Shown here: one piece after another, positions 1-49,177 of the stretch
Layout of the letters: every line of letters starts with the position of its first letter
How positions within the stretch are numbered: the stretch's first letter is position 1
Assembly: GCA_048886645.1 (NCBI GenBank)
Contig: JBHLKN010000002.1
Coordinates: forward strand, 1 to 49,177
Reading direction: 5' to 3'
Source of the DNA: Candidatus Hodarchaeota archaeon
GTDB lineage: Archaea > Asgardarchaeota > Wukongarchaeia > Wukongarchaeales > Wukongarchaeaceae
Length of the DNA: 49,177 bases
Notes under the pieces: generated by a model
The model's input: only the letters and a program-made list of their open reading frames with translations
Told to the model about the DNA's origin: nothing
Database searches by the model: none
Translations under genes and position numbers: made by a program

Positions 1-3000
1 CCTACTTTTTCTTTTTCTAAGGTTTCAGTAATGTTACTAAATTCACGTACCTTTCCTTCCATCGCGCCTACGTTTGTTTTAATGTTTTCAATAACTTGGT
101 TTATTGACTGTTTTATCCCCTCAATTTTTAGAAAGACTTCTTCACTAGTTTTATCTATAAAGCCATCTATTGTACTTACTAATTGCTCCATTCTTTCTTT
201 TTCAAGGTCAACCGTTTCCTTAATCTTGGTTTCAAGCTCTTTCATCGCTTGTTTGGCTTTTTCCAGATGGGTGCTAACTTCTAGCAGCCTGTTTTCTGCA
301 CCTTCTACTCCTGTTTTAAGCGTTTGAGTCAAATCCCTGTGTTTTTCTTCGGTTTCTTTAACTATATCTTCAACTTTTTTGATTCCTTCATTTTTCTTCT
401 CTATTAAACTATCTACACTTTCAGAAACCATTCCATCAATAAGGGTTTTAAGATCCTCTTTAACCGATATTTCCGCTTCTATTTCTCCTTCTCCTCCATT
501 TGTAGCTATTTCAGCTTCTCCTGTTGTTTCTATAGTTCCAAATTTTTGATTTATCGTATCTGTTATGGTCTCTTGAATACTTTGAAGCCACTCAAGACTC
601 TCCTCTTCAAACTCTTTCAACATTTTATCTAGACTTTCTGCAGTAAGAGTTATCGTTTCTCCACTATTTGCTTTTAATCCCTCAATATTTTGCTCCAAAT
701 CCCCCATTATCGTCTTTATACCATCTTCTAAATCGCTTTTTGCAGACCCTAAAGTTGTTTTCATATTGTCTAATGTATCCGATATCCCTTCACCACTTTC
801 CTGTTTAGTCTCCTCACAACTTTTCTCAGCATTTTCCATAATGGCGTTTTGTAGGCTTTCAGCCACTTTAAGAACGCTTTGGAAAACTTCGGAGATCTTA
901 TCTTTAATCCCTGGCAATGTCTCTGTTCCTTCTTCTAACATCGATATGAGCGCTACTTCCCCATTTTCTGCGTTAAGAATAAGATCATTAATTACATTAC
1001 CTGCACTTTCTAAAACCTCTCCTTCAGCGTTATTAACTATTTGACCGCCCTTTTCCCGAAGTTCTGAGAAAATTCCTGTTATATTTTGGGACTGTTCCTC
1101 ATTCATCTTTTGAGCAGTCTTCTCCTGATCCGTCAAACTTCTACTTAACCTGTCAAGAAACGAGCTAACCTTTTCCTTGAAATCCGTTTTATGTTTGGTT
1201 ATAAGATTTTGCAACTCTCCCCTTTTGCTAGCAATGTTTAACCCTTGAATTAGCTGATACATTTCTTGAGCACGTTCTTTGCCAAAAATTTTTTTCGCCA
1301 TTTTTTCGTCGAAAACTGGCTGAAGTTCATCTATAACTTTTTGAAGGTTTGTAAGTTCCCTAGATAACGTTAAATCAAACTGAGTTATGGCGTCTATTTG
1401 ATCAGTCAATAAAAGTTCGAGGCTTGGCGGTATATCGCTTTTAAGTTTACCTGCTTCTTTCTCAATATTTGTAGTTACTTCCTCTACCGCCTTTAATAAG
1501 GAATTTTCATAGTTCTTTGTAGTTTCATCTATCGATTGTAGAAAAGCCTTTAATCCCTTGTTTATCTTCTCTTTTAAATCTTCTTCCTGAAACTTTTTCA
1601 TTGATTCTTTTAAGAATGAAAACTCTGTAACTACTTCATCTTTACTTTGAGTTATGCTTTCCTCTATTTCTTTCATACAGTTATCAATCGTGTTTTTCGT
1701 AATGTTTTCAGCTTCACTAGTAATAGCTTGTATTTTTGATAAAAACAATTGTGTTGTCTTTTCTATAACGTTTTCTATATTTTGCGCAGTTATATCTGCT
1801 TGATTAGAAATTTTTTCGTTTTGTTGCCCAGTTACCTCTAAATTTTTCTCTTTTAGATCTATTATCTGTTTAATCGCCTTTTCATAGATATCTCTTATAA
1901 GGTCTAAAGATTCTTGCTTTGTTTCCTCAATTTTCGATGAAGAAACATCCACTTTAGCCTTATTTTCATTTACCATATTGCCAAAGATTATGTTTAGTGA
2001 TTGCCCCAAACCCTGTCTTAACGAAGTGTTGATTTGATCCGCTTTTTCTCGAACACCTTCCAAGATTTCCTTCGTTTTTTGAGCGCTATCTTCGACAAAA
2101 CTGCTTACTTCACCTTTAATCTCCTTTAACCTCCCTTCTTCTAATCCCTCATATTCTGAGGCTTTTCCTCCTAATGCTTGTAAGATGTTTTTATGTTCCT
2201 CTATTATAGCGTTCCAATCTGCTGAAGAGGCTTCTATCACTTGCCTTGTTTCTTCCCCCTTTTTTGAAACGTTTTCTTGAAGGATTTGAACAGCATCTTG
2301 AAGCTTGCTATTTACTTCTTCTTTCACCTCTATTAACGAATTCTTTCCTTTCTCTATCTCCTCTTCCAATCCCATGTTAAAGCTTTCTTGAGCTCCTTCT
2401 AAAGAACTCTTGACCTCGTTTGCAAAATCTAGGTAAGAATTTACAAGTTTTTCAAGCTCTAACTTGGCGGAAGCATTAAAATCTTCCAATATTTTCGTTA
2501 CCCGACCCAGTAAACTGTCAAGGGTTGTTCTAATTTTATCAACCCAACCTACCGATGTGATTTCTATTCCTGCCTTCAATCCATCTTGCTGAGCCTTTAT
2601 TCCGTTTTTTATCTTTACTGATAAGGATTCTACACTCGTTAGACTGTTTTGAACGCTCTCACTAAGGTTGCTTAAAGCCTTCTCTATCCCCTCTTTAACA
2701 CTATTAAGGTAGCCTTGTACTAGGGAAGTTCTTCCTTCTTTAAACCCATTTAATGCATCTATTATTGCTTGCGAAACATCTCCTGCACTATTCTCAAGAA
2801 CTTCTAACTGTTCTTTCATCGTGTTTTCTACGTCATCCCTCAATGAGGAAAAATGAGCTTCTAAATCCGCATATTTCTCAGCAGTCTCTTTTGAAATCAA
2901 CTCTCCTGCGTTGTTTGAGCTCGTTCTTAAGTCCATGCTAAACTTTGTGAAAATTGCCCCAAACTCTTCAGAAATTTCTTTAATAGGAGTTTCGATAGCA

Positions 3001-3380
3001 TTCATGAGCTCTGACATCTTCTGATTTAAGGAATCGATAAGGTTGTTAGTCACGGTATCCAAAGAAAATTTAGCATGTTTCCAAATATCATCTATATCCC
3101 CAGAGATCCCTCTAAGTTCCTCTTCAAGCTTTTTTTCAGCTTCAGCTGTAAGAACAATGCTTGGCGCAAGGGCAGTGTAAAGATCCACTTTTCCCGCTAT
3201 TTTTTTTACGAAACCCTTTCCCACAAGTTTATCAAGTGTCTCAGTAATCTCACTAGAATCCTTTTTTAAGTGTAAAGCTACTTCCTCTGCTGTTTTCGCT
3301 CCAAAAGCTGTAAGAACATTATATGCTTCTGCTTGAAGCTCCTCTAATCCTATTTTCTTCAAAGGTTCAATTACCGACAT
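1..3380 (-). CDS. Partial (C-terminus beyond window edge) giant alpha-helical repeat protein with N-terminal TrmB-like winged-helix domain; at least 1126 aa
   Basis: ATG at 3380-3378 sits 5 nt downstream of GGAGG (complement of 3384-3388). The N-terminus reads MSVIEPLKKIGLEELQAEAYNVLTAFGAKTAEEVALHLKKDSSEITETLDKLVGKGFVKKIAGKVDLYTALAP, a TrmB/MarR-type wHTH pattern. I checked the phase for in-frame stops in several 60-nt lines and found none. The ORF track lists no minus-strand ORF here, and it also omits the other edge-truncated ORF (bud32). The rest is E/K/S/T/I/L-rich helical sequence with no TM segment. Confidence 0.75.
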   Translation of the reverse strand, partial: MSVIEPLKKIGLEELQAEAYNVLTAFGAKTAEEVALHLKKDSSEITETLDKLVGKGFVKKIAGKVDLYTALAPSIVLTAEAEKKLEEELRGISGDIDDIWKHAKFSLDTVTNNLIDSLNQKMSELMNAIETPIKEISEEFGAIFTKFSMDLRTSSNNAGELISKETAEKYADLEAHFSSLRDDVENTMKEQLEVLENSAGDVSQAIIDALNGFKEGRTSLVQGYLNSVKEGIEKALSNLSESVQNSLTSVESLSVKIKNGIKAQQDGLKAGIEITSVGWVDKIRTTLDSLLGRVTKILEDFNASAKLELEKLVNSYLDFANEVKSSLEGAQESFNMGLEEEIEKGKNSLIEVKEEVNSKLQDAVQILQENVSKKGEETRQVIEASSADWNAIIEEHKNILQALGGKASEYEGLEEGRLKEIKGEVSSFVEDSAQKTKEILEGVREKADQINTSLRQGLGQSLNIIFGNMVNENKAKVDVSSSKIEETKQESLDLIRDIYEKAIKQIIDLKEKNLEVTGQQNEKISNQADITAQNIENVIEKTTQLFLSKIQAITSEAENITKNTIDNCMKEIEESITQSKDEVVTEFSFLKESMKKFQEEDLKEKINKGLKAFLQSIDETTKNYENSLLKAVEEVTTNIEKEAGKLKSDIPPSLELLLTDQIDAITQFDLTLSRELTNLQKVIDELQPVFDEKMAKKIFGKERAQEMYQLIQGLNIASKRGELQNLITKHKTDFKEKVSSFLDRLSRSLTDQEKTAQKMNEEQSQNITGIFSELREKGGQIVNNAEGEVLESAGNVINDLILNAENGEVALISMLEEGTETLPGIKDKISEVFQSVLKVAESLQNAIMENAEKSCEETKQESGEGISDTLDNMKTTLGSAKSDLEDGIKTIMGDLEQNIEGLKANSGETITLTAESLDKMLKEFEEESLEWLQSIQETITDTINQKFGTIETTGEAEIATNGGEGEIEAEISVKEDLKTLIDGMVSESVDSLIEKKNEGIKKVEDIVKETEEKHRDLTQTLKTGVEGAENRLLEVSTHLEKAKQAMKELETKIKETVDLEKERMEQLVSTIDGFIDKTSEEVFLKIEGIKQSINQVIENIKTNVGAMEGKVREFSNITETLEKEKV

Positions 3381-3503
3381 CTTCCTCCACTCTCAAAAAT
3401 TTTAATATTTTATTTTAAAAGATTTTAAAATGACATATAGCACTCGTAACCTATATTAAAGGTTCCTAAATGTTATTATATGTTTATATAAATGTTTTTG
3501 CCT

Positions 3504-5021
3504 TTATTTCAAATCTTTTTCGAGGGTTGATTTAGCCCTTTCACCTTCTTTATGGATGCTTTTTCCTTGTTTTATTGAATCTTTTATCGCTTTTTCTGCG
3601 TCGGCTTTTACGTCGTTTAGGGTGTTTTCTGCACTTTTGCCGAAGGAGTCTATAGCGGTATTAAACTTCGTTATCAAGACGTTTGAACTCTCTGTTACGC
3701 TTTGAGAAGTTTCTGTGAAAACGTTTTCAACCGCAGTTTTTTCTTCAGAAAACAGTGTTTTGACATTGCTCACTAAGGTTTCTAATTGCCCAATAATACT
3801 ATTTTTAGCTACTAATATTTTCTCTTCCAGCGTTTTTGACTGTTCCTCTAATTTAACGTCAAAATTGTTTAGCGTAGAATCTGCTGTATTCACTATGTTA
3901 TCTCTCGTTTGAAGTATTACTGATTGTTCATCCATCTTTGCTTGGTCTATCGTGTTTTTGAATTCATTCATTTCTGCTTCAATTTTTTCTTCAAAACTTT
4001 TAACATGAGCATTAAAGTTTTCAACGATCTTCGACTTAGTACTCTCAAAAACTTGTTGAAACTCATTAGTTTGAGAAGAAATAACATCGATTATGGATGA
4101 CTTTGTTTCCGTCAATTTTGCAAGAAATTTCTCAACAGAAGACTCCAGAGTTTTCAAAAAGAAATCCTCATATTTTATGGCCAAATCCTCAATTTCACCA
4201 AGTTTTTCAACAATCCTTGTATCAATATTTGCTCTAAGCTCCTCGGCTGTTTGGTTAAGTCTATCTATAGCGTCTTTAATCGTTGAATCAAACATTCCCT
4301 GAAACGCCATAAAAGAATCTGTCACCGCCTCTAATGTCTTAAGAAGATCACTTTGAAAGTCCTGTTTCAACCCTGTAACGGTTTGTCCTATTTTTTCCGA
4401 CTGTTCCTTAGTAGTTAAATCAATATCTTCAAACGCCTTAGTTTGAGCTCCTCCAAACTTATCTTTTATTCTTGTAAAAGCGTTTTCTAACTCACTTTCA
4501 AGGCTTTTAGTACTATTAACTATCTCCTGATTCACCTTTTTTATCGGTTCACCGATAGTTTCTCGAACTTTTAAAAGAGCCTGCTCCCGTTGAGTTGAAT
4601 GCCCAGTTAATAGATTTGTTAATTCATCTTTATGGGTAGTTATTAATCCGGCCAGGCTTGCTGTTCCTATGTTAAAAGTTTTTTTAACATTTTCTAGTTC
4701 CTCGGAAAACACTCCTTCCAAGACTGATTTATCAAGTTTTTCCGAAAACTCTTGTTCTCGTGAGTCAATTCCTCCATCTATCCTGCCTTTCATCCCTTCT
4801 AATTCACTTAAAAACTTTCCCGATACCGCGCCTATGGAATCTTCTGCTTCTTTTTTAAGCCGAGAAACCTCGTTCTTAATCGCTTCAATATTTGCACTAA
4901 AATTTTTACTTAAACCCTCCTTAGCTCCATCTAGGTTTGAAATCTCGTCATCCAGAGTCTTAAGAATCTCCTCTATATTTCCAACAGTTTCTTTAACCTT
5001 TTCTAAACTTTTTTCACTCAA
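3504..5021 (-). CDS. 505-aa all-alpha helical-repeat protein, paralogous in style to the giant protein downstream
   Basis: ORF track entry. The TTG start at 5021-5019 lies 6 nt after the TGA of the upstream NTPase gene, with SD-like AGGTGAG overlapping that stop. An amphipathic motif recurs: ENAFTRIKDKF, TDSFMAFQGMF, VENFNAHVKSF, LNNFDVKL, ITKFNTAIDSF. No Cys and no TM segment. Confidence 0.8.
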   Translation of the reverse strand: MSEKSLEKVKETVGNIEEILKTLDDEISNLDGAKEGLSKNFSANIEAIKNEVSRLKKEAEDSIGAVSGKFLSELEGMKGRIDGGIDSREQEFSEKLDKSVLEGVFSEELENVKKTFNIGTASLAGLITTHKDELTNLLTGHSTQREQALLKVRETIGEPIKKVNQEIVNSTKSLESELENAFTRIKDKFGGAQTKAFEDIDLTTKEQSEKIGQTVTGLKQDFQSDLLKTLEAVTDSFMAFQGMFDSTIKDAIDRLNQTAEELRANIDTRIVEKLGEIEDLAIKYEDFFLKTLESSVEKFLAKLTETKSSIIDVISSQTNEFQQVFESTKSKIVENFNAHVKSFEEKIEAEMNEFKNTIDQAKMDEQSVILQTRDNIVNTADSTLNNFDVKLEEQSKTLEEKILVAKNSIIGQLETLVSNVKTLFSEEKTAVENVFTETSQSVTESSNVLITKFNTAIDSFGKSAENTLNDVKADAEKAIKDSIKQGKSIHKEGERAKSTLEKDLK

Positions 5022-5027
5022 GTCTTC

Positions 5028-6752
5028 TCACTCACCTTTTCCTAACTTTTCAAAAAAACTTTTTTTGTGTTCTAAACTGCTTGAAACTGCTAAAGCTTTT
5101 TGAAGAATCTCTTTTTTCCTCTCCTCATCCCCTGCTATTTCGCATAATTTTAAGGCCGAATAAAGATAAGCGCTCGCTATGGCGTTCATGTTCTGGCTTG
5201 AAAATTCCCTTGAAATATCTTCAAGAACGTAAACTGCTTCTCTTGCCATACTTTTACCTTTCCATTCTGTGCCTATCTTAGTAAAGAATTCTGAAGCTTG
5301 TATCAAAAGCATCTTTGCAAAAATCGGCTTATCAAGCTCTATAAACGCTTTTGAAGCCTCATCATAAGTAATACCAGCTCTCTCAACATCTCCAGCGGCA
5401 GTATACAAAGCCCCACTTAAAGTAAAAAGCGAAAAAGCATCATGCAAAAACTTCTTCTCAAGAGTTCTCTTAGCCAATTTCTCAATTTTTACGGCCAAAT
5501 CATAAATCCTAAATGATTCTCCCCCTTCTTCCACTATCTCCTGTCCCATCTCAGAGATTTTACGAATTAAAGTAGCTGAAGCTTTCCAACCCTTATCTAT
5601 TTCCGCCGTCACCAAATCCACATAAACATAAAGCATGGTAATAGGATCTATCTCCTCTTTCTTATGAAGCAGTTCAAAAAGCGCATTAGATGCAATTTGA
5701 ATAAAACCATTTGCCACTTCTACAATGCCTTTACTTCTCAGCCCTTCTAATCCCTCTTTCACAACATTGGGAACAATATTCATTTCAATCTCCTGAACGG
5801 TCGAAATATTTAAAGGCATCCTTGCTAAAAATTTCAAAACTTTTCTCTCTTCATCAGAAAGAGCGTTTAAAGGAGCAGGCATTAACCTCTCAAAAATATC
5901 GTCTCCGCCCATCTCTTGCCATTTTTCCATAGTAATCTCTATAGAAGGATCTCCTACAAAATCCGCAATAGATGTCAAGATATAGATTATAGAAAAAGGT
6001 GTTCTATCCGTCAAAAGCACAATGTTCTTACGAACCTCATCTGCCAAACTTGAAATATTTGCCCCCTCTGTTACCCTATTAATAAGTATTTCAGCCTCCC
6101 TAACCCCCAAAGCCCCTAGTTCTACCAAAGAGAAACGATCCATAAGAAAGCTTTTCTCCCCAAAATAAGGCAAAAACCTTTCATCCAAAGCAAAAACAAA
6201 AAGTGCATTAATTTTCTCTCCCTCAAGCCACTCAACAAGATTTGTGAAAAACCGAGGCAGGTCCAAATAACCCTTCAAAATAAAACGTTCAAAACAGTCC
6301 ATCAAAAAAATAACATTTAGCCTACTAGCTTCTAAAAACTCTTCAACCTCTTTAAAACTATTTTTAACCGTTTCTTCAACCTCTGAAAGCTCCAAACCAG
6401 GAAAAATTAACGGCACTTGTGGAAGAGAAGAAACAATCTTTCTTATTCTCCTATCCTCTGGAGGGAAGAACGCTAAAAGATCCTCCACAATTTTCATAGC
6501 AAAACCCTGAATATCCCCACCAAGAGGTATAGAAAAACTTGATACCTTCCAACCTTCAGTCTCCGCTAAACCCCTAAAAAGCTTCAAAAGAAGTGATTTA
6601 CCAGATCCAGCTTTTCCTGTAACAATTACACCCCTTTTCCCTTCCTTCCTACTTTTAATACCATCAAGAATGTTCCTAAAATCGTTCAAAATTTCAGATC
6701 GAGCAACAAAATTTTTCTCTGAATCAAAAGAAGACAAACTCGGAAAAAGCAT
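5028..6752 (-). CDS. STAND-type P-loop NTPase (archaeal ATPase/AAA_16-like) with winged-helix-like segment and TPR-like C-terminus
   Basis: FVARSEIL precedes Walker A GKAGSGKS (6594-6617). A Walker B-like segment reads NVIFLMDCFE. A wH-like segment reads LSDEERKVLKFLARMPLNISTVQEI...LRSKGIVEV. The helical C-terminal third has TPR-like A/Y/G periodicity. Confidence 0.8.
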   Translation of the reverse strand: MLFPSLSSFDSEKNFVARSEILNDFRNILDGIKSRKEGKRGVIVTGKAGSGKSLLLKLFRGLAETEGWKVSSFSIPLGGDIQGFAMKIVEDLLAFFPPEDRRIRKIVSSLPQVPLIFPGLELSEVEETVKNSFKEVEEFLEASRLNVIFLMDCFERFILKGYLDLPRFFTNLVEWLEGEKINALFVFALDERFLPYFGEKSFLMDRFSLVELGALGVREAEILINRVTEGANISSLADEVRKNIVLLTDRTPFSIIYILTSIADFVGDPSIEITMEKWQEMGGDDIFERLMPAPLNALSDEERKVLKFLARMPLNISTVQEIEMNIVPNVVKEGLEGLRSKGIVEVANGFIQIASNALFELLHKKEEIDPITMLYVYVDLVTAEIDKGWKASATLIRKISEMGQEIVEEGGESFRIYDLAVKIEKLAKRTLEKKFLHDAFSLFTLSGALYTAAGDVERAGITYDEASKAFIELDKPIFAKMLLIQASEFFTKIGTEWKGKSMAREAVYVLEDISREFSSQNMNAIASAYLYSALKLCEIAGDEERKKEILQKALAVSSSLEHKKSFFEKLGKGE

Positions 6753-7040
6753 GAAAAAATCAACCCTACAAAAAACTAATTACTTTATATTATTATACAT
6801 CTTTAACTATTTCAAAATTTTCTCTCTTTAAAAATACTCAAAAAATCCTTAAAAAATGAAAAAACACCTTTAGAACCCCTAAATTTTTTAAAAACTTGTA
6901 AATCAAATTTTTTAAAAATCTATCAAAAAGTAAACCAAAAAAAAGATAAGTCTGATATTCCTTTTTAGATATAAAAGAAAAGTAAATAGATTATAAAATC
7001 CTTTTCAAAGTTCTAAAAAGGCTGGAAGGAGTTTTTTATT

Positions 7041-7943
7041 GTGAAACGTGACGCTAGTGGTCGCTTGCACGTAAAATGCGTTATCTGGGGACCGCAATTA
7101 AGCGGGAAATCCACCATATTCAATGTTCTACTTTCTCGGATGGAGAGAGTTGTTTCCCAAAACTCGATCATCAAAACTTCCACAGAATTCGGGAAAACAA
7201 TGATGTTTGATTATGCTCCTCTCAGACTAAGTGAAAACGTAGTAATAGATCTTTATACAACAGGGGGAGCCTCCTTGTTCTATGCTTTAAGACGAATGAT
7301 TCTTCAAGATTCTGACTGCGTGATTTTTGTCGCAGACACATTAAGAAATGCAGCTGAAAAAAACGTAGAGAGTTTAAGAGAATTAAGAGCCTACTTACAC
7401 CAACTAAAAATAAACCCGAAAATCCTCTTCCTACTCAACCAAAGAGGAGACGTTGTAGAGCCTATAACCCGTTTTGAATTTATCCAAAATTTAGGCGACC
7501 TTGGCATATACGGTCCAGACGTATACGAAGTATCTGCAACAATGGGTTTAGGCGTTTTTGAAGCCTTCAAAATGATGATGAAAAAAACATTAAAAAAAGA
7601 AGAAGAACCTAAAAAAGTAGAAATAATCGAAGAAAAACCCTTTATTATTCCTGAAACTATCCCTCTTGAAGAAAAACCCTTCGAAACAAAAATAGAATAC
7701 CCCTCACCTATAACTGCAGAAACCGAAAAACCCATCATAAAAGAAGACGAAGAAATTTTACCAGAACTAAGCCCCATAAAACGCTCTAAACTAATAATTT
7801 TACGCAGATTAAAAAAACGATTAGAAACCCAACTCTATTCCGCAGATAAATATCTAAAAATAACGCCAAAAGAACTCGATGAAATAAGAACCCAACTAAA
7901 AGAAATAGAAGCCGAAGAAGCAACGCTTCTCTACGGAAAATAA
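7041..7943 (+). CDS. MglA-family small GTPase with about 115-aa acidic, Pro-rich and coiled C-terminal extension
   Basis: GTG start 8 nt after GGAG. It aligns block by block with Myxococcus MglA as I recall it: VKCVIWGPQLSGKST (P-loop), TMMFDYAPL (MglA TLFFDFLPL), DLYTTGGASLFY (MglA LYTVPGQVFY), CVIFVADT, NQRGD (MglA NKRD), SATMGLGVFEAF. The tail carries EEKPF repeats and a terminal helix. Confidence 0.8.
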   Translation: MKRDASGRLHVKCVIWGPQLSGKSTIFNVLLSRMERVVSQNSIIKTSTEFGKTMMFDYAPLRLSENVVIDLYTTGGASLFYALRRMILQDSDCVIFVADTLRNAAEKNVESLRELRAYLHQLKINPKILFLLNQRGDVVEPITRFEFIQNLGDLGIYGPDVYEVSATMGLGVFEAFKMMMKKTLKKEEEPKKVEIIEEKPFIIPETIPLEEKPFETKIEYPSPITAETEKPIIKEDEEILPELSPIKRSKLIILRRLKKRLETQLYSADKYLKITPKELDEIRTQLKEIEAEEATLLYGK

Positions 7944-8010
7944 CACCCAAAAACAGGAAAACATAACTAACTATTCTACCCTATCCCCCTACTTTCCCGC
8001 CTTTACCTAC

Positions 8011-8454
8011 CTATTTTTTGAAACGTTCAATTACCATCCTCTTTATCTTACTCGACTTTATGTCCCCATACCGTTTTAAACGAACAATCTCTACATCAAC
8101 TCCCCGCCGAGCAAGTTCTTCTTTTAAAACGTTTTCATCAACTTCCTGATCATAACCCAAAGCAATTAAGTCAGGCTTCAACTCCTCAATTATTCTCAAT
8201 CTATCATCCTCATAACCCAAGTGAACCTGATTTACTGGCTTTAAAGACTGAACCAAAAACCGCCTTTCTTCAGCCGAAAAAATAGGCGGTTTCCCCTTTT
8301 CTTCTACAACACTTGAATCAAGGGCAACAACCACAATAAGCTCTCCTCCTTCCTCACCAAGTTTCCGTGCCTCCTCAAGAAAAATAACATGAGCCGGATG
8401 AATAATGTCAAAAGTACCAAAAACCATAACCCGAAAACCCATATATACACCCAA
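8011..8454 (-). CDS. ribL: FAD synthetase (FMN adenylyltransferase), archaeal RibL type, cytidylyltransferase fold
   Basis: VMVFGTFDIIHPAHVIFLEEARKLG...LIVVVALD...LKPDLIALGYDQ matches the RibL/CTP-transferase (H/T)xGH pattern. The real start is probably the MGF at 8442. Confidence 0.85.
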   Translation of the reverse strand: MGVYMGFRVMVFGTFDIIHPAHVIFLEEARKLGEEGGELIVVVALDSSVVEEKGKPPIFSAEERRFLVQSLKPVNQVHLGYEDDRLRIIEELKPDLIALGYDQEVDENVLKEELARRGVDVEIVRLKRYGDIKSSKIKRMVIERFKK

Positions 8455-8619
8455 CCGTAAATTAACAACCCCATAGTTAAACCATCAAAGAATACACATA
8501 TTGTTGACATAACATAAAATATCTAAAAGTTTTCACTACTATATTTACATGGAAAAAAGCTAAACTGTTCACAACAAACAAAGATAAATAAGGTCATTGT
8601 TTTTGAATCTTATTGAAAT

Positions 8620-9237
8620 GTGGAGAGATCAAAAATGCGTCTTGCCATGTTTAACGGAATATTTGCTGGCATCGGCGCAACAATCCTCGCTTTTGCCTTA
8701 ATAAATGATAGTTTACCAACCTTTTTTATCTCACTTTTATTTTTAATGATCGTGGGAATTATAGCCGTTTGGAATACTTTTAGTGAGGTTTACATCAACA
8801 CCGAAGGCTTCGTACATCCTGAAGATAAACTGATCGGCAACTATTTATTTTTTTGTTTCATAATCGCAGAAATTCTAACTTTTGGCTACTTCTACAAAGG
8901 CGCTCGACCAATAAGCTTCATAACGGGCTTAGGAATATTTGCCGGTTTAATTTTCCTATTCTTCCTGACTCTCCTACAAGGAATAAACCCTCTAGCCGTG
9001 GTACAAGGAACAGTAACGCAGAAAGATTACATTCAAAAAGAAAAAGAAGCCACTGCCCGAATACTCATCTTCGCTATATTTTTAGGATTAATTATTGCAG
9101 GCATAGAAATGGCCTTTCTTGCCGCTTACGATCAATTAGAATACTCCATAGCCGCAACAGCTCTTGGAATAACCGCGGCAACCATCACAGGCATATTCAG
9201 CCTTTTATTGCTAACAAGACAAAATTTCCCAGTTTAA
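8620..9237 (+). CDS. Polytopic membrane protein of unknown function (about 6 hydrophobic helices)
   Basis: ORF track entry with uninterrupted hydrophobic segments. GTG at 8620 or ATG at 8635 could be the start. The overlapping ORF 8853-9245 is Arg-rich and is a frame shadow. Confidence 0.6.
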   Translation: MERSKMRLAMFNGIFAGIGATILAFALINDSLPTFFISLLFLMIVGIIAVWNTFSEVYINTEGFVHPEDKLIGNYLFFCFIIAEILTFGYFYKGARPISFITGLGIFAGLIFLFFLTLLQGINPLAVVQGTVTQKDYIQKEKEATARILIFAIFLGLIIAGIEMAFLAAYDQLEYSIAATALGITAATITGIFSLLLLTRQNFPV

Positions 9238-9412
9238 TAATATAAATAATAGCCTATGATAAGTTTGATTATCAAATCTTACTTAAAAAACCTTATTTTT
9301 TCAAAAAACTTTTACTTTTTCCATTTTTACCTTATTAAATTAGTTTAAAGCTTTAAAATCTGAATATAAACCAAATAATAAATCTTTTTATGTCCGATGT
9401 ATCCAGTATTCC

Positions 9413-10672
9413 ATGCATGTAAATAAAGGAGTAACTTTAATGCAAAAAAAACGAGAAGAATCTCCGTTTCAAATAGCTTTCAAATTAAACGATCTTTGTA
9501 AAAAGTGCGGATATTGCGATAATTGGATCAATTGCCCTGGTCTTGAAAACTGTACCGGTTGTGGAAGTTGTACGGTCGCATGCCCCCATGAAGCAAGAAT
9601 ATTAGTGCCTGATAAAAGAGAAAGAGGACAGGTAAAGATCAAGGTTGAGGGAGAAACCTATTTTCTGCCTGAAAGAATCACAGTATTAAAAGCTTTAGAG
9701 ACGATAGGTTACCGCTTCTCCTCCTTCCCCGAAAAAGACACAATTTTCGCCCCTTGCAGAACTGGAGGTTGCTGGAGCTGCGCTGTGGAAATCAATGGGA
9801 TGCTAAAGCCTTCCTGCATCACACCGGTTAAAGAAAACATGAATATCAAAATAACAGAACTGGAAAACTTTACTCCTATACGTCTTGTTAGGGGTTTTTC
9901 CGGACATCCCGTAGGCGGGGTAGGCACACCAGCTGAACTTAAAAGAATCCGAGGATACATTGAAGTCGCTTTTTTTGCCCAAGGTTGCTGTTTTCGATGT
10001 CCTTCCTGCCAAAACTGGCACATAACCTATTCTTCTAAAGGCGAACTTCTAACACCTAAAGAAGCTGCGATAAAAATCACAGAGTATAGAAAAATCCACC
10101 AAGTAGACCGCATGGCGATAAGCGGCGGAGAAAGCACCCTAAATAAACCATGGCTCCTCCAGTACATAAAAGAGGCAAAAAACCTCAACAAAGATGAAAA
10201 AGCCCGGGTCCACGTCGACACCAACGGAGCAATACTCACCCCGGACTACATAGACGCCCTCCTAGAAGAAGGAATGACCGACATAGGCATCGACGTAAAA
10301 GGTCTAGAACTTGAAACCTTTATGAAAATCACAAACCTCCATGATAAAGAACTCGCCCAAAAATATTTCGAAACAGAATGGAACGCAGTAAAATACATAA
10401 TAGACAACTACTGGCAAGATGTGTTTTTAGGTTTAGGAATACCCTATAACCCAGTCCTAATTTCCCTAGAAGAGGTTAGAAAAATCGGGGAAAAAATCGT
10501 TAAATGGGAACCAAACATACAAGTATGTGCTTTAGACTACCGCCCAGAATTTCGAGCAAAACACCTCATATGGCCAACAATCGCCGAAATGATGAAAGTA
10601 AAACAAACCTTAGACGAAACCGGCCTAAAAAACGCTATGTGCCAAACAAAAGGAGGCCATATAGGACCATGA
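9413..10672 (+). CDS. Radical SAM enzyme (PflA/AmmeMemoRadiSam-like core) with N-terminal 4Fe-4S ferredoxin and NuoG/HndD-type 2Fe-2S domains
   Basis: CKKCGYCDNWINCPG..CTGCGSCTVACPHEA (Cys clusters). CRTGGCWSCAVEINGMLKPSCITPV (2Fe-2S fer2_4 pattern). GCCFRCPSCQNW fits CX3CX2C followed by QNW. Confidence 0.85.
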   Translation: MHVNKGVTLMQKKREESPFQIAFKLNDLCKKCGYCDNWINCPGLENCTGCGSCTVACPHEARILVPDKRERGQVKIKVEGETYFLPERITVLKALETIGYRFSSFPEKDTIFAPCRTGGCWSCAVEINGMLKPSCITPVKENMNIKITELENFTPIRLVRGFSGHPVGGVGTPAELKRIRGYIEVAFFAQGCCFRCPSCQNWHITYSSKGELLTPKEAAIKITEYRKIHQVDRMAISGGESTLNKPWLLQYIKEAKNLNKDEKARVHVDTNGAILTPDYIDALLEEGMTDIGIDVKGLELETFMKITNLHDKELAQKYFETEWNAVKYIIDNYWQDVFLGLGIPYNPVLISLEEVRKIGEKIVKWEPNIQVCALDYRPEFRAKHLIWPTIAEMMKVKQTLDETGLKNAMCQTKGGHIGP

Positions 10673-11469
10673 AACACCGCGATTACTCCCACCAAAAAAA
10701 TAAGTTGAAATTTGATAGGAGTGTTTGGGTCCCTCAAGCCCTAAAAATAGAAGAAGCGATCAAGCTAGAACCAATCCTCAAAAAATACCTAGTAAAAAAA
10801 GGAATCGATTTCAAATCTAAAGAAGCCCTCCGCCTTTACAACCTCCTAATAGCACGAGAAAAATATGACCTCGACCTAGAACTACCTAAAAACGCTTTAA
10901 CCCCAACTTCTCCCCTACGCTTCGCTTTCCTCAAAGAAACCATCAAGCCGAAAAACGATGTTTTAGAAATAGGAACAGGAGCAAGCGCCATCATAGCACT
11001 CCTTGCAGCAAAACATTTCAATGCAAAAGTCTTCGCCACAGAAAAAGACCCTCAACTGTACGAATACGCTAGACTAAACGTTAAGAAAAACAGGTTAGAA
11101 GACCGCGTAAAAATAATCCCAGCAGAAAAAAACAACGTTATAAAAGGAATAATAGGGGAAGACGTTAAATTTGATGCCATCCTTTCAAACCCTCCATGGT
11201 ATAAAGAAAAAGAAACAAGAGGGAAAGCATTCTCAGGAAAAACCCACGAACTCAGCGATCAAACCCTATCATCCCAAATCATAAAAGAGGGAGTAGAATT
11301 CCTAAAAAAAGAAGGAATAATAGCGTTACTTTTAAGCGCAAAACACCAAGAAAGAATAAAAAAACTTGAAAACCAAATGAAAAACCTAAAACTCAAAACA
11401 ATCCTCATAAAACTAACAGCAGGAAAAAGAACCCGAGCAATCCTCATAGGAAAAAGAAAAATATATTAG
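10669..11469 (+). CDS. RlmF/METTL16-like class I SAM-dependent (N6-adenine type, NPPW) RNA methyltransferase
   Basis: ATG at 10669 overlaps the upstream TGA (ATGA). GIDFKSKEALRLYNLLIAREKYDLDLELPKNALTPTSPLRF parallels the RlmF N-terminal region. VLEIGTGASAI is motif I and FDAILSNPPWY is motif IV. The 10504 start in the ORF track would overlap the radical SAM gene by 169 nt with a low-complexity basic extension, so I rejected it. Confidence 0.8.
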   Translation: MKHRDYSHQKNKLKFDRSVWVPQALKIEEAIKLEPILKKYLVKKGIDFKSKEALRLYNLLIAREKYDLDLELPKNALTPTSPLRFAFLKETIKPKNDVLEIGTGASAIIALLAAKHFNAKVFATEKDPQLYEYARLNVKKNRLEDRVKIIPAEKNNVIKGIIGEDVKFDAILSNPPWYKEKETRGKAFSGKTHELSDQTLSSQIIKEGVEFLKKEGIIALLLSAKHQERIKKLENQMKNLKLKTILIKLTAGKRTRAILIGKRKIY

Positions 11470-11600
11470 TTATAATAATACCTTAAAAAAATGCGGGGCC
11501 AGTGGCTCAGCTAGGTAGAGCGACAGAAAAGAGAAAAACTCGTCGAAGCTCTTAGCCTCCAAAGGGAAAGTAACCTGTTGGTCGGGGATTCAAATCCCCT
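11439..11600 (+). repeat. Left copy of a diverged direct repeat (methyltransferase 3' end, tRNA promoter, and tRNA-Lys up to the T arm)
   Basis: AATCCTCATAGGAAAAA...ATATTAGTTATAATAATA...GGGCCAGTGGCTCAG...CCCCT aligns with 14310-14480 with scattered substitutions and small indels. Confidence 0.8.
11496..11600 (+). pseudogene. 3'-truncated, degenerate copy of intron-containing tRNA-Lys(CUU)
   Basis: Same 5' acceptor GGGCCAG, D arm, two introns and anticodon loop CTCTTA as the copy at 14375. After the T arm it reads TTGAAAA instead of CTGGCCC, so there is no 3' acceptor strand. The T stem carries a G53-to-A change (GGGGA). Confidence 0.7.
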
Positions 11601-11660
11601 TTGAAAATATGTTAAAGTTTGATAGGAGTTTTCGGTTCTTGGTTCTTCTTCCTGTATTGT

Positions 11661-14171
11661 CTATTTTTTCTCTTCTTTGATTTCAATTTTTGCTAAGGTA
11701 AGGAAATCTTGCCTTATGGCTTCAATAAATGCTTCGTGTGCCTTTCTAGTATTGTCGTCAAATTCAACCTTTGACGCTTGAATTAACTCTTCCAAGAAGA
11801 ATTCTTTCTTCTGATCTGCTAAAATACGGGCAGTCCTCAAAATCTTTTTAACATCATCCCCTACCTCAGCTTCTTCAATCTCTTCATAGCTCAAAGAAAT
11901 CGTGACTTTATCTTGAAGCACTGACGTGGGGGTTATACCGAAAATCTGAATAACTTCTTTATCTAGATTAAGCTGTATATCAAGGACACCAAATGTATCA
12001 GAAGAATAGATATTCCCATACTTTTCCTCAACACACTCCGCAAAACAAAGTACTTTTTCTTCCAAACGTTTACTTGGCTTATCACTCAAAATCAACACAC
12101 AATAAAAAGTGCCAGTATAAACAAAATAGTAAGGATGAGTAGGATAAACTTTCATCGTTTCTAAACTAGTTCTTACAACTTCTTTTGTAATATCTTTAAT
12201 AGCTGTGAAGAAACCGCTCACCAAATTCCTATCTACGACACTTCTCTCCTCAGTAATAACCCCAGAAGGGGTCTGATCATATAAAGCAAAACTCTGCAAA
12301 ATAACCATAATCCTGCGAATCTTCTCCCTATCAAGACGCTCCTGTTTACGAGTTGAGTAAAACCTCGATAAAACAACCGAAGAAAAAGTACCCATTGCCA
12401 TTAAAATTAAGTACGGTGAATAATCTAAAAACTGATCCATGAAAGTTGCCTTTATAACCAATAAAAGTTGTAACGATTGGGGCATGTAATTCTTTAGGCA
12501 AGCTTTTATATTGATATAATATGTCCCTTCATCCAAGGAATTGGTTTTTATATTTAGCTTGTATACGCCTTCACCTACCTCCTCTAACTGGCCCGAACCA
12601 TAATCCCACTCATAGGTAAGGTTAGCGCCAGTGAGCAAGGAACCCTGACTGTCGCTGAAAGTGACTTCGAACACGGCTGTTTCTCCAATTTCCCTAGTAA
12701 GGGTAATTTTGTCAGCGCTTAAAGTGGTTGATATGGGGATTATTTCAAGAGTAAGTTGCAGAGACTGGCTGTCATAGTTCTCCTTGGAAGCAGTCACGTT
12801 GATGCAGTAGGTTCCCAAGTCCAAGTAACCAGTATCTATTGTTAAGTTGTAGACGCCGTTGCCTATTTCGTTTAATGGCTCCGATCCGTAGCTCCATTCG
12901 TATACAACTTTTGCACCTGTTATGGGGGCATCGTTATAGGTGTCTCTGAAGGCGACTTCTAAAGCTGCTGCTACACCAGACTCCCTCACCAGGATGGTGT
13001 AAGGCGCGTTTAAAGCCGTTGAAATGTTAACCACGTTAACCTTTATCGGAAAGCGTTGGCGTTCGAACCCTGGAGCAATGGCGTTAACCCAGACAGGGTA
13101 ATATAGCCCCGAATCAATTGTTTGAGGTGCTTGGAGGGTTACTGTATAGCTGCTCAAAACGGGATCATTGTGTTTTTCAAAACCGAATCCTCCCATCCAA
13201 GGTGTTCCATTGTAGGTTATCTCTATTTGAGCGTTTTCGACAAGTTTCAGTTTACTCTCAGAAATGTTGAAGTAAGCGTAGTAAACGCTGAAATTTACAT
13301 AGTCGCCGTATGTAGCCTTGACTTCTGGGGGCAGAATATAATACGTGCTCTCTGATTCTATAATTAAACCAATATTATCTACATAAATTTGGGTTGTATT
13401 GGAGTAAGGTTCACTGCCATAAGCGTCATTTGTAACAACCAACTCGACTTTAAACTCTAAATAGCTCGGCAAACGCTCGTTTAACCATTCTGAGAGCTTC
13501 ATTCCTTCAGCAGAGGTAATTTTAACGTAGGTCCATCCACTACCCGGCCCGGTGAGGTCTCTGAGTCTGCCTTCCCACATCAACGTGTCGTTGATCCAAA
13601 ACCGAAGGTTGATCCTATACCTTATCTGCCATGTCTCGTTATCTGCTGCCATAACATAGTAATCGAAAACAAGCCTAGCACCCTCTTCAGTTTCTGGAAT
13701 TGGAGTGTGCCTATCAACCATAACAGTTTGACTCCACCAAACTTTATCGTCTTCATCGTAGTCGTAATATGATCCTTCAAGATCCCCATCAATTCTCAGA
13801 AGTATGTTGACTTCTCCAGGCCCAGTTTCGTTCTGATGAGTTGGATCTCCGGTCCAATAAGTTGTCATGTTATTCTGATGAGAGGGTGCGTCGTAGGTAC
13901 CGTTGTTCCATGGTTTGTATGTGTCTTCAAAGGTACCGTTGATGAGCCAATTTTCTTCGCCATCCGTCACGTAAGTTGAACGGCTAGGTAGATCAGGTGA
14001 TTGCAGGCTTTCAGACGTATCGTAAGCCTCTTCATACAGATTAAAAGGGTCAAAATATACGGATAATAACGTTGAAGTGACAAATAAGACTAATAAAAAT
14101 CCAGTTAGAAACGACTTTTTTTGGGTTTGATAAACCATACCCATTTGGTATATCAAACAAATATCCCCCAA
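11661..14171 (-). CDS. Type I-like surface protein: N-terminal anchor, CBM/jelly-roll-like domain, three Ig-like repeats, one TM helix, cytoplasmic longin/roadblock-like domain and helical tail
   Basis: ORF track entry. Hydrophobic aa 21-39. About 14 N-x-S/T sequons, all before aa 580. WLINGTFEDTYKPWNNG. Tandem repeats at aa 383-480 and 481-576 (nt 12444-13025). TM at aa 586-603 (nt 12363-12416). The cytoplasmic part reads ILQSFALYD..GVITEE..LVSGFFTAIKDITKEV..MKVY..YYFVYTG..FYCVLILSD..LEEKVLCFAECVEEKYG. The start may be M10 or M12. Confidence 0.8.
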   Translation of the reverse strand: MGDICLIYQMGMVYQTQKKSFLTGFLLVLFVTSTLLSVYFDPFNLYEEAYDTSESLQSPDLPSRSTYVTDGEENWLINGTFEDTYKPWNNGTYDAPSHQNNMTTYWTGDPTHQNETGPGEVNILLRIDGDLEGSYYDYDEDDKVWWSQTVMVDRHTPIPETEEGARLVFDYYVMAADNETWQIRYRINLRFWINDTLMWEGRLRDLTGPGSGWTYVKITSAEGMKLSEWLNERLPSYLEFKVELVVTNDAYGSEPYSNTTQIYVDNIGLIIESESTYYILPPEVKATYGDYVNFSVYYAYFNISESKLKLVENAQIEITYNGTPWMGGFGFEKHNDPVLSSYTVTLQAPQTIDSGLYYPVWVNAIAPGFERQRFPIKVNVVNISTALNAPYTILVRESGVAAALEVAFRDTYNDAPITGAKVVYEWSYGSEPLNEIGNGVYNLTIDTGYLDLGTYCINVTASKENYDSQSLQLTLEIIPISTTLSADKITLTREIGETAVFEVTFSDSQGSLLTGANLTYEWDYGSGQLEEVGEGVYKLNIKTNSLDEGTYYINIKACLKNYMPQSLQLLLVIKATFMDQFLDYSPYLILMAMGTFSSVVLSRFYSTRKQERLDREKIRRIMVILQSFALYDQTPSGVITEERSVVDRNLVSGFFTAIKDITKEVVRTSLETMKVYPTHPYYFVYTGTFYCVLILSDKPSKRLEEKVLCFAECVEEKYGNIYSSDTFGVLDIQLNLDKEVIQIFGITPTSVLQDKVTISLSYEEIEEAEVGDDVKKILRTARILADQKKEFFLEELIQASKVEFDDNTRKAHEAFIEAIRQDFLTLAKIEIKEEKK

Positions 14172-14309
14172 TAAAGAATGATACTTCTCTAAAAGAATAA
14201 GATATTATTAATTAAATATTCTCAACAAACGATATAATCATTTTTCCTATTTTGTCGAATAATATCTGCTTTAAATCCAAATTAATCCAATGACGTACCA
14301 AACACAAGA

Positions 14310-14480
14310 AATCCTTATAGGAAAAATATATTAAAAAACATATTAGTTAATAATAACACAATAAAAAGCCACAAGGGCCAGTAGCTCAGCTAGGTAGAGC
14401 GACAGAAAAGAACAAAAACCCGTCGAAGCTCTTAACCTTCAAAAGGAAAGTAACCTGTTGGTCGGGGGTTCAAATCCCCT
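14310..14480 (+). repeat. Right copy of the diverged direct repeat (relic of the methyltransferase C-terminus, promoter, and tRNA-Lys)
   Basis: GAA ATC CTT ATA GGA AAA ATA TAT TAA encodes EILIGKIY*. The intact gene end at 11436-11469 encodes AILIGKRKIY*, so the relic has an in-frame 6-nt deletion. The homologous promoter and tRNA body follow. Confidence 0.8.
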
Positions 14481-14491
14481 CTGGCCCGCCA
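14375..14491 (+). tRNA. tRNA-Lys(CUU) with two introns (about 22 nt near position 30/31 and 18 nt at canonical 37/38) and encoded CCA
   Basis: Acceptor GGGCCAG/CTGGCCC, D arm GCTC-AGCTAGGTA-GAGC, T arm GGGGG-TTCAAAT-CCCCT, discriminator G plus CCA. Removing 14406-14427 and 14435-14452 gives anticodon arm ACAGG-CTCTTAA-CCTGT, with anticodon CTT at 14431-14433, and a 74-nt mature body that resembles archaeal tRNA-Lys. Splice junctions can slide by 1-2 nt. Confidence 0.85.
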
Positions 14492-14657
14492 TCCTCTTTC
14501 GCTTCCTTTTACTTCTTTTAAAACGAATGGTTCTTTTTAACAAGAATCTAAAAAAAGATGTGATTTTTATAAAGAATTAATAGATTTTTAACGATTTTTC
14601 TTGTTTTCGGGAGAAACATAAATATTCTTTTTTACTAATTATATTATTAGGAAACCT

Positions 14658-14671
14658 CTTAACATGTTAAG
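14658..14671. promoter_or_regulatory. Perfect 14-bp palindrome CTTAACATGTTAAG upstream of the gelsolin gene; candidate operator
   Basis: Read directly from the sequence, 56 nt upstream of the ATG at 14727. Related GTTCTT(T)nAAC half-sites occur at 14527-14541 and about 14696-14708. Confidence 0.35.
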
Positions 14672-14726
14672 AACCATCTGAAAACGATGCTGTTTTTAAC
14701 GTGTTCTTTCTAAGGAGTGGGTTTTT

Positions 14727-15314
14727 ATGAAACTATTCCATGTAGTTAAAGACGATTTAGAAGAAATTAACGAAGCAGAATTTTACGAAGGCGATGTATA
14801 CGTAGTAGACGATGGAATGCGAATTTTCATATGGCGAGGCAAAGATTGCACTGTTGATGAAAAGTTCGTCGGAGCATGGCTCAGTAACAAGCTAGATATG
14901 GACAGACGTGGGTACCCCAAGGTTGTCTCGTGTACTCAAGGAGACGAACCGCAAGATTTGATAGATTTGCTTGGCGGTGCTCCAAAAGTGAAGCCTGGAG
15001 GGACTCCAGGACTCCTAGCACACGTAGAAGTGGAGAAAGAAGTGTTTAAACCAAAGCTTTACAAGGCGATAGGTCCTGAAAACTTCGAGGAAGTGCCTCT
15101 TGCAAGGTCAAGTTTAGTCGGTGATGACGCTTTTGTTTTAGACGACGGTCTTAACATCTATGTTTGGCTTGGTCGTGGTGCTTCTGCGCTTGAAAAGTTT
15201 GAAGCAGGTCGTATCGGGCGGAAGCTTGATTCTGAGAGAAAATTTACACCTCAAGTGATCGTTATACATGAAGGCGAAGATGAGCCACCGAAATTTAAAG
15301 AACTCTTAGGATAA
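14727..15314 (+). CDS. Two-domain gelsolin/cofilin-fold protein (Asgard 2DGel-like actin regulator)
   Basis: There are two gelsolin repeats: FYEGDVYVVDDGMRIFIWRGKDCTVDEKFVGAWLSNKLD...TQGDEPQDLIDLLGG and LVGDDAFVLDDGLNIYVWLGRGASALEKFEAGRIGRKLD...HEGEDEPPKFKELLG. Both match the gelsolin pattern D.F.LD.G..IY.W.G...s..Ek..A......EG.EP..F. SD AAGGAG lies upstream. Confidence 0.8.
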   Translation: MKLFHVVKDDLEEINEAEFYEGDVYVVDDGMRIFIWRGKDCTVDEKFVGAWLSNKLDMDRRGYPKVVSCTQGDEPQDLIDLLGGAPKVKPGGTPGLLAHVEVEKEVFKPKLYKAIGPENFEEVPLARSSLVGDDAFVLDDGLNIYVWLGRGASALEKFEAGRIGRKLDSERKFTPQVIVIHEGEDEPPKFKELLG

Positions 15315-15394
15315 GAAGGTACAAAGAACGAAATAATTCCTTTTTAGGCGGTAAAGCGGTCGATTTTTTAGACCTCACCCTTTTTTTATTTCTT

Positions 15395-16669
15395 TTATAG
15401 GATTTTTGTGATTATTGGCGCGAGGAGTCTAATGGTTATTGGTATTTTTGCGCGGATCATTTTTTCAAGCATCCCTTGTCTTATAAATTTTAAAAACTTC
15501 TCAACTTTTTTATCATTATGAGCTATTTTATCCCAAAGTTTTCTTACATATAGTCCGTTTTTTATCGGTTTCTGTAAAATGCTTTTCCAAGTTTTTTCGT
15601 AGTTGGAAAGCGGTGTGTTTCCTTCTAAATGTTTGGCTATTGTTTGTCCTGCTATTTCTCCTGCTATTATGGCGGGAGGCATGCCTGCTCCAACATGGAC
15701 GATGACTTGTCCTGCAGCATCCCCCACGAGCAAAACGTTTTTGTAAAAGGTTTTCTCCAAAGTTCCTCCTACGGGGACATGGGCAGCTATAACGCTTTTA
15801 ACAGTAGTGTCTTTTAAAAGGTTTGAAGCTTGAGGATGCTCTTTTATAAAACGCTGTAAACAGCCTCTCAAAGTGTCCTCTGACCGCATATAGGGTTTAC
15901 GAATCCCTGTACCTACGTTGACCATCCCGTTTCCTTTAGGAATAATCCAGGCATAAGCCCCTGGGCTATAATCTTGCCCTATATACATCCTGCAAACATC
16001 CTCTTCCCCCGAAAAATTATCCATAACATATTGGCGTGCTGTAACCAAATCAAGGTCTCTGTAACTTTGAAACATGTTCCCTTGTTTCGCGACGGTGGAA
16101 TCAGCTCCATCAGCTCCTACAATAACACTACCCCTCAAAATTTTTCGTTCACCTTTCTCTTCCTTCTTCTTCACCATTACTCCCTTAACTCCTTCTTCCC
16201 CCGTTTCAAGTTGAACGCATCTTGTGTTTAGGAGAAGTTCTGCTCCCGAATTGACAGCCTCCCCTACCATCCATTGAACATATCTCCTTCGATCGATAAC
16301 ATAAGCATCAAAACTAACCCGCCGTTCATATCCAAAAGGAGAGACAAGGGAGATCTCTTTCGTAATGTTTGTTGAAAACTTTTCACTCTCTAAAAGGAGA
16401 GAAAAGAAGTCTCCTTTTTCGGGAATTATCTTAAAAATTTCTTCTAAACCTGGCATGAACTCTCCACAGCGAACTCTATACTCAGGTTCGGGCATTTGCT
16501 CAATAATCACAGTTCTTAAACCGAATTTCGCTGTAGTAAAAGCTATAGCTGCTCCGGCAGGTCCAGCTCCAATAATTACAACATCATAGAAGGAATCATT
16601 TCTGACCAAAAAATTCACCATACCATGGTAAGTAAAAGAAAAATAAGTATTTTTATTCCAAGCAAACAA
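15395..16669 (-). CDS. Geranylgeranyl reductase family FAD-dependent oxidoreductase (lipid or prenyl reductase)
   Basis: YDVVIIGAGPAGAAIAFTTAKFGLRTVIIEQ (GxGxxG dinucleotide fold), VIVGADGADS, LLVGDAAG. The start is probably M17 (16621). Confidence 0.85.
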   Translation of the reverse strand: MFAWNKNTYFSFTYHGMVNFLVRNDSFYDVVIIGAGPAGAAIAFTTAKFGLRTVIIEQMPEPEYRVRCGEFMPGLEEIFKIIPEKGDFFSLLLESEKFSTNITKEISLVSPFGYERRVSFDAYVIDRRRYVQWMVGEAVNSGAELLLNTRCVQLETGEEGVKGVMVKKKEEKGERKILRGSVIVGADGADSTVAKQGNMFQSYRDLDLVTARQYVMDNFSGEEDVCRMYIGQDYSPGAYAWIIPKGNGMVNVGTGIRKPYMRSEDTLRGCLQRFIKEHPQASNLLKDTTVKSVIAAHVPVGGTLEKTFYKNVLLVGDAAGQVIVHVGAGMPPAIIAGEIAGQTIAKHLEGNTPLSNYEKTWKSILQKPIKNGLYVRKLWDKIAHNDKKVEKFLKFIRQGMLEKMIRAKIPITIRLLAPIITKIL

Positions 16670-16712
16670 AAAATCCGAAAAACAAAGAGAAAAAAAGCTT
16701 AAAATAGAGGAT

Positions 16713-17816
16713 TTAAAATATTTCGAAGTCGCCTTCTTGCAACAGTTTCGGTATTATACCAAGGATCGGTATTAGCATCCTTATAACCAATACTTTTGCG
16801 TCGCTTGCTGCCATGGTGTGAAATTGGTCTTCAAGATAGTCTATTTTAAGGAATGCTAGGATGAGGTCCATGTTTGCTGCAAGCCATCTTGCATCTGTTT
16901 TCGGTATTTTTGGATCTAAAGAGCTTACTCCTTTTTTTGCAGCTTCAAGCTCCTCATAGAACCTCATAAGCTGCTCTTCTACTTCTTCCCTCAAGTCGCT
17001 CTTTATTATCCAAGTACTTACCAAAAAACTGGCAGTTACCAGGAAAATTAGCACCATGAACGCGAGAAAATCTGCTAACCAAAAGCCCGCGTAATAAAGA
17101 TATGCAACATCTACCAAAGCAAACACGAGTACCAGCGAGGAGGCTTCCATGGCAAATTGTGTAAACGGCCTCCACCGTTTTTCCATGAGGACAACATCGG
17201 CTGGAGCTGAATAGTGGTAACTTCTCAAAAGTTTCCATATAAGAAATACTGTGCCTAACATTAGACAGATCACGTAGCCGAGAATAATCCGTTCAAGGCC
17301 CCATACGAACATGATTAAAATGTCAAGGGAGGTTAACGCGCCAAATCCTTCATCAAGCATTGCGCTGTAATCGTAGTAGATGAATCCTGCTGCTGCTAAA
17401 AATGCTCCAATGTTTGATACATGGCCAAACACCCATCGCGTATGCCGGCTTATCTCCTCAGGCTTAGCTTTGAGAAGACAGATGGTGCTTTCGAAATTAC
17501 GAGTGTATACAACTCCGAACATTCTTAAAATCACGAAATGAACTGCAAGATAGAACGGTTGATATTGCCACTCACGATCATGCAAATAGTCACTACCAGG
17601 ATTAGTATATTCGAATTCTACACCCTCAATAACATCGCTGGAAAGAGCGATAGCATAACCGATTAACCATATACCAAGGCAAAACGAAACAATGAACAGG
17701 ACAAAAGTCTTACTGTGGTCTGGTAAGATTTTTTCGATCCACCAGCTATTTTTAGCTTTTTCCAAAGATTTATGTTTTGGAAAAATTTCCATAAAAACAT
17801 CCGACATTTTTTCCAA
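16713..17816 (-). CDS. Polytopic membrane protein of unknown function with helical cytoplasmic C-terminus
   Basis: ORF track entry. Several long hydrophobic segments are followed by a charged helical region (REEVEEQLMRFYEELEAAKK). Confidence 0.65.
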   Translation of the reverse strand: MEKMSDVFMEIFPKHKSLEKAKNSWWIEKILPDHSKTFVLFIVSFCLGIWLIGYAIALSSDVIEGVEFEYTNPGSDYLHDREWQYQPFYLAVHFVILRMFGVVYTRNFESTICLLKAKPEEISRHTRWVFGHVSNIGAFLAAAGFIYYDYSAMLDEGFGALTSLDILIMFVWGLERIILGYVICLMLGTVFLIWKLLRSYHYSAPADVVLMEKRWRPFTQFAMEASSLVLVFALVDVAYLYYAGFWLADFLAFMVLIFLVTASFLVSTWIIKSDLREEVEEQLMRFYEELEAAKKGVSSLDPKIPKTDARWLAANMDLILAFLKIDYLEDQFHTMAASDAKVLVIRMLIPILGIIPKLLQEGDFEIF

Positions 17817-17986
17817 AAAACCTTCAACCCCTCAAAAAAACGTGCTTATTTTCTTATAACGCTTCGAAAAATATAAATTTCACGTGTAAATTATCCCTCT
17901 GGGTTTCTAATCAAGTATAAAAAGAAAAGGAGAATGATGGATTGAAAACCTTGTTAATTGGCTGAGGAAGTAATATTTTTTGGTTA

Positions 17987-18745
17987 TTATATTTTTGCTG
18001 TCCATCCTCCATCGACTACTAAAGCGTGCCCTGTAACATAATTTGAAGCTTCAGAAGCAAGATAAATCACTGTTCCAACCAAATCTTCTGGAACTCCGTA
18101 TCTCCCTAACGGTACATTCATCTTTATCATTTGAGCAAAACTTTCTTCTTTGAGAAGATCTTCTGTCATTGGTGTAAGAAACGCGCCTGGACAAATAGCA
18201 TTGACTTGGATGTTGTGTTTTCCCCAGTCTGTAGCTAAAGTTTTTGTTAGCAAAATTACTCCTGCTTTACTCGCATTATAGGCGGCAGATTCAGCAGAAG
18301 CAAATTTACCGGCGATACTTGCTATATTAATTATTTTTCCTGATTTTTGCTTTATCATATGCTTACCAACTTCTTGGGCGCATAGAAACTGTCCTTTTAG
18401 ATTAACAGCTAAAACTTTGTCCCAATCTTCTTCTTTCATATCTTCTGTTGGCTCCATTCTAAGGATGCCTGCGTTATTAACCAAAATATCAATCTTGCCA
18501 AATTTTTCTAATGTTTGCTGAACTGCTACTTCAACATCTGATTTTTTGGTTACATCAACCTTTATTCCCAAAGCTTCTCTTCCTAACTTCTTTATCTCTT
18601 CAACAGCTTCTTTTGTGTCTAAAACATCTGTGACAACGACATTTGCTCCTACTTTTACCAATCCTATCGCCATGCCCCTTCCTAGACCTCTACTTGCCCC
18701 GGTAACTATTGCCACTTTTCCTGTTAAATCAAACAGTTCACACAT
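17987..18745 (-). CDS. Short-chain dehydrogenase/reductase (FabG/KduD-like)
   Basis: KVAIVTGASRGLGRGMA (TGxxxGxG), NNAG, YNASKAG (catalytic YxxxK). Confidence 0.9.
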   Translation of the reverse strand: MCELFDLTGKVAIVTGASRGLGRGMAIGLVKVGANVVVTDVLDTKEAVEEIKKLGREALGIKVDVTKKSDVEVAVQQTLEKFGKIDILVNNAGILRMEPTEDMKEEDWDKVLAVNLKGQFLCAQEVGKHMIKQKSGKIINIASIAGKFASAESAAYNASKAGVILLTKTLATDWGKHNIQVNAICPGAFLTPMTEDLLKEESFAQMIKMNVPLGRYGVPEDLVGTVIYLASEASNYVTGHALVVDGGWTAKI

Positions 18746-18932
18746 TTTAATCAGCCTCCCCCCATAATAACTTCAAAGCTTTTTAAGACTTTTTAGTTTT
18801 TTAGGAAAAAACCGTTGATAATTTTAAAAAGTTCTTGGGAAACGGTTCTTTTCGGAATATATAAAGGAGAGTAAAACTGAAAATTCAAAAATGCTACCGA
18901 ATTAAACTAAAGAGTAGGATAGGATTTTACTG

Positions 18933-19842
18933 ATGGTCGACAAAATGCAAAAGAATTCTGAAAAGTATGAAATGTTAGACAAAGAAACAAAAAAGCATGG
19001 TTTAGCTGCACAAAAAGATGAAATAACAGGGGTATCGTTTCTATGATAGGCTTTCTCAGTCAACAAAAGATCCTCATAATAAAAAGGTTCTAAAGGACAT
19101 AGCAGAGCAAGAGTTGAACCATTATCACATTTTGAAAAAATACACTGGAAAAGATGTAAAACCCTCTAAGCTGAAGATATGGTTGTATCTTTTTCTTTCA
19201 AAAATTTTCGGGATTACGTTTGCAATAAAACTCATGGAGCGGGGTGAAGAAGAAGCTCCTATTTCGTACGGCAAGATTTCTAAAGCTATACCTGAGGCCG
19301 AAGCTATTCTAAAAGAGGAAGAAGAACACGAAAAGTTGCTCATCGATATAATAGATGAAGAACGGCTTCGTTACGTTGATTCTATGGTACTAGGCTTAAA
19401 TGATGCCCTTGTAAAGCTTACTGGAATGCTTGCAGGATGAACGTTAGCTCTCCAAGACACGCAGATTATTGCGTTAGTGGGATTAATTACCGGTATTGCA
19501 GCTTCCTTGTCAATGGCTTCCTCGGAATATCTTTCAACAAAGACAGAGGATGGTGATAGAAGTCCCTTAAGGGCATCAGTTTATACAGGCTCTGCTTATG
19601 TTCTTACCGTCTTGTTGCTGATCTTTCCTTTTTTCCTATTTACAAACATCTATTTCGCTCTGGCCTTCACGATTTTTAATGTAATTCTCATAATTTTCAT
19701 CTTCACGTTCTATATCTCCGTCACGAAAGAACTTTCTTTCAAGAAGCGATTTTCTGAGATGGCGTCAATTAGTCTTGGAATAGCAGCTTTATCATTTTGT
19801 ATAGGCTACCTTATACGGATAATATTTAACGTAGATATATAG
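18933..19842 (+). pseudogene. VIT1/CCC1-family iron transporter with N-terminal ferritin-like domain, disrupted by a frameshift and an in-frame TGA
   Basis: Frame 0 reads MVDK...LAAQKDEITG and stops at 19042-19044. The homologous sequence continues in the +1 frame (YRFYDRLSQSTKDPHNKKVLKDIAEQELNHYH...) after the G4 run at 19029-19032. A TGA at 19438-19440 interrupts [49 protein letters not shown], which is the VIT1 signature. Confidence 0.7.
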
Positions 19843-19983
19843 AAATCCGAGAAAGAAAAAAGAAGGTTTAGCATTAGACTATTTTTAGATAAACAAGGTT
19901 TATTAATTATCGTTCTTGTTATCCCCAAAGTTTTATGGGAATTATAAACTCGTGTAAGTCGAATTCTTGCTTTTTGAAAGGGA

Positions 19984-21546
19984 GTGAATAATATGAGTAT
20001 TTTAGTGAGTCTTGGCGAGAAACCTAGAATAGTTTTAGATAACTTTTTCGACCCCATGTATGAGACCAGTCCTGATGGGTTGCCGGTTTTTAAGATGCTT
20101 CTTGGAGGCAAATGGGTTTTCTCAAGTAACGGCGTAACTTTTGATGTTTATAGTCCAATAGACGGCTCTCTTATAGCTAGAGTTGCTAAAGCAACCGTTG
20201 AAGACACTGAAAAAGCTATCGACATAGCATACAAGAATAAAGGCAAGATTAGGACAATACCTGCAATTGACAGGTTAGAGATTTTCGAAAAAGCTCGAGA
20301 ACTCATATTAAAATATGAAAACGACTTCATAAACATAATAGTTACAGAAATGAGTAAAACGTTAAAAGGCGCGGAAAGCGAAGTCAAAGGCATCGCTGAA
20401 AGACTCAAACTAACCATGGAAGAAACAAGAAAAATATATGGTGAATACTTGCCAGGGGACTGGGTAGGCGACACCGTGGGAAAAATAGCATTGGTAATAA
20501 GAGAACCCAAAGGAGTAATAGGCGCAATAGGCACCTTTAACTACCCATTATTCATACCAGGTGCAAAAATAATCCCAGCTTTACTCGCAGGAAACTCTGT
20601 AATAGCAAAACCCTCAAGCGACCCCCCAATAGTACTCCTCATGTTTGGAAGAATATTAGAAGCCGCAGGTATTCCAAAAGGAGCTTTAAGCATAATACCC
20701 GGAAGCGGGAAAGAAGTCGGAGAAACCCTTGTTAAAAGCGAAAAAATCAGCATGATAAGTTTCACAGGAAGCACAAGCGTAGGCAAACAAATATCAACCA
20801 TAGCCGTTCTAAAAGACCTACACCTAGAACTCGGAGGAAAAGCCCCGGCTGTCGTTCTTGATGACGCTGACCTAGATTTAGCGGCTAAAAAATGCGTTGA
20901 AGGCGCTTTAAAACATGCAGGTCAAAGATGCGATGCCATAAGCAGAATACTGGTCCAAGAAAAAGTAGCCGAAACCTTCGTAAAAAAAGTGCTAGAAGAG
21001 GTTGAAAAATGGAAACTAGCTGACCCAAGAGATCCAGAAACAAAAGTTGGACCCCTTATCAACGAAAAAGCCTTGAAAAAAGTCGATGAACTGGTAAAAG
21101 ACGCGATAGACAAAGGCGCAAGCCTCCTAAAAGGCGGAAAATATGAAGGATTATACTACGAACCAACAGTCCTAAACAATGTGCCCCTCGAGGCCAGAAT
21201 AGCTTGGGAAGAAACCTTCGGACCTGTTATAACAATAATTCGTGTAAAAAACCTTGACGAAGCCATAGAAATATCAAATAAATCAGAATACGGACTAGAT
21301 GCTGCAGTCTTCACAAACTCCTTCTATAACGCATGGAAAGCGGCAAAAGCTCTCGAAAATGGGGAAGTTACGATCAATGATGCCCCAACTCACGGTATAG
21401 GCAACTTTCCATTTGGCGGTATCAAGGACTCAGGTCTTGGACGTGAAGGTCTTGGATACAGCATAGACGAAGTTACATCAATAAAAACAATTGTGTTCAA
21501 TCTGGAACCTGCTGGCTTGGGTAAAAAGAGAATAACCCACTTCTAG
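19984..21546 (+). CDS. NAD(P)+-dependent aldehyde dehydrogenase (GAPN/lactaldehyde dehydrogenase-like)
   Basis: FTGSTSVGKQI, LELGGKAP, GQRCDA (catalytic Cys), EETFGPV. GTG at 19984 or ATG at 19993 could be the start. Confidence 0.9.
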   Translation: MNNMSILVSLGEKPRIVLDNFFDPMYETSPDGLPVFKMLLGGKWVFSSNGVTFDVYSPIDGSLIARVAKATVEDTEKAIDIAYKNKGKIRTIPAIDRLEIFEKARELILKYENDFINIIVTEMSKTLKGAESEVKGIAERLKLTMEETRKIYGEYLPGDWVGDTVGKIALVIREPKGVIGAIGTFNYPLFIPGAKIIPALLAGNSVIAKPSSDPPIVLLMFGRILEAAGIPKGALSIIPGSGKEVGETLVKSEKISMISFTGSTSVGKQISTIAVLKDLHLELGGKAPAVVLDDADLDLAAKKCVEGALKHAGQRCDAISRILVQEKVAETFVKKVLEEVEKWKLADPRDPETKVGPLINEKALKKVDELVKDAIDKGASLLKGGKYEGLYYEPTVLNNVPLEARIAWEETFGPVITIIRVKNLDEAIEISNKSEYGLDAAVFTNSFYNAWKAAKALENGEVTINDAPTHGIGNFPFGGIKDSGLGREGLGYSIDEVTSIKTIVFNLEPAGLGKKRITHF

Positions 21547-21803
21547 AAAAACATCTTAAAAACTTGCCTCGTCCCCCCAATATCTTTTTTTTAATACCTA
21601 TATTCGCCGATTTTTTACTATAGAAGTTATCAATTAAGATTTTGCTTTACTATTACTTTTTTTTCTTGCTTTCTTCACACCTTTTTAGAAAAAATAGAAA
21701 TGCTATACCACAGTTGCAATACAGCGGTAAATGAAAAGGTTAATAAGGGTAAGTTTTAAGGCTAAAATGCCAAAACAACTGTTTTTTAGGGGGTAGTAAA
21801 AAA

Positions 21804-22367
21804 TTGGTGAAAGTATTAGTACTTTTTTATAGTAAGACGGGTAACGTAGCTAAACTTGCAGAAGCGGTCGCTGAGGGAGCAAAAAGCGTAGAAGATGTAG
21901 AAGTTTCTTTAAAACAAGTTCCGGGAAGCGAAATATCAGGCATCCCAATTGCAACAAATCAAGATCTAGCTGAAGCGGATGGAATCGCTTTCGGTAGCCC
22001 CACGCGGTATGGAAACATGCACCACAAAATGAAAGAATTTATCGACGGAACTGGCGAATTGTGGGCGAAGGGAGCGTTAGAAAATAAAGTGGCAGGAGTA
22101 TTCACAAGCACAGGTACTCTTCACGGGGGTCAAGAATCGACTATATTAACGATGATGGTTCCTTTATTTCATTTTGGTATGATAATTCTTGGAGTACCAT
22201 ACTCGGAAAAACGGCTGTTTAGTCTGGAAGTAGGCGGAGGCAGTCCTTATGGTCCTTCATCTGTCTCCGGACCGAAAGCAGACAGGGTTCCTACAGAAAA
22301 CGATCTAGGAATAGCTCGAACTTTAGGAAAAAGAATTGCAGAAACAGCTAAAAAATTGCACGGATGA
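21804..22367 (+). CDS. wrbA: NAD(P)H:quinone oxidoreductase, WrbA-type flavodoxin-like protein
   Basis: KVLVLFYSKTGNVAKLAEAVAEGA and GSPTRYGNM (WrbA GTPTRFGNM). TTG/GTG start after TAGGGGGT. Confidence 0.9.
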   Translation: MVKVLVLFYSKTGNVAKLAEAVAEGAKSVEDVEVSLKQVPGSEISGIPIATNQDLAEADGIAFGSPTRYGNMHHKMKEFIDGTGELWAKGALENKVAGVFTSTGTLHGGQESTILTMMVPLFHFGMIILGVPYSEKRLFSLEVGGGSPYGPSSVSGPKADRVPTENDLGIARTLGKRIAETAKKLHG

Positions 22368-22576
22368 GATAATAAAAGTTTGAAACTGACTTAATGGAAA
22401 AATAAGAGAAAGAAATTCTTTGATATCCTGAACTCTTTAATTTCATTCTTCTTTTTTTAATATAATACTAAAATGAAATTAAGCCCATTATACCTCTCTT
22501 ATAGCTTTTTTGTTTACACTCTAAAATTTCGTATTTCCAACTTTTTCCATTTTCATCTCATTTATTATTGATTATC

Positions 22577-23944
22577 TCATCTAATATCTGGAAAATATTC
22601 TTTGTACAAGTTATAGCAGCCTCTTTTTTTCTTCGAACCGGCTAAGAATTTTGCTAAAGAAAGTAATATTTCCTTTTTTTGCGGTATTATACTGTTTTCA
22701 TATTCTTCTATGGAGGCTCTGCAATACTTTAGGTCGTGAATAGCGCTTGTCGTCTGGGTGTTTTTTGAGGTAGCCCATACTAAAGACGATATCAGCTCGT
22801 CATATGAATTATTAAAGTCAAGGTAACTCTTAGTTAGGCTCACAGTTTCTTCAACTTTTGATCCTTCTATTTCTTCTGAAATCCTTTTTACTAGCTTTTG
22901 TTCTGGGACATTTGAAGCTTTTTCTAAGTCTTCATAGCTTACTTTTTTCCTGCTTGACGACACTTGATTTACAAACATAGCTTCTAGGTAAACTACTATG
23001 TGTTTGTCCTTGTTTTCGAAGTTCCTGAGCCAGTAGTTAACAGCATTGCAGTAATTAAAGGAGTGGACGGGTACAATCCAGTCTGAAACGTGTGTTTTGA
23101 ATACGAGGTTTGCAGCGGCAAGGGTTATGGTATCTGCGATGCTTATAACTGATTTCCCTTTTTTTAACAGACGAGTTATTTGTTTGATAGTTGAGGATCT
23201 GTCGTCGTTTAGAATAAAGTCTATTGTTTGATCGATTTCTTCCTTATTTAGGGGCGAAGTTCCACCGCTATTCACTCCATTGTTTTTATCGCTTAATTCT
23301 TGAGTTATTTGGTCGTAGAAAGTGTAATCTTGTTTTCCTGTTGAAATGTATGCTATGCCAGGATAGAATCCTGTTTGAAGGATTTCCCATCCGATGAAGT
23401 CTGCAAGTTCAAAAGTTTTAAGGATGTAGATTGCTTTGTGACCTATTCCTTTGAGATTGGTTAGGGCAGCAAAGAAAATTTTATCCTTTAGAAGGTTTCT
23501 GAAAGGACTGTTCGACTTTAGACCTAGAAAAAGCCCATAACTTTCAGCAGTGTTTCCCTTTTTTATGTTATCCAAGAAACGATCAAGCTGATCCTTGAAG
23601 GATCCTTCTGTTATTGGCTTATACTTTTCAATATCTACTTTAGGATGATTGGAATCAAATGCTAAGTACCAGATAGCTTGGGTTACAGGCAAAAGAGCTT
23701 GATTTGAAGACAGATATTTGGCTAGATTAATCGAGGCGCCTAAGCCTAAAGCCCCGTGATTAACAAATCCTGCGCGGCCTTCGCCATAATAAGGCTTATT
23801 AAGAAAAGGAGCGGCAGCTTCCAGAGCAACTTTGACCAAACTTGACAAAGAAGCTCTATCCTTAACCAGTTGCAAAAATGTTCTAGCAGCGTCAATATGC
23901 TGCCTTTCACTTATCAAACTTGAAAACTCATCAAACATCTTCAA
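22577..23944 (-). CDS. Hypothetical 455-aa soluble helical protein, probably co-transcribed with the upstream flavodoxin
   Basis: ORF track entry. I recognised no motif. His-containing conserved-looking patches occur (VNHGALGLG, GIGHKAIY, VPVHSFNYC, AIHDLKYC). It lies 75 nt downstream of the flavodoxin gene on the same strand. Confidence 0.7.
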   Translation of the reverse strand: MKMFDEFSSLISERQHIDAARTFLQLVKDRASLSSLVKVALEAAAPFLNKPYYGEGRAGFVNHGALGLGASINLAKYLSSNQALLPVTQAIWYLAFDSNHPKVDIEKYKPITEGSFKDQLDRFLDNIKKGNTAESYGLFLGLKSNSPFRNLLKDKIFFAALTNLKGIGHKAIYILKTFELADFIGWEILQTGFYPGIAYISTGKQDYTFYDQITQELSDKNNGVNSGGTSPLNKEEIDQTIDFILNDDRSSTIKQITRLLKKGKSVISIADTITLAAANLVFKTHVSDWIVPVHSFNYCNAVNYWLRNFENKDKHIVVYLEAMFVNQVSSSRKKVSYEDLEKASNVPEQKLVKRISEEIEGSKVEETVSLTKSYLDFNNSYDELISSLVWATSKNTQTTSAIHDLKYCRASIEEYENSIIPQKKEILLSLAKFLAGSKKKRGCYNLYKEYFPDIR

Positions 23945-24019
23945 ACTCCCCTCAGAAAAAACCAGTAAACTCCCTATTTAAAACAAACCATTTTAACAAT
24001 AAAGCAACTATGAATGCAC

Positions 24020-24502
24020 CTAATCCGCTAGTGAAACGGTTCTTTTTAATGCTGCTTGGACTAATTCCCGTCCCAGCTCTCGACATTCCTTTATCTTTTG
24101 TTCTGACGCTTTTCCTTTACTTACAATTCCTTCAGCTACACGTTTGAAGCCACAGTAGAAAAACAAGATCCTTTCTATTGCTATTAGTGCGTCTTTGGCT
24201 TCATTACTTTCTCCATTAGCTACGAAGGCTGCCACGGGTTTTCCGTTGATTTCCTCAATGAAGTTAGCGTTTGCTATGGGCATACGGTCAAACAAATCTT
24301 TTAACATCCCATTCATATAACCATAATAGCATGGAGAGCCAAAGGCAATAGCATCAGCTTGAAGCATGTCGAAGACAGAAGCCCAGTCAACACGTTTGAC
24401 CTCCACTTCAACCCCTTCGACCTTAACCCCTTCAGCTACAGCAATAGCCATAGATTTTGTGTTTCCCGTCCTAGAATAATAGATAATTTCCACTTTCACC
24501 AT
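24020..24502 (-). CDS. Flavodoxin-like FMN protein
   Basis: VEIIYYSRTGNTKSMAIAVAEG (flavodoxin FMN phosphate loop S/T-x-T-G-x-T) and IAFGSPCYYG. Confidence 0.85.
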   Translation of the reverse strand: MVKVEIIYYSRTGNTKSMAIAVAEGVKVEGVEVEVKRVDWASVFDMLQADAIAFGSPCYYGYMNGMLKDLFDRMPIANANFIEEINGKPVAAFVANGESNEAKDALIAIERILFFYCGFKRVAEGIVSKGKASEQKIKECRELGRELVQAALKRTVSLAD

Positions 24503-24657
24503 TCTTTATCCCCTCAATTTTACAAGTGGAGATCTTTTTTTACCCACTTTTTAAAATATTTTAAAGAAAAGATTTATCAACTTTTATCTCTTAATTTTCT
24601 TTTGTTTCAATGTTTTAATATTCAAATTATGTGCTTGTAGAATGTCGGTGAATAGCA

Positions 24658-25236
24658 GTGTATACATATCTTAAAAAGTTCCGTGAAAATCCTGAGATGG
24701 AAGAGTATCGGAATAAACTTTTATGGGAAAGGTTGCAAATTTTTCGGCGCGAACCTGTCATAACAGGGGTTGAAAGGCCTACTCATTTGGATAAGGCTAG
24801 ACGTTTAGGCTATAGGGCGAAGCAAGGCTTTGTTGTTGTTAGAGTGCGAGTTCGCCGTGGCGGTGCTAGGAAGTCGAGACCAAGGGCTGGCCGTAAGAGT
24901 AGAAAGTTGAGCATAAAAGGTGCTCGTGGAAAATCTATTCAGTGGATTGCAGAGGAACGCGTTGCTAGGAAGTATCCTAACTTGGAGGTTTTAAACAGTT
25001 ATCTTGTTGTTCAGGATGGAATATGGAAATGGTTCGAAGTAATACTTGTGGATCCGCATCATTCGGTGATTAAAAGTGATCCTAGTATGAATTGGGTCTG
25101 TGAAAAACCCCATAAAGGACGGGTTTTCCGCGGTCTCACTAGTGCTGGGAAGAAGTCAAGAGGCTTGAAGCGGAAAGGTAAAGGAGCTGAAAAAGCTCGT
25201 CCTTCTATAAGAGCTCATAAAGGGCGAGCAAAATAA
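24658..25236 (+). CDS. rpl15e: Ribosomal protein L15e (eL15)
   Basis: [12 protein letters not shown]...[21 protein letters not shown]...[10 protein letters not shown]-type sequence. GTG start. Confidence 0.95.
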
Positions 25237-25256
25237 AAAAAATCAGTATCACAGTG

Positions 25257-26435
25257 TTATTTTTTTAGGGGAGGTATTTCTTCTTCTGGAGGCTTTGAGA
25301 GGTATTTTTTGGTTTTTAGTAGTTGTTCTGATGTACCGAACATGATTACGTGATCTCCTGCATCTAGGATGTTTTCGGGGGGAGGGCTTGGGACTATTTC
25401 CCCACTTTCTTTGTATAATACCAGGCAGTAAGCCCTGCACTGTTTTGTCATCTCCCCAATGCTTTTTCCTGCAGCGTCGCTTCCTTTTTCAATGTTCATT
25501 TCTGCAAGTTCTAATCCAGGCACTACCGTTAGCCGGTTTAGGAAATCAAAATATTGGGGTGCTGTTGCTGCTCTTGCCATCATTCTTCCTCCCACGGCTT
25601 CTGGGGAGATCACTCTGTCAATACCAACTTTTAGGAACTGGTCCAAGTATTCTAGTTTACTTGCCCTCGCTATAAGCCTTATTTCTGGATTTATTTGTTG
25701 AGCTGTTATGGCTATAAAAGCCACTGTTCCCGCATCTTCTTGCGTGATTACTAAGGCTTTAGCTTTTTCTATTTCTGCTTTTATTAATACGTCTTCTTCC
25801 ATAGCAGATCCTTTTATGGCGACGAATCCGTCTTCTTTTGCTTCTTCTATCTTCTCTTCTTCAGCATCTATGACCACAACTGTTTCGCCCAAGGTTTTCA
25901 ATTCCTTTGCTACTACTTCCCCATAACGCCCAAAACCAGCCACTATTACATGGTTTTCAAGGTGTATCTCTTCTTCTTCCAATTTTAATACCTCTGCTAC
26001 GCGTTTTTTTACAGCTATCTGCATCAAGCTTTCTATTATTAAGAAGAAAATAGCGATGCCAAAAATTATTAAGAGTATAACTATGATTTTACCGACAGTA
26101 GATTGAGGGGTTATGTCTCCAAAACCTACAGTTGAAATGGTTGAGACCGTGAAATATAAAGAGTCAAACCACGATCTTTCTTCGACAAAGTGAATACTTA
26201 TAGTACTAAAAGCTATAAGCAATATAAACATGGCGAAAGTTCGAAAAAAACGTGGCTTAACCTTCACTTCTAAACCTAGAAAATGGAGGATTTTACCCGT
26301 TATTTTTCCTAGGAAGTTCCATATGGCTTCACCGTGTTTTCTAAGGGTTTTCTTCTCAGCGCTCATCTTTTTACCCCATGCAAAACAGTATAAAACATGT
26401 TTTTTAGCAATAACTTTGTTTTTCATCATTTTCAT
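25257..26435 (-). CDS. MthK-like K+ channel with RCK (TrkA-N/TrkA-C) domains
   Basis: Selectivity filter TISTVGFGDITP. RCK Rossmann segment HVIVAGFGRYGEVVAKEL. C-terminal TrkA-C-like segment. The start may be internal (MSAEKK). Confidence 0.9.
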   Translation of the reverse strand: MKMMKNKVIAKKHVLYCFAWGKKMSAEKKTLRKHGEAIWNFLGKITGKILHFLGLEVKVKPRFFRTFAMFILLIAFSTISIHFVEERSWFDSLYFTVSTISTVGFGDITPQSTVGKIIVILLIIFGIAIFFLIIESLMQIAVKKRVAEVLKLEEEEIHLENHVIVAGFGRYGEVVAKELKTLGETVVVIDAEEEKIEEAKEDGFVAIKGSAMEEDVLIKAEIEKAKALVITQEDAGTVAFIAITAQQINPEIRLIARASKLEYLDQFLKVGIDRVISPEAVGGRMMARAATAPQYFDFLNRLTVVPGLELAEMNIEKGSDAAGKSIGEMTKQCRAYCLVLYKESGEIVPSPPPENILDAGDHVIMFGTSEQLLKTKKYLSKPPEEEIPPLKK

Positions 26436-26627
26436 AATTAAACATAGAAAGCTTTCTGTGTTTAAATTAGCTTTAAGTTCTTTTTATTTTTCTATATTAT
26501 TATGATGTTTTTTTGTTTTATTGGTTTTTGCTTTACCTTATCAAATAGTTTTTTAGTGGCTTTTTTATAAGCATTTATTAAATTTTTAAATGTGGCCGAA
26601 TCTTTTGTTTGAGCGAGCGTTTAGAAA

Positions 26628-27104
26628 ATGCAAGAAAAATCAAAGTATTATAGTTTGTTTTTCGAAGTTTTCGTCCATGCCACTGAAGATTTAGAGAAGG
26701 TGAGAGAAGCTCTTCTCTTTATTTTGCCTGAAGAGTACAGGGAAAGAGTTTCTATTAAAAACGAATTATTAGTTGGAACTTGGGGTAACAAGATCATTGT
26801 TCTGAAATTGAAAAGTAAAGGCGAAAACCTTGTAAAGGAGACACTTTTTCGCATTTTTTCCAATTTAAGCAAGGTAGAAAGGGAGGATATCCTATCGAGC
26901 CTTTTTAAACAAGTAGACAGAAAAGGTTGTTTTTATTTACGTATAAGCAAGCAAAATGCTTGCTTGCAAAGATTTTCCCTAGATCAAGAGGGAGGAATTA
27001 TACGATGTATTTTTAAATTTAAAACCAGTGTAGGTGAGAAAAAGTCAGAAGCTATAAGATATTTAAAAGAAATGATTTCAACAATTGATATTGAAATGCC
27101 ATAA
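26628..27104 (+). CDS. UPF0201/DUF54 (COG1931) predicted RNA-binding protein of the archaeal exosome/RNase P neighbourhood
   Basis: FEVFVHATEDLEKVREAL resembles the DUF54 N-terminal signature. The gene sits directly upstream of Rpp30 and Pop5, as in the archaeal superoperon. Confidence 0.55.
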   Translation: MQEKSKYYSLFFEVFVHATEDLEKVREALLFILPEEYRERVSIKNELLVGTWGNKIIVLKLKSKGENLVKETLFRIFSNLSKVEREDILSSLFKQVDRKGCFYLRISKQNACLQRFSLDQEGGIIRCIFKFKTSVGEKKSEAIRYLKEMISTIDIEMP

Positions 27105-27157
27105 AATAAGTTTTGATTAATTTTTTGGGCATGTAGTTTATAAGGCGGTCTTTTTTC

Positions 27158-27877
27158 ATGGGGAAGACTTTTATCGATCTTGGGATTTATCTTGGTGGGA
27201 TGGAAAAGGAAGAAGTTGAAAAAGTTGTTATGCATGCTCGTAAACTGGGTTATAAGAAGGTTTGTTTGGTTTTAAAGAGTTTTAAAGGTTTTAATTTTAA
27301 AGTGTTTGAGGGGTTAGGGGTTGAAGTAATACCGCGATTGGAGGTGGGTGGTAGTACTGTTAACGTGGTAAAAAAACAAGCGCTTAAGCGAGGTAATTTA
27401 CGGCGTTCGGCTGTATTTTCTGTTTTCGCGGAGAGTAAAAGAGTGGTTATGTGGGCTGCTCGTAATCGGTGGATTGATATTATTCGTGTGCCTGACTACT
27501 CTTTTAACAAGGTTATTGATTGGTCTGTGGCGAGATTGTTAGCGAGTAATAATAAGGCTTTTGAACTCCAAATAGCCCCTATGCTGAGGGTTAGGGGGGC
27601 AGTTAGGTCTAAATTGTTGAAAAGTTTTCATGTTATAGTTAGACGCTTATTAAGCGCAAAAACTCCTATAGTAGTTAGTAGTGGTGCAAATAATGTTTTT
27701 GAGATGCGAACACCACAAGACATGGCAGCCCTAGCAACATTAGTAGGATTACCTTTAGAAGAGGGCGTGAAAGGCGTGTCTATTACCCCCGAAAACATAG
27801 TTTTAAAAGTCTTTCAAAGAAAAATGCTGGCTGGTATTCCTGAAGGCGTAAAAATTGTTCAAAAAGAGAGGGTCTAG
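27158..27877 (+). CDS. rnp3: RNase P protein component 3 (Rpp30)
   Basis: FIDLGIY start, then AFELQIAPML...IVVSSGANNVFEMRTPQDMAALATLVGLPLEEG, which matches the p30 C-terminal signature. Confidence 0.85.
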   Translation: MGKTFIDLGIYLGGMEKEEVEKVVMHARKLGYKKVCLVLKSFKGFNFKVFEGLGVEVIPRLEVGGSTVNVVKKQALKRGNLRRSAVFSVFAESKRVVMWAARNRWIDIIRVPDYSFNKVIDWSVARLLASNNKAFELQIAPMLRVRGAVRSKLLKSFHVIVRRLLSAKTPIVVSSGANNVFEMRTPQDMAALATLVGLPLEEGVKGVSITPENIVLKVFQRKMLAGIPEGVKIVQKERV

Positions 27878-27901
27878 AACATAAAGGGATTTGAGGTAGA
27901 A

Positions 27902-28267
27902 ATGGTTAAAGTTGTTAGGAACCGTTACTTGGTTTTCAAGGTTTACACGGAAAAAAAACTGGAGTTAGATGGAGAAGATATCAAACAAACGCTTTTCAAC
28001 ACAGCAAGAACACTTTTTGGCGAGGTAAGTATGGTAAAACTTGACCTTCAACTAATAGAATTTAATCCTTCTAACCTCGAAGGCATTCTTAAATGCGGAC
28101 ACAAAACAGTAACGGAAACCAGGGCAGTAATCGCCACAATAACCTCCCTTAAAAAAGAACCAGTAAGTCTCCATGTAAAAGGCGTCTCAGGAACACTAAA
28201 ACGAGCAAGAAAAAAATTCATAGAGAAAAGAGAAAGAGAAAAAAACAACAGAAAGAAGGAAGCTTAA
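27902..28267 (+). CDS. rnp2: RNase P protein component 2 (Pop5)
   Basis: RNRYLVFKV...LFGEVSM...GILKCGHKTVTETRAVIATI...VSGTLKRARKKFI is the Pop5 pattern. The gene is adjacent to Rpp30. Confidence 0.85.
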   Translation: MVKVVRNRYLVFKVYTEKKLELDGEDIKQTLFNTARTLFGEVSMVKLDLQLIEFNPSNLEGILKCGHKTVTETRAVIATITSLKKEPVSLHVKGVSGTLKRARKKFIEKREREKNNRKKEA

Positions 28268-28466
28268 AAAGCTTCAAAAAAAACCCTTATATCCCTCTAT
28301 TAAACAAAGGAAGTGGAGTTTTATAAGTGGAGGATCATTTTGTCGCGAAGTTAGCATCGCCCTTCAAGAAGGGCTTAAACTGGAGCGGCCTTTTCATCTC
28401 CTCCAAAGTAATAATATAATAAAATGATTTTAATTGTTTCGTTTTAGGTTTGTTTGAAGTTTAGTT

Positions 28467-29201
28467 TTAAAAAGTTATAGCAGGGGGAGTTCTTTCCGCT
28501 CTTAAACGTTCTATTTCGAGAAGGATTTCTGTTGCTTGCTTTGCAAAAGGTGTTAGTTCAAAAGTTTGAGCATACCAGTCTGCAGATAAAACCCTCCGCC
28601 ACTCTAACCATCTAAGCATCAACCTTGCTTTTTGAAGGGTAACGTTTAACCGTTGAGCTATCTTTTCAAGAGAGTTTGGATTACTCCCTTCCTCTAAGAT
28701 TACACGTAAGATAGGAAGCATTCTTCTCAAGATGGCAAGAGTTAACACTTTGAGTGCACGTTCTATACCCTCACCTGTGGTTGCGCTTGTACCTATAATG
28801 AAGTAATCTTCTTGGGAGAAACCTGCGAGGTGAGCTGCTTCCTCGGGTGGTAGAGCTGAAGGGATATCTTGTTTGTTTGCTGCGATTATTATTGGCACGT
28901 GAGGTAGCATGTTTTTTATCTCTGAAAACAACGCTTGAGACTCATTTGCGTCGGGTTTTGTAGAGTCTATTAGGAATAAAACACCATCTGCTCCTGTAGA
29001 TAACACTCTTCGAACAATATCGAATCGTTTTAAACCAGGGGTCCCGAAAAGAAAAACAGACATGCTGAAAACTTCTGCGACTGCATAATCTAAAGCGACT
29101 GTGGTTCCTGCACGGTCTATTGATATACTTGATCCTTCACTTACCTTGCTTACAAAGGTTGATTTCCCTGAGTTGAAGGGCCCCATTATCAAGATCTTCA
29201 A
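28467..29201 (-). CDS. COG2229/CvnD-like small GTPase fused to a C-terminal helix-turn-helix-like domain
   Basis: G1 GPFNSGKST, TTVALDY, G3 LFGTPGLKRF, G4 NKQD, G5 SATTGEG. The C-terminal 80 aa read NSLEKIAQRLNVTLQKARLMLRWLEWRRVL. Confidence 0.85.
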   Translation of the reverse strand: MKILIMGPFNSGKSTFVSKVSEGSSISIDRAGTTVALDYAVAEVFSMSVFLFGTPGLKRFDIVRRVLSTGADGVLFLIDSTKPDANESQALFSEIKNMLPHVPIIIAANKQDIPSALPPEEAAHLAGFSQEDYFIIGTSATTGEGIERALKVLTLAILRRMLPILRVILEEGSNPNSLEKIAQRLNVTLQKARLMLRWLEWRRVLSADWYAQTFELTPFAKQATEILLEIERLRAERTPPAITF

Positions 29202-29346
29202 TCCATCATTCTCCTTTTCTTTTTATAGGTCGGTTGGGAAAAAGGATGTATCTATATTAAAATTATCACGATTATTATTAATTTTAACGGAAGTTTCGTA
29301 AGAATTTTTCTTAATTGAAAATAATAAAAGTTGAAATAGTGGTTTT

Positions 29347-32300
29347 TTAAGTTTTTATCGCTATTTTAATGGTTTTATCTTCGATTTTCCAGTTTTTTGC
29401 GTATGTTGTTTCAGTTGGTATTCCTATTTGTATGCTGGTTGAAAGGGTTTCGTTGGCGACATATTTTTCATGTTTTTTTATGGATTTTAAGAGTTCTTGG
29501 TCTTCTGTTTCGTAGAAAAGGCTTATGTTTTGGGTGTATTCTAGGTCTAATTCTTTCCGCATAACTTGTACCCTTCTTACAAACTCAAGTACAAGTCCTT
29601 CTTCTCTGAGTTCTGGAGTTATTTCTGTATTAAGAATAACTAGCAGGCTTCCTATTAATGAGATAACATATGGTGGTTTTTCTTTTTTTTCAGTATCCAA
29701 GTCTCCTCGTGTCAGTTCTAATTCTTCACCGTCTATTTTCAGTTTAGCGCTTCCTTTTTTCTCTATTCTTCTTAGCAACTCTAGGGCGTCTTGTTTCTGT
29801 AAAGTTTTACCTATCTTAGGCATTTTCTCTTTATATTTTGGTCCTAAGCGTTCATAATTTGGCTTTAAGTTTATTTGACAATAGTTTTTATGCTCTTTAG
29901 GATCGATATATCTAACCTCTTTTACGTTTATTTCTTCCAGTAATAGCGCTTCAAAAGGTTTTATTCTCGAAGCTTGCTTCTCTGTACACCCTATTATAAG
30001 CTCTTTTAACGGTTGTCGTATCTTTATCCTTTTACTAGCACGCAAAGATCTTCCCGAACTATTTACACCAATCACCAACCTCATACTTTCCTCAAGATCT
30101 TCATCGATATACTCCTCAACAGGCGTCGGATAATCCGTCATATGCACGCTCAAAGGCACATTCTCCTCAACACGCCTAACAAGGTTTTGATACATGTTTT
30201 CAGTGATAAAGGAGGCGAAAGGTGCAAGAAGCTTTATCAAAGTAACCAAAACTTCATAAAGAGTCCAGAAAGCTGAAAGTTTATCCTCAGTAACCTCTGA
30301 CTTCCAAAATCTTCGCCTAGATCGCCGAACATACCAATTACTCAGATCATCCACAACAAATTCATCAAGAGATCTTGCAGCTTTGTGAACATCGAAGGCA
30401 TCAAGATTGCTTGTAACATCTTTTATAAGAGTGTTTAAACTTGAGACGAGCCACCGGTCAAGAACATCTCTTTTCTCCACAGGTACGTATTGATTTTCCT
30501 TTAATTTTACAGGGTTAAAGTTGTCCACGTTAGCGTTTAAGACAAAGAAATGATACACATTCCAAAATGTTAAAAGGAATCGTTTTAACGCGTCTTCTGA
30601 AGCTTTTAAGTAGAAACGCTTATCCAGCCAAGGTGCATTGGAAGCGAAAAGATACCACCGCATAGCATCCGCTCCTGTGTTGTTTAAAAGGATCCAAGGA
30701 TCAACGACGTTGCCCTTGCTTTTGCTCATCTTAACCCCTTTTTCATCAGTTACGAGGCCGAGGGTTAAAACGGATGTATAGGCTGGCTTGTTAAAAACTA
30801 AAGTAGCTATTGCTAATAGTGTGTAGAACCACCCCCTCGTTTGGTCCACTGCTTCTGTTATAAAACTTGCAGGAAACTGGCTTTCAAAAAGCTCTTTGTT
30901 TTCAAAGGGATAATGGTGTTGAGCAAAAGGAGCAGAACCACTATCATACCAGCAATCGATGAGATAGTTCTCTCTTATCATGTCTCCTCCGCATTTTTGA
31001 CAGTCGACAATTACCTCATCTATCCATGGTTTATGAAGCTCAAAATGATCTGGAAGTTTTTTCGCAGAACTCTTGAGTTCTGCTATACTGCCGAAACAAT
31101 TTTTTTCACCGCATTTTTCACATACCCATATCGGAAGAGGTGTTCCCCAGTATCTTTCCCTTGAAAGGGCCCAGTCCCTTAAATTTTCTAAGAAGTTGCC
31201 AAATCTTCCATGCTTGTAGTATTCTGGAAACCAGTCTATTTGCTCATTGTTGTTAATCAAATCTTCTTTGATTTTACTCATTTTCAAAAACCATGTCTCC
31301 CTCGCTATGTAGAGGAGGGGGGTGTTACACCTCCAGCAGAAAGGATAATCGTGTTTGTAGATTTCGCTTTTGTAGAGGAGGTTCTTTTCTTTAAGCATCT
31401 CTATTATTTTCTTGTCTGTATCTTTTACATACATACCTGCAAGGGATTCAACTTCTTCTACGAAATTGCCTTTTTCGTCTACAAGCTGAAGTACAGGCAA
31501 ATCATATTCTTGAGCTAGTTCATAGTCTTCAGGACCGAAAGCAGGGGCAGTATGCACTATCCCTGTTCCCTCTTCTAACTCGACAAAATCGGCAAGACAT
31601 ACATAGTAGGCACTTTTTTCTAGCTCTTTAAAGGTGAAGAGAGGCTCGTAACTCTTTCCTTCTAACTCTGCACCATAAAGTCTTTGAACAACTTTGTATT
31701 CTTCCTCTATTACTCGGTCTACTAAAGCATCAGCAAGTATGAAACGCTCTCCATCTGATTCAACAACGGCATATAAGAAATCAGGATGTACTGCTAAAGC
31801 AACGTTGCTTATAAGCGTCCAAGGCGTCGTTGTCCACGCCAAAAAGTAGGTATTTTCTTCCCCCTCAATTTTGAACTTTACAAAGATGCTCGGATCCTCA
31901 GTTTCAGCACTACCCAAAGCAACTTCATGACTACTCAGAGAGGTTCCACATCGGGTACACCAAGGCACCACATAGTGGCTCTTTACAAGCAAGTCCTTAT
32001 CCCATGACTGTTTCAAACTCCACCAAACACTTTCTATATACTCATCATCCATCGTTATATACGGGCCACCATGATAACCATCGCCATCCCTCTCCATATC
32101 AAGCCAAAAACCAACTCTTTCCGTCATCTTTTTCCATTCACCCTCATAACGAAGAACGCTTTCCCTACATTTCTCATTAAATTTCTCGATTCCGTAAGCT
32201 TCTATATCCCTTTTAGTCTTTAGATCAAGCTCCTTTTCCACTTCAATTTCTATAGGCAAACCGTGCGTATCCCAGCCCCCTTTTCGTGGTACATAATAGC

Positions 32301-32535
32301 CTTGCATAGTTTTAAACCGTAGAATGATATCCTTGATTACTCGTGTTAGAATGTGTCCTGGGTGGGGTAATCCGTTAGCTGATGGGGGGCCTTCTAAGAA
32401 CACGAAATTACGACCTGAGTTTTTTCTCAAGTCTTGAACTCTTTCGAAAACCTTTTCTTTTTCCCAGAACTTTAAGACGTCTTCTTCTACTTCAGGAAAC
32501 TTTACGTTAGGATTAACTTCTTCAAAAACAGTCAC
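29347..32535 (-). CDS. ileS: Isoleucyl-tRNA synthetase
   Basis: PPSANGLPHPGHILTR (HIGH), KMSKSKGN (KMSKS), a CP1 editing region, Zn-type Cys pairs, 1062 aa. GTG start 9 nt after AAGGAGG. Confidence 0.97.
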   Translation of the reverse strand: MTVFEEVNPNVKFPEVEEDVLKFWEKEKVFERVQDLRKNSGRNFVFLEGPPSANGLPHPGHILTRVIKDIILRFKTMQGYYVPRKGGWDTHGLPIEIEVEKELDLKTKRDIEAYGIEKFNEKCRESVLRYEGEWKKMTERVGFWLDMERDGDGYHGGPYITMDDEYIESVWWSLKQSWDKDLLVKSHYVVPWCTRCGTSLSSHEVALGSAETEDPSIFVKFKIEGEENTYFLAWTTTPWTLISNVALAVHPDFLYAVVESDGERFILADALVDRVIEEEYKVVQRLYGAELEGKSYEPLFTFKELEKSAYYVCLADFVELEEGTGIVHTAPAFGPEDYELAQEYDLPVLQLVDEKGNFVEEVESLAGMYVKDTDKKIIEMLKEKNLLYKSEIYKHDYPFCWRCNTPLLYIARETWFLKMSKIKEDLINNNEQIDWFPEYYKHGRFGNFLENLRDWALSRERYWGTPLPIWVCEKCGEKNCFGSIAELKSSAKKLPDHFELHKPWIDEVIVDCQKCGGDMIRENYLIDCWYDSGSAPFAQHHYPFENKELFESQFPASFITEAVDQTRGWFYTLLAIATLVFNKPAYTSVLTLGLVTDEKGVKMSKSKGNVVDPWILLNNTGADAMRWYLFASNAPWLDKRFYLKASEDALKRFLLTFWNVYHFFVLNANVDNFNPVKLKENQYVPVEKRDVLDRWLVSSLNTLIKDVTSNLDAFDVHKAARSLDEFVVDDLSNWYVRRSRRRFWKSEVTEDKLSAFWTLYEVLVTLIKLLAPFASFITENMYQNLVRRVEENVPLSVHMTDYPTPVEEYIDEDLEESMRLVIGVNSSGRSLRASKRIKIRQPLKELIIGCTEKQASRIKPFEALLLEEINVKEVRYIDPKEHKNYCQINLKPNYERLGPKYKEKMPKIGKTLQKQDALELLRRIEKKGSAKLKIDGEELELTRGDLDTEKKEKPPYVISLIGSLLVILNTEITPELREEGLVLEFVRRVQVMRKELDLEYTQNISLFYETEDQELLKSIKKHEKYVANETLSTSIQIGIPTETTYAKNWKIEDKTIKIAIKT

Positions 32536-32556
32536 TGCAAAAGCCTCCTTGCGGGG

Positions 32557-32641
32557 GGATGGTCTGCCATTTCCATAAAGTAGACTGAGGTCACATTTTC
32601 ATCGCTGAATTTCTAAACCCCTCATTCTCTCCAGACCATCC
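32557..32641 (-). promoter_or_regulatory. 85-nt stem-loop immediately 5' of the ileS Shine-Dalgarno sequence (candidate structured leader or small RNA)
   Basis: Perfect 10-bp inverted repeat GGATGGTCTG (32557-32566) / CAGACCATCC (32632-32641). An inner 5-bp helix pairs TGAGG (32586-32590) with CCTCA (32620-32624). The SD lies at 32545-32549. Confidence 0.4.
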
Positions 32642-32877
32642 TTCTTATTTTGTTTATTAAAATGAGATAAAGTAACTTATTTAAACGGTTTTTAATTTTT
32701 TTCGTTTTATTATTTATATTTTATGTTATTATTTTTTATATGTGTTATTTTTAAAAGGATTTTAAAATATCAAATTGGCGTATTAACAATTGTTTTAAAT
32801 CTTGAAAGATCTACTTATTCCCCGAATCAAATCTTTATCAAGCAACGGTTTTATCGATAAAGGTGGTGTAAGGGTAT

Positions 32878-33504
32878 TTGAGGGGGCATGCATGTAATCA
32901 AGCCTTAAGGAGAAGTATTCGAAAAAGTTCGAGGGATAAAAAAAAGAAAATAATCTATATATGTAAGGCTGAAGGGGTAGAGTGTGGGATTAAATCTTTT
33001 GATTATGCAGAAATTATAAGGTGTCGACTTTGGCGGATTATTAGAGCTTACCAACGTTTAAAAACTAATAAAGATGAGGCTCCTGAGGATTCTGATCATC
33101 TTTTGAAAAAGCTTTTAAAAGAACAAAGAGAAGCAAGGTCTTTCATCAAGCGTCTTTTCCAGACAAATAGTTCCTATTTAGGAAAAAAGAGCCTATGCAC
33201 TGACCTTCCAAAGTGTTGTGGACGTCTCACAAAAGGTCTCCAACCAACCATGAACTTTTTATTAAATTATCCATTACTTTGCTTAGCCTGTGGAAAGTTT
33301 TTAAAACCAGCAAAAAAAGGCGTAAGATCAGCGTCATATGAGGAAAACTATCTAAGAAACGCTAATTCAGAATACTATTCTATTCCTAAAAATTGCGTTT
33401 TTAAAATCAACAACCAAACTTTTGATATATTTCGAGGATGCAACTATAAAGCCAGATCCAGGACCGCTTTAGAAATACTTGTAGAAGCACTAGAAAAAAT
33501 TTAA
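32878..33504 (+). CDS. Hypothetical basic Cys-rich protein (possible zinc ribbons)
   Basis: A 208-codon open frame in AT-rich DNA with no competing ORF on either strand. TTG start 8 nt after AAGGTGGTG. 11 Cys residues, including CLACGKF and KCCGRL. No in-frame ATG occurs before codon 125. Confidence 0.45.
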   Translation: MRGHACNQALRRSIRKSSRDKKKKIIYICKAEGVECGIKSFDYAEIIRCRLWRIIRAYQRLKTNKDEAPEDSDHLLKKLLKEQREARSFIKRLFQTNSSYLGKKSLCTDLPKCCGRLTKGLQPTMNFLLNYPLLCLACGKFLKPAKKGVRSASYEENYLRNANSEYYSIPKNCVFKINNQTFDIFRGCNYKARSRTALEILVEALEKI

Positions 33505-33584
33505 AAATATCAAAAAAACTATCGTGTCCAGTTTTGACGGTTGATGAGCACTCTATCCCGTAAAGCCCTTTTTTTATTTTTAGA

Positions 33585-34103
33585 TTATTGTTTTATTTGA
33601 TATCCTTTATTTTCACGTAGAAACGGGACTAGTCCGCCAGCGTTTAATATTTGGGTCATTATTAGTGGGAGTGGTTTAAAGTGGTACTTTTCATTTTTTG
33701 TCAAAATTTTTATCGTTCCTTTTTCTAGGTTTATCTCGACTTCATCGCCCTCCTCAATTTTTTCAGCAGCTTCTCTACATTCAACTATTGGTAGTCCTAT
33801 ATTTATCGCGTTTCTGTAGAATATTCTGGCAAAACTTTCAGCTATTATCGCGCTTATACCTAACGCTTTAATGACTAGTGGTGCGTGTTCCCTGCTTGAA
33901 CCACACCCGAAATTGGCACCAGCTACTATGACATCGCCATCTTTAGCTTTTTTTGAGAAATCTGGTTCTATGGCTTCAAAAGCATATTTTGCAATCTCTT
34001 TTATGTCTAAGGTGTCATATTTTCGCTTTCCAGCAATTATTATATCGGTGTTTATATCCCGTCCAAATTTCCAAACCTTACCTTTAAAAACTGTTTTTAA
34101 CAA
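33585..34103 (-). CDS. leuD: 3-isopropylmalate (or homoaconitate) dehydratase small subunit
   Basis: GANFGCGSSREHAPLVIKALGISAIIAESFARIFYRNAINIGLP. I cannot separate LeuD from HacB by eye. Confidence 0.85.
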   Translation of the reverse strand: MLKTVFKGKVWKFGRDINTDIIIAGKRKYDTLDIKEIAKYAFEAIEPDFSKKAKDGDVIVAGANFGCGSSREHAPLVIKALGISAIIAESFARIFYRNAINIGLPIVECREAAEKIEEGDEVEINLEKGTIKILTKNEKYHFKPLPLIMTQILNAGGLVPFLRENKGYQIKQ

Positions 34104-34118
34104 AGCTCTAACACCTCT

Positions 34119-35381
34119 TTAATGATAGAGATCTCGAGGATCGGTTATTTTTCCAGTTATAGCTGATGCGGCTGCGGTGGCTGGCGACGAGAGGTATATG
34201 TAAGCTTTTTCATTGCCCATCCTGCCTTTGAAGTTCCTGTTTTGTGTTGAAAGACATACTTCGCCATCTCCGAGAATGCCCAAATGTCGACCTATACAAG
34301 GACCACATCCCGGCGGATTTATGCTCGCTCCTGTCTCAATAAGGGTTGCAGCGATTCCATATTCTATAATTTTTAAGTAAACACGCCATGACGCTGGTTG
34401 CACGAGTAGTCTTGTGCCGTTTGCCACTTTTTTACCTTTAAGTATCTTTGCAGCTATCTCAAAATCTTCAAATCTTCCATTAGTACAGGTTCCGATAAAG
34501 ACTTGGTCTACATCGACTTCTCCAACTTCGCTTACCGGTTTAACGTTATCTACCGTGTGCGGTAACGCGATCATCGGCTCTAATTCTGCAGTGTTTATCT
34601 CTATTTCTTTGGAGAAATAAGCATCTTGATCGGGTTTTAAATTTTTAAAGGATCCTTTTCTTCCGTGTTCTGCCAAAAATCCAATGGTTTTTTCGTCTAC
34701 AGGGCATAGACCAGTTTTTCCTCCTGCTTCAACCGCCATGTTTGAAAGTGTCAACCTTTCACTCATCCCCATATTATTAACAGTTTCACCGAAGAACTCC
34801 ATAGCCATGTAAGTTGCTCCATCCGCCCCTATATCCCCTATAATTTTAAGTATAACGTCTTTTGAAGAAACAGGAGGTTTCAGTTCTCCTTCTACTAAAA
34901 TTTTAAAGGATTCTGGAACCTTTAACCATGTTTTTCCAAAGGCCATAGCACCGGCAATATCTGTGGACCCCATACCGGTAGCAAAAGCGCCTAAGGCCCC
35001 ATGAGTACAAGTGTGACTGTCTGCTCCTAAAACAACGGTCCAAGGCTTTACAAACTCTTCAATGAGCAACTGATGACCTATCCCCCTACCTACTCCTCGA
35101 AAATTACACCCATTTTCCCTGCAATAATTTCTAAGAAAAGCGTGTATGTTACTAATCTTCTCACTGGGACTTGGAGTAGTATGATCCGTTACGATAACCA
35201 CTTTATTTGGATCAAAGAACGTTTCTACTCCCATCCTTCCCATCTCTTCGATTGCCAAAGGAGCCGTGCCATCGTGAGCAAAAACCGTTTCCACATCCAC
35301 GATAATGATATCCCCAGCTTCGACATCCTTTCCCGCCACATGGGACAGAATCTTCTCAGCCATAGTTTTTCCTGCCATCAA
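34119..35381 (-). CDS. leuC: 3-isopropylmalate (or homoaconitate) dehydratase large subunit
   Basis: GADSHTCTHGALGAFATGMGSTD, IGTCTNGR, PGCGPCIG (aconitase-family Fe-S ligands). It lies 15 nt upstream of the small subunit gene. Confidence 0.9.
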   Translation of the reverse strand: MMAGKTMAEKILSHVAGKDVEAGDIIIVDVETVFAHDGTAPLAIEEMGRMGVETFFDPNKVVIVTDHTTPSPSEKISNIHAFLRNYCRENGCNFRGVGRGIGHQLLIEEFVKPWTVVLGADSHTCTHGALGAFATGMGSTDIAGAMAFGKTWLKVPESFKILVEGELKPPVSSKDVILKIIGDIGADGATYMAMEFFGETVNNMGMSERLTLSNMAVEAGGKTGLCPVDEKTIGFLAEHGRKGSFKNLKPDQDAYFSKEIEINTAELEPMIALPHTVDNVKPVSEVGEVDVDQVFIGTCTNGRFEDFEIAAKILKGKKVANGTRLLVQPASWRVYLKIIEYGIAATLIETGASINPPGCGPCIGRHLGILGDGEVCLSTQNRNFKGRMGNEKAYIYLSSPATAAASAITGKITDPRDLYH

Positions 35382-35569
35382 GAAACACCACTCTTAAAAA
35401 CTATAAAACACCACTAAAAGAAGCATATTGAACGAAAATAAAAAATTCTTTGCGCTAATAACGTTTTAAAAGACGCAATAAATAAAACGCATGTGCTTAT
35501 TTTAATCTTACCCTTTGGAATGATCAAAAGCCCAAGCTCTGAGCTTAAAACACCAAAAAACAGCTTTAT

Positions 35570-35947
35570 TTAGTTTCGAAACAGATTTAGCGATGGCCCT
35601 ATCATGCTCATGTGAAAAGCGTCTGCCCGATTTAATTTTAACCCTATCCGTTCAATAATCCCAATAGATCCTTCCTTTATTTTGTTTTCGTGCATCACGC
35701 GAAAAGGAAATCCTATAGTGGTTTCATCCAGGATATTTTCGTCAACTTCTCCCTCATGGACACACCAAAAGGTTTTTGTCTTCGTCCTCAAAGAGAACGG
35801 TTGATCTATAAAATTATCCAAAATAGACTTTTCTGCAGTAAAAACCACTAGGAATTTCTGCTCTATTATCCTTGAAGACGTTACCTTCGTAGTAAAATGT
35901 ACGAATATTTCGTCTTTTTTTACTTTACGTAGTTGAACTCCCATCAT
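35570..35947 (-). CDS. Hypothetical 125-aa protein
   Basis: ORF track only. The composition looks beta-rich. No motif recognised. Confidence 0.5.
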   Translation of the reverse strand: MMGVQLRKVKKDEIFVHFTTKVTSSRIIEQKFLVVFTAEKSILDNFIDQPFSLRTKTKTFWCVHEGEVDENILDETTIGFPFRVMHENKIKEGSIGIIERIGLKLNRADAFHMSMIGPSLNLFRN

Positions 35948-36030
35948 CCTAAATTATAATTACTTTAACAAATATTTAAAAGTTCATTAATTTGATTTTG
36001 TCAATTTATTGTCGGTTTAACGTTTCCTGT

Positions 36031-36291
36031 TTATAAGATATTGTCCATATGGATTAAATCACGCAATTGGTTCCGAATGCTTTCTAACTTCGGGTCAGCC
36101 TCTTTGTCTAGTGTTTTTCGCATCCCGTAAAGTTCTTGAAAAATTGGGAGGACTTCTTTTTCAGAGGTTAAGCCAAGCAATATGGCAGTTTCGATAACAT
36201 AAACAAGATCTACAAAAGCCTTGGAAGATTCTTGTGGCAATGGTTCTGATAAAATTCGTCTTATGGAGGATTTTTGCTCTCTCTCAACCAT
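36031..36291 (-). CDS. Hypothetical 86-aa helical protein
   Basis: ORF track only. Its start overlaps by 31 nt the tail of the aldo/keto reductase reading frame. Confidence 0.4.
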   Translation of the reverse strand: MVEREQKSSIRRILSEPLPQESSKAFVDLVYVIETAILLGLTSEKEVLPIFQELYGMRKTLDKEADPKLESIRNQLRDLIHMDNIL

Positions 36292-37202
36292 GCTTCCTCC
36301 TGTTTGAAGAATATTTCCAGTTCTTCAAGATCTTCTGAAGAAAGAAACCATCCGCTCCCTCTAACATTTTCTTCGAGATGGGCAACAGTTGATGGTCCTG
36401 TAAGCGCGCAGATTATTCCTGGTTGGGATAAAACTCATGCAATAGCTGTCTGTACTGGCGTCTTTCCATAACTTCTCCCCAATTTTGCTAGCTTTTCCGC
36501 TACCCTGAGGCCAGATTGAAAACTCTCGCGCTGAAACAATGGATCCAAATTCCGAATATCTCCAGGTTCAAACTTTTTTCCTTTCTGAAATTTTCCTGTA
36601 AGTAGCCCCCGTCCCGTAACGCTAAAACCTATTGCTGCCACCCCGTATTTCTCGCACAGTGGCAGAAATTTTTCCCGTGATTTGCGGGCAACTGCACTAA
36701 ATTCCATTAGAACCGAAAAGACATTTCCAAATTTACAATAAGTATCTATTCTCTCCACGGGAAGGTGTCCCACTCCATAATGCCGTATCTTTCCTTTGCT
36801 CACAAGTTCTTCAAGTGCTCCGACAGTTTCTTCTACAGGCGTGTTCGGGTCATCGAAATGCACTTGATACAGATCAATGTAGTCTGTCTGTAACCTCTCA
36901 AGACTTTTCTCACATGCAGATTTTACATATTTGCCTGAAAGATTTGGCTTAACATCTCCTGTCATCCCTACTTTTGTAGCGATATAAACATCATGACGAT
37001 AAGGCTTAACAACTTCACCGAGAATCTGCTCAGCATTCCCGTAAATATCAGCAGTATCAAAAAAGTTGACACCTAACTCATAAGCACGATTAAGCATCCG
37101 CTTAAACTCTTCTACATCTTTTACCCCGTATACACCACTTAAAGCATAAAAACCCACACCAACTTCAGACACGTTGAAGTCATTGTGCTTTCGATATTTC
37201 AT
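36261..37202 (-). pseudogene. Aldo/keto reductase interrupted by one in-frame TGA at the conserved Trp position
   Basis: VGFYALSGVYG...NFFDTADIYGNAEQILGE...YIATKVG. After ...GKTPVQTAIA comes TGA (36437-36435), and the same frame continues VLSQPGIICALTGPSTVAHLEENV... to a TAA at 36263-36261. AKR families have A-W-V/L-L at this position. Confidence 0.75.
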
Positions 37203-37231
37203 CCCTAGTCTCCTCTTCGATAACCAACTAA

Positions 37232-37894
37232 CTATTTTTCAACATATTTCTTGACCACTTCAAGAACTTGATCTATATTTTTCCAAGAATAAACATCGTT
37301 TTTATATTCAGAATGTTTTCTTAACATTTTAATTAAAGAAGATGCTGCTGCTCTCCAAACAAACTTTCTTTTATCTTTAGCGAGAATTTTCAACAATTTC
37401 AAAGATTCTTCAGGAAAAGACAAACCAAACCTAACACCCAAACACATAGCAACGTTCCATCGAACATTAACATCATCGATTTCCATCCATTTTTTTAGTT
37501 GCTTAAATGCTAAATCAGGATCTTTACTACAAACAGCACTTAAAGCAAAAGGACCACAATTTTTTCGAACATAATTATCACTATCATATAAGAGAGGTTC
37601 AAGAAGTTCTAATGATTCATTTACATATTTTTTATTTATTCTTAGCAATCCTACTTCAGCAGATCTTCTTATATTCGGTTCTGGATCTCTCACCCAATCT
37701 TTCCAAACCGGATAATATTCTTCAAAATGTTTGTCGTTAATTTTTTTTATTTCACTGGCAGCATCTTCTCTTACTTTCCAATCCTCATCGTTTGCAAGTT
37801 TCCTAATCTTTTCAAGCAATTTTATATCTACCATAACAATCAAATCACGTTGGAAATCTTTTATAATTATCTGTAAAAAGATAATCTGATTCAT
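37232..37894 (-). CDS. HEAT-repeat protein (DNA alkylation repair AlkD-like family)
   Basis: Repeated D.d..VR..A units: DEDWKVREDAASEI, DPEPNIRRSAEVGL, DSDNYVRKNCGPFAL, DDVNVRWNVAMCL, DKRKFVWRAAASSL. The start is probably M21. Confidence 0.75.
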   Translation of the reverse strand: MNQIIFLQIIIKDFQRDLIVMVDIKLLEKIRKLANDEDWKVREDAASEIKKINDKHFEEYYPVWKDWVRDPEPNIRRSAEVGLLRINKKYVNESLELLEPLLYDSDNYVRKNCGPFALSAVCSKDPDLAFKQLKKWMEIDDVNVRWNVAMCLGVRFGLSFPEESLKLLKILAKDKRKFVWRAAASSLIKMLRKHSEYKNDVYSWKNIDQVLEVVKKYVEK

Positions 37895-38167
37895 TTTTCA
37901 GAATAAAGGCACATTCTGTTTTTGATAGGCACATTTCCCTCCTAAAATTTTAAAAAATTGTTTTAAAAAAATCATATAAGTTTTTCTTCACCCTCCAGTA
38001 TTAATGTCTAATAGAATTATTAAATTATTGTAAAGCATAGGTTTTTAAAAAGCTTTTAAAACTTTGTTAAACTATTGTAAAAATATAGGAGTTTTTTTGG
38101 AGAAAGCTCGTTTTAAAGCTTAATTTTCACTAGAGAATCTATTATTTCCAGTTTTTATTGAAGAGGT

Positions 38168-40000
38168 GTGGGTTTTATGTCTTCGTCTACGGCTTTGGAA
38201 AAACGTTTAAGGTCGCCTATTTCAGTGGTTCTTGGGCATATTGATACTGGTAAGACTACTTTGCTTGACCGTATTAGGAATGTTGGCCGCGAGGTGGAGC
38301 GGTCAGTAGCAGCACGGGAAAGTGGCGGTATCACGCAACATATAGGCGCTTCATTTCTTCCTAAAGAGACGATAGAAACAATCGCTAAAGATCTTCTTGA
38401 AAGTTTTAAAATCAAGCTCACTATACCGGGCATTTTGTGTGTGGATACGCCGGGTCACGCTGCTTTCTTAAATTTAAGAGCTCGCGGTTCTTCAGTGGCG
38501 GACATTGCCATATTGGTTATTGATGTAAGGTCGGGATTTCAAGCTCAAACTTATGAATCTATGCGCCTACTAAAGGAAAGGAAAACCCCCTTTTTAGTGG
38601 CTGCTAATAAGCTTGACCTCGTTCCAGGATGGAGGAGCGAAGGTTTTGGATCCTTTTTAAGCTCTGTAAATTCACAAGACCAAGCTGTTCAGAATGAGCT
38701 AGATCAACGGTTATACGAGCTTATAGGGGAGCTTGCCCAAGAAGGTTTTGAATCGGAAAGATATGATCGTGTACAAGATTTCACAAAATCTGTAGCAATA
38801 GTTCCTACAAGCGCAAAGACAGGGGAAGGTATCCCTGACCTCCTCGTGGTTTTAGCGGGGCTTACTCAACAGTTTTTAAAGAAACGTTTGTTCCTTGCTG
38901 AAGGCCCTGCTAAAGGAGTTATTTTAGAGGTTAAAGAAGAAACAGGGATAGGATTAACTATAGACACCATCATTTATGATGGAATCATGAGGAAGGAAGA
39001 CACAATAGTAACAGGCGGATTATCTGGCCCTATCACAACCCGTATACGGTCCTTGTTACTTCCAAAGCCTTTGGACGAGATCCGTGATCCCCGCGATAAG
39101 TTTACATCTGTTGAGGAGGTTACTGCTTCAACAGGGATAAAGATCTCTGCTCCAAATCTTGAAGGAGTTATCGCTGGAGCCCCTGTTTTTGTTGTTCCTG
39201 AAGGTGAAAGTGCTGAAAATTATGTTTCACAAATTTCCGAAGAAGTTTCTATAGCGCAGTTTGAATCCAGCGCTGTAGGGGTGGTGGCGAAAGCAGATAC
39301 TTTAGGTAGTTTAGAAGCTTTAGCTAAAATGCTCAAAGATGAGAACATACCTGTAAGCGTGGCAGGTGTCGGCCCAGTTTCCCGAAGAGAGGTTGTTGAA
39401 GCAGAAGTTGTGCGGGAACACGACCCCCTTTTAGGGGCAGTTCTTTGTTTCAACGTGGGAATTTTACCTGAAGCACAAGAAGAGATCGAGCAATCTGATA
39501 TGACAGTTTTCTCAAACGACGTAATATATCGTTTAGTAGACGAATATAAGGATTGGGTTAAAGAAGAGGATGAGAGGTCTAAAAAAGAAACCTTTGAAAC
39601 CATTACAACCCCCGGGAAAATTAAGGTTTTACCAGGATTTGTTTTTAGAAAAAGCAAACCAGCAGTGTTTGGCGTGGAAGTTTTAGGGGGAAAAATTAAG
39701 GCTAAAAAACGACTAATTCGCCAAGATAATAAGCCCGCTGGCGTAATTCAACAAATTCAGGACAAAGGAGAAACTATACCCGAGGCAGCCAAAGGCCAGC
39801 AGATAGCGATCTCACTAAAAGGCATCACCATAGGTCGACAAGTAAAAGAAGGAGATATTCTTTTCATCGACATCCTAGAAAAACACGCAAGAAAGTTAAA
39901 AAAAGAATACTTCTCATACATGACAGACGATGAAATAAACATTTTAGAAGAACTAATAGAAATAAAAAGACAACAAGTAAATCGGTTCTGGGCAACTTAA
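38168..40000 (+). CDS. infB: Translation initiation factor aIF5B (IF2-like GTPase)
   Basis: RSPISVVLGHIDTGKTTLLDRIR, VDTPGHAAF, ANKLD, with domain II-IV length typical of aIF5B. No intein. Confidence 0.95.
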   Translation: MGFMSSSTALEKRLRSPISVVLGHIDTGKTTLLDRIRNVGREVERSVAARESGGITQHIGASFLPKETIETIAKDLLESFKIKLTIPGILCVDTPGHAAFLNLRARGSSVADIAILVIDVRSGFQAQTYESMRLLKERKTPFLVAANKLDLVPGWRSEGFGSFLSSVNSQDQAVQNELDQRLYELIGELAQEGFESERYDRVQDFTKSVAIVPTSAKTGEGIPDLLVVLAGLTQQFLKKRLFLAEGPAKGVILEVKEETGIGLTIDTIIYDGIMRKEDTIVTGGLSGPITTRIRSLLLPKPLDEIRDPRDKFTSVEEVTASTGIKISAPNLEGVIAGAPVFVVPEGESAENYVSQISEEVSIAQFESSAVGVVAKADTLGSLEALAKMLKDENIPVSVAGVGPVSRREVVEAEVVREHDPLLGAVLCFNVGILPEAQEEIEQSDMTVFSNDVIYRLVDEYKDWVKEEDERSKKETFETITTPGKIKVLPGFVFRKSKPAVFGVEVLGGKIKAKKRLIRQDNKPAGVIQQIQDKGETIPEAAKGQQIAISLKGITIGRQVKEGDILFIDILEKHARKLKKEYFSYMTDDEINILEELIEIKRQQVNRFWAT

Positions 40001-40116
40001 AAATAACAACAAACAATAAAAAAGGATGTAACTTCGTTTAATACATTTTAATATAACAATGTTTAAGTTTCGTTATAATTTCTTTATATTTTGGTTCTAA
40101 AAGGAGATGGTGTACC

Positions 40117-40521
40117 TTGGTTAAGTTCCAAGTGAACTTTAATGATCCTGAAACAGGTAAAACCTTTAAAGCGGAAATAACGGAGGCAAAGGCAAAAAGC
40201 CTTGTAGGAGTAAAGATTGGCGAAACCGTAGATGGAAAACTTTTAGGATTCGCAGGCTACGAGTTCGTTATTACCGGGGGTAGCGACAACGATGGAACAC
40301 CAATGCGTCCTGACGTACATGGTGGAGCACGAAAACTGGTGCTCTTATCCAGCGGCCCAGGGTTTAAGCCTAAAAGAAAAGGCGAGCGAAGGAGAAAAAG
40401 AGTGAGAGGCAGCATGATAACAGAAGACATCGCCCAGATCAACATGAAAATAGTAAAACGAGGAAAGAAAAGCCTTGAAGAAATAATGACCAGTGTTGAA
40501 AAAGTTTCCACTACAGCATAA
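40117..40521 (+). CDS. rps6e: Ribosomal protein S6e (eS6)
   Basis: KFQVNFNDPETGKTF...ITGGSDNDGTPMRPDVHG...GFKPKRKGERRRKRVRG. TTG start. Confidence 0.95.
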   Translation: MVKFQVNFNDPETGKTFKAEITEAKAKSLVGVKIGETVDGKLLGFAGYEFVITGGSDNDGTPMRPDVHGGARKLVLLSSGPGFKPKRKGERRRKRVRGSMITEDIAQINMKIVKRGKKSLEEIMTSVEKVSTTA

Positions 40522-40604
40522 ACAAGCAAGTAATCAAGTAAACAAAATCATTACTAATTGTTTCTAAATGTTAACCATTTCAGTTTTTAGGAAGTGTTAA
40601 TTTC

Positions 40605-41897
40605 TTGGCTAAACAAACTAAACAAGATACTAAAAATCCCAAGAAGGAAAAAAATGAGGAAGAAGTGCCTATCCAAGCAGAGTTTGATTTAGGGCTCATT
40701 GGTCATGTTGATCACGGAAAATCCACACTAGTAAAAGCTCTGAGTGGAAAGTTTCCAGACACTCATAGCGAAGAGTTACGAAGAGGGATTTCAATTCGTC
40801 TAGGTTATGCTATAGCAGATTTTAGAAAGTGCCCTAATTGCGATCCCCCCGAATGTTATACCACTTCAAAAACATGCCCCAATTGCGAATCTGAGAGTGA
40901 ACTTCTCAGGCGAATAAGTTTTGTTGACTGTCCAGGCCATGAGATTCTAATGGCTACAATGCTTTCCGGAGCCGCCATCATGGACGGGGCAATCCTCGTG
41001 ATTGCAACTAACGAAGCCTGCCCTCAGCCCCAAACCAAAGAACATCTTGCAGCGGCTGAAGTGGTGAAAGTTAATCAGCTAGTTATAGTGCAAAACAAGA
41101 TAGAGCTGGTTTCAGAAGAGGAAGATTTACAGAATTATAAAGATATTAAATCCTTTGTCAAAGGTTCTTCGGCTGAAGATGCGCCTATAATCCCTATTTC
41201 AGCCATGCATAAAGCAAACCTTGACGTTTTAATACAGGCAATCGAAGAAAAGATGCCTACCCCTGAAAGGGATCCAACTTTGCCTGCAAGAATGTATGTT
41301 GCCCGATCCTTTGAGGTCAATAAGCCGGGTACCAGACCTGAAGATTTGATGGGAGGAGTGTTGGGAGGATCAATAGTCCAAGGTGAGTTGCAAGTAGGGG
41401 AGGAGATTGAGATCAAGCCAGGATTCAGAAAAGAAATAAGAAGCGGAAAATTCGAATATGTTCCTCTAATAACTGAAATAACATCCCTCAGCGCCGGACC
41501 CAACGTACCCTTAGAAAAAGCAAAACCCGGAGGCCTAATAGGTGTTGGAACTAAACTTGATCCTTTTCTAACCAAAAGCGACAGCATGGTAGGATCTGTT
41601 ATAGGAAAACCAGACACTTTACCTCCAACCGTCGATGAATTAACCCTCGAGGCAAATTTGATGGAAAGAGCTGTAGGAACCGCAGAAGAAATAGAGGTTC
41701 AGAAAATAAAAACTGGCGAAAAGCTGATGTTAAACGTCGGAACTGCTGCTACCGTAGGCACGGTAACTAGCGCACACGATGGAGAAGCCCAAATCAAACT
41801 TTCAAGACCTATAGTCGCTGAAAAAGGAATGAGAGCCGCCATAAGCAGACTTTTAAAAAGACGCTGGCGCCTTGTAGGATATGGAAACATCCTTTAA
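40605..41897 (+). CDS. eif2g: Translation initiation factor aIF2 gamma subunit
   Basis: GHVDHGKSTLVKALSG, zinc knuckle CPNC...CPNC, DCPGHE, QNKIE. TTG start. Confidence 0.95.
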   Translation: MAKQTKQDTKNPKKEKNEEEVPIQAEFDLGLIGHVDHGKSTLVKALSGKFPDTHSEELRRGISIRLGYAIADFRKCPNCDPPECYTTSKTCPNCESESELLRRISFVDCPGHEILMATMLSGAAIMDGAILVIATNEACPQPQTKEHLAAAEVVKVNQLVIVQNKIELVSEEEDLQNYKDIKSFVKGSSAEDAPIIPISAMHKANLDVLIQAIEEKMPTPERDPTLPARMYVARSFEVNKPGTRPEDLMGGVLGGSIVQGELQVGEEIEIKPGFRKEIRSGKFEYVPLITEITSLSAGPNVPLEKAKPGGLIGVGTKLDPFLTKSDSMVGSVIGKPDTLPPTVDELTLEANLMERAVGTAEEIEVQKIKTGEKLMLNVGTAATVGTVTSAHDGEAQIKLSRPIVAEKGMRAAISRLLKRRWRLVGYGNIL

Positions 41898-42064
41898 TCT
41901 AACAAAATGAATTTGCCAAGATTGTTTATAAGTCAAACATATTTAGTAGCTTCCTAAACCCTAACCCCTACAACCCTAGACAAATTTGTTCTCCAAAAAT
42001 ATACAAAAGAGAAGAAATCTTGTTTTAAAGAGTAAATAAAAAAGAAGGTGGGTAAGACTCTCCA

Positions 42065-42418
42065 TTACCCTTGCTCTTGTCCTTTGCTGGGAAGTTCCGT
42101 TTCCGCTGCAGCCTTGTAGGCTTTAAAGGCCTTATGTAGCAATCGTTTCTCGACAAACTTATTACCTAAGGCAAGAAGTCTGTCCCTTTCTCCTGCAGCT
42201 TTGTATGCTTCTAAGGCAACAGAGACCAACCCTTTCTTCAGGTACTCATCACCTATGGCAATAAGTAAAGCAATAAGTTTGTCTTTTGCTCCTGCAGCTT
42301 TGCATGCTTCAACAGCCTTACGTAGCAATCCTTCCTTGAGAAACTTATCACCCATGGCAATAAGTTCCTCTCTTTCTCCTTTAGCTTGAACTTCTTCTTC
42401 TTTAGTTTTAGTTGTCAA
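42065..42418 (-). CDS. Small protein made of three roughly 33-aa helical repeats (TPR/Sel1-like hairpins)
   Basis: GDKFLKEGLLRKAVEACKAAGAKDKLIAL / GDEYLKKGLVSVALEAYKAAGERDRLLAL / GNKFVEKRLLHKAFKAYKAAAE. The repeats are also visible in the DNA. Confidence 0.6.
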   Translation of the reverse strand: MTTKTKEEEVQAKGEREELIAMGDKFLKEGLLRKAVEACKAAGAKDKLIALLIAIGDEYLKKGLVSVALEAYKAAGERDRLLALGNKFVEKRLLHKAFKAYKAAAETELPSKGQEQG

Positions 42419-42515
42419 TTTTTTTACCCGCCCTACTATTTTAAGCTGGAATCTAGTTAAAATATTAACAAGAACAAATAATATTTTTAATTATTAATTA
42501 AATTTTTGATATGGC

Positions 42516-42941
42516 GTGTTTTTAATGACCTGTAAAAATGATCTTTTAGTAATTCTTGATACAAATTTTTTAATGTTGCCTGCAAATTTAGGCTTAGACA
42601 TATTTAATGCCCTTGACCATATCGTCCAAAGGGCGTATAAACCTGTAGTTTTAAGCGGGATATTGGGAGAGCTAGAAAAACTCCACTTAGAGGGAGGAAG
42701 AAAGCAAAAAATGGCGGTAAAATTAGCATTAAAATTCGCCGAAAAATGTGCTGTCTTGGAGGAAGAATTGCTAGAAAAAGAAAACATTGACGACTATGTA
42801 ATCCGAGTAGCTGAAAAACATTATCCCTGTGCTGTTGCAACGGCTGACAATAACCTTAAAAAAAGGCTTAAAGATAAAGGAATACCAGTAATATTCTTAA
42901 GACAGAAAAAACGCCTTGAAATTGACGGCATAATACCCTGA
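42516..42941 (+). CDS. PIN-domain nuclease, Fcf1/Utp24-like (COG1412)
   Basis: LVILDTNFLM (first acidic PIN residue) and CAVATADNNLKKRLKDKGIPVIFLR. The gene takes the conserved position after aIF2-gamma. Confidence 0.8.
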   Translation: MFLMTCKNDLLVILDTNFLMLPANLGLDIFNALDHIVQRAYKPVVLSGILGELEKLHLEGGRKQKMAVKLALKFAEKCAVLEEELLEKENIDDYVIRVAEKHYPCAVATADNNLKKRLKDKGIPVIFLRQKKRLEIDGIIP

Positions 42942-43043
42942 CATAGAATAAAAAAATGGCTTTTTCACTTTAGAAGTAGAAAAGAAAGAAAAAGAAGAAA
43001 AAAACCAATTTTTTATCCTGCTTTCTAAGCCGCTAAAATATTC

Positions 43044-45086
43044 TTAGAAGAAAAGGGAGTATTCTACGAAAAGTGTTGCAAAGGTAAGACTCAAAGTACT
43101 CAAGAGTTTTACTAATACGTGAAGAGACGGACCTGCCGTATCTTTAAAAGGATCTCCAACAGTATCCCCCACAACCCCCGCAGCGTGGGCTGGAGTGCCT
43201 TTCCCACCATAAGCTCCATCTTCAATCAACTTCTTCGCATTATCCCAGGCTCCGCCCCCCGTATTAAAAGACATAGCGAGAAGAATGCCAGCAACAGTGC
43301 CTCCCATAAGCAGGGCTCCGACAGCTTCTGCCCCCAGTAAGAATCCTACTGATACAGGTCCTATTACACAAATCATACCTGGGAAAACCATGTTTTTCTG
43401 AGCTGACCTCGTACTTATGTCGACACATTTAGCATAGTCTGGTTTGGTTTTACCTTCCATGATTCCCGGAATCTCTCTAAACTGTCTTCTAACCTCGTTT
43501 ATCATGTCATAGGAAGCGTTTCCTACGGCGCGAATGGCTAAGCTTGAAAATATGAAGGGTAACATAGCACCTATGAACAACCCTATAACTATTTCTGGAG
43601 CGCTTAAATCCACCACATGTATGTCAGCGGTTTCTAAGTAGGCTTCAAAGAGTAGCAAGGCTGCAAGGGCTGCTGATCCCATAGCATAGCCTTTCGTTAT
43701 TGCTTTTGTCGTATTTCCCACAGCATCTAACTCATCCGTAGTTTTTCTGTACTCAGGTTCTAAGTCGCTCATCTCGGCTATCCCTCCAGCATTATCTGCT
43801 ATTGGGCCAAAACCATCCATGGCGAGGATTATTCCAGCGGTTGCAAGCATCGCCATTGTAGCTACAGCCGTACCATAAACCCCTTCATCAGTCACAGGAG
43901 ATACTTTCCAACCGTTTCCTGCCACGAATGAGACAAGTATGGCTACACTTAAAACGATAGCCGGTAGAGCCGTCGACTCCAGACCTACAGAAAAACCGGT
44001 CATTATGTTTGTTGCCGGTCCTGTTTCTGAGGATCTTGCGATCTCTTTAACCGGCCTGAAGGATTTACTTGTATAATACTCTGTTATCCACGCGATAACT
44101 AAAGCTGCTGCAAGTCCAGCAAGGGCTGCGTAAAACATGTTAATATTTTCAAGCATGTATTTACACAGAATATAAAATATTACGACACACATTATGGTCG
44201 TGGCATAAAGCCCTCTTCTCAAGGGTGCCATCGGGTTCTCTCCCTCTTTCGCTGTGACAAAGTATGTTGACACGATTGTTGCAAATATTCCGCCACCCCT
44301 TGCCACGAGCGGAAAGTATACCCAGTTGATATCACCTGTTTTTACATAAATTGCGATGCCTAATATCATGGCTCCAATGTTTTCCCCTGCAGTTGATTCA
44401 AAAAGATCTGCTCCCCTGCCAGCAACATCACCTACGTTATCCCCTACATTGTCTGCGATTACCGCCGGGTTTCTCGGATCGTCTTCAGGTATACCGGCCT
44501 CGATCTTCCCTACAAGGTCTGCGCCGATATCGGCTGCTTTTGTATATATGCCACCACCAAGCTGAGCGAAGAGCGCTGCAAGACTGGCTCCAAACGCATA
44601 GCCGACAAGTAAAATTGGATCTTCGTCGTAGAGTACAAATAGGCCTGTTACTCCGAGGAGGCTTAACCCAACGACAAGTAATCCCATGACCATGCCTCCT
44701 CTGAAGGCTACTTGGATCGCGGGGTTTAATCCTGTCTTAGTAGCTTGTGCGGTACGAACATTTGCCCTCGTTGCGACGTCCATTCCTACGTATCCTGCTA
44801 GGAGTGAGCATCCGGCACCCAAAAGGAAAGCGAATGACGTATAGGGTCTATCACCAAAGTCAAAAGCAAGATATAGTAATACAGTTAGTATTGCCGATAT
44901 TATCGCTATTGTTGTGTATTGTCTTTTTAGGTATGCTTTTGATCCTTCGCGGATGGCGTCTGCTATTCCCCTCATTGTAGGTGTTCCCATGTCGTATTTG
45001 TTTACGTCATAAGCTAGGTAGAATGCGAATATTACAGCAGCTACTCCGCCGATGGGAGCGATGTAGAACCAATTTGATGTAACCAA
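43044..45086 (-). CDS. hppA: Membrane-bound proton/sodium-translocating pyrophosphatase
   Basis: GGGIYTKAADIGADLVGK, DNVGDNVGD, GGAWDNAKK, VGDTVGDPFKDTAGPSL. About 16 TM helices. Confidence 0.97.
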   Translation of the reverse strand: MVTSNWFYIAPIGGVAAVIFAFYLAYDVNKYDMGTPTMRGIADAIREGSKAYLKRQYTTIAIISAILTVLLYLAFDFGDRPYTSFAFLLGAGCSLLAGYVGMDVATRANVRTAQATKTGLNPAIQVAFRGGMVMGLLVVGLSLLGVTGLFVLYDEDPILLVGYAFGASLAALFAQLGGGIYTKAADIGADLVGKIEAGIPEDDPRNPAVIADNVGDNVGDVAGRGADLFESTAGENIGAMILGIAIYVKTGDINWVYFPLVARGGGIFATIVSTYFVTAKEGENPMAPLRRGLYATTIMCVVIFYILCKYMLENINMFYAALAGLAAALVIAWITEYYTSKSFRPVKEIARSSETGPATNIMTGFSVGLESTALPAIVLSVAILVSFVAGNGWKVSPVTDEGVYGTAVATMAMLATAGIILAMDGFGPIADNAGGIAEMSDLEPEYRKTTDELDAVGNTTKAITKGYAMGSAALAALLLFEAYLETADIHVVDLSAPEIVIGLFIGAMLPFIFSSLAIRAVGNASYDMINEVRRQFREIPGIMEGKTKPDYAKCVDISTRSAQKNMVFPGMICVIGPVSVGFLLGAEAVGALLMGGTVAGILLAMSFNTGGGAWDNAKKLIEDGAYGGKGTPAHAAGVVGDTVGDPFKDTAGPSLHVLVKLLSTLSLTFATLFVEYSLFF

Positions 45087-45372
45087 AGTAAATCCTCCAT
45101 ATTGCCAGTATTTTTTTGTTTTTGAATTTGTTAATTTGAGCTTTTCGTCTTTTTTTGTTTTATTTTATGGTTATGAAATAATAGGAATTTAATTATCGCT
45201 TACTTTATAACATAACATTTTTAACATTTTTGGGTTTTCTAAAACCTTATTAAGTTCGTTGTCCGAAAGATCTTTAAAAATAACTCTTTTAATAGTTTAT
45301 CGTTTATTCTAATTATCTATCATTACTTCGTTTTTTTAGATCATGAAAAGATTAAGGAGAGCGTGAAGGGGT

Positions 45373-46041
45373 TTGGTTTATAATCTTATAACTATAAAGG
45401 ATGTTGTCAGGGTTCCACCGCATCGTTTTGGGGAGCCTATCGACGAGGTAATCCTGGAAATTGCGAGGGAAGAGTTTGAAGAACGCGTAGACTCGGACAT
45501 TGGAATGCTTATCGCTGTTTTATCTGTTGAGGAGATCGGTGTAGGACGCATAATACCAGGAGATGGTGGCGTTTATCATCAATGCACTTTTAAAGTGTTG
45601 AGTTTTAAGCCTGAAATAGGGGAACTCGTTGAGGGAGAAGTTGTTGAGGTAACAGATTTCGGTTTATTTATAAGGATCGGGTGTACAGACGCTCTTTGCC
45701 ATATATCCCAAATACACAATGATTTTTTCTCTTTTAACCCTAAACAAAGCGCGCTTATAGGCCAAGAAAGCGGTCAATCAATAATGAGAGAAGACCGTGT
45801 TAGAGCAAGAATAATCACCTTAAGTTTGGACAGGGGAATCATCAAGGTAGCCGTGACGGCAAGGCAACCAGGTCTAGGAAGCTATGAGTGGCTTAAAAAG
45901 TGGGTAGAAGAGATGCAGGAACTAAGGGAGAAAGGAATAACTGTAGAAACAAAGAAAAAACCGGAAAAAGCAAAGAAAGTAGAGAAAGAGACAAAGAAAA
46001 AGAAGAGAAAGCGGAGGAAAAAAGAAGAAAAGAAAGCTTAA
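45373..46041 (+). CDS. rpo7: RNA polymerase subunit Rpo7 (E') with S1 domain and an extra Lys/Arg-rich tail
   Basis: YNLITIKDVVRVPPHRFG and S1-like GELVEGEVVEVTDFGLFIRIG. The tail reads KKKPEKAKKVEKETKKKKRKRRKKEEKKA. TTG start. Confidence 0.9.
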   Translation: MVYNLITIKDVVRVPPHRFGEPIDEVILEIAREEFEERVDSDIGMLIAVLSVEEIGVGRIIPGDGGVYHQCTFKVLSFKPEIGELVEGEVVEVTDFGLFIRIGCTDALCHISQIHNDFFSFNPKQSALIGQESGQSIMREDRVRARIITLSLDRGIIKVAVTARQPGLGSYEWLKKWVEEMQELREKGITVETKKKPEKAKKVEKETKKKKRKRRKKEEKKA

Positions 46042-46067
46042 ACCTAGAATTGAATCAATAGAGTTGG

Positions 46068-46259
46068 TTGATTTTGGCTAAATCTTGTAGGACTTGTAGG
46101 AGAATAGTGGAAACAGGCAACCGATGTCCTCATTGTAAAACCCATTCTTTGAGTGAAGATTGGGACGGGTTAATTATAATAGCTGATCCTGAAAACTCCT
46201 ACATAGCCAAACTCCTAGGAATAACCAAAGCTGGAAAATATGCCCTCAGAGTAAGATGA
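46068..46259 (+). CDS. spt4: Transcription elongation factor Spt4 (RpoE'')
   Basis: Zinc ribbon CRTCRR...CPHC followed by DWDGLIIIADPENSYIAKLLGI. Confidence 0.9.
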   Translation: MILAKSCRTCRRIVETGNRCPHCKTHSLSEDWDGLIIIADPENSYIAKLLGITKAGKYALRVR

Positions 46260-46304
46260 ATTGAAAAGCCCTTTCTAACTCTATTTTTAAGGGGAAAGTT
46301 AAAG

Positions 46305-46841
46305 TTGGTTGCTGAAAAAAACTTTAAAATTCTTTATAAACTTCCAAAATCCCTCCGCTCTGAACTTAAAGCTCCCTTAGGGCGTCTTATTAAAGCTGGT
46401 ATTTATCAATCTATTCGCGAAGAACTATCAAAGGAAAAAAATTCAAGACTTATAACTGTAGGCGATGTTTCTACAGAAACCCTCGTAAAAGCAAATATTA
46501 TACCTCACGTAGCTATTGTTGATAATAAAGTGGGAAGAATACCGAGGAATAAGGAGGTTGAAGTACCAGGGTCTATAACGATTGATGCGCAAAACCCCGC
46601 CGCTACGATAACTGAAGAAGCATGGAAAGCCATAAAAAACGCTTTAGAAAGCAAGAATCAGCCAGTAAAAGTAGTGATCAAAGGCGAAGAAGACCTTCTT
46701 GTGATCCCTGCGGTGATCGAAGCGCCTATTAACACCTTAATATGCTACGGGCAACCTGATGAAGGAGTAGTATTAATAAGAGTGACTGAAAGTGTTAAAG
46801 ATAAGTTTCAAAAAATCCTCAACCAGATGCAAACAGAATAA
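46305..46841 (+). CDS. DUF359/COG1909 protein (archaeal GTP-dependent dephospho-CoA kinase family)
   Basis: LITVGDVSTETLVKANIIPHVAIVDNKVGR and GEEDLLVIPAV. The gene takes the conserved position after spt4. Confidence 0.8.
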   Translation: MVAEKNFKILYKLPKSLRSELKAPLGRLIKAGIYQSIREELSKEKNSRLITVGDVSTETLVKANIIPHVAIVDNKVGRIPRNKEVEVPGSITIDAQNPAATITEEAWKAIKNALESKNQPVKVVIKGEEDLLVIPAVIEAPINTLICYGQPDEGVVLIRVTESVKDKFQKILNQMQTE

Positions 46842-46968
46842 ACTAAATTAAAAAATTTTATAAACAAATGATTTAAGTTTAAATCTACGGCTCTTTCATT
46901 AAGAAAAGAGAAAGAGGAAGGTAAGATAATTTTTAACTTAAAAAAATGAAAAGGAGAACGCGCTCCCT

Positions 46969-47268
46969 ATGGAAATTGAGGTAATCGAAGATAAAAAGAA
47001 TCCCTTACTTTACAGGCAGGAAATCAGTTTTATAATCCATCATCCGGAGGAGGCAACGCCTTCAAGGTATGATGTAAGAAAAAAGATAGCAGCAAAATTT
47101 AATGCGGACGTAGAACGCACATTTATACGTTCTATTCTAAGCGAGTATGGTTCTGCTACTTCAAAGGGCGAAGCAGCTATCTACGATAGTAATGAGCTTG
47201 CAGAAAAAATAGAAGAAGAGCATATTAGAAAAAGAAATCAATCAAAAGAAACTGAAGAAGCAAGTTAA
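46969..47268 (+). CDS. rps24e: Ribosomal protein S24e (eS24)
   Basis: EIEVIEDKKNPLLYRQEISFIIHH...ATPSRYDVRKKIAAKF...GEAAIYDS. Confidence 0.95.
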   Translation: MEIEVIEDKKNPLLYRQEISFIIHHPEEATPSRYDVRKKIAAKFNADVERTFIRSILSEYGSATSKGEAAIYDSNELAEKIEEEHIRKRNQSKETEEAS

Positions 47269-47297
47269 TAAAAATGAAGTGAGAGGTTCGTTCTAAA

Positions 47298-47468
47298 ATG
47301 GTTTGGAAATATTATGATGCTTCAGAGGGTAAGCTTACCCGGTTAAAAAAGGAATGTCCTCGTTGTAAAGGATCTTTTCTTGCAGAGCACAAAGACCGGC
47401 TTAGTTGTGGTAGGTGTGGCTTCACAGAGTTTAAGAAAAAAGGGAAAGAAGCTAAAAAAGGAGAGTAG
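47298..47468 (+). CDS. rps27ae: Ribosomal protein S27ae (eS31), 56 aa; below the ORF-track length cutoff
   Basis: Hand translation gives [56 protein letters not shown]. It has a CPRC...CGRC zinc ribbon and follows rps24e as usual. Confidence 0.9.
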
Positions 47469-47522
47469 TAAATAAATCTAAATCCCTATTAGTAGGCTAA
47501 TTTTTGTTTCTGGGGGGAATGG

Positions 47523-48524
47523 ATGAAGTTGTCACTAATATGTTTAGGATTGGAAGGAACTGCTCACACTTTCGGAGCGGGCATAGTAACATCAGAGGGC
47601 GATATTTTAGCCAACGAAATTTCAACTTATGTCCCCGTAACCGGCGGGATTCATCCTAGGGAGGCTGCTCAACATCATAGTGCTGTAGCCAGTCAAGTTC
47701 TACAATCTGCCCTCCTTAAAGCTGGAATATCCGGCGAAGATTTGGACATTATAGCCTTTTCCCAGGGCCCAGGTCTTGGTCCCTGTTTAAGAACTACTGC
47801 TGTAGTAGCTCGGGCTCTTTCTACCTTATTTGACATACCCTTAGTGGGAGTAAATCACTGTCTTGCCCATATTGAAATCGGAAGACTCTTAACTGGGGCA
47901 AAGGATCCTATAACTCTTTATGTTTCTGGGGGAAACACCATTGTTTCTGCTTTTGCTGATAAAAGGTATAGGGTTTTTGGAGAAACGATCGATATACCAG
48001 TAGGAAATGCTTTGGATATGTTTGGTCGGGAGGCAGGATTGCAACATCCAGGAGGTCCAAAAGTAGAGGCTTTGGCGAGAAGGGGTAAGAAGCTTGTAGA
48101 GCTTCCATACATAGTTAAGGGTATGGATCTTTCTTTTTCTGGCTTGGTTACCGCGGCTATAAGAAAATTGAAGGAGGAAAAAGAACAACTTGAGGATGTG
48201 TGTTTTAGCTTACAAGAATATGCTTTTTCAATGCTTGTAGAAGTAACCGAGCGTGCAATAGCTCACACTCAAAAGAAAGAGCTCCTCCTCACAGGAGGTG
48301 TAGCTCAAAACAAAAGATTACAAGAAATGTTGCAAGAAGTAGCAAAAGAACAGGAAGCAGCTTTTTATACAGTACCTAAAGAAGTGGCAGGAGACAATGG
48401 CGCAAAGATTGCGTGGACTGGAATCCTCCTATACAAATATGGAAAAACTATCCCTGTGGAAAAAAGTTTAGTGGATCCAAAATGGAGACTTGACGCAGTA
48501 GAAATCCCATGGCCCATGGAATAA
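47523..48524 (+). CDS. kae1: Kae1, tRNA N6-adenosine threonylcarbamoyltransferase
   Basis: ICLGLEGTAHTFGAGIV, GGIHPREAAQHH, VNHCLAHIEIG, GGVAQNKRL. Confidence 0.95.
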   Translation: MKLSLICLGLEGTAHTFGAGIVTSEGDILANEISTYVPVTGGIHPREAAQHHSAVASQVLQSALLKAGISGEDLDIIAFSQGPGLGPCLRTTAVVARALSTLFDIPLVGVNHCLAHIEIGRLLTGAKDPITLYVSGGNTIVSAFADKRYRVFGETIDIPVGNALDMFGREAGLQHPGGPKVEALARRGKKLVELPYIVKGMDLSFSGLVTAAIRKLKEEKEQLEDVCFSLQEYAFSMLVEVTERAIAHTQKKELLLTGGVAQNKRLQEMLQEVAKEQEAAFYTVPKEVAGDNGAKIAWTGILLYKYGKTIPVEKSLVDPKWRLDAVEIPWPME

Positions 48525-48566
48525 CAGGTTAAGATAAGCATATTATCATTTTTGGTGAATTTTTTG

Positions 48567-49177
48567 GTGATCCCTCTTGATTTGATAGCAAAGGGTGCTG
48601 AGGCAAATCTCTATAGGGGTGAGTGGTTTGGCAGAAATGTTATTTTTAAGGAGCGAGTCAGGAAAAATTATCGTTTGCCTGACCTTGATTTATGGTTGCG
48701 CCAGCAAAGAACCGCCGCTGAATCAAAGTTGTTATCGGCGGCAAAAAAGTGTGGAGTAAGCACGCCTACAATTTATGAAATTGATATGAAAAAAACCACT
48801 ATCATCATGGAATATATCGAGGGTGATAGGGTGAAAGAGTTGTTGAATAACGAGTTAAATGAGGATAAAAAAGTCATTTGTAGAAAAATAGGCGACTCTT
48901 TAGGGAAGCTTCATAAAAACGGCATTATCCATGGTGATCCTACCACAAGTAATTTCATATACGCCCATGGAAAGATTTTTTTTGTAGATTTCGGTTTAGG
49001 GGTTTTTTCAGACAGTTTAGAGGACGCATCTGTCGACCTACATCTTTTAAAACGAGCTTTGGAAAGCACTCATTTTAAAATAGCAGAAGAGTGTTTTTCC
49101 GAAATCCGTGCAGGTTACGCTCAAATAGTTAGTTCTGAACATACTAAAGAAATTTTTGATAACGTTGAAAAAATACG
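48567..49177 (+). CDS. bud32: Bud32 (PRPK) atypical kinase, partial at window edge
   Basis: LIAKGAEANLYRG (Gly-rich loop), VIFKER, IIHGDPTTSNFI (catalytic loop), FVDFGLG. The start is ambiguous among TTG/GTG codons at 48552-48567. There is no stop before 49177. Confidence 0.9.
   Translation, partial: MIPLDLIAKGAEANLYRGEWFGRNVIFKERVRKNYRLPDLDLWLRQQRTAAESKLLSAAKKCGVSTPTIYEIDMKKTTIIMEYIEGDRVKELLNNELNEDKKVICRKIGDSLGKLHKNGIIHGDPTTSNFIYAHGKIFFVDFGLGVFSDSLEDASVDLHLLKRALESTHFKIAEECFSEIRAGYAQIVSSEHTKEIFDNVEKI

Follow-up and report, generated by a model that had tools for sequence, protein, structure and literature searches.

A conserved unit of three genes was found in the Asgard archaea, encoding a STAND-type ATPase, a protein built almost wholly of eleven-residue repeats (hendecads) and, usually, a giant protein headed by a TrmB-type winged helix. 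It was recognised in a window of 49,177 nucleotides from a Candidatus Hodarchaeota archaeon (contig JBHLKN010000002.1), an Asgard archaeon of the Wukongarchaeota, where a first-pass annotation had drawn a cluster of four genes. Homologues of the ATPase with 22-34% identity are present in five other Asgard lineages (L007, L010, L012, L013 and L014), with flanks that are unrelated and different in every lineage. In all five the hendecad protein is encoded 10-36 nt downstream of the ATPase, and in four of them (L007, L010, L012 and L013) a TrmB-headed giant is adjacent. The conservation of the neighbourhood on which that annotation had made its proposal depend is thus seen across Asgard lineages even at this level of identity. 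No giant was found within 10 kb of the module in L014/L015, though the ATPase and the rod protein are kept there; the DNA-binding partner is therefore not obligatory.

A full HMMER scan of 1.84 billion representatives returned 31 relatives of the ATPase (about 30 clusters), some 25 of which are full-length proteins of 550-630 aa. All named members are from Asgard archaea (Wukong-, Frey-, Hod-, Hel-, Hermod-, Heimdall- and Lokiarchaeota/Promethearchaeota), and fragments of the giant occur in Odinarchaeota as well. The spread over many Asgard classes, in which length and architecture are conserved, gives the impression of vertical descent and not of a patchy distribution. For the named members the annotations go no further than hypothetical, "ATP-binding", "AAA family ATPase" or "TPR repeat" protein, and a full-text literature search found no description of the combination of ATPase, hendecad protein and giant, so that the three-gene operon is apparently undescribed, as had been supposed for the composition of the cluster.

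The three genes lie on the minus strand of the window: the ATPase gene at 5028-6752 (574 aa), the gene of the middle protein at 3504-5021 (505 aa, TTG start) and that of the giant at 1-3380 (1126 aa visible, open at the window edge). They are separated by gaps of 6 and 123 nt, and 288 nt lie between the ATPase gene and a divergent gene for an MglA-like GTPase (7041-7943, plus strand, 300 aa, GTG start); the genes and gaps agree with those originally reported. An AGGTGA-like ribosome-binding site for the TTG start of the middle gene lies within the 3' end of the ATPase gene, to which the middle gene is translationally coupled. The 123-nt spacer (3381-3503) is AT-rich (22.8% GC, versus 38.3% for the window) and contains TATA-like boxes and, 5 nt upstream of the ATG of the giant, a GGAGG ribosome-binding site; it may contain an internal promoter. 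The same junction measures 5-19 nt in L010 and L013. The divergent region (6753-7040, assigned to no strand) is indeed AT-rich, with 20.5% GC against the same window average, and has TATA-like boxes directed toward both the ATPase gene and the GTPase gene, from which we infer a promoter function.

The assignment of the GTPase to the MglA family was correct: its best PDB match is MglA (6hjh, E 5e-17), the next being Arl1 (1e-3), and it keeps the G3 threonine of the MglA type (T73) as well as the P-loop GPQLSGKS. Its G domain (aa 1-190) leads into a Pro/Glu-rich linker and a helix at the C-terminus (aa 191-300). The protein is nevertheless an atypical MglA-like small GTPase, in which MglA R53 and Q82 are replaced by K52 and A77, and NKRD by QRGD. 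In Myxococcus, long coiled-coil proteins such as AglZ and FrzS act together with MglA. A cytoskeletal or membrane-remodelling module of four genes driven by the GTPase could draw on this precedent, and on the divergent adjacency of a genuinely MglA-like gene in all five Wukongarchaeota loci in which that side of the ATPase gene is present. However, the entire neighbourhood is syntenic in these close relatives, which makes the adjacency uninformative. By tblastn the GTPase was found only in the Wukongarchaeota loci L001, L002 (a fragment of 13 residues) and L004-L006, and no MglA-like gene was found within 10 kb of the module in any of the five distant lineages. Moreover, the positions aligned with R53 and Q82 of MglA are occupied by Lys and Ala, and a Pfam scan of the neighbouring ORFs yielded no Roadblock/MglB family. 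The GTPase is a lineage-specific neighbour outside the conserved module; the argument from MglA to polarity and the cytoskeleton falls with it, and we consider a four-gene module very unlikely.

The AlphaFold model of the ATPase (pLDDT 87.6) bears out the STAND architecture proposed for it. Its top Foldseek match is a STAND-TPR protein of P. horikoshii (6mfv, E 3e-11), aligned over the full length in 645 columns, followed by Avs3 (5e-8), Cdc6/Orc1 (3e-7) and SSO1545 (5e-7), with plant and animal NLRs also among the top matches. Judging by this confident model, the protein consists of an NBD-HD-WHD part (aa 1-369, 5646-6752) and a TPR-like, all-helical C-terminal sensor domain (aa 370-572, 5037-5645) of ten helices (DSSP, pLDDT mostly 84-97), and lacks an N-terminal effector domain. 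The Walker A motif GKAGSGKS (aa 46-53) lies at 6594-6617 and the Walker B motif with D152 at 6288-6314, all on the minus strand. Across a family alignment of 25 members G49 and G51 never vary, K52 and D152 are conserved to at least 90%, and the C-terminal domain has the conserved motifs D.ERAG and WK..AR (family alignment A1). The Pfam AAA_16 profile scores 27.4 bits, under its cut-off of 32.6.

For the two helical proteins an amphipathic signature recurring every 35-45 aa had been reported. Fourier analysis gave no significant periodicity in that range and no heptad signal; hydrophobicity peaks at 3.66-3.68 residues with a power of 4-15, the maximum in shuffled sequences being 0.9 +/- 0.3. 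The repeat unit of both proteins is 11 residues. When sequences were segmented into 11-mers by a Viterbi procedure, runs of at least 60 aa occurred in only 19 of 108 control ORFs, namely those of the middle and giant families, and shuffled sequences yielded 0-42 aa. The arrays are strongly acidic (net charge -5 to -7 per 100 residues; pI of the rods about 4.7) and contain no signal peptide and no proline punctuations. As stated earlier, neither protein has a TM segment (highest 19-residue Kyte-Doolittle mean 1.22 or less), and neither could be placed in the SMC/Rad50, chemoreceptor, S-layer or tape-measure families, no match to these exceeding a curated cut-off. The sole defence or annotation profiles matched are those of the tail part of ZorA (for the giant, PADLOC E 6e-15, and NCBIfam also), the match excluding the MotA-like membrane part. 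The ZorA tail has been seen experimentally as a 70-nm right-handed coiled coil with helices of about 500 residues and core residues at i, i+4, i+8 and i+11 (PMC11946911). Right-handed coiled-coil rods like this tail are predicted for the hendecad arrays.

These ZorA profiles, together with the Avs3 and NLR matches of the ATPase, would also suit an antiviral module of the NLR/Avs type, in which the ATPase, detecting a viral protein by means of its TPR domain, would switch on the helical proteins to act as effectors or to pass on the signal, much like the ZorA tail. Yet the ATPase matches no PADLOC defence NTPase; nuclease, protease, TIR and pore-forming effector domains are absent throughout the module; and the ZorA match leaves out the membrane part, and the proteins are devoid of TM segments. 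The surroundings are housekeeping genes rather than a defence island, no close relative was found in IMG/VR, and the distribution has the vertical appearance described above. The defence role contemplated in the first-pass annotation is accordingly very unlikely, on a par with the four-gene module.

In the middle protein (pI 4.8, proline about 0%) an uninterrupted array of 35 repeats in one register spans aa 101-485 (3567-4721, minus strand). The repeats hold the same phase between residues 100 and 470, and the Fourier peak lies at 3.68 residues (power 7.2 versus 0.9 +/- 0.3 in shuffles). Position 2 of the 11-mer is hydrophobic in 91% of the repeats and position 6 in 79%, positions 5, 9 and 10 being partly so. 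In the resulting narrow stripe two positions stand out, occupied by bulky I/F/L as in coiled-coil cores, and a basic interfacial stripe is lacking except for Lys at one position. As a single helix the array would be about 57 nm long, and about 93 nm in the longest orthologues; orthologues have about 57 repeats. Orthologous genes are found directly downstream of the ATPase in L003-L005, L007, L010, L013 and L014, and those of L007 and L010 give BLAST scores of 58-85 bits (shuffles 26 or less). A family-specific core of about 90 aa (aa 210-300, 4122-4394, minus strand) with invariant L226, S236, F237, R254, D267 and E285 (alignment A3) is a candidate docking site. The HMM of this core gives 102-121 bits with every middle protein and no more than 18 bits with the giants. 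Since BLAST scores between the middle protein and the giants are likewise at shuffle background (21-31 bits, with a single exception of 44 bits), the two appear from their sequences to be separate families with a common repeat type, and the paralogy assumed earlier is not supported.

The giant is truncated by the window edge, leaving its N-terminal 1126 aa visible. Full-length giants of close relatives (L005, 13381-17877; L004, 13389-17993; L003, 3561-8165) count 1498-1534 aa, relatives overall 1188-1534 aa. The TrmB-like head is confirmed: a TrmB-family wHTH (PF01978; aa 7-73, 3162-3362, minus strand) is matched at E 5e-12 and 45.8 bits, against a cut-off of 25.6. In PDB sequence searches the N-terminus best matches TrmB (3qph, E 9e-5) and TrmBL2 (5box/5bpd, E 0.013), the alignment extending past the wHTH into the next helix. 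The hendecad region (aa 79-1126 visible, 1-3146, minus strand) consists of 12 in-register segments of 11-177 aa with register shifts between them, and has a Fourier power of 12.3 at 3.667 residues (shuffle 0.9). In giants overall (1,100-1,500 aa) about 850-1,300 hendecad residues separate the wHTH from a globular C-terminal domain, which in L005 comprises aa 1342-1498. Nothing was found for this domain by Pfam, PDB sequence search or hhalign against canonical TrmB. Among 350,542 chains, the top eight Foldseek matches of its low-confidence model (pLDDT 45) are all TrmBL2 (best E 2.6e-4; first other match E 0.09), which is no more than suggestive of a TrmBL2-like fold. This second TrmBL2-like end lies beyond the window edge, where the gene is cut off, and for that reason was missed from the window alone.

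The chromatin protein TrmBL2 makes stiff nucleoprotein filaments, and its crystals on DNA show a symmetric dimer of dimers (PMC11840125). The data suggest that the giant is a TrmB/TrmBL2-type protein in which the short dimerisation helix of that family would have grown to a linker of about 1,260 residues. TrmB/TrmBL2-like elements at both of its ends point toward DNA or chromatin rather than toward the membrane remodelling that had been envisaged.

TrmB proteins being transcription regulators, a split regulator comparable to MalT/LAL could also be imagined: the AAA_16/STAND-TPR protein would sense a ligand and control promoter binding of the adjacent giant, with its TrmB wHTH and its C-terminal domain of the TrmB family (the latter from the model of pLDDT 45), and the helical arrays would serve only as spacers or oligomerisation elements. 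The combination of AAA_16/STAND and TPR is indeed that of MalT/LAL, but the ATPase lacks a DNA-binding domain of its own. A gene-specific regulator needs neither a rod of 1,260 residues nor another rod protein 500-700 residues long; ATPase and rod are retained without the wHTH protein in L014/L015; and the flanks vary with lineage, leaving no conserved target gene beside the module. This reading we regard as unlikely.

Tentatively, and at somewhat less than even odds, we favour an ATP-switched scaffold of long, DNA-anchored, right-handed coiled-coil rods that space or bridge the nucleoid. The hendecad arrays would form nearly straight rods like the 70-nm ZorA tail, in the giant up to about 190 nm in total as single helices. 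The giant would be a TrmB/TrmBL2-type dimer with paired wHTH heads on DNA and TrmBL2-like C-terminal domains self-associating at the far end of the rod. The TPR domain of the ATPase would recognise the rods, possibly at the 90-aa core of the middle protein, and ATP-dependent oligomerisation of the ATPase would nucleate, cluster or release them. DNA binding by the giant is not assured, because its wHTH carries a small negative charge (net -2) and the rods are strongly acidic.

An 11/3 periodicity is also a hallmark of amphipathic helices on lipid surfaces, and the giant passes the Pfam Apolipoprotein cut-off. The 11-mers might accordingly be helices of the apolipoprotein, perilipin or synuclein kind that coat a membrane or lipid droplet, the giant tethering DNA to the lipid surface and the ATPase loading or stripping the coat. 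The strict 11/3 period, in register for hundreds of residues, is typical of lipid-binding 11-mer proteins; with the Apolipoprotein profile the giant reaches 95.5 bits (cut-off 90) and other family members 37-75 bits, and weak ApoLp-III and Phasin matches were seen. However, the Apolipoprotein score of the giant is a sum over seven stretches and reflects the periodicity. The strong acidity, the single Lys position in place of a basic interfacial stripe, the narrow, coiled-coil-core-like stripe and the absence of proline punctuations, signal peptide and TM segment all argue against a lipid coat, which is rated about as improbable as the split regulator and well below the rod scaffold.

Finally, the gelsolin gene that had been cited in support of a cytoskeletal role is present about 7 kb away (14727-15314), but belongs to the ordinary Asgard gene content of a housekeeping region.

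The three minus-strand genes at the left end of the window are closely spaced. The gene of the STAND NTPase (5028-6752, minus strand, 574 aa) is followed after 6 nt by that of a 505-aa helical protein (3504-5021, minus strand), which starts with TTG and has its AGGTGA-like ribosome-binding site within the end of the NTPase gene. Beyond a spacer of 123 nt, a third minus-strand gene has GGAGG in front of its start codon, the ATG at 3380, and runs off the left edge of the window; it encodes a giant helical protein of which 1126 aa are visible. An MglA-like GTPase of 300 aa is encoded divergently, from a GTG at 7041 (plus strand), across a spacer of 288 nt. The GC content of the two longer spacers is 20.5% (288 nt) and 22.8% (123 nt), against 38.3% for the window. 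These reading frames and spacings are the same as those reported in the first-pass annotation.

In the close Wukongarchaeota relatives the entire neighbourhood is colinear, and the adjacency of the genes in these genomes therefore says little. More can be learned from the distant homologues of the NTPase, which lie amid unrelated flanks; six independent loci were compared in all. In L007, where the NTPase shows 34% identity to that of the window, the order is a TrmB-headed giant (1188 aa), the NTPase and a helical protein of at least 528 aa that reaches the contig end. In the Hodarchaeota locus L010 the NTPase is followed by a helical protein of 716 aa and a TrmB-headed giant of 1413 aa, and in L013 (Heimdallarchaeaceae) by proteins of 484 aa and 1258 aa of the same two kinds. 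The Helarchaeota locus L012 lacks a separate middle protein, and a single 1110-aa protein (11917-15249, plus strand), consisting of a winged helix (wHTH), hendecads and a C-terminal domain, comes directly after the NTPase; its divergent N-terminus aligns with the wHTH profile of the giants (hhalign probability 85%) and its C-terminus is their terminal domain. The reverse is seen in L014/L015 (Promethearchaeota), where the NTPase is accompanied only by a middle protein of 718 aa, without a giant. Two-gene forms thus exist. The gap between the NTPase gene and the next gene is 6-36 nt in all loci. From these gaps and the distant arrangements it follows that the conserved unit consists of the NTPase and a hendecad protein, usually together with the TrmB-headed giant.

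The cluster of four genes, as originally proposed, does not hold up as a unit. Among the fetched loci, tblastn recovers the MglA-like GTPase in those of the Wukongarchaeota alone, and the protein belongs outside the conserved module. We regard a four-gene module driven by this GTPase as very unlikely. The assignment of the protein itself as an atypical member of the MglA family did prove correct: its best PDB match is MglA (6hjh, E 5e-17, 65 bits, versus 1e-3 for Arl1), and its GPQLSGKST is aligned to GPGLCGKTT of MglA, its LYTTGG to LYTVPGQ. Like the polarity GTPases of Myxococcus and Thermus, it has the P-loop GPxLxGK(S/T)T and a Thr where the G3 aspartate would be. It differs from them in carrying K52 and A77 at the positions of R53 and Q82, QRGD (aa 134-137) instead of NKRD as G4, and a Pro/Glu-rich and helical extension of 110 aa after the G domain. 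R53 and Q82 are the catalytic residues of MglA, and with Lys and Ala in their stead the GTPase would be impaired in hydrolysis. No MglB/Roadblock gene was seen nearby: in a Pfam scan of the neighbouring reading frames of at least 80 aa, no Roadblock/MglB match was obtained for 8011-8454, 8620-9237, 9413-10672, 10504-11469 and 11661-14171. In L010 (153-737) and L012 (17586-18077), small GTPases of the Arf/Ras type are encoded at a distance of four to five genes, and are not MglA-like (tblastn negative). Small GTPases are very abundant in Asgard genomes, and their presence near the module may be due to chance.

The NTPase contains a Walker A motif GKAGSGKS (aa 46-53). In an alignment of 25 family members G49 and G51 are invariant, K52 and the Walker B residue D152 are conserved in at least 90% of the sequences, and the alignment also shows an 'S.R.PF.L' motif as well as conserved motifs within the helical C-terminal part. 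None of the curated Pfam models reaches its cut-off: AAA_16 scores 27.4 versus 32.6 bits, nSTAND5 19.7 versus 34, nSTAND1 14.9 versus 27.1 and NACHT 13.7 versus 26.7, and ATPase_2 is weak. An AlphaFold model was built on the family alignment (pLDDT 87.6). When it was compared with the PDB by Foldseek, the STAND-TPR protein 6mfv of P. horikoshii ranked first (E 3e-11, 645 columns), followed by Avs3, Orc1/Cdc6, SSO1545, Dark and NLRs; low TM-scores (0.28) are to be expected where multi-domain proteins differ in the poses of their domains. The confident model and these matches support a STAND architecture, NBD-HD-WHD-TPR, in agreement with the initial call. The protein shares this domain order and the Walker A and B motifs with the STAND NTPases that carry TPR sensors (the PH0952-type 6mfv, MalT, Avs3, SSO1545, Orc1/Cdc6), which include its top structural matches. 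It is unlike them in that it lacks a fused effector or DNA-binding domain, forms a small Asgard-only family of its own and has a hendecad protein as its invariable partner. According to Pfam and the model, the NBD starts about 40 residues in and the TPR domain is at the end, with no fused output domain. The matches to Avs3 and the NLRs bring to mind a defence system of that kind. We nevertheless consider such a role improbable, since the NTPase has no PADLOC match, the module has no effector, no close relative of the module was found in the viral scan (IMG/VR), and the surrounding genes are of the housekeeping type (a radical-SAM enzyme, an RNA methyltransferase, a geranylgeranyl reductase, an SDR, an aldehyde dehydrogenase and a class-I tRNA synthetase).

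A full HMMER scan of 1.84 billion representative proteins yielded 31 relatives of the NTPase, about 25 of which are full-length (550-630 aa) with 21-34% identity. This exhaustive scan was needed because a word-indexed protein search is blind to the families of the NTPase and the 505-aa protein; it returned only close relatives, with 87-92% identity for the NTPase and 81-92% for the NTPase and the 505-aa protein together. The window itself comes from an Asgard archaeon of the Wukongarchaeota. A single-protein scan of GTDB genomes matched only Ca. Wukongarchaeum yapensis (87% identity), and no exact record of the 505-aa protein of the window was found among the database contigs. Every family member with a name is from an Asgard archaeon, and all major Asgard lineages that could be named are represented (Wukong-, Frey-, Hod-, Hel-, Hermod-, Heimdall- and Loki-/Promethearchaeota), including the complete genome of Heimdallarchaeum endolithica.

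The two helical proteins contain about 0-2% proline and no Cys or Trp, are rich in E, K, S and T, and have a pI of 4.7-5.0. No hydrophobic segment fit to span a membrane was found in them, as had been noted before, nor a hydrophobic N-terminal segment. Fourier analysis of their hydrophobicity gave a single sharp peak at 3.66-3.68 residues (11/3), with a power of 4-15 versus a shuffle maximum of 0.9 +/- 0.3, and essentially zero power at 3.5 residues, which makes these repeats hendecads rather than heptads. The phase of the 11/3 signal stays constant from residue ~100 to 470 of the 505-aa protein. When residues 100-473 are written in rows of 11, position 2 is hydrophobic in 91% and position 6 in 79% of the rows, and hydrophobic or small residues occur in part at positions 5, 9 and 10. 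This corresponds to the F-x-x-x-hydrophobic signature described in the first-pass annotation, but it recurs every 11 residues and not every 35-45; a Phe periodicity of 35-45 aa is not significant (power 0.1-0.2, shuffle maximum 0.1-0.2). Self-BLAST detected no internal sequence repeats, and thus the pattern alone is conserved. Over positions 1-7000, across the three minus-strand genes, the plus strand shows a strongly negative GC and AT skew, which is explained by the hendecad genes, whose coding strand is purine-rich and Glu/Lys-rich, and is not a replication feature.

Segmentation with a register-tracking Viterbi model, for which shuffled sequences reach 0-80 aa, showed that a single register extends over 385 aa in the middle protein of the window, 421 aa in that of L013 and 622-627 aa in those of L010 and L014. 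The giants consist of 9-13 in-register segments, the longest of which spans 215-281 aa in full-length proteins and 177 aa in the partial copy of the window; their N-terminal wHTH and their final ~130-160 residues are cleanly excluded from the repeat. Runs of at least 60 aa were found in only 19 of the 108 reading frames of at least 250 aa in the window and the fetched loci, all of them from the two helical families. By analogy with the tail of ZorA, the arrays would form long right-handed coiled-coil rods; as uninterrupted helical rods they count among the longest that are predicted for archaea.

The ZorA tail, as seen by electron microscopy, is a 70-nm right-handed coiled coil of helices of ~500 residues with a core at i, i+4, i+8 and i+11 (PMC11946911). 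Outside Pfam, the tail parts of ZorA profiles give the two helical proteins their best matches (E 5e-11 to 6e-15). These matches (PADLOC, NCBIfam) are confined to tail positions, roughly 230-800, and the NCBIfam scores are 22-25 bits versus cut-offs of 190-250. Helices of hundreds of residues and an 11-residue hydrophobic core pattern are common to both. The helical proteins differ in that neither a MotA/ExbB-like transmembrane domain nor a ZorB partner was found for them, and ZorC and ZorD of the Zorya system are missing from the module as well. The likeness is one of repeat pattern and does not establish membership. The families that the first-pass annotation had named as possible alternative identities, i.e. 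SMC/Rad50, chemoreceptors, S-layer proteins and phage tape measures, are absent from the matches listed for the helical proteins (Pfam at E up to 1, NCBIfam); the periodicity is 11/3 and lacks a heptad signal.

A tandem periodicity of 11 residues (3.67 per turn), kept in register over long distances, also occurs in the amphipathic helices of exchangeable apolipoproteins, perilipin-4 and alpha-synuclein. The giant exceeds the cut-off of the Apolipoprotein family PF01442 (95.5 and 91.8 versus 90 bits, summed over 5-7 stretches), whereas the 505-aa protein (51.3 bits) and its orthologues (37-75 bits) all remain under it. This signal stems from the 11-mer periodicity, as do weak matches to ApoLp-III, Phasin, ATG17 and Exonuclease-VII-L. 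A coat on lipid surfaces, of the apolipoprotein or perilipin type, would account for such a repeat. We judge this unlikely in view of the strong acidity of the proteins, the narrow and bulky hydrophobic stripe and the cytoplasmic ends of DNA-binding type. The archaeal proteins are also practically free of proline (0-2%), and neither proline-punctuated 22-mers nor signs of secretion were found, in line with the cytoplasmic context and the wHTH head; the searches likewise gave no link to lipid.

The two helical proteins had been regarded as paralogs, a view that does not hold at the sequence level. The middle proteins are, as judged from sequence comparison, a real family: most cross-lineage BLAST pairs score 47-85 bits, with shuffles at 26 or less, and the pairs of the window protein with L007 and L010 do so in every comparison. 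They share a core of ~90 aa, in which L226, S236, F237, R254, D267 and E285 are invariant. An HMM of this core gives 102-121 bits on each middle protein and at most 18 on the giants. In BLAST, the 505-aa protein of the window scores 21-31 bits against the giants, i.e. background, with the exception of 44 bits against the giant of L010.

The giant starts with a wHTH of the TrmB type (PF01978, 45.8 bits versus a cut-off of 25.6), and its N-terminal 110 aa match TrmB (E 9e-5) and TrmBL2 (E 0.013) in the PDB. Its other end was invisible in the first pass, because the gene crosses the window edge. The full-length giants of the relatives (1188-1534 aa) end in a conserved globular domain of ~140 aa with the consensus 'PIE.T(W/Y)..G......m..RTKstitil.P...l......R.rv.......RDgEE..ig'. 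No match to this domain was obtained by sequence (Pfam, a profile search of the PDB, tblastn against plasmids, and hhalign with a canonical TrmB of 337 aa). An AlphaFold model, based on seven sequences, was made of the domain in P0071, a fragment homologue that is named 'sugar-specific transcriptional regulator TrmB' at JGI. The model is of low confidence (pLDDT 45). Foldseek with this model against 350,542 PDB chains returned TrmBL2 for all of the top 8 matches (best E 2.6e-4, ~190 columns); the next match had an E of 0.09, and PLD-fold proteins followed lower down. The giant has a TrmB-type head and, probably, a TrmBL2-type tail. The giant may then be viewed, provisionally as far as the C-terminal part is concerned, as a TrmB/TrmBL2-type protein in which the short dimerisation helix has been replaced by ~850-1,300 hendecad residues.

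The order of wHTH, helix and C-terminal domain is the same in the giant as in TrmBL2 and the sugar regulators of the TrmB family (5bpd, 5box, 3qph). The putative alpha/beta tail matches the structures of TrmBL2 only, by way of the pLDDT-45 model and without sequence similarity. TrmBL2 itself, with ~260 aa, has one short dimerisation helix. A further point of difference is the operon, in which the giant is joined by a second rod protein and a STAND ATPase. As an archaeal chromatin protein, TrmBL2 builds stiff filaments of nucleoprotein and stalls SMC; in crystals with DNA it is a symmetric dimer of dimers (PMC11840125). Whatever its function, the giant shows that pure hendecad repeats can lengthen a regulator of the TrmB family by more than 1,200 residues. 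In L007 a TrmB regulator of canonical size (337 aa; 1271-2284, minus strand; PDB 3qph, E 4e-6) is encoded 1.5 kb upstream of the giant. It could be there by coincidence, or be a relative of the ancestor of the giant.

A STAND ATPase next to a protein with a DNA-binding head might be taken for a MalT-like transcription switch that is split over separate proteins. This seems rather unlikely to us, given the sheer size of the rods and the absence of a wHTH partner in L014/L015. Our preferred reading, which we put forward tentatively and at somewhat less than an even chance, is that of a rod scaffold that is anchored to DNA and switched by ATP. The giant would form a parallel dimer, in which the heads bind DNA at one end while the C-terminal domains associate with each other at the opposite end. 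The TPR domain of the ATPase would dock on the rods; a candidate site is the conserved core of the middle protein, where R254, D267 and E285 are invariant surface residues. ATP-driven oligomerisation would organise the rods.

One may speculate further about an Asgard system resembling a nucleoskeleton, likened in function to lamina, synaptonemal or long-tether coiled-coil proteins. In such a system dimeric rods derived from TrmBL2 would be anchored to chromatin by their wHTH heads and joined tail-to-tail by the C-terminal domains, and the dedicated STAND ATPase would govern the assembly and disassembly of these rods and of a second rod protein. The rods would measure 0.1-0.2 micrometres, a sizeable fraction of the cell width. 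ATP-switched scaffolding with long coiled coils would then allow Asgard archaea to space, bridge or compartmentalise their DNA. We hold this extended version to be an unlikely one.

As the first-pass annotation had surmised, the composition appears to be undescribed: no description of the module was found in the searched literature, and the database names are generic throughout. The components are of known kinds (STAND ATPase, TrmB family, hendecad coiled coil). What appears to be new, and restricted to Asgard archaea, is the TrmBL2 architecture in its stretched form and the operon that unites it with a second rod protein and a dedicated STAND ATPase. Asgard archaea are the closest known relatives of the eukaryotes. 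Should the rods indeed assemble on DNA, controlled by the ATPase, they would represent a scaffold of a new kind for the nucleoid, at the base of the lineage that led to eukaryotes. As the module has members in the Lokiarchaeota and Hodarchaeota, the scaffold idea may be testable in cultivated or enriched strains of the kind for which proteomics is described in a 2026 preprint (Loki-B35 and Loki-B36, as well as Hod-HC1; 10.64898/2026.07.02.735847). The hendecad family is, besides, natural material for the study of right-handed coiled coils.

Several other features of the neighbourhood were recorded. The gelsolin gene said to lie near the module is present (14727-15314, plus strand). It encodes a 195-aa protein with two gelsolin-domain repeats (Pfam E 7e-24), is kept in the related contig L005, and is an Asgard 'eukaryotic signature' gene that is unlinked to the module. 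Just upstream, at 14375-14488 (plus strand), Rfam detects a tRNA of 114 nt (50.3 bits) that was missed by ARAGORN and is probably an intron-containing archaeal tRNA. A predicted membrane protein of 836 aa (11661-14171, minus strand; relatives 918-1050 aa) carries PKD/invasin-like repeats on its outer side; its C-terminal domain of ~200 aa is cytoplasmic and has no family match. The longest reading frame of the RNA methyltransferase (Methyltransf_10; 10504-11469, plus strand) overlaps the upstream radical-SAM/2Fe-2S gene (9413-10672, plus strand) by 169 nt; its relatives are called at 264-265 aa, so that the true start probably lies farther downstream. Finally, the related contigs L004 and L005 show what the Wukongarchaeota carry immediately beyond the left edge of the window: past the giant gene follow a convergent gene for a MarC-family membrane protein, a HisA/HisF-like gene and a gene for an Obg/DRG-type GTPase (MMR_HSR1-TGS).

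Follow-up and report, generated by a model that had tools for sequence, protein, structure and literature searches.

The window, by which we mean the whole 49,177-nucleotide stretch of DNA that was analysed, comes from an Asgard archaeon, Wukongarchaeota-like, and contains a real open reading frame at 11661..14171 (minus strand) that encodes 836 amino acids when read from TTG. Orthologue and database-copy starts indicate that the true start is likely an ATG slightly further in, either that of M12 (14136-14138) or that of M10 (14142-14144), both on the minus strand: the orthologues P0004 and P0005 begin at the equivalent of M12, and a database copy, P0003 (827 aa), begins at M10. On one side of it lies a convergent methyltransferase gene, and on the other a tRNA gene and a gelsolin gene, which are divergent; the tRNA is matched by Rfam and was missed by ARAGORN. 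Two small GTPase genes had been reported in the window, and both are present, at 7041-7943 (plus strand) and 28467-29201 (minus strand). They lie 3.7 kb and 14.3 kb from the receptor gene, in separate transcription units and unlinked to it. Among the genes of the window, none that encodes a GTPase, a roadblock or longin protein or a partner shares an operon with the 11661-14171 gene or adjoins it. The genome as a whole encodes ~25 small GTPases.

The predicted protein comprises, in order, an N-terminal hydrophobic anchor, an ectodomain of ~540 residues, one transmembrane (TM) helix and ~230 cytoplasmic residues. Two hydrophobic segments correspond to the N-terminal anchor and single TM helix proposed in the preliminary description. 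The first, residues 20-42 (14046..14114, minus strand), is a putative signal sequence or signal anchor with a Kyte-Doolittle 19-mer mean of 2.05; KK precedes it, acidic residues follow it, and a hydrophobic segment is also found there in orthologues. The second, residues ~584-605 (12357..12422, minus strand), is followed by basic STRKQERLDREKIRR and is helical in AF2 model 1, with a Kyte-Doolittle 19-mer mean of only 1.34 here and of 1.65-2.74 at the equivalent place in orthologues. The N-X-S/T sequons number 14 and fall without exception between the two segments, at residues 78-517, where about 14 had been counted in an ectodomain of about this length; shuffled versions of the protein contain 6.0 ± 2.2 sequons, and at least 14 were seen in one of 2000 shuffles. 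Across 15 family members, ectodomains carry 9-36 sequons and cytoplasmic parts 0-1. This distribution and the positive-inside rule (KK ahead of the first hydrophobic segment, R/K-rich sequence behind the second) support a predicted type I-like topology, which places the PKD/Ig repeats outside the cell and the tail inside, rather than the inverse.

Three Ig-like repeats had been proposed for the ectodomain, and the last two of these stand. Repeat B (residues 383-474; 12750..13025, minus strand) and repeat C (residues 475-567; 12471..12749, minus strand) are identical at 45 of 88 positions (51%, z = 32), and Pfam PKD (PF00801) matches two stretches, the best at residues 497-558 (E 2.3e-7; 31.1 bits, above the gathering cut-off of 23.5). 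The remaining region, residues 280-382 (13026..13334, minus strand), is not significantly similar to either repeat B or repeat C (z 0.6-1.3, about 1), and the third repeat is not upheld. Pfam and NCBIfam find nothing besides PKD in the whole protein. Conservation of the sequon-rich N-terminal part of the ectodomain, residues 45-279 (13335..14039, minus strand), extends no further than the closest orthologues, P0004, P0005 and P0008; this part has no match in Pfam, NCBIfam or PDB sequences (phmmer/hmmsearch), and the CBM/jelly-roll-like character once ascribed to it finds no backing in these searches.

On the cytoplasmic side, AF2 model 2 (template-free, built from a 50-sequence alignment, mean pLDDT 77.8) predicts for residues ~611-723 (12003..12341, minus strand) a short juxtamembrane helix followed by beta1, beta2, alpha1, beta3, beta4, beta5 and a long alpha2 (model positions H2-8, E9-16, E19-24, H39-56, E63-65, E72-76, E81-86 and H92-114), reproducing the beta-beta-alpha-beta-beta-beta-alpha order previously deduced from the sequence. 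Model confidence is uneven, with a pLDDT of 81-91 in beta1-2, beta4-5 and alpha2 and of only 52-61 in beta3 and in alpha1, which carries the motif D-x-x-L-V-S-G-F-F-x-A-I. When model 2 was compared with the PDB by Foldseek, the best 50 matches were all longin/roadblock proteins, the fold that had been proposed, and none had an unrelated fold; they include sedlin, zeta-COP, TRAPP, VAMP7, AP sigma, MglB, Rag and MP1/p14. Within these best 50, the Foldseek probability is 0.93-1.0 for 49 and 0.75 for one, most target-normalised TM scores lie at 0.38-0.56, with the long Rag and COPI-leaf chains at 0.25-0.34, the rmsd is mostly 4-7 Å over 109-160 columns, and E-values are only 2.6e-3 to 2e-2. The first AF2 run, on 14 close orthologues, gave a pLDDT of 27-60 in the longin part and Foldseek matches that were non-significant but formed a similar kind of list.

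Profile-profile comparison by hhalign with the genome's 11 Robl_LC7 proteins varied with the profile used for the domain. The alignment was in register at a probability of 89% (E 2.3e-6) when own-genome paralogues were included and at 47% (E 1.9e-4) for a profile of receptor-type sequences, but the probability was 0.15% when the profile comprised just the 14 close orthologues; small GTPases, used as a negative control, scored 0.1%. Pfam Robl_LC7 (PF03259) and Longin (PF13774) match neither the protein nor 14 family members at E <= 10, and Pfam found nothing relevant in 14 isolated cytoplasmic domains. Longin has no match above its cut-off anywhere in the genome, and the 11 Robl_LC7 matches all lie elsewhere than in this gene. 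Faint Pfam matches link a stand-alone relative to Longin (E 0.11) and a paralogue to Fuz_longin_1 (E 0.17). Searches of PDB sequences with phmmer and hmmsearch gave no match to the longin part, and when the tail was compared by phmmer with 1.8 billion representatives, the nine matches were all close family and none was a bridge to known families. Short stand-alone relatives were sought by a word-indexed profile search, which produced one weak match, P0019, and a search started from P0019 returned P0019 alone. Together, the model and Foldseek support the assignment of residues ~611-723 to the longin/roadblock superfold.

The modelled domain shares different features with different members of this superfold. 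With longins (sedlin/TRAPPC2 1h3q, Bet5/Trs23, VAMP7, Sec22b, AP sigma and COPI zeta), whose entries give the lowest Foldseek E-values (0.003-0.01), it has in common the beta-beta-alpha-beta-beta-beta-alpha order and the long C-terminal helix, and we take the sequence pattern of its beta4, beta5 and alpha2 to be similar to that of sigma-adaptins. It differs from them in having no match to Pfam Longin; longin SNAREs, moreover, run from longin through SNARE to a C-terminal TM helix, whereas here the TM helix stands ahead of the domain and a SNARE motif is absent. With Roadblock/LC7-MglB-LAMTOR platforms (MglB, 6hjm/1j3w; MP1-p14, 3cpt; the C-terminal roadblock of RagA/C, 6s6a), it shares the alpha-beta-beta-alpha-beta-beta-beta(-alpha) core, and these entries give the best TM scores (0.50-0.56, target-normalised) and rmsd (3.9-4.9 Å); the profile-profile signal to the genome's own Robl_LC7 proteins, in register at 47-89%, falls to 0.15% with a profile of close orthologues. 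By contrast with such platforms, the domain here has no Pfam Robl_LC7 match and is followed by a winged helix. In Ragulator, as would hold for the cassette here, the platform is fixed to the membrane, but by lipidated LAMTOR1 rather than by a TM helix of its own beneath a (predicted) glycosylated ectodomain.

A third likeness is to NPRL2/NPRL3 (GATOR1/SEACIT) and other longin GAP subunits, in which, as here, additional domains stand C-terminal to the longin. The first model had the SEA-complex chain 8adl_S as its top match, with both domains aligned, at a non-significant level (E 0.09, TM 0.22), and the protein families recognised in Asgard archaea include an NPRL2-like longin (PMC9834061). 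Unlike the protein here, however, NPRL2/NPRL3-type proteins are soluble and have no ectodomain. Catalytic GAP longins (FLCN, NPRL2, SMCR8/C9orf72 type) carry a GP motif in or ahead of longin beta2 (PMC12290439); in our alignment this motif is absent from the beta1-beta2 turn, ...IMVILQSFALYDQ..., and the corresponding turn of the other receptor branch reads ...SDIKSGVNVYEQ....

Beyond the longin/roadblock-fold domain, the alignment and AF2 model 2 delimit a linker with one short helix (residues ~724-750; 11922..12002, minus strand) that is variable in length and partly duplicated in some homologues. It leads to residues ~751-831 (11679..11921, minus strand), which model 2 folds with a pLDDT of 82-96 into the elements E142-149, H153-158, H163-179, a short strand, H184-194, H199-211 and E215-222 (model-2 positions). 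This arrangement has the topology of a winged helix (helix, strand, helix, helix, strand(s)), so that what had been described as a helical tail is instead predicted to be a winged-helix-like alpha/beta domain. The domain, absent from the preliminary description, makes up half of the conserved cytoplasmic module.

The cytoplasmic module occurs at 49-99% identity in 16 proteins, 503-1320 aa long, where it is combined with differing ectodomains, in which PKD, Wzt_C, Big_3_5, MG2 or no domain is recognised. The same genome encodes 13 paralogues, several of which share the order of longin-like domain and winged helix. Matches to the A2 profile were found in 21 genomes of another Asgard family (E 1e-9 to 1e-10), and many of these are proteins in which an ectodomain, a TM helix, the domain and a winged helix follow one another. 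By sequence comparison, the module is thus a member of a larger Asgard family of longin-like paralogues, with or without a winged helix, and the predicted TM-longin-winged helix cassette recurs beneath varied ectodomains in other Asgard lineages. Expansions of this fold family are known from the same phylum, with 41 longin-like and 38 roadblock domains in Lokiarchaeum, some of them fused to GTPases (PMC4917890, PMC10933270), and the 13 paralogues of this genome are part of such an expansion. The published accounts of Asgard longin and roadblock proteins that we searched describe soluble proteins and GTPase fusions, with no TM-linked glycosylated ectodomain and no longin-winged helix cassette.

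Gene neighbourhoods among relatives bear on the partners of the cassette. In the other Asgard branch, a gene for a 147-152-aa longin/roadblock-like protein lies downstream on the same strand in all 10 of 10 close members. Small GTPase genes are a few genes or fewer away at five of eight distant-member loci, one of which is a tight operon in which the receptor gene is followed after 33 nt by an Arf/RagA-like GTPase gene (Pfam Arf 2e-23) and then, with an 8-nt overlap, by the partner gene; at other loci, a Ras-family GTPase (5e-43) or a roadblock-Ras fusion is encoded next door. A Ras-type gene stands within 3 kb at 4/8 of these loci, which are not independent of one another, against ~1/8 expected by chance, given one Ras-type gene per ~50 kb in these genomes. 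Asgard GTPases seldom share operons with their regulators (PMC10933270, PMC4917890). GTPase neighbours are sporadic in the other Asgard family, two of the 13 paralogues in the genome studied here adjoin a small GTPase gene, which is chance level, and the locus of a more distant, 51%-identical homologue has no GTPase gene nearby. The partner and GTPase genes beside distant cassette members nevertheless lend indirect support to a GTPase link.

The longin/roadblock fold is a docking platform for small GTPases in eukaryotes and bacteria. Our leading explanation, to which we give about even credence, is that the protein is a surface glycoprotein whose longin/roadblock-winged helix tail serves as a membrane-fixed platform that recruits a small GTPase. 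An N-terminal signal or anchor would lead into ~540 residues outside the cell, made up of the N-terminal part and two PKD/Ig repeats and probably N-glycosylated. The TM helix would be succeeded inside by the longin/roadblock-fold domain, held at the membrane by its short juxtamembrane helix, and by a non-basic winged-helix-like domain. Most likely, two such tails would pair, or the tail would join a soluble longin/roadblock protein, to make a platform fixed at the membrane. A small GTPase, or a fusion of roadblock and GTPase, would be recruited there and perhaps regulated; contacts made by the ectodomain would then set where or when the GTPase switch acts. The analysis supports the fold and the topology, whereas coupling to a small GTPase, as a transmembrane input into signalling, is something that we infer, since the gene has no linked partner in the window and both GTPase genes there are unlinked to it.

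Longin folds also have roles without GTPases, and it is possible, if doubtful, that the TM-longin-winged helix cassette is instead a generic anchoring or organising element, an intracellular handle, common to many Asgard surface proteins, by which these are positioned, clustered or attached to envelope machinery or the cytoskeleton with no GTPase involved. Such a handle would fit the presence of one tail type beneath very different ectodomains and a gene that has no linked GTPase, as well as lokiarchaeial cells, which have no S-layer and display complex surface proteins in large numbers (PMC9834061); a common core unites the roadblock, longin and profilin folds (PMC10933270), and gelsolin genes adjoin the gene both here and in a syntenic relative. 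Gelsolin neighbours, however, occur only among close relatives, and because synteny with these spans the entire region, they are uninformative about specific linkage. Further counting against a handle of this kind, the conserved operon partner of the other branch is itself longin/roadblock-like, GTPase genes recur nearby, and in structure the domain is matched best by GTPase platforms and coat subunits rather than by profilin.

The winged helix raises a different and improbable alternative, in which the protein is a membrane-bound one-component regulator that binds DNA as ToxR and CadC do, or after proteolytic release, with the longin-like domain dimerising or sensing. The winged-helix-like fold is modelled with high pLDDT and paralogue tails show weak Pfam wHTH matches of MarR, ArsR, TrmB and IclR types, but these all fall below family cut-offs. 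Among PDB sequences, the winged-helix tail has weak profile matches to MarR and to the DEP domain of DEPTOR, the latter being the best (E 0.008) and a winged helix that binds proteins and membranes. By a crude test, the domain has a net charge of -6 in this protein, against a family range of -8 to +6, and the putative recognition helix of this protein has few basic residues. ToxR-like DNA binding was dropped as the main explanation because of this charge, and for the winged helix a role as a protein-protein adaptor is more likely than one in binding DNA. Very improbable, finally, is a PAS/GAF-like small-molecule sensor or a mere longin look-alike, the protein being an adhesin with an unrelated regulatory tail: longins are sometimes classed among PAS/GAF-like folds (PMC4917890), model confidence is low in part and the domain has no Pfam match, but none of the best 50 Foldseek matches is PAS or GAF, the profile-profile signal to Robl_LC7 is in register, and a stand-alone relative and a paralogue show faint matches to Longin and Fuz_longin_1.

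Extending the reading in which the tail recruits a small GTPase, we suggest, tentatively, that surface receptors might carry Ragulator/MglB-like platforms of their own, which would pair with a small soluble longin/roadblock partner and recruit Arf/Rag/Ras-like GTPases on ectodomain contact, the cassette being the means by which Asgard archaea fix such platforms to the membrane in place of eukaryotic lipid anchors and LAMTOR1-type tethers. Asgard archaea have Ras-, Arf- and Rag-like GTPases by the dozen, together with numerous longin and roadblock proteins. For the questions of what these GTPases target and how they are brought to membranes in organisms that lack the eukaryotic lipid-modification machinery, the cassette beneath surface proteins supplies concrete candidates, namely the tail, the ~150-aa partners and the neighbouring GTPases in related genomes, all of which are open to recombinant-protein assays with no need to culture the organism. 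If the GTPase link is false, a large family of Asgard surface proteins that lacks annotation is marked by the cassette all the same. If it is true, it would give the first example of a receptor-to-small-GTPase route among prokaryotes that are close relatives of eukaryotes, and a receptor-borne platform of this kind, if that reading holds, would be a possible forerunner of the membrane-bound longin/roadblock complexes of eukaryotes. The gene may therefore show a link between the Asgard cell surface and eukaryote-like switches.

The receptor gene is an open frame at 11661-14171 (-) of 836 codons from a TTG, and residues are numbered by this 836-aa frame throughout. Because close orthologues begin at the residue matching M12 and the database copy of the receptor (P0003, 827 aa) begins at M10, the true protein is probably 825-827 aa long. 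Residues 20-42 are strongly hydrophobic (Kyte-Doolittle 19-mer mean 2.05), with two lysines before them and acidic sequence after; a second, weaker hydrophobic segment at ~584-605 (1.34) is followed by STRKQERLDREKIRR, and in orthologues the segment at this position is clearly hydrophobic (1.65-2.74). All 14 N-X-S/T sequons, exactly the approximate number given in a preliminary description of this gene, lie between the two segments at residues 78-517; shuffled versions of the receptor carry 6.0 ± 2.2, and 14 was reached in 1 of 2000 shuffles. Across 15 family members, each ectodomain holds 9-36 sequons, versus 0 or 1 per cytoplasmic part. Charge and sequon distributions place residues ~45-583 outside and ~606-836 inside, a predicted topology that agrees with the sequon-rich ectodomain, single transmembrane (TM) helix and internal tail proposed in that description.

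PKD is the sole Pfam match of the receptor (31.1 bits against a cut-off of 23.5; two stretches, the best at 497-558). Residues 383-474 and 475-567 are identical at 45 of 88 positions (z = 32 against shuffles), slightly above the ~45% judged by eye for the last two repeats. Residues 280-382, the putative third Ig-like repeat of the preliminary description, show no significant similarity to either repeat (z about 1), and residues 45-279, its putative CBM/jelly-roll-like part, have no match in Pfam, NCBIfam or PDB sequences.

A search with residues 600-836 against 5.8 billion proteins returned 16 proteins of 503-1320 aa, in which the module is 49-99% identical and the ectodomains differ (PKD, Wzt_C, Big_3_5 with MG2, or none recognised); named sources are Wukongarchaeota, Hodarchaeota and 'Asgard group archaeon'. 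Exhaustive phmmer against 1.8 billion representatives found 9 proteins only, every match strong and none a bridge to any known family, and Pfam and PDB sequence searches with a single module sequence or the family profile gave nothing relevant. One stand-alone protein of 194 aa, P0019, is a weak relative: hhalign matches it to the family profile with a probability of 95.5%, and it has a faint Pfam Longin match (E 0.11).

The preliminary description had deduced a longin/roadblock fold for the membrane-proximal domain from the element order beta-beta-alpha-beta-beta-beta-alpha. With 14 close orthologues, AlphaFold2 modelled the C-terminal ~80 residues at pLDDT 82-96 and the post-membrane region at 27-60; the Foldseek list for this model was non-significant, yet almost all of it was longin/roadblock proteins. 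We widened the alignment to 50 sequences with receptor-type relatives from another Asgard family and paralogues from the same genome, and the resulting template-free model has a mean pLDDT of 77.8, with weak spots in the alpha1 helix and beta3 strand (52-61). Numbered from residue 610, its first unit (H2-8, E9-16, E19-24, H39-56, E63-65, E72-76, E81-86, H92-114) reproduces the deduced order behind a short juxtamembrane helix; the remainder reads H128-135, E142-149, H153-158, H163-179, H184-194, H199-211, E215-222.

The best 50 PDB matches of this second model in Foldseek are all members of the longin/roadblock superfold, among them sedlin, zeta-COP and delta-COP, TRAPP subunits of the Bet5/Trs23/Trs20 type, the longin domains of VAMP7 and SYBL1, the N-terminal domains of AP sigma and mu, MglB, the RagA/C roadblock domains and MP1-p14. 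Probabilities are 0.93-1.0 for 49 of these and 0.75 for one, E-values are modest (0.003-0.02), target-normalised TM values are mostly 0.38-0.56 (0.25-0.34 for the long Rag and COPI-leaf chains) and rmsd is mostly 4-7 Å. By E-value the longin-type entries lead; by TM and rmsd, MglB and Rag do. In profile-profile comparisons the genome's 11 Pfam-positive Robl_LC7 proteins match in register, at 89% probability with paralogues in the query and 47% for a query of receptor-type sequences alone; a query of just the 14 close orthologues gave nothing, and a small-GTPase negative control scored 0.1%. Pfam places the tail domain in none of its longin/roadblock families, and the modelled assignment is well supported at the superfold level.

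No part of the receptor is modelled better than residues ~751-831. What had been described as a helical tail does contain helices, but in the second model it is a winged helix (WH) with strands: helix, strand, helix, helix, strand, and an extra strand packed in front. The profile of this region matches the DEP domain of DEPTOR (E 0.008-0.05) and MarR (E 1.1) weakly in the PDB, and paralogue tails match MarR, ArsR, TrmB, IclR and other wHTH families weakly in Pfam. The longin/roadblock-fold domain and the non-basic WH form a pair that is strongly conserved under changing ectodomains. In three homologues (P0009, P0011, P0014), a second WH-like copy, reading ...YE.TLSLEEID.KK...KKEF...EKKA.K.LKKALKTGYL.E, lies C-terminal to a Lys/Glu-rich spacer, and a short EVMQIFGITP linker motif is duplicated in three others (P0015-P0017).

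The window, all of contig C2, belongs to a 1.93-Mb assembly of 143 contigs that is 87% complete. Iterated to convergence, an HMM search of its ORFs gave 13 further proteins, which share the helix D-x-x-L-[VI]-S-G-[FL]-[FL]-x-A-[IV] and the surrounding strand pattern. None coincides with the genome's Robl_LC7 matches and none is recognised by Pfam, where one faint Fuz_longin_1 match was seen (E 0.17). Several end in a WH-like segment (C51:2125-2766, C79:7639-8292, C53:10080-10838 and C62:5125-7131), and in C10:9948-10868 (-) and C96:158-946 (-) an N-terminal domain precedes several predicted TM helices, the reverse of the receptor order. C62:5125-7131 (-) encodes a soluble 668-aa protein with a long helical-repeat N-terminal part (HEAT-like by eye), a longin-like domain and the WH-like end. 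With these paralogues the genome appears to have its own part of the 'longin-like' expansion described in Lokiarchaeum, with 41 longin-like and 38 roadblock domains, some GTPase-fused (PMC4917890, PMC10933270).

Across 400 genomes of the phylum, strong matches to the domain profile (E ~1e-60) came only from the window's own genus: its own genome and a second with two copies. In 21 genomes of another family, whose records carry the labels Promethearchaeota, Thorarchaeota, Hodarchaeota or Promethearchaeia, matches reach 1e-9 to 1e-10 and outrank the best own-genome paralogue (5.5e-6, all-ORF search). Many of these relatives are 750-1100 aa long and carry, in the receptor's order, a sequon-rich N-terminus, one TM helix, basic residues, the domain, a linker helix and a WH-like C-terminus; others are soluble. 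A same-strand ORF of 147-152 aa follows the receptor gene in 6 of 8 loci (10-kb flanks), and such an ORF lies directly after it in 10 of 10 loci of a closer subfamily (L038-L047; e.g. L038:3752-4210 +). It matches the longin-like superfamily profile at E 1e-11 to 1e-16 and the Robl_LC7 profile more weakly (1e-4 to 1e-5); in L038-L047 it typically begins MDEIIWI.IID.SGA.IFSY.NY and has no Pfam match. This sister branch has an operon partner of the same fold as the receptor's tail domain.

GTPase genes also occur at these loci. One tight three-gene operon (L030:8586-11979 (-), G277:C5) begins with the gene for a 785-aa receptor that ends in the same TM-longin-WH tail. After a gap of 33 nt comes the gene for an Arf/Gtr1-RagA-like GTPase of 185 aa (Pfam 2e-23 and 5e-23), which is overlapped by 8 nt by the gene for a 150-aa longin/roadblock-like partner. 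At two orthologous loci a Ras-family GTPase gene (184 aa, 5e-43) is convergent with the partner. Downstream of receptor-partner pairs, L034:7325-8881 (-) and L035:4784-6331 (-) encode 515-518-aa proteins with an N-terminal part matching the Robl_LC7 profile, a Ras domain (Pfam 2e-43) and a ~190-aa uncharacterised C-terminal part; one of these loci has an additional 243-aa Ras-family gene upstream. Because each other-family genome has 42-90 Ras-family matches, or roughly one in every 50 kb, about 1 in 8 loci should have one within 3 kb by chance; 4 of 8 do. Since the loci are interrelated, this proximity can be read as a hint, not as a significant excess; what is conserved next to the receptor gene is the small partner, not a GTPase.

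In the window, neither a partner gene nor a GTPase gene adjoins the receptor gene. The two GTPase genes of the preliminary description are present (Gtr1/Arf-like, 7041-7943; Arf/Ras-like, 28467-29201), but both are units separate from the receptor gene. Downstream is a convergent RlmF-like methyltransferase gene coupled to a radical-SAM gene. Upstream are a tRNA gene at 14375-14488 (+) (Rfam 50.3 bits, full-length model match; not detected by ARAGORN), whose 114-nt length implies one or more putative introns, and a divergent two-domain gelsolin gene at 14727-15314 (+). In the same region of a relative, L026, receptor, methyltransferase, receptor and methyltransferase genes stand in tandem, two tandem gelsolin genes (L026:4333-5564) occupy the place of the window's single one, and a GTPase orthologue lies at the same distance as in the window; this is whole-region synteny, with nothing specific about the receptor. 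A 51%-identical homologue has HTH, thermosome and fibrillarin genes as neighbours and no GTPase gene at its locus. Direct repeats of 26 nt (85% identity), 43 nt (93%) and 77 nt (88%), 2.87-2.88 kb apart, flank the receptor gene (11430-11603 and 14301-14483). The upstream set takes in the tRNA gene; the downstream set, at 11496-11603, is a diverged second copy with no Rfam tRNA call at E <= 0.01. Given the tandem order in L026, the flanking repeats appear to be left over from a tandem duplication in which methyltransferase, tRNA and receptor formed the unit.

The receptor thus combines a surface glycoprotein topology with a membrane-proximal longin/roadblock-fold domain and a non-basic winged helix, an architecture and fold in which we have high confidence. 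Longin and roadblock proteins of Asgard archaea, and fusions of these with GTPases, are already known; a non-exhaustive literature search found no description of a longin/roadblock domain TM-joined to a glycosylated ectodomain, or of a longin-WH cassette. The cassette, constant beneath varied ectodomains and without a GTPase gene beside it in the window, might be a generic intracellular handle that positions or anchors surface proteins with no GTPase; this is the main rival reading, though we consider it rather unlikely, and GTPase genes do occur in the sister-branch loci. A ToxR-like DNA-binding output is less likely still: the WH resembles wHTH families weakly, and its net charge of -6 (family range -8 to +6) speaks against DNA binding of the classical kind. 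The same holds for a PAS/GAF-like sensor, as none of the best 50 Foldseek matches is a PAS or GAF domain.

Elsewhere, the longin/roadblock fold is found in MglB with MglA, in Ragulator and the Rag roadblock domains, in the TRAPP longin pair with Rab1 and in SRX with SR-beta. From these roles we infer a GTPase platform, in which the receptor tail may form one half of a pair, the other half being a second copy of the tail or a soluble longin/roadblock protein, and the pair would be a membrane-fixed site recruiting, and possibly regulating, a small GTPase or roadblock-GTPase fusion. For the window's own receptor, GTPase involvement is a tentative proposal. Of the transmembrane input into small-GTPase signalling that had been put forward, the architecture stands, and the GTPase step, with no GTPase gene adjacent, is drawn from those other systems; contacts made by the ectodomain could govern such a platform through clustering.
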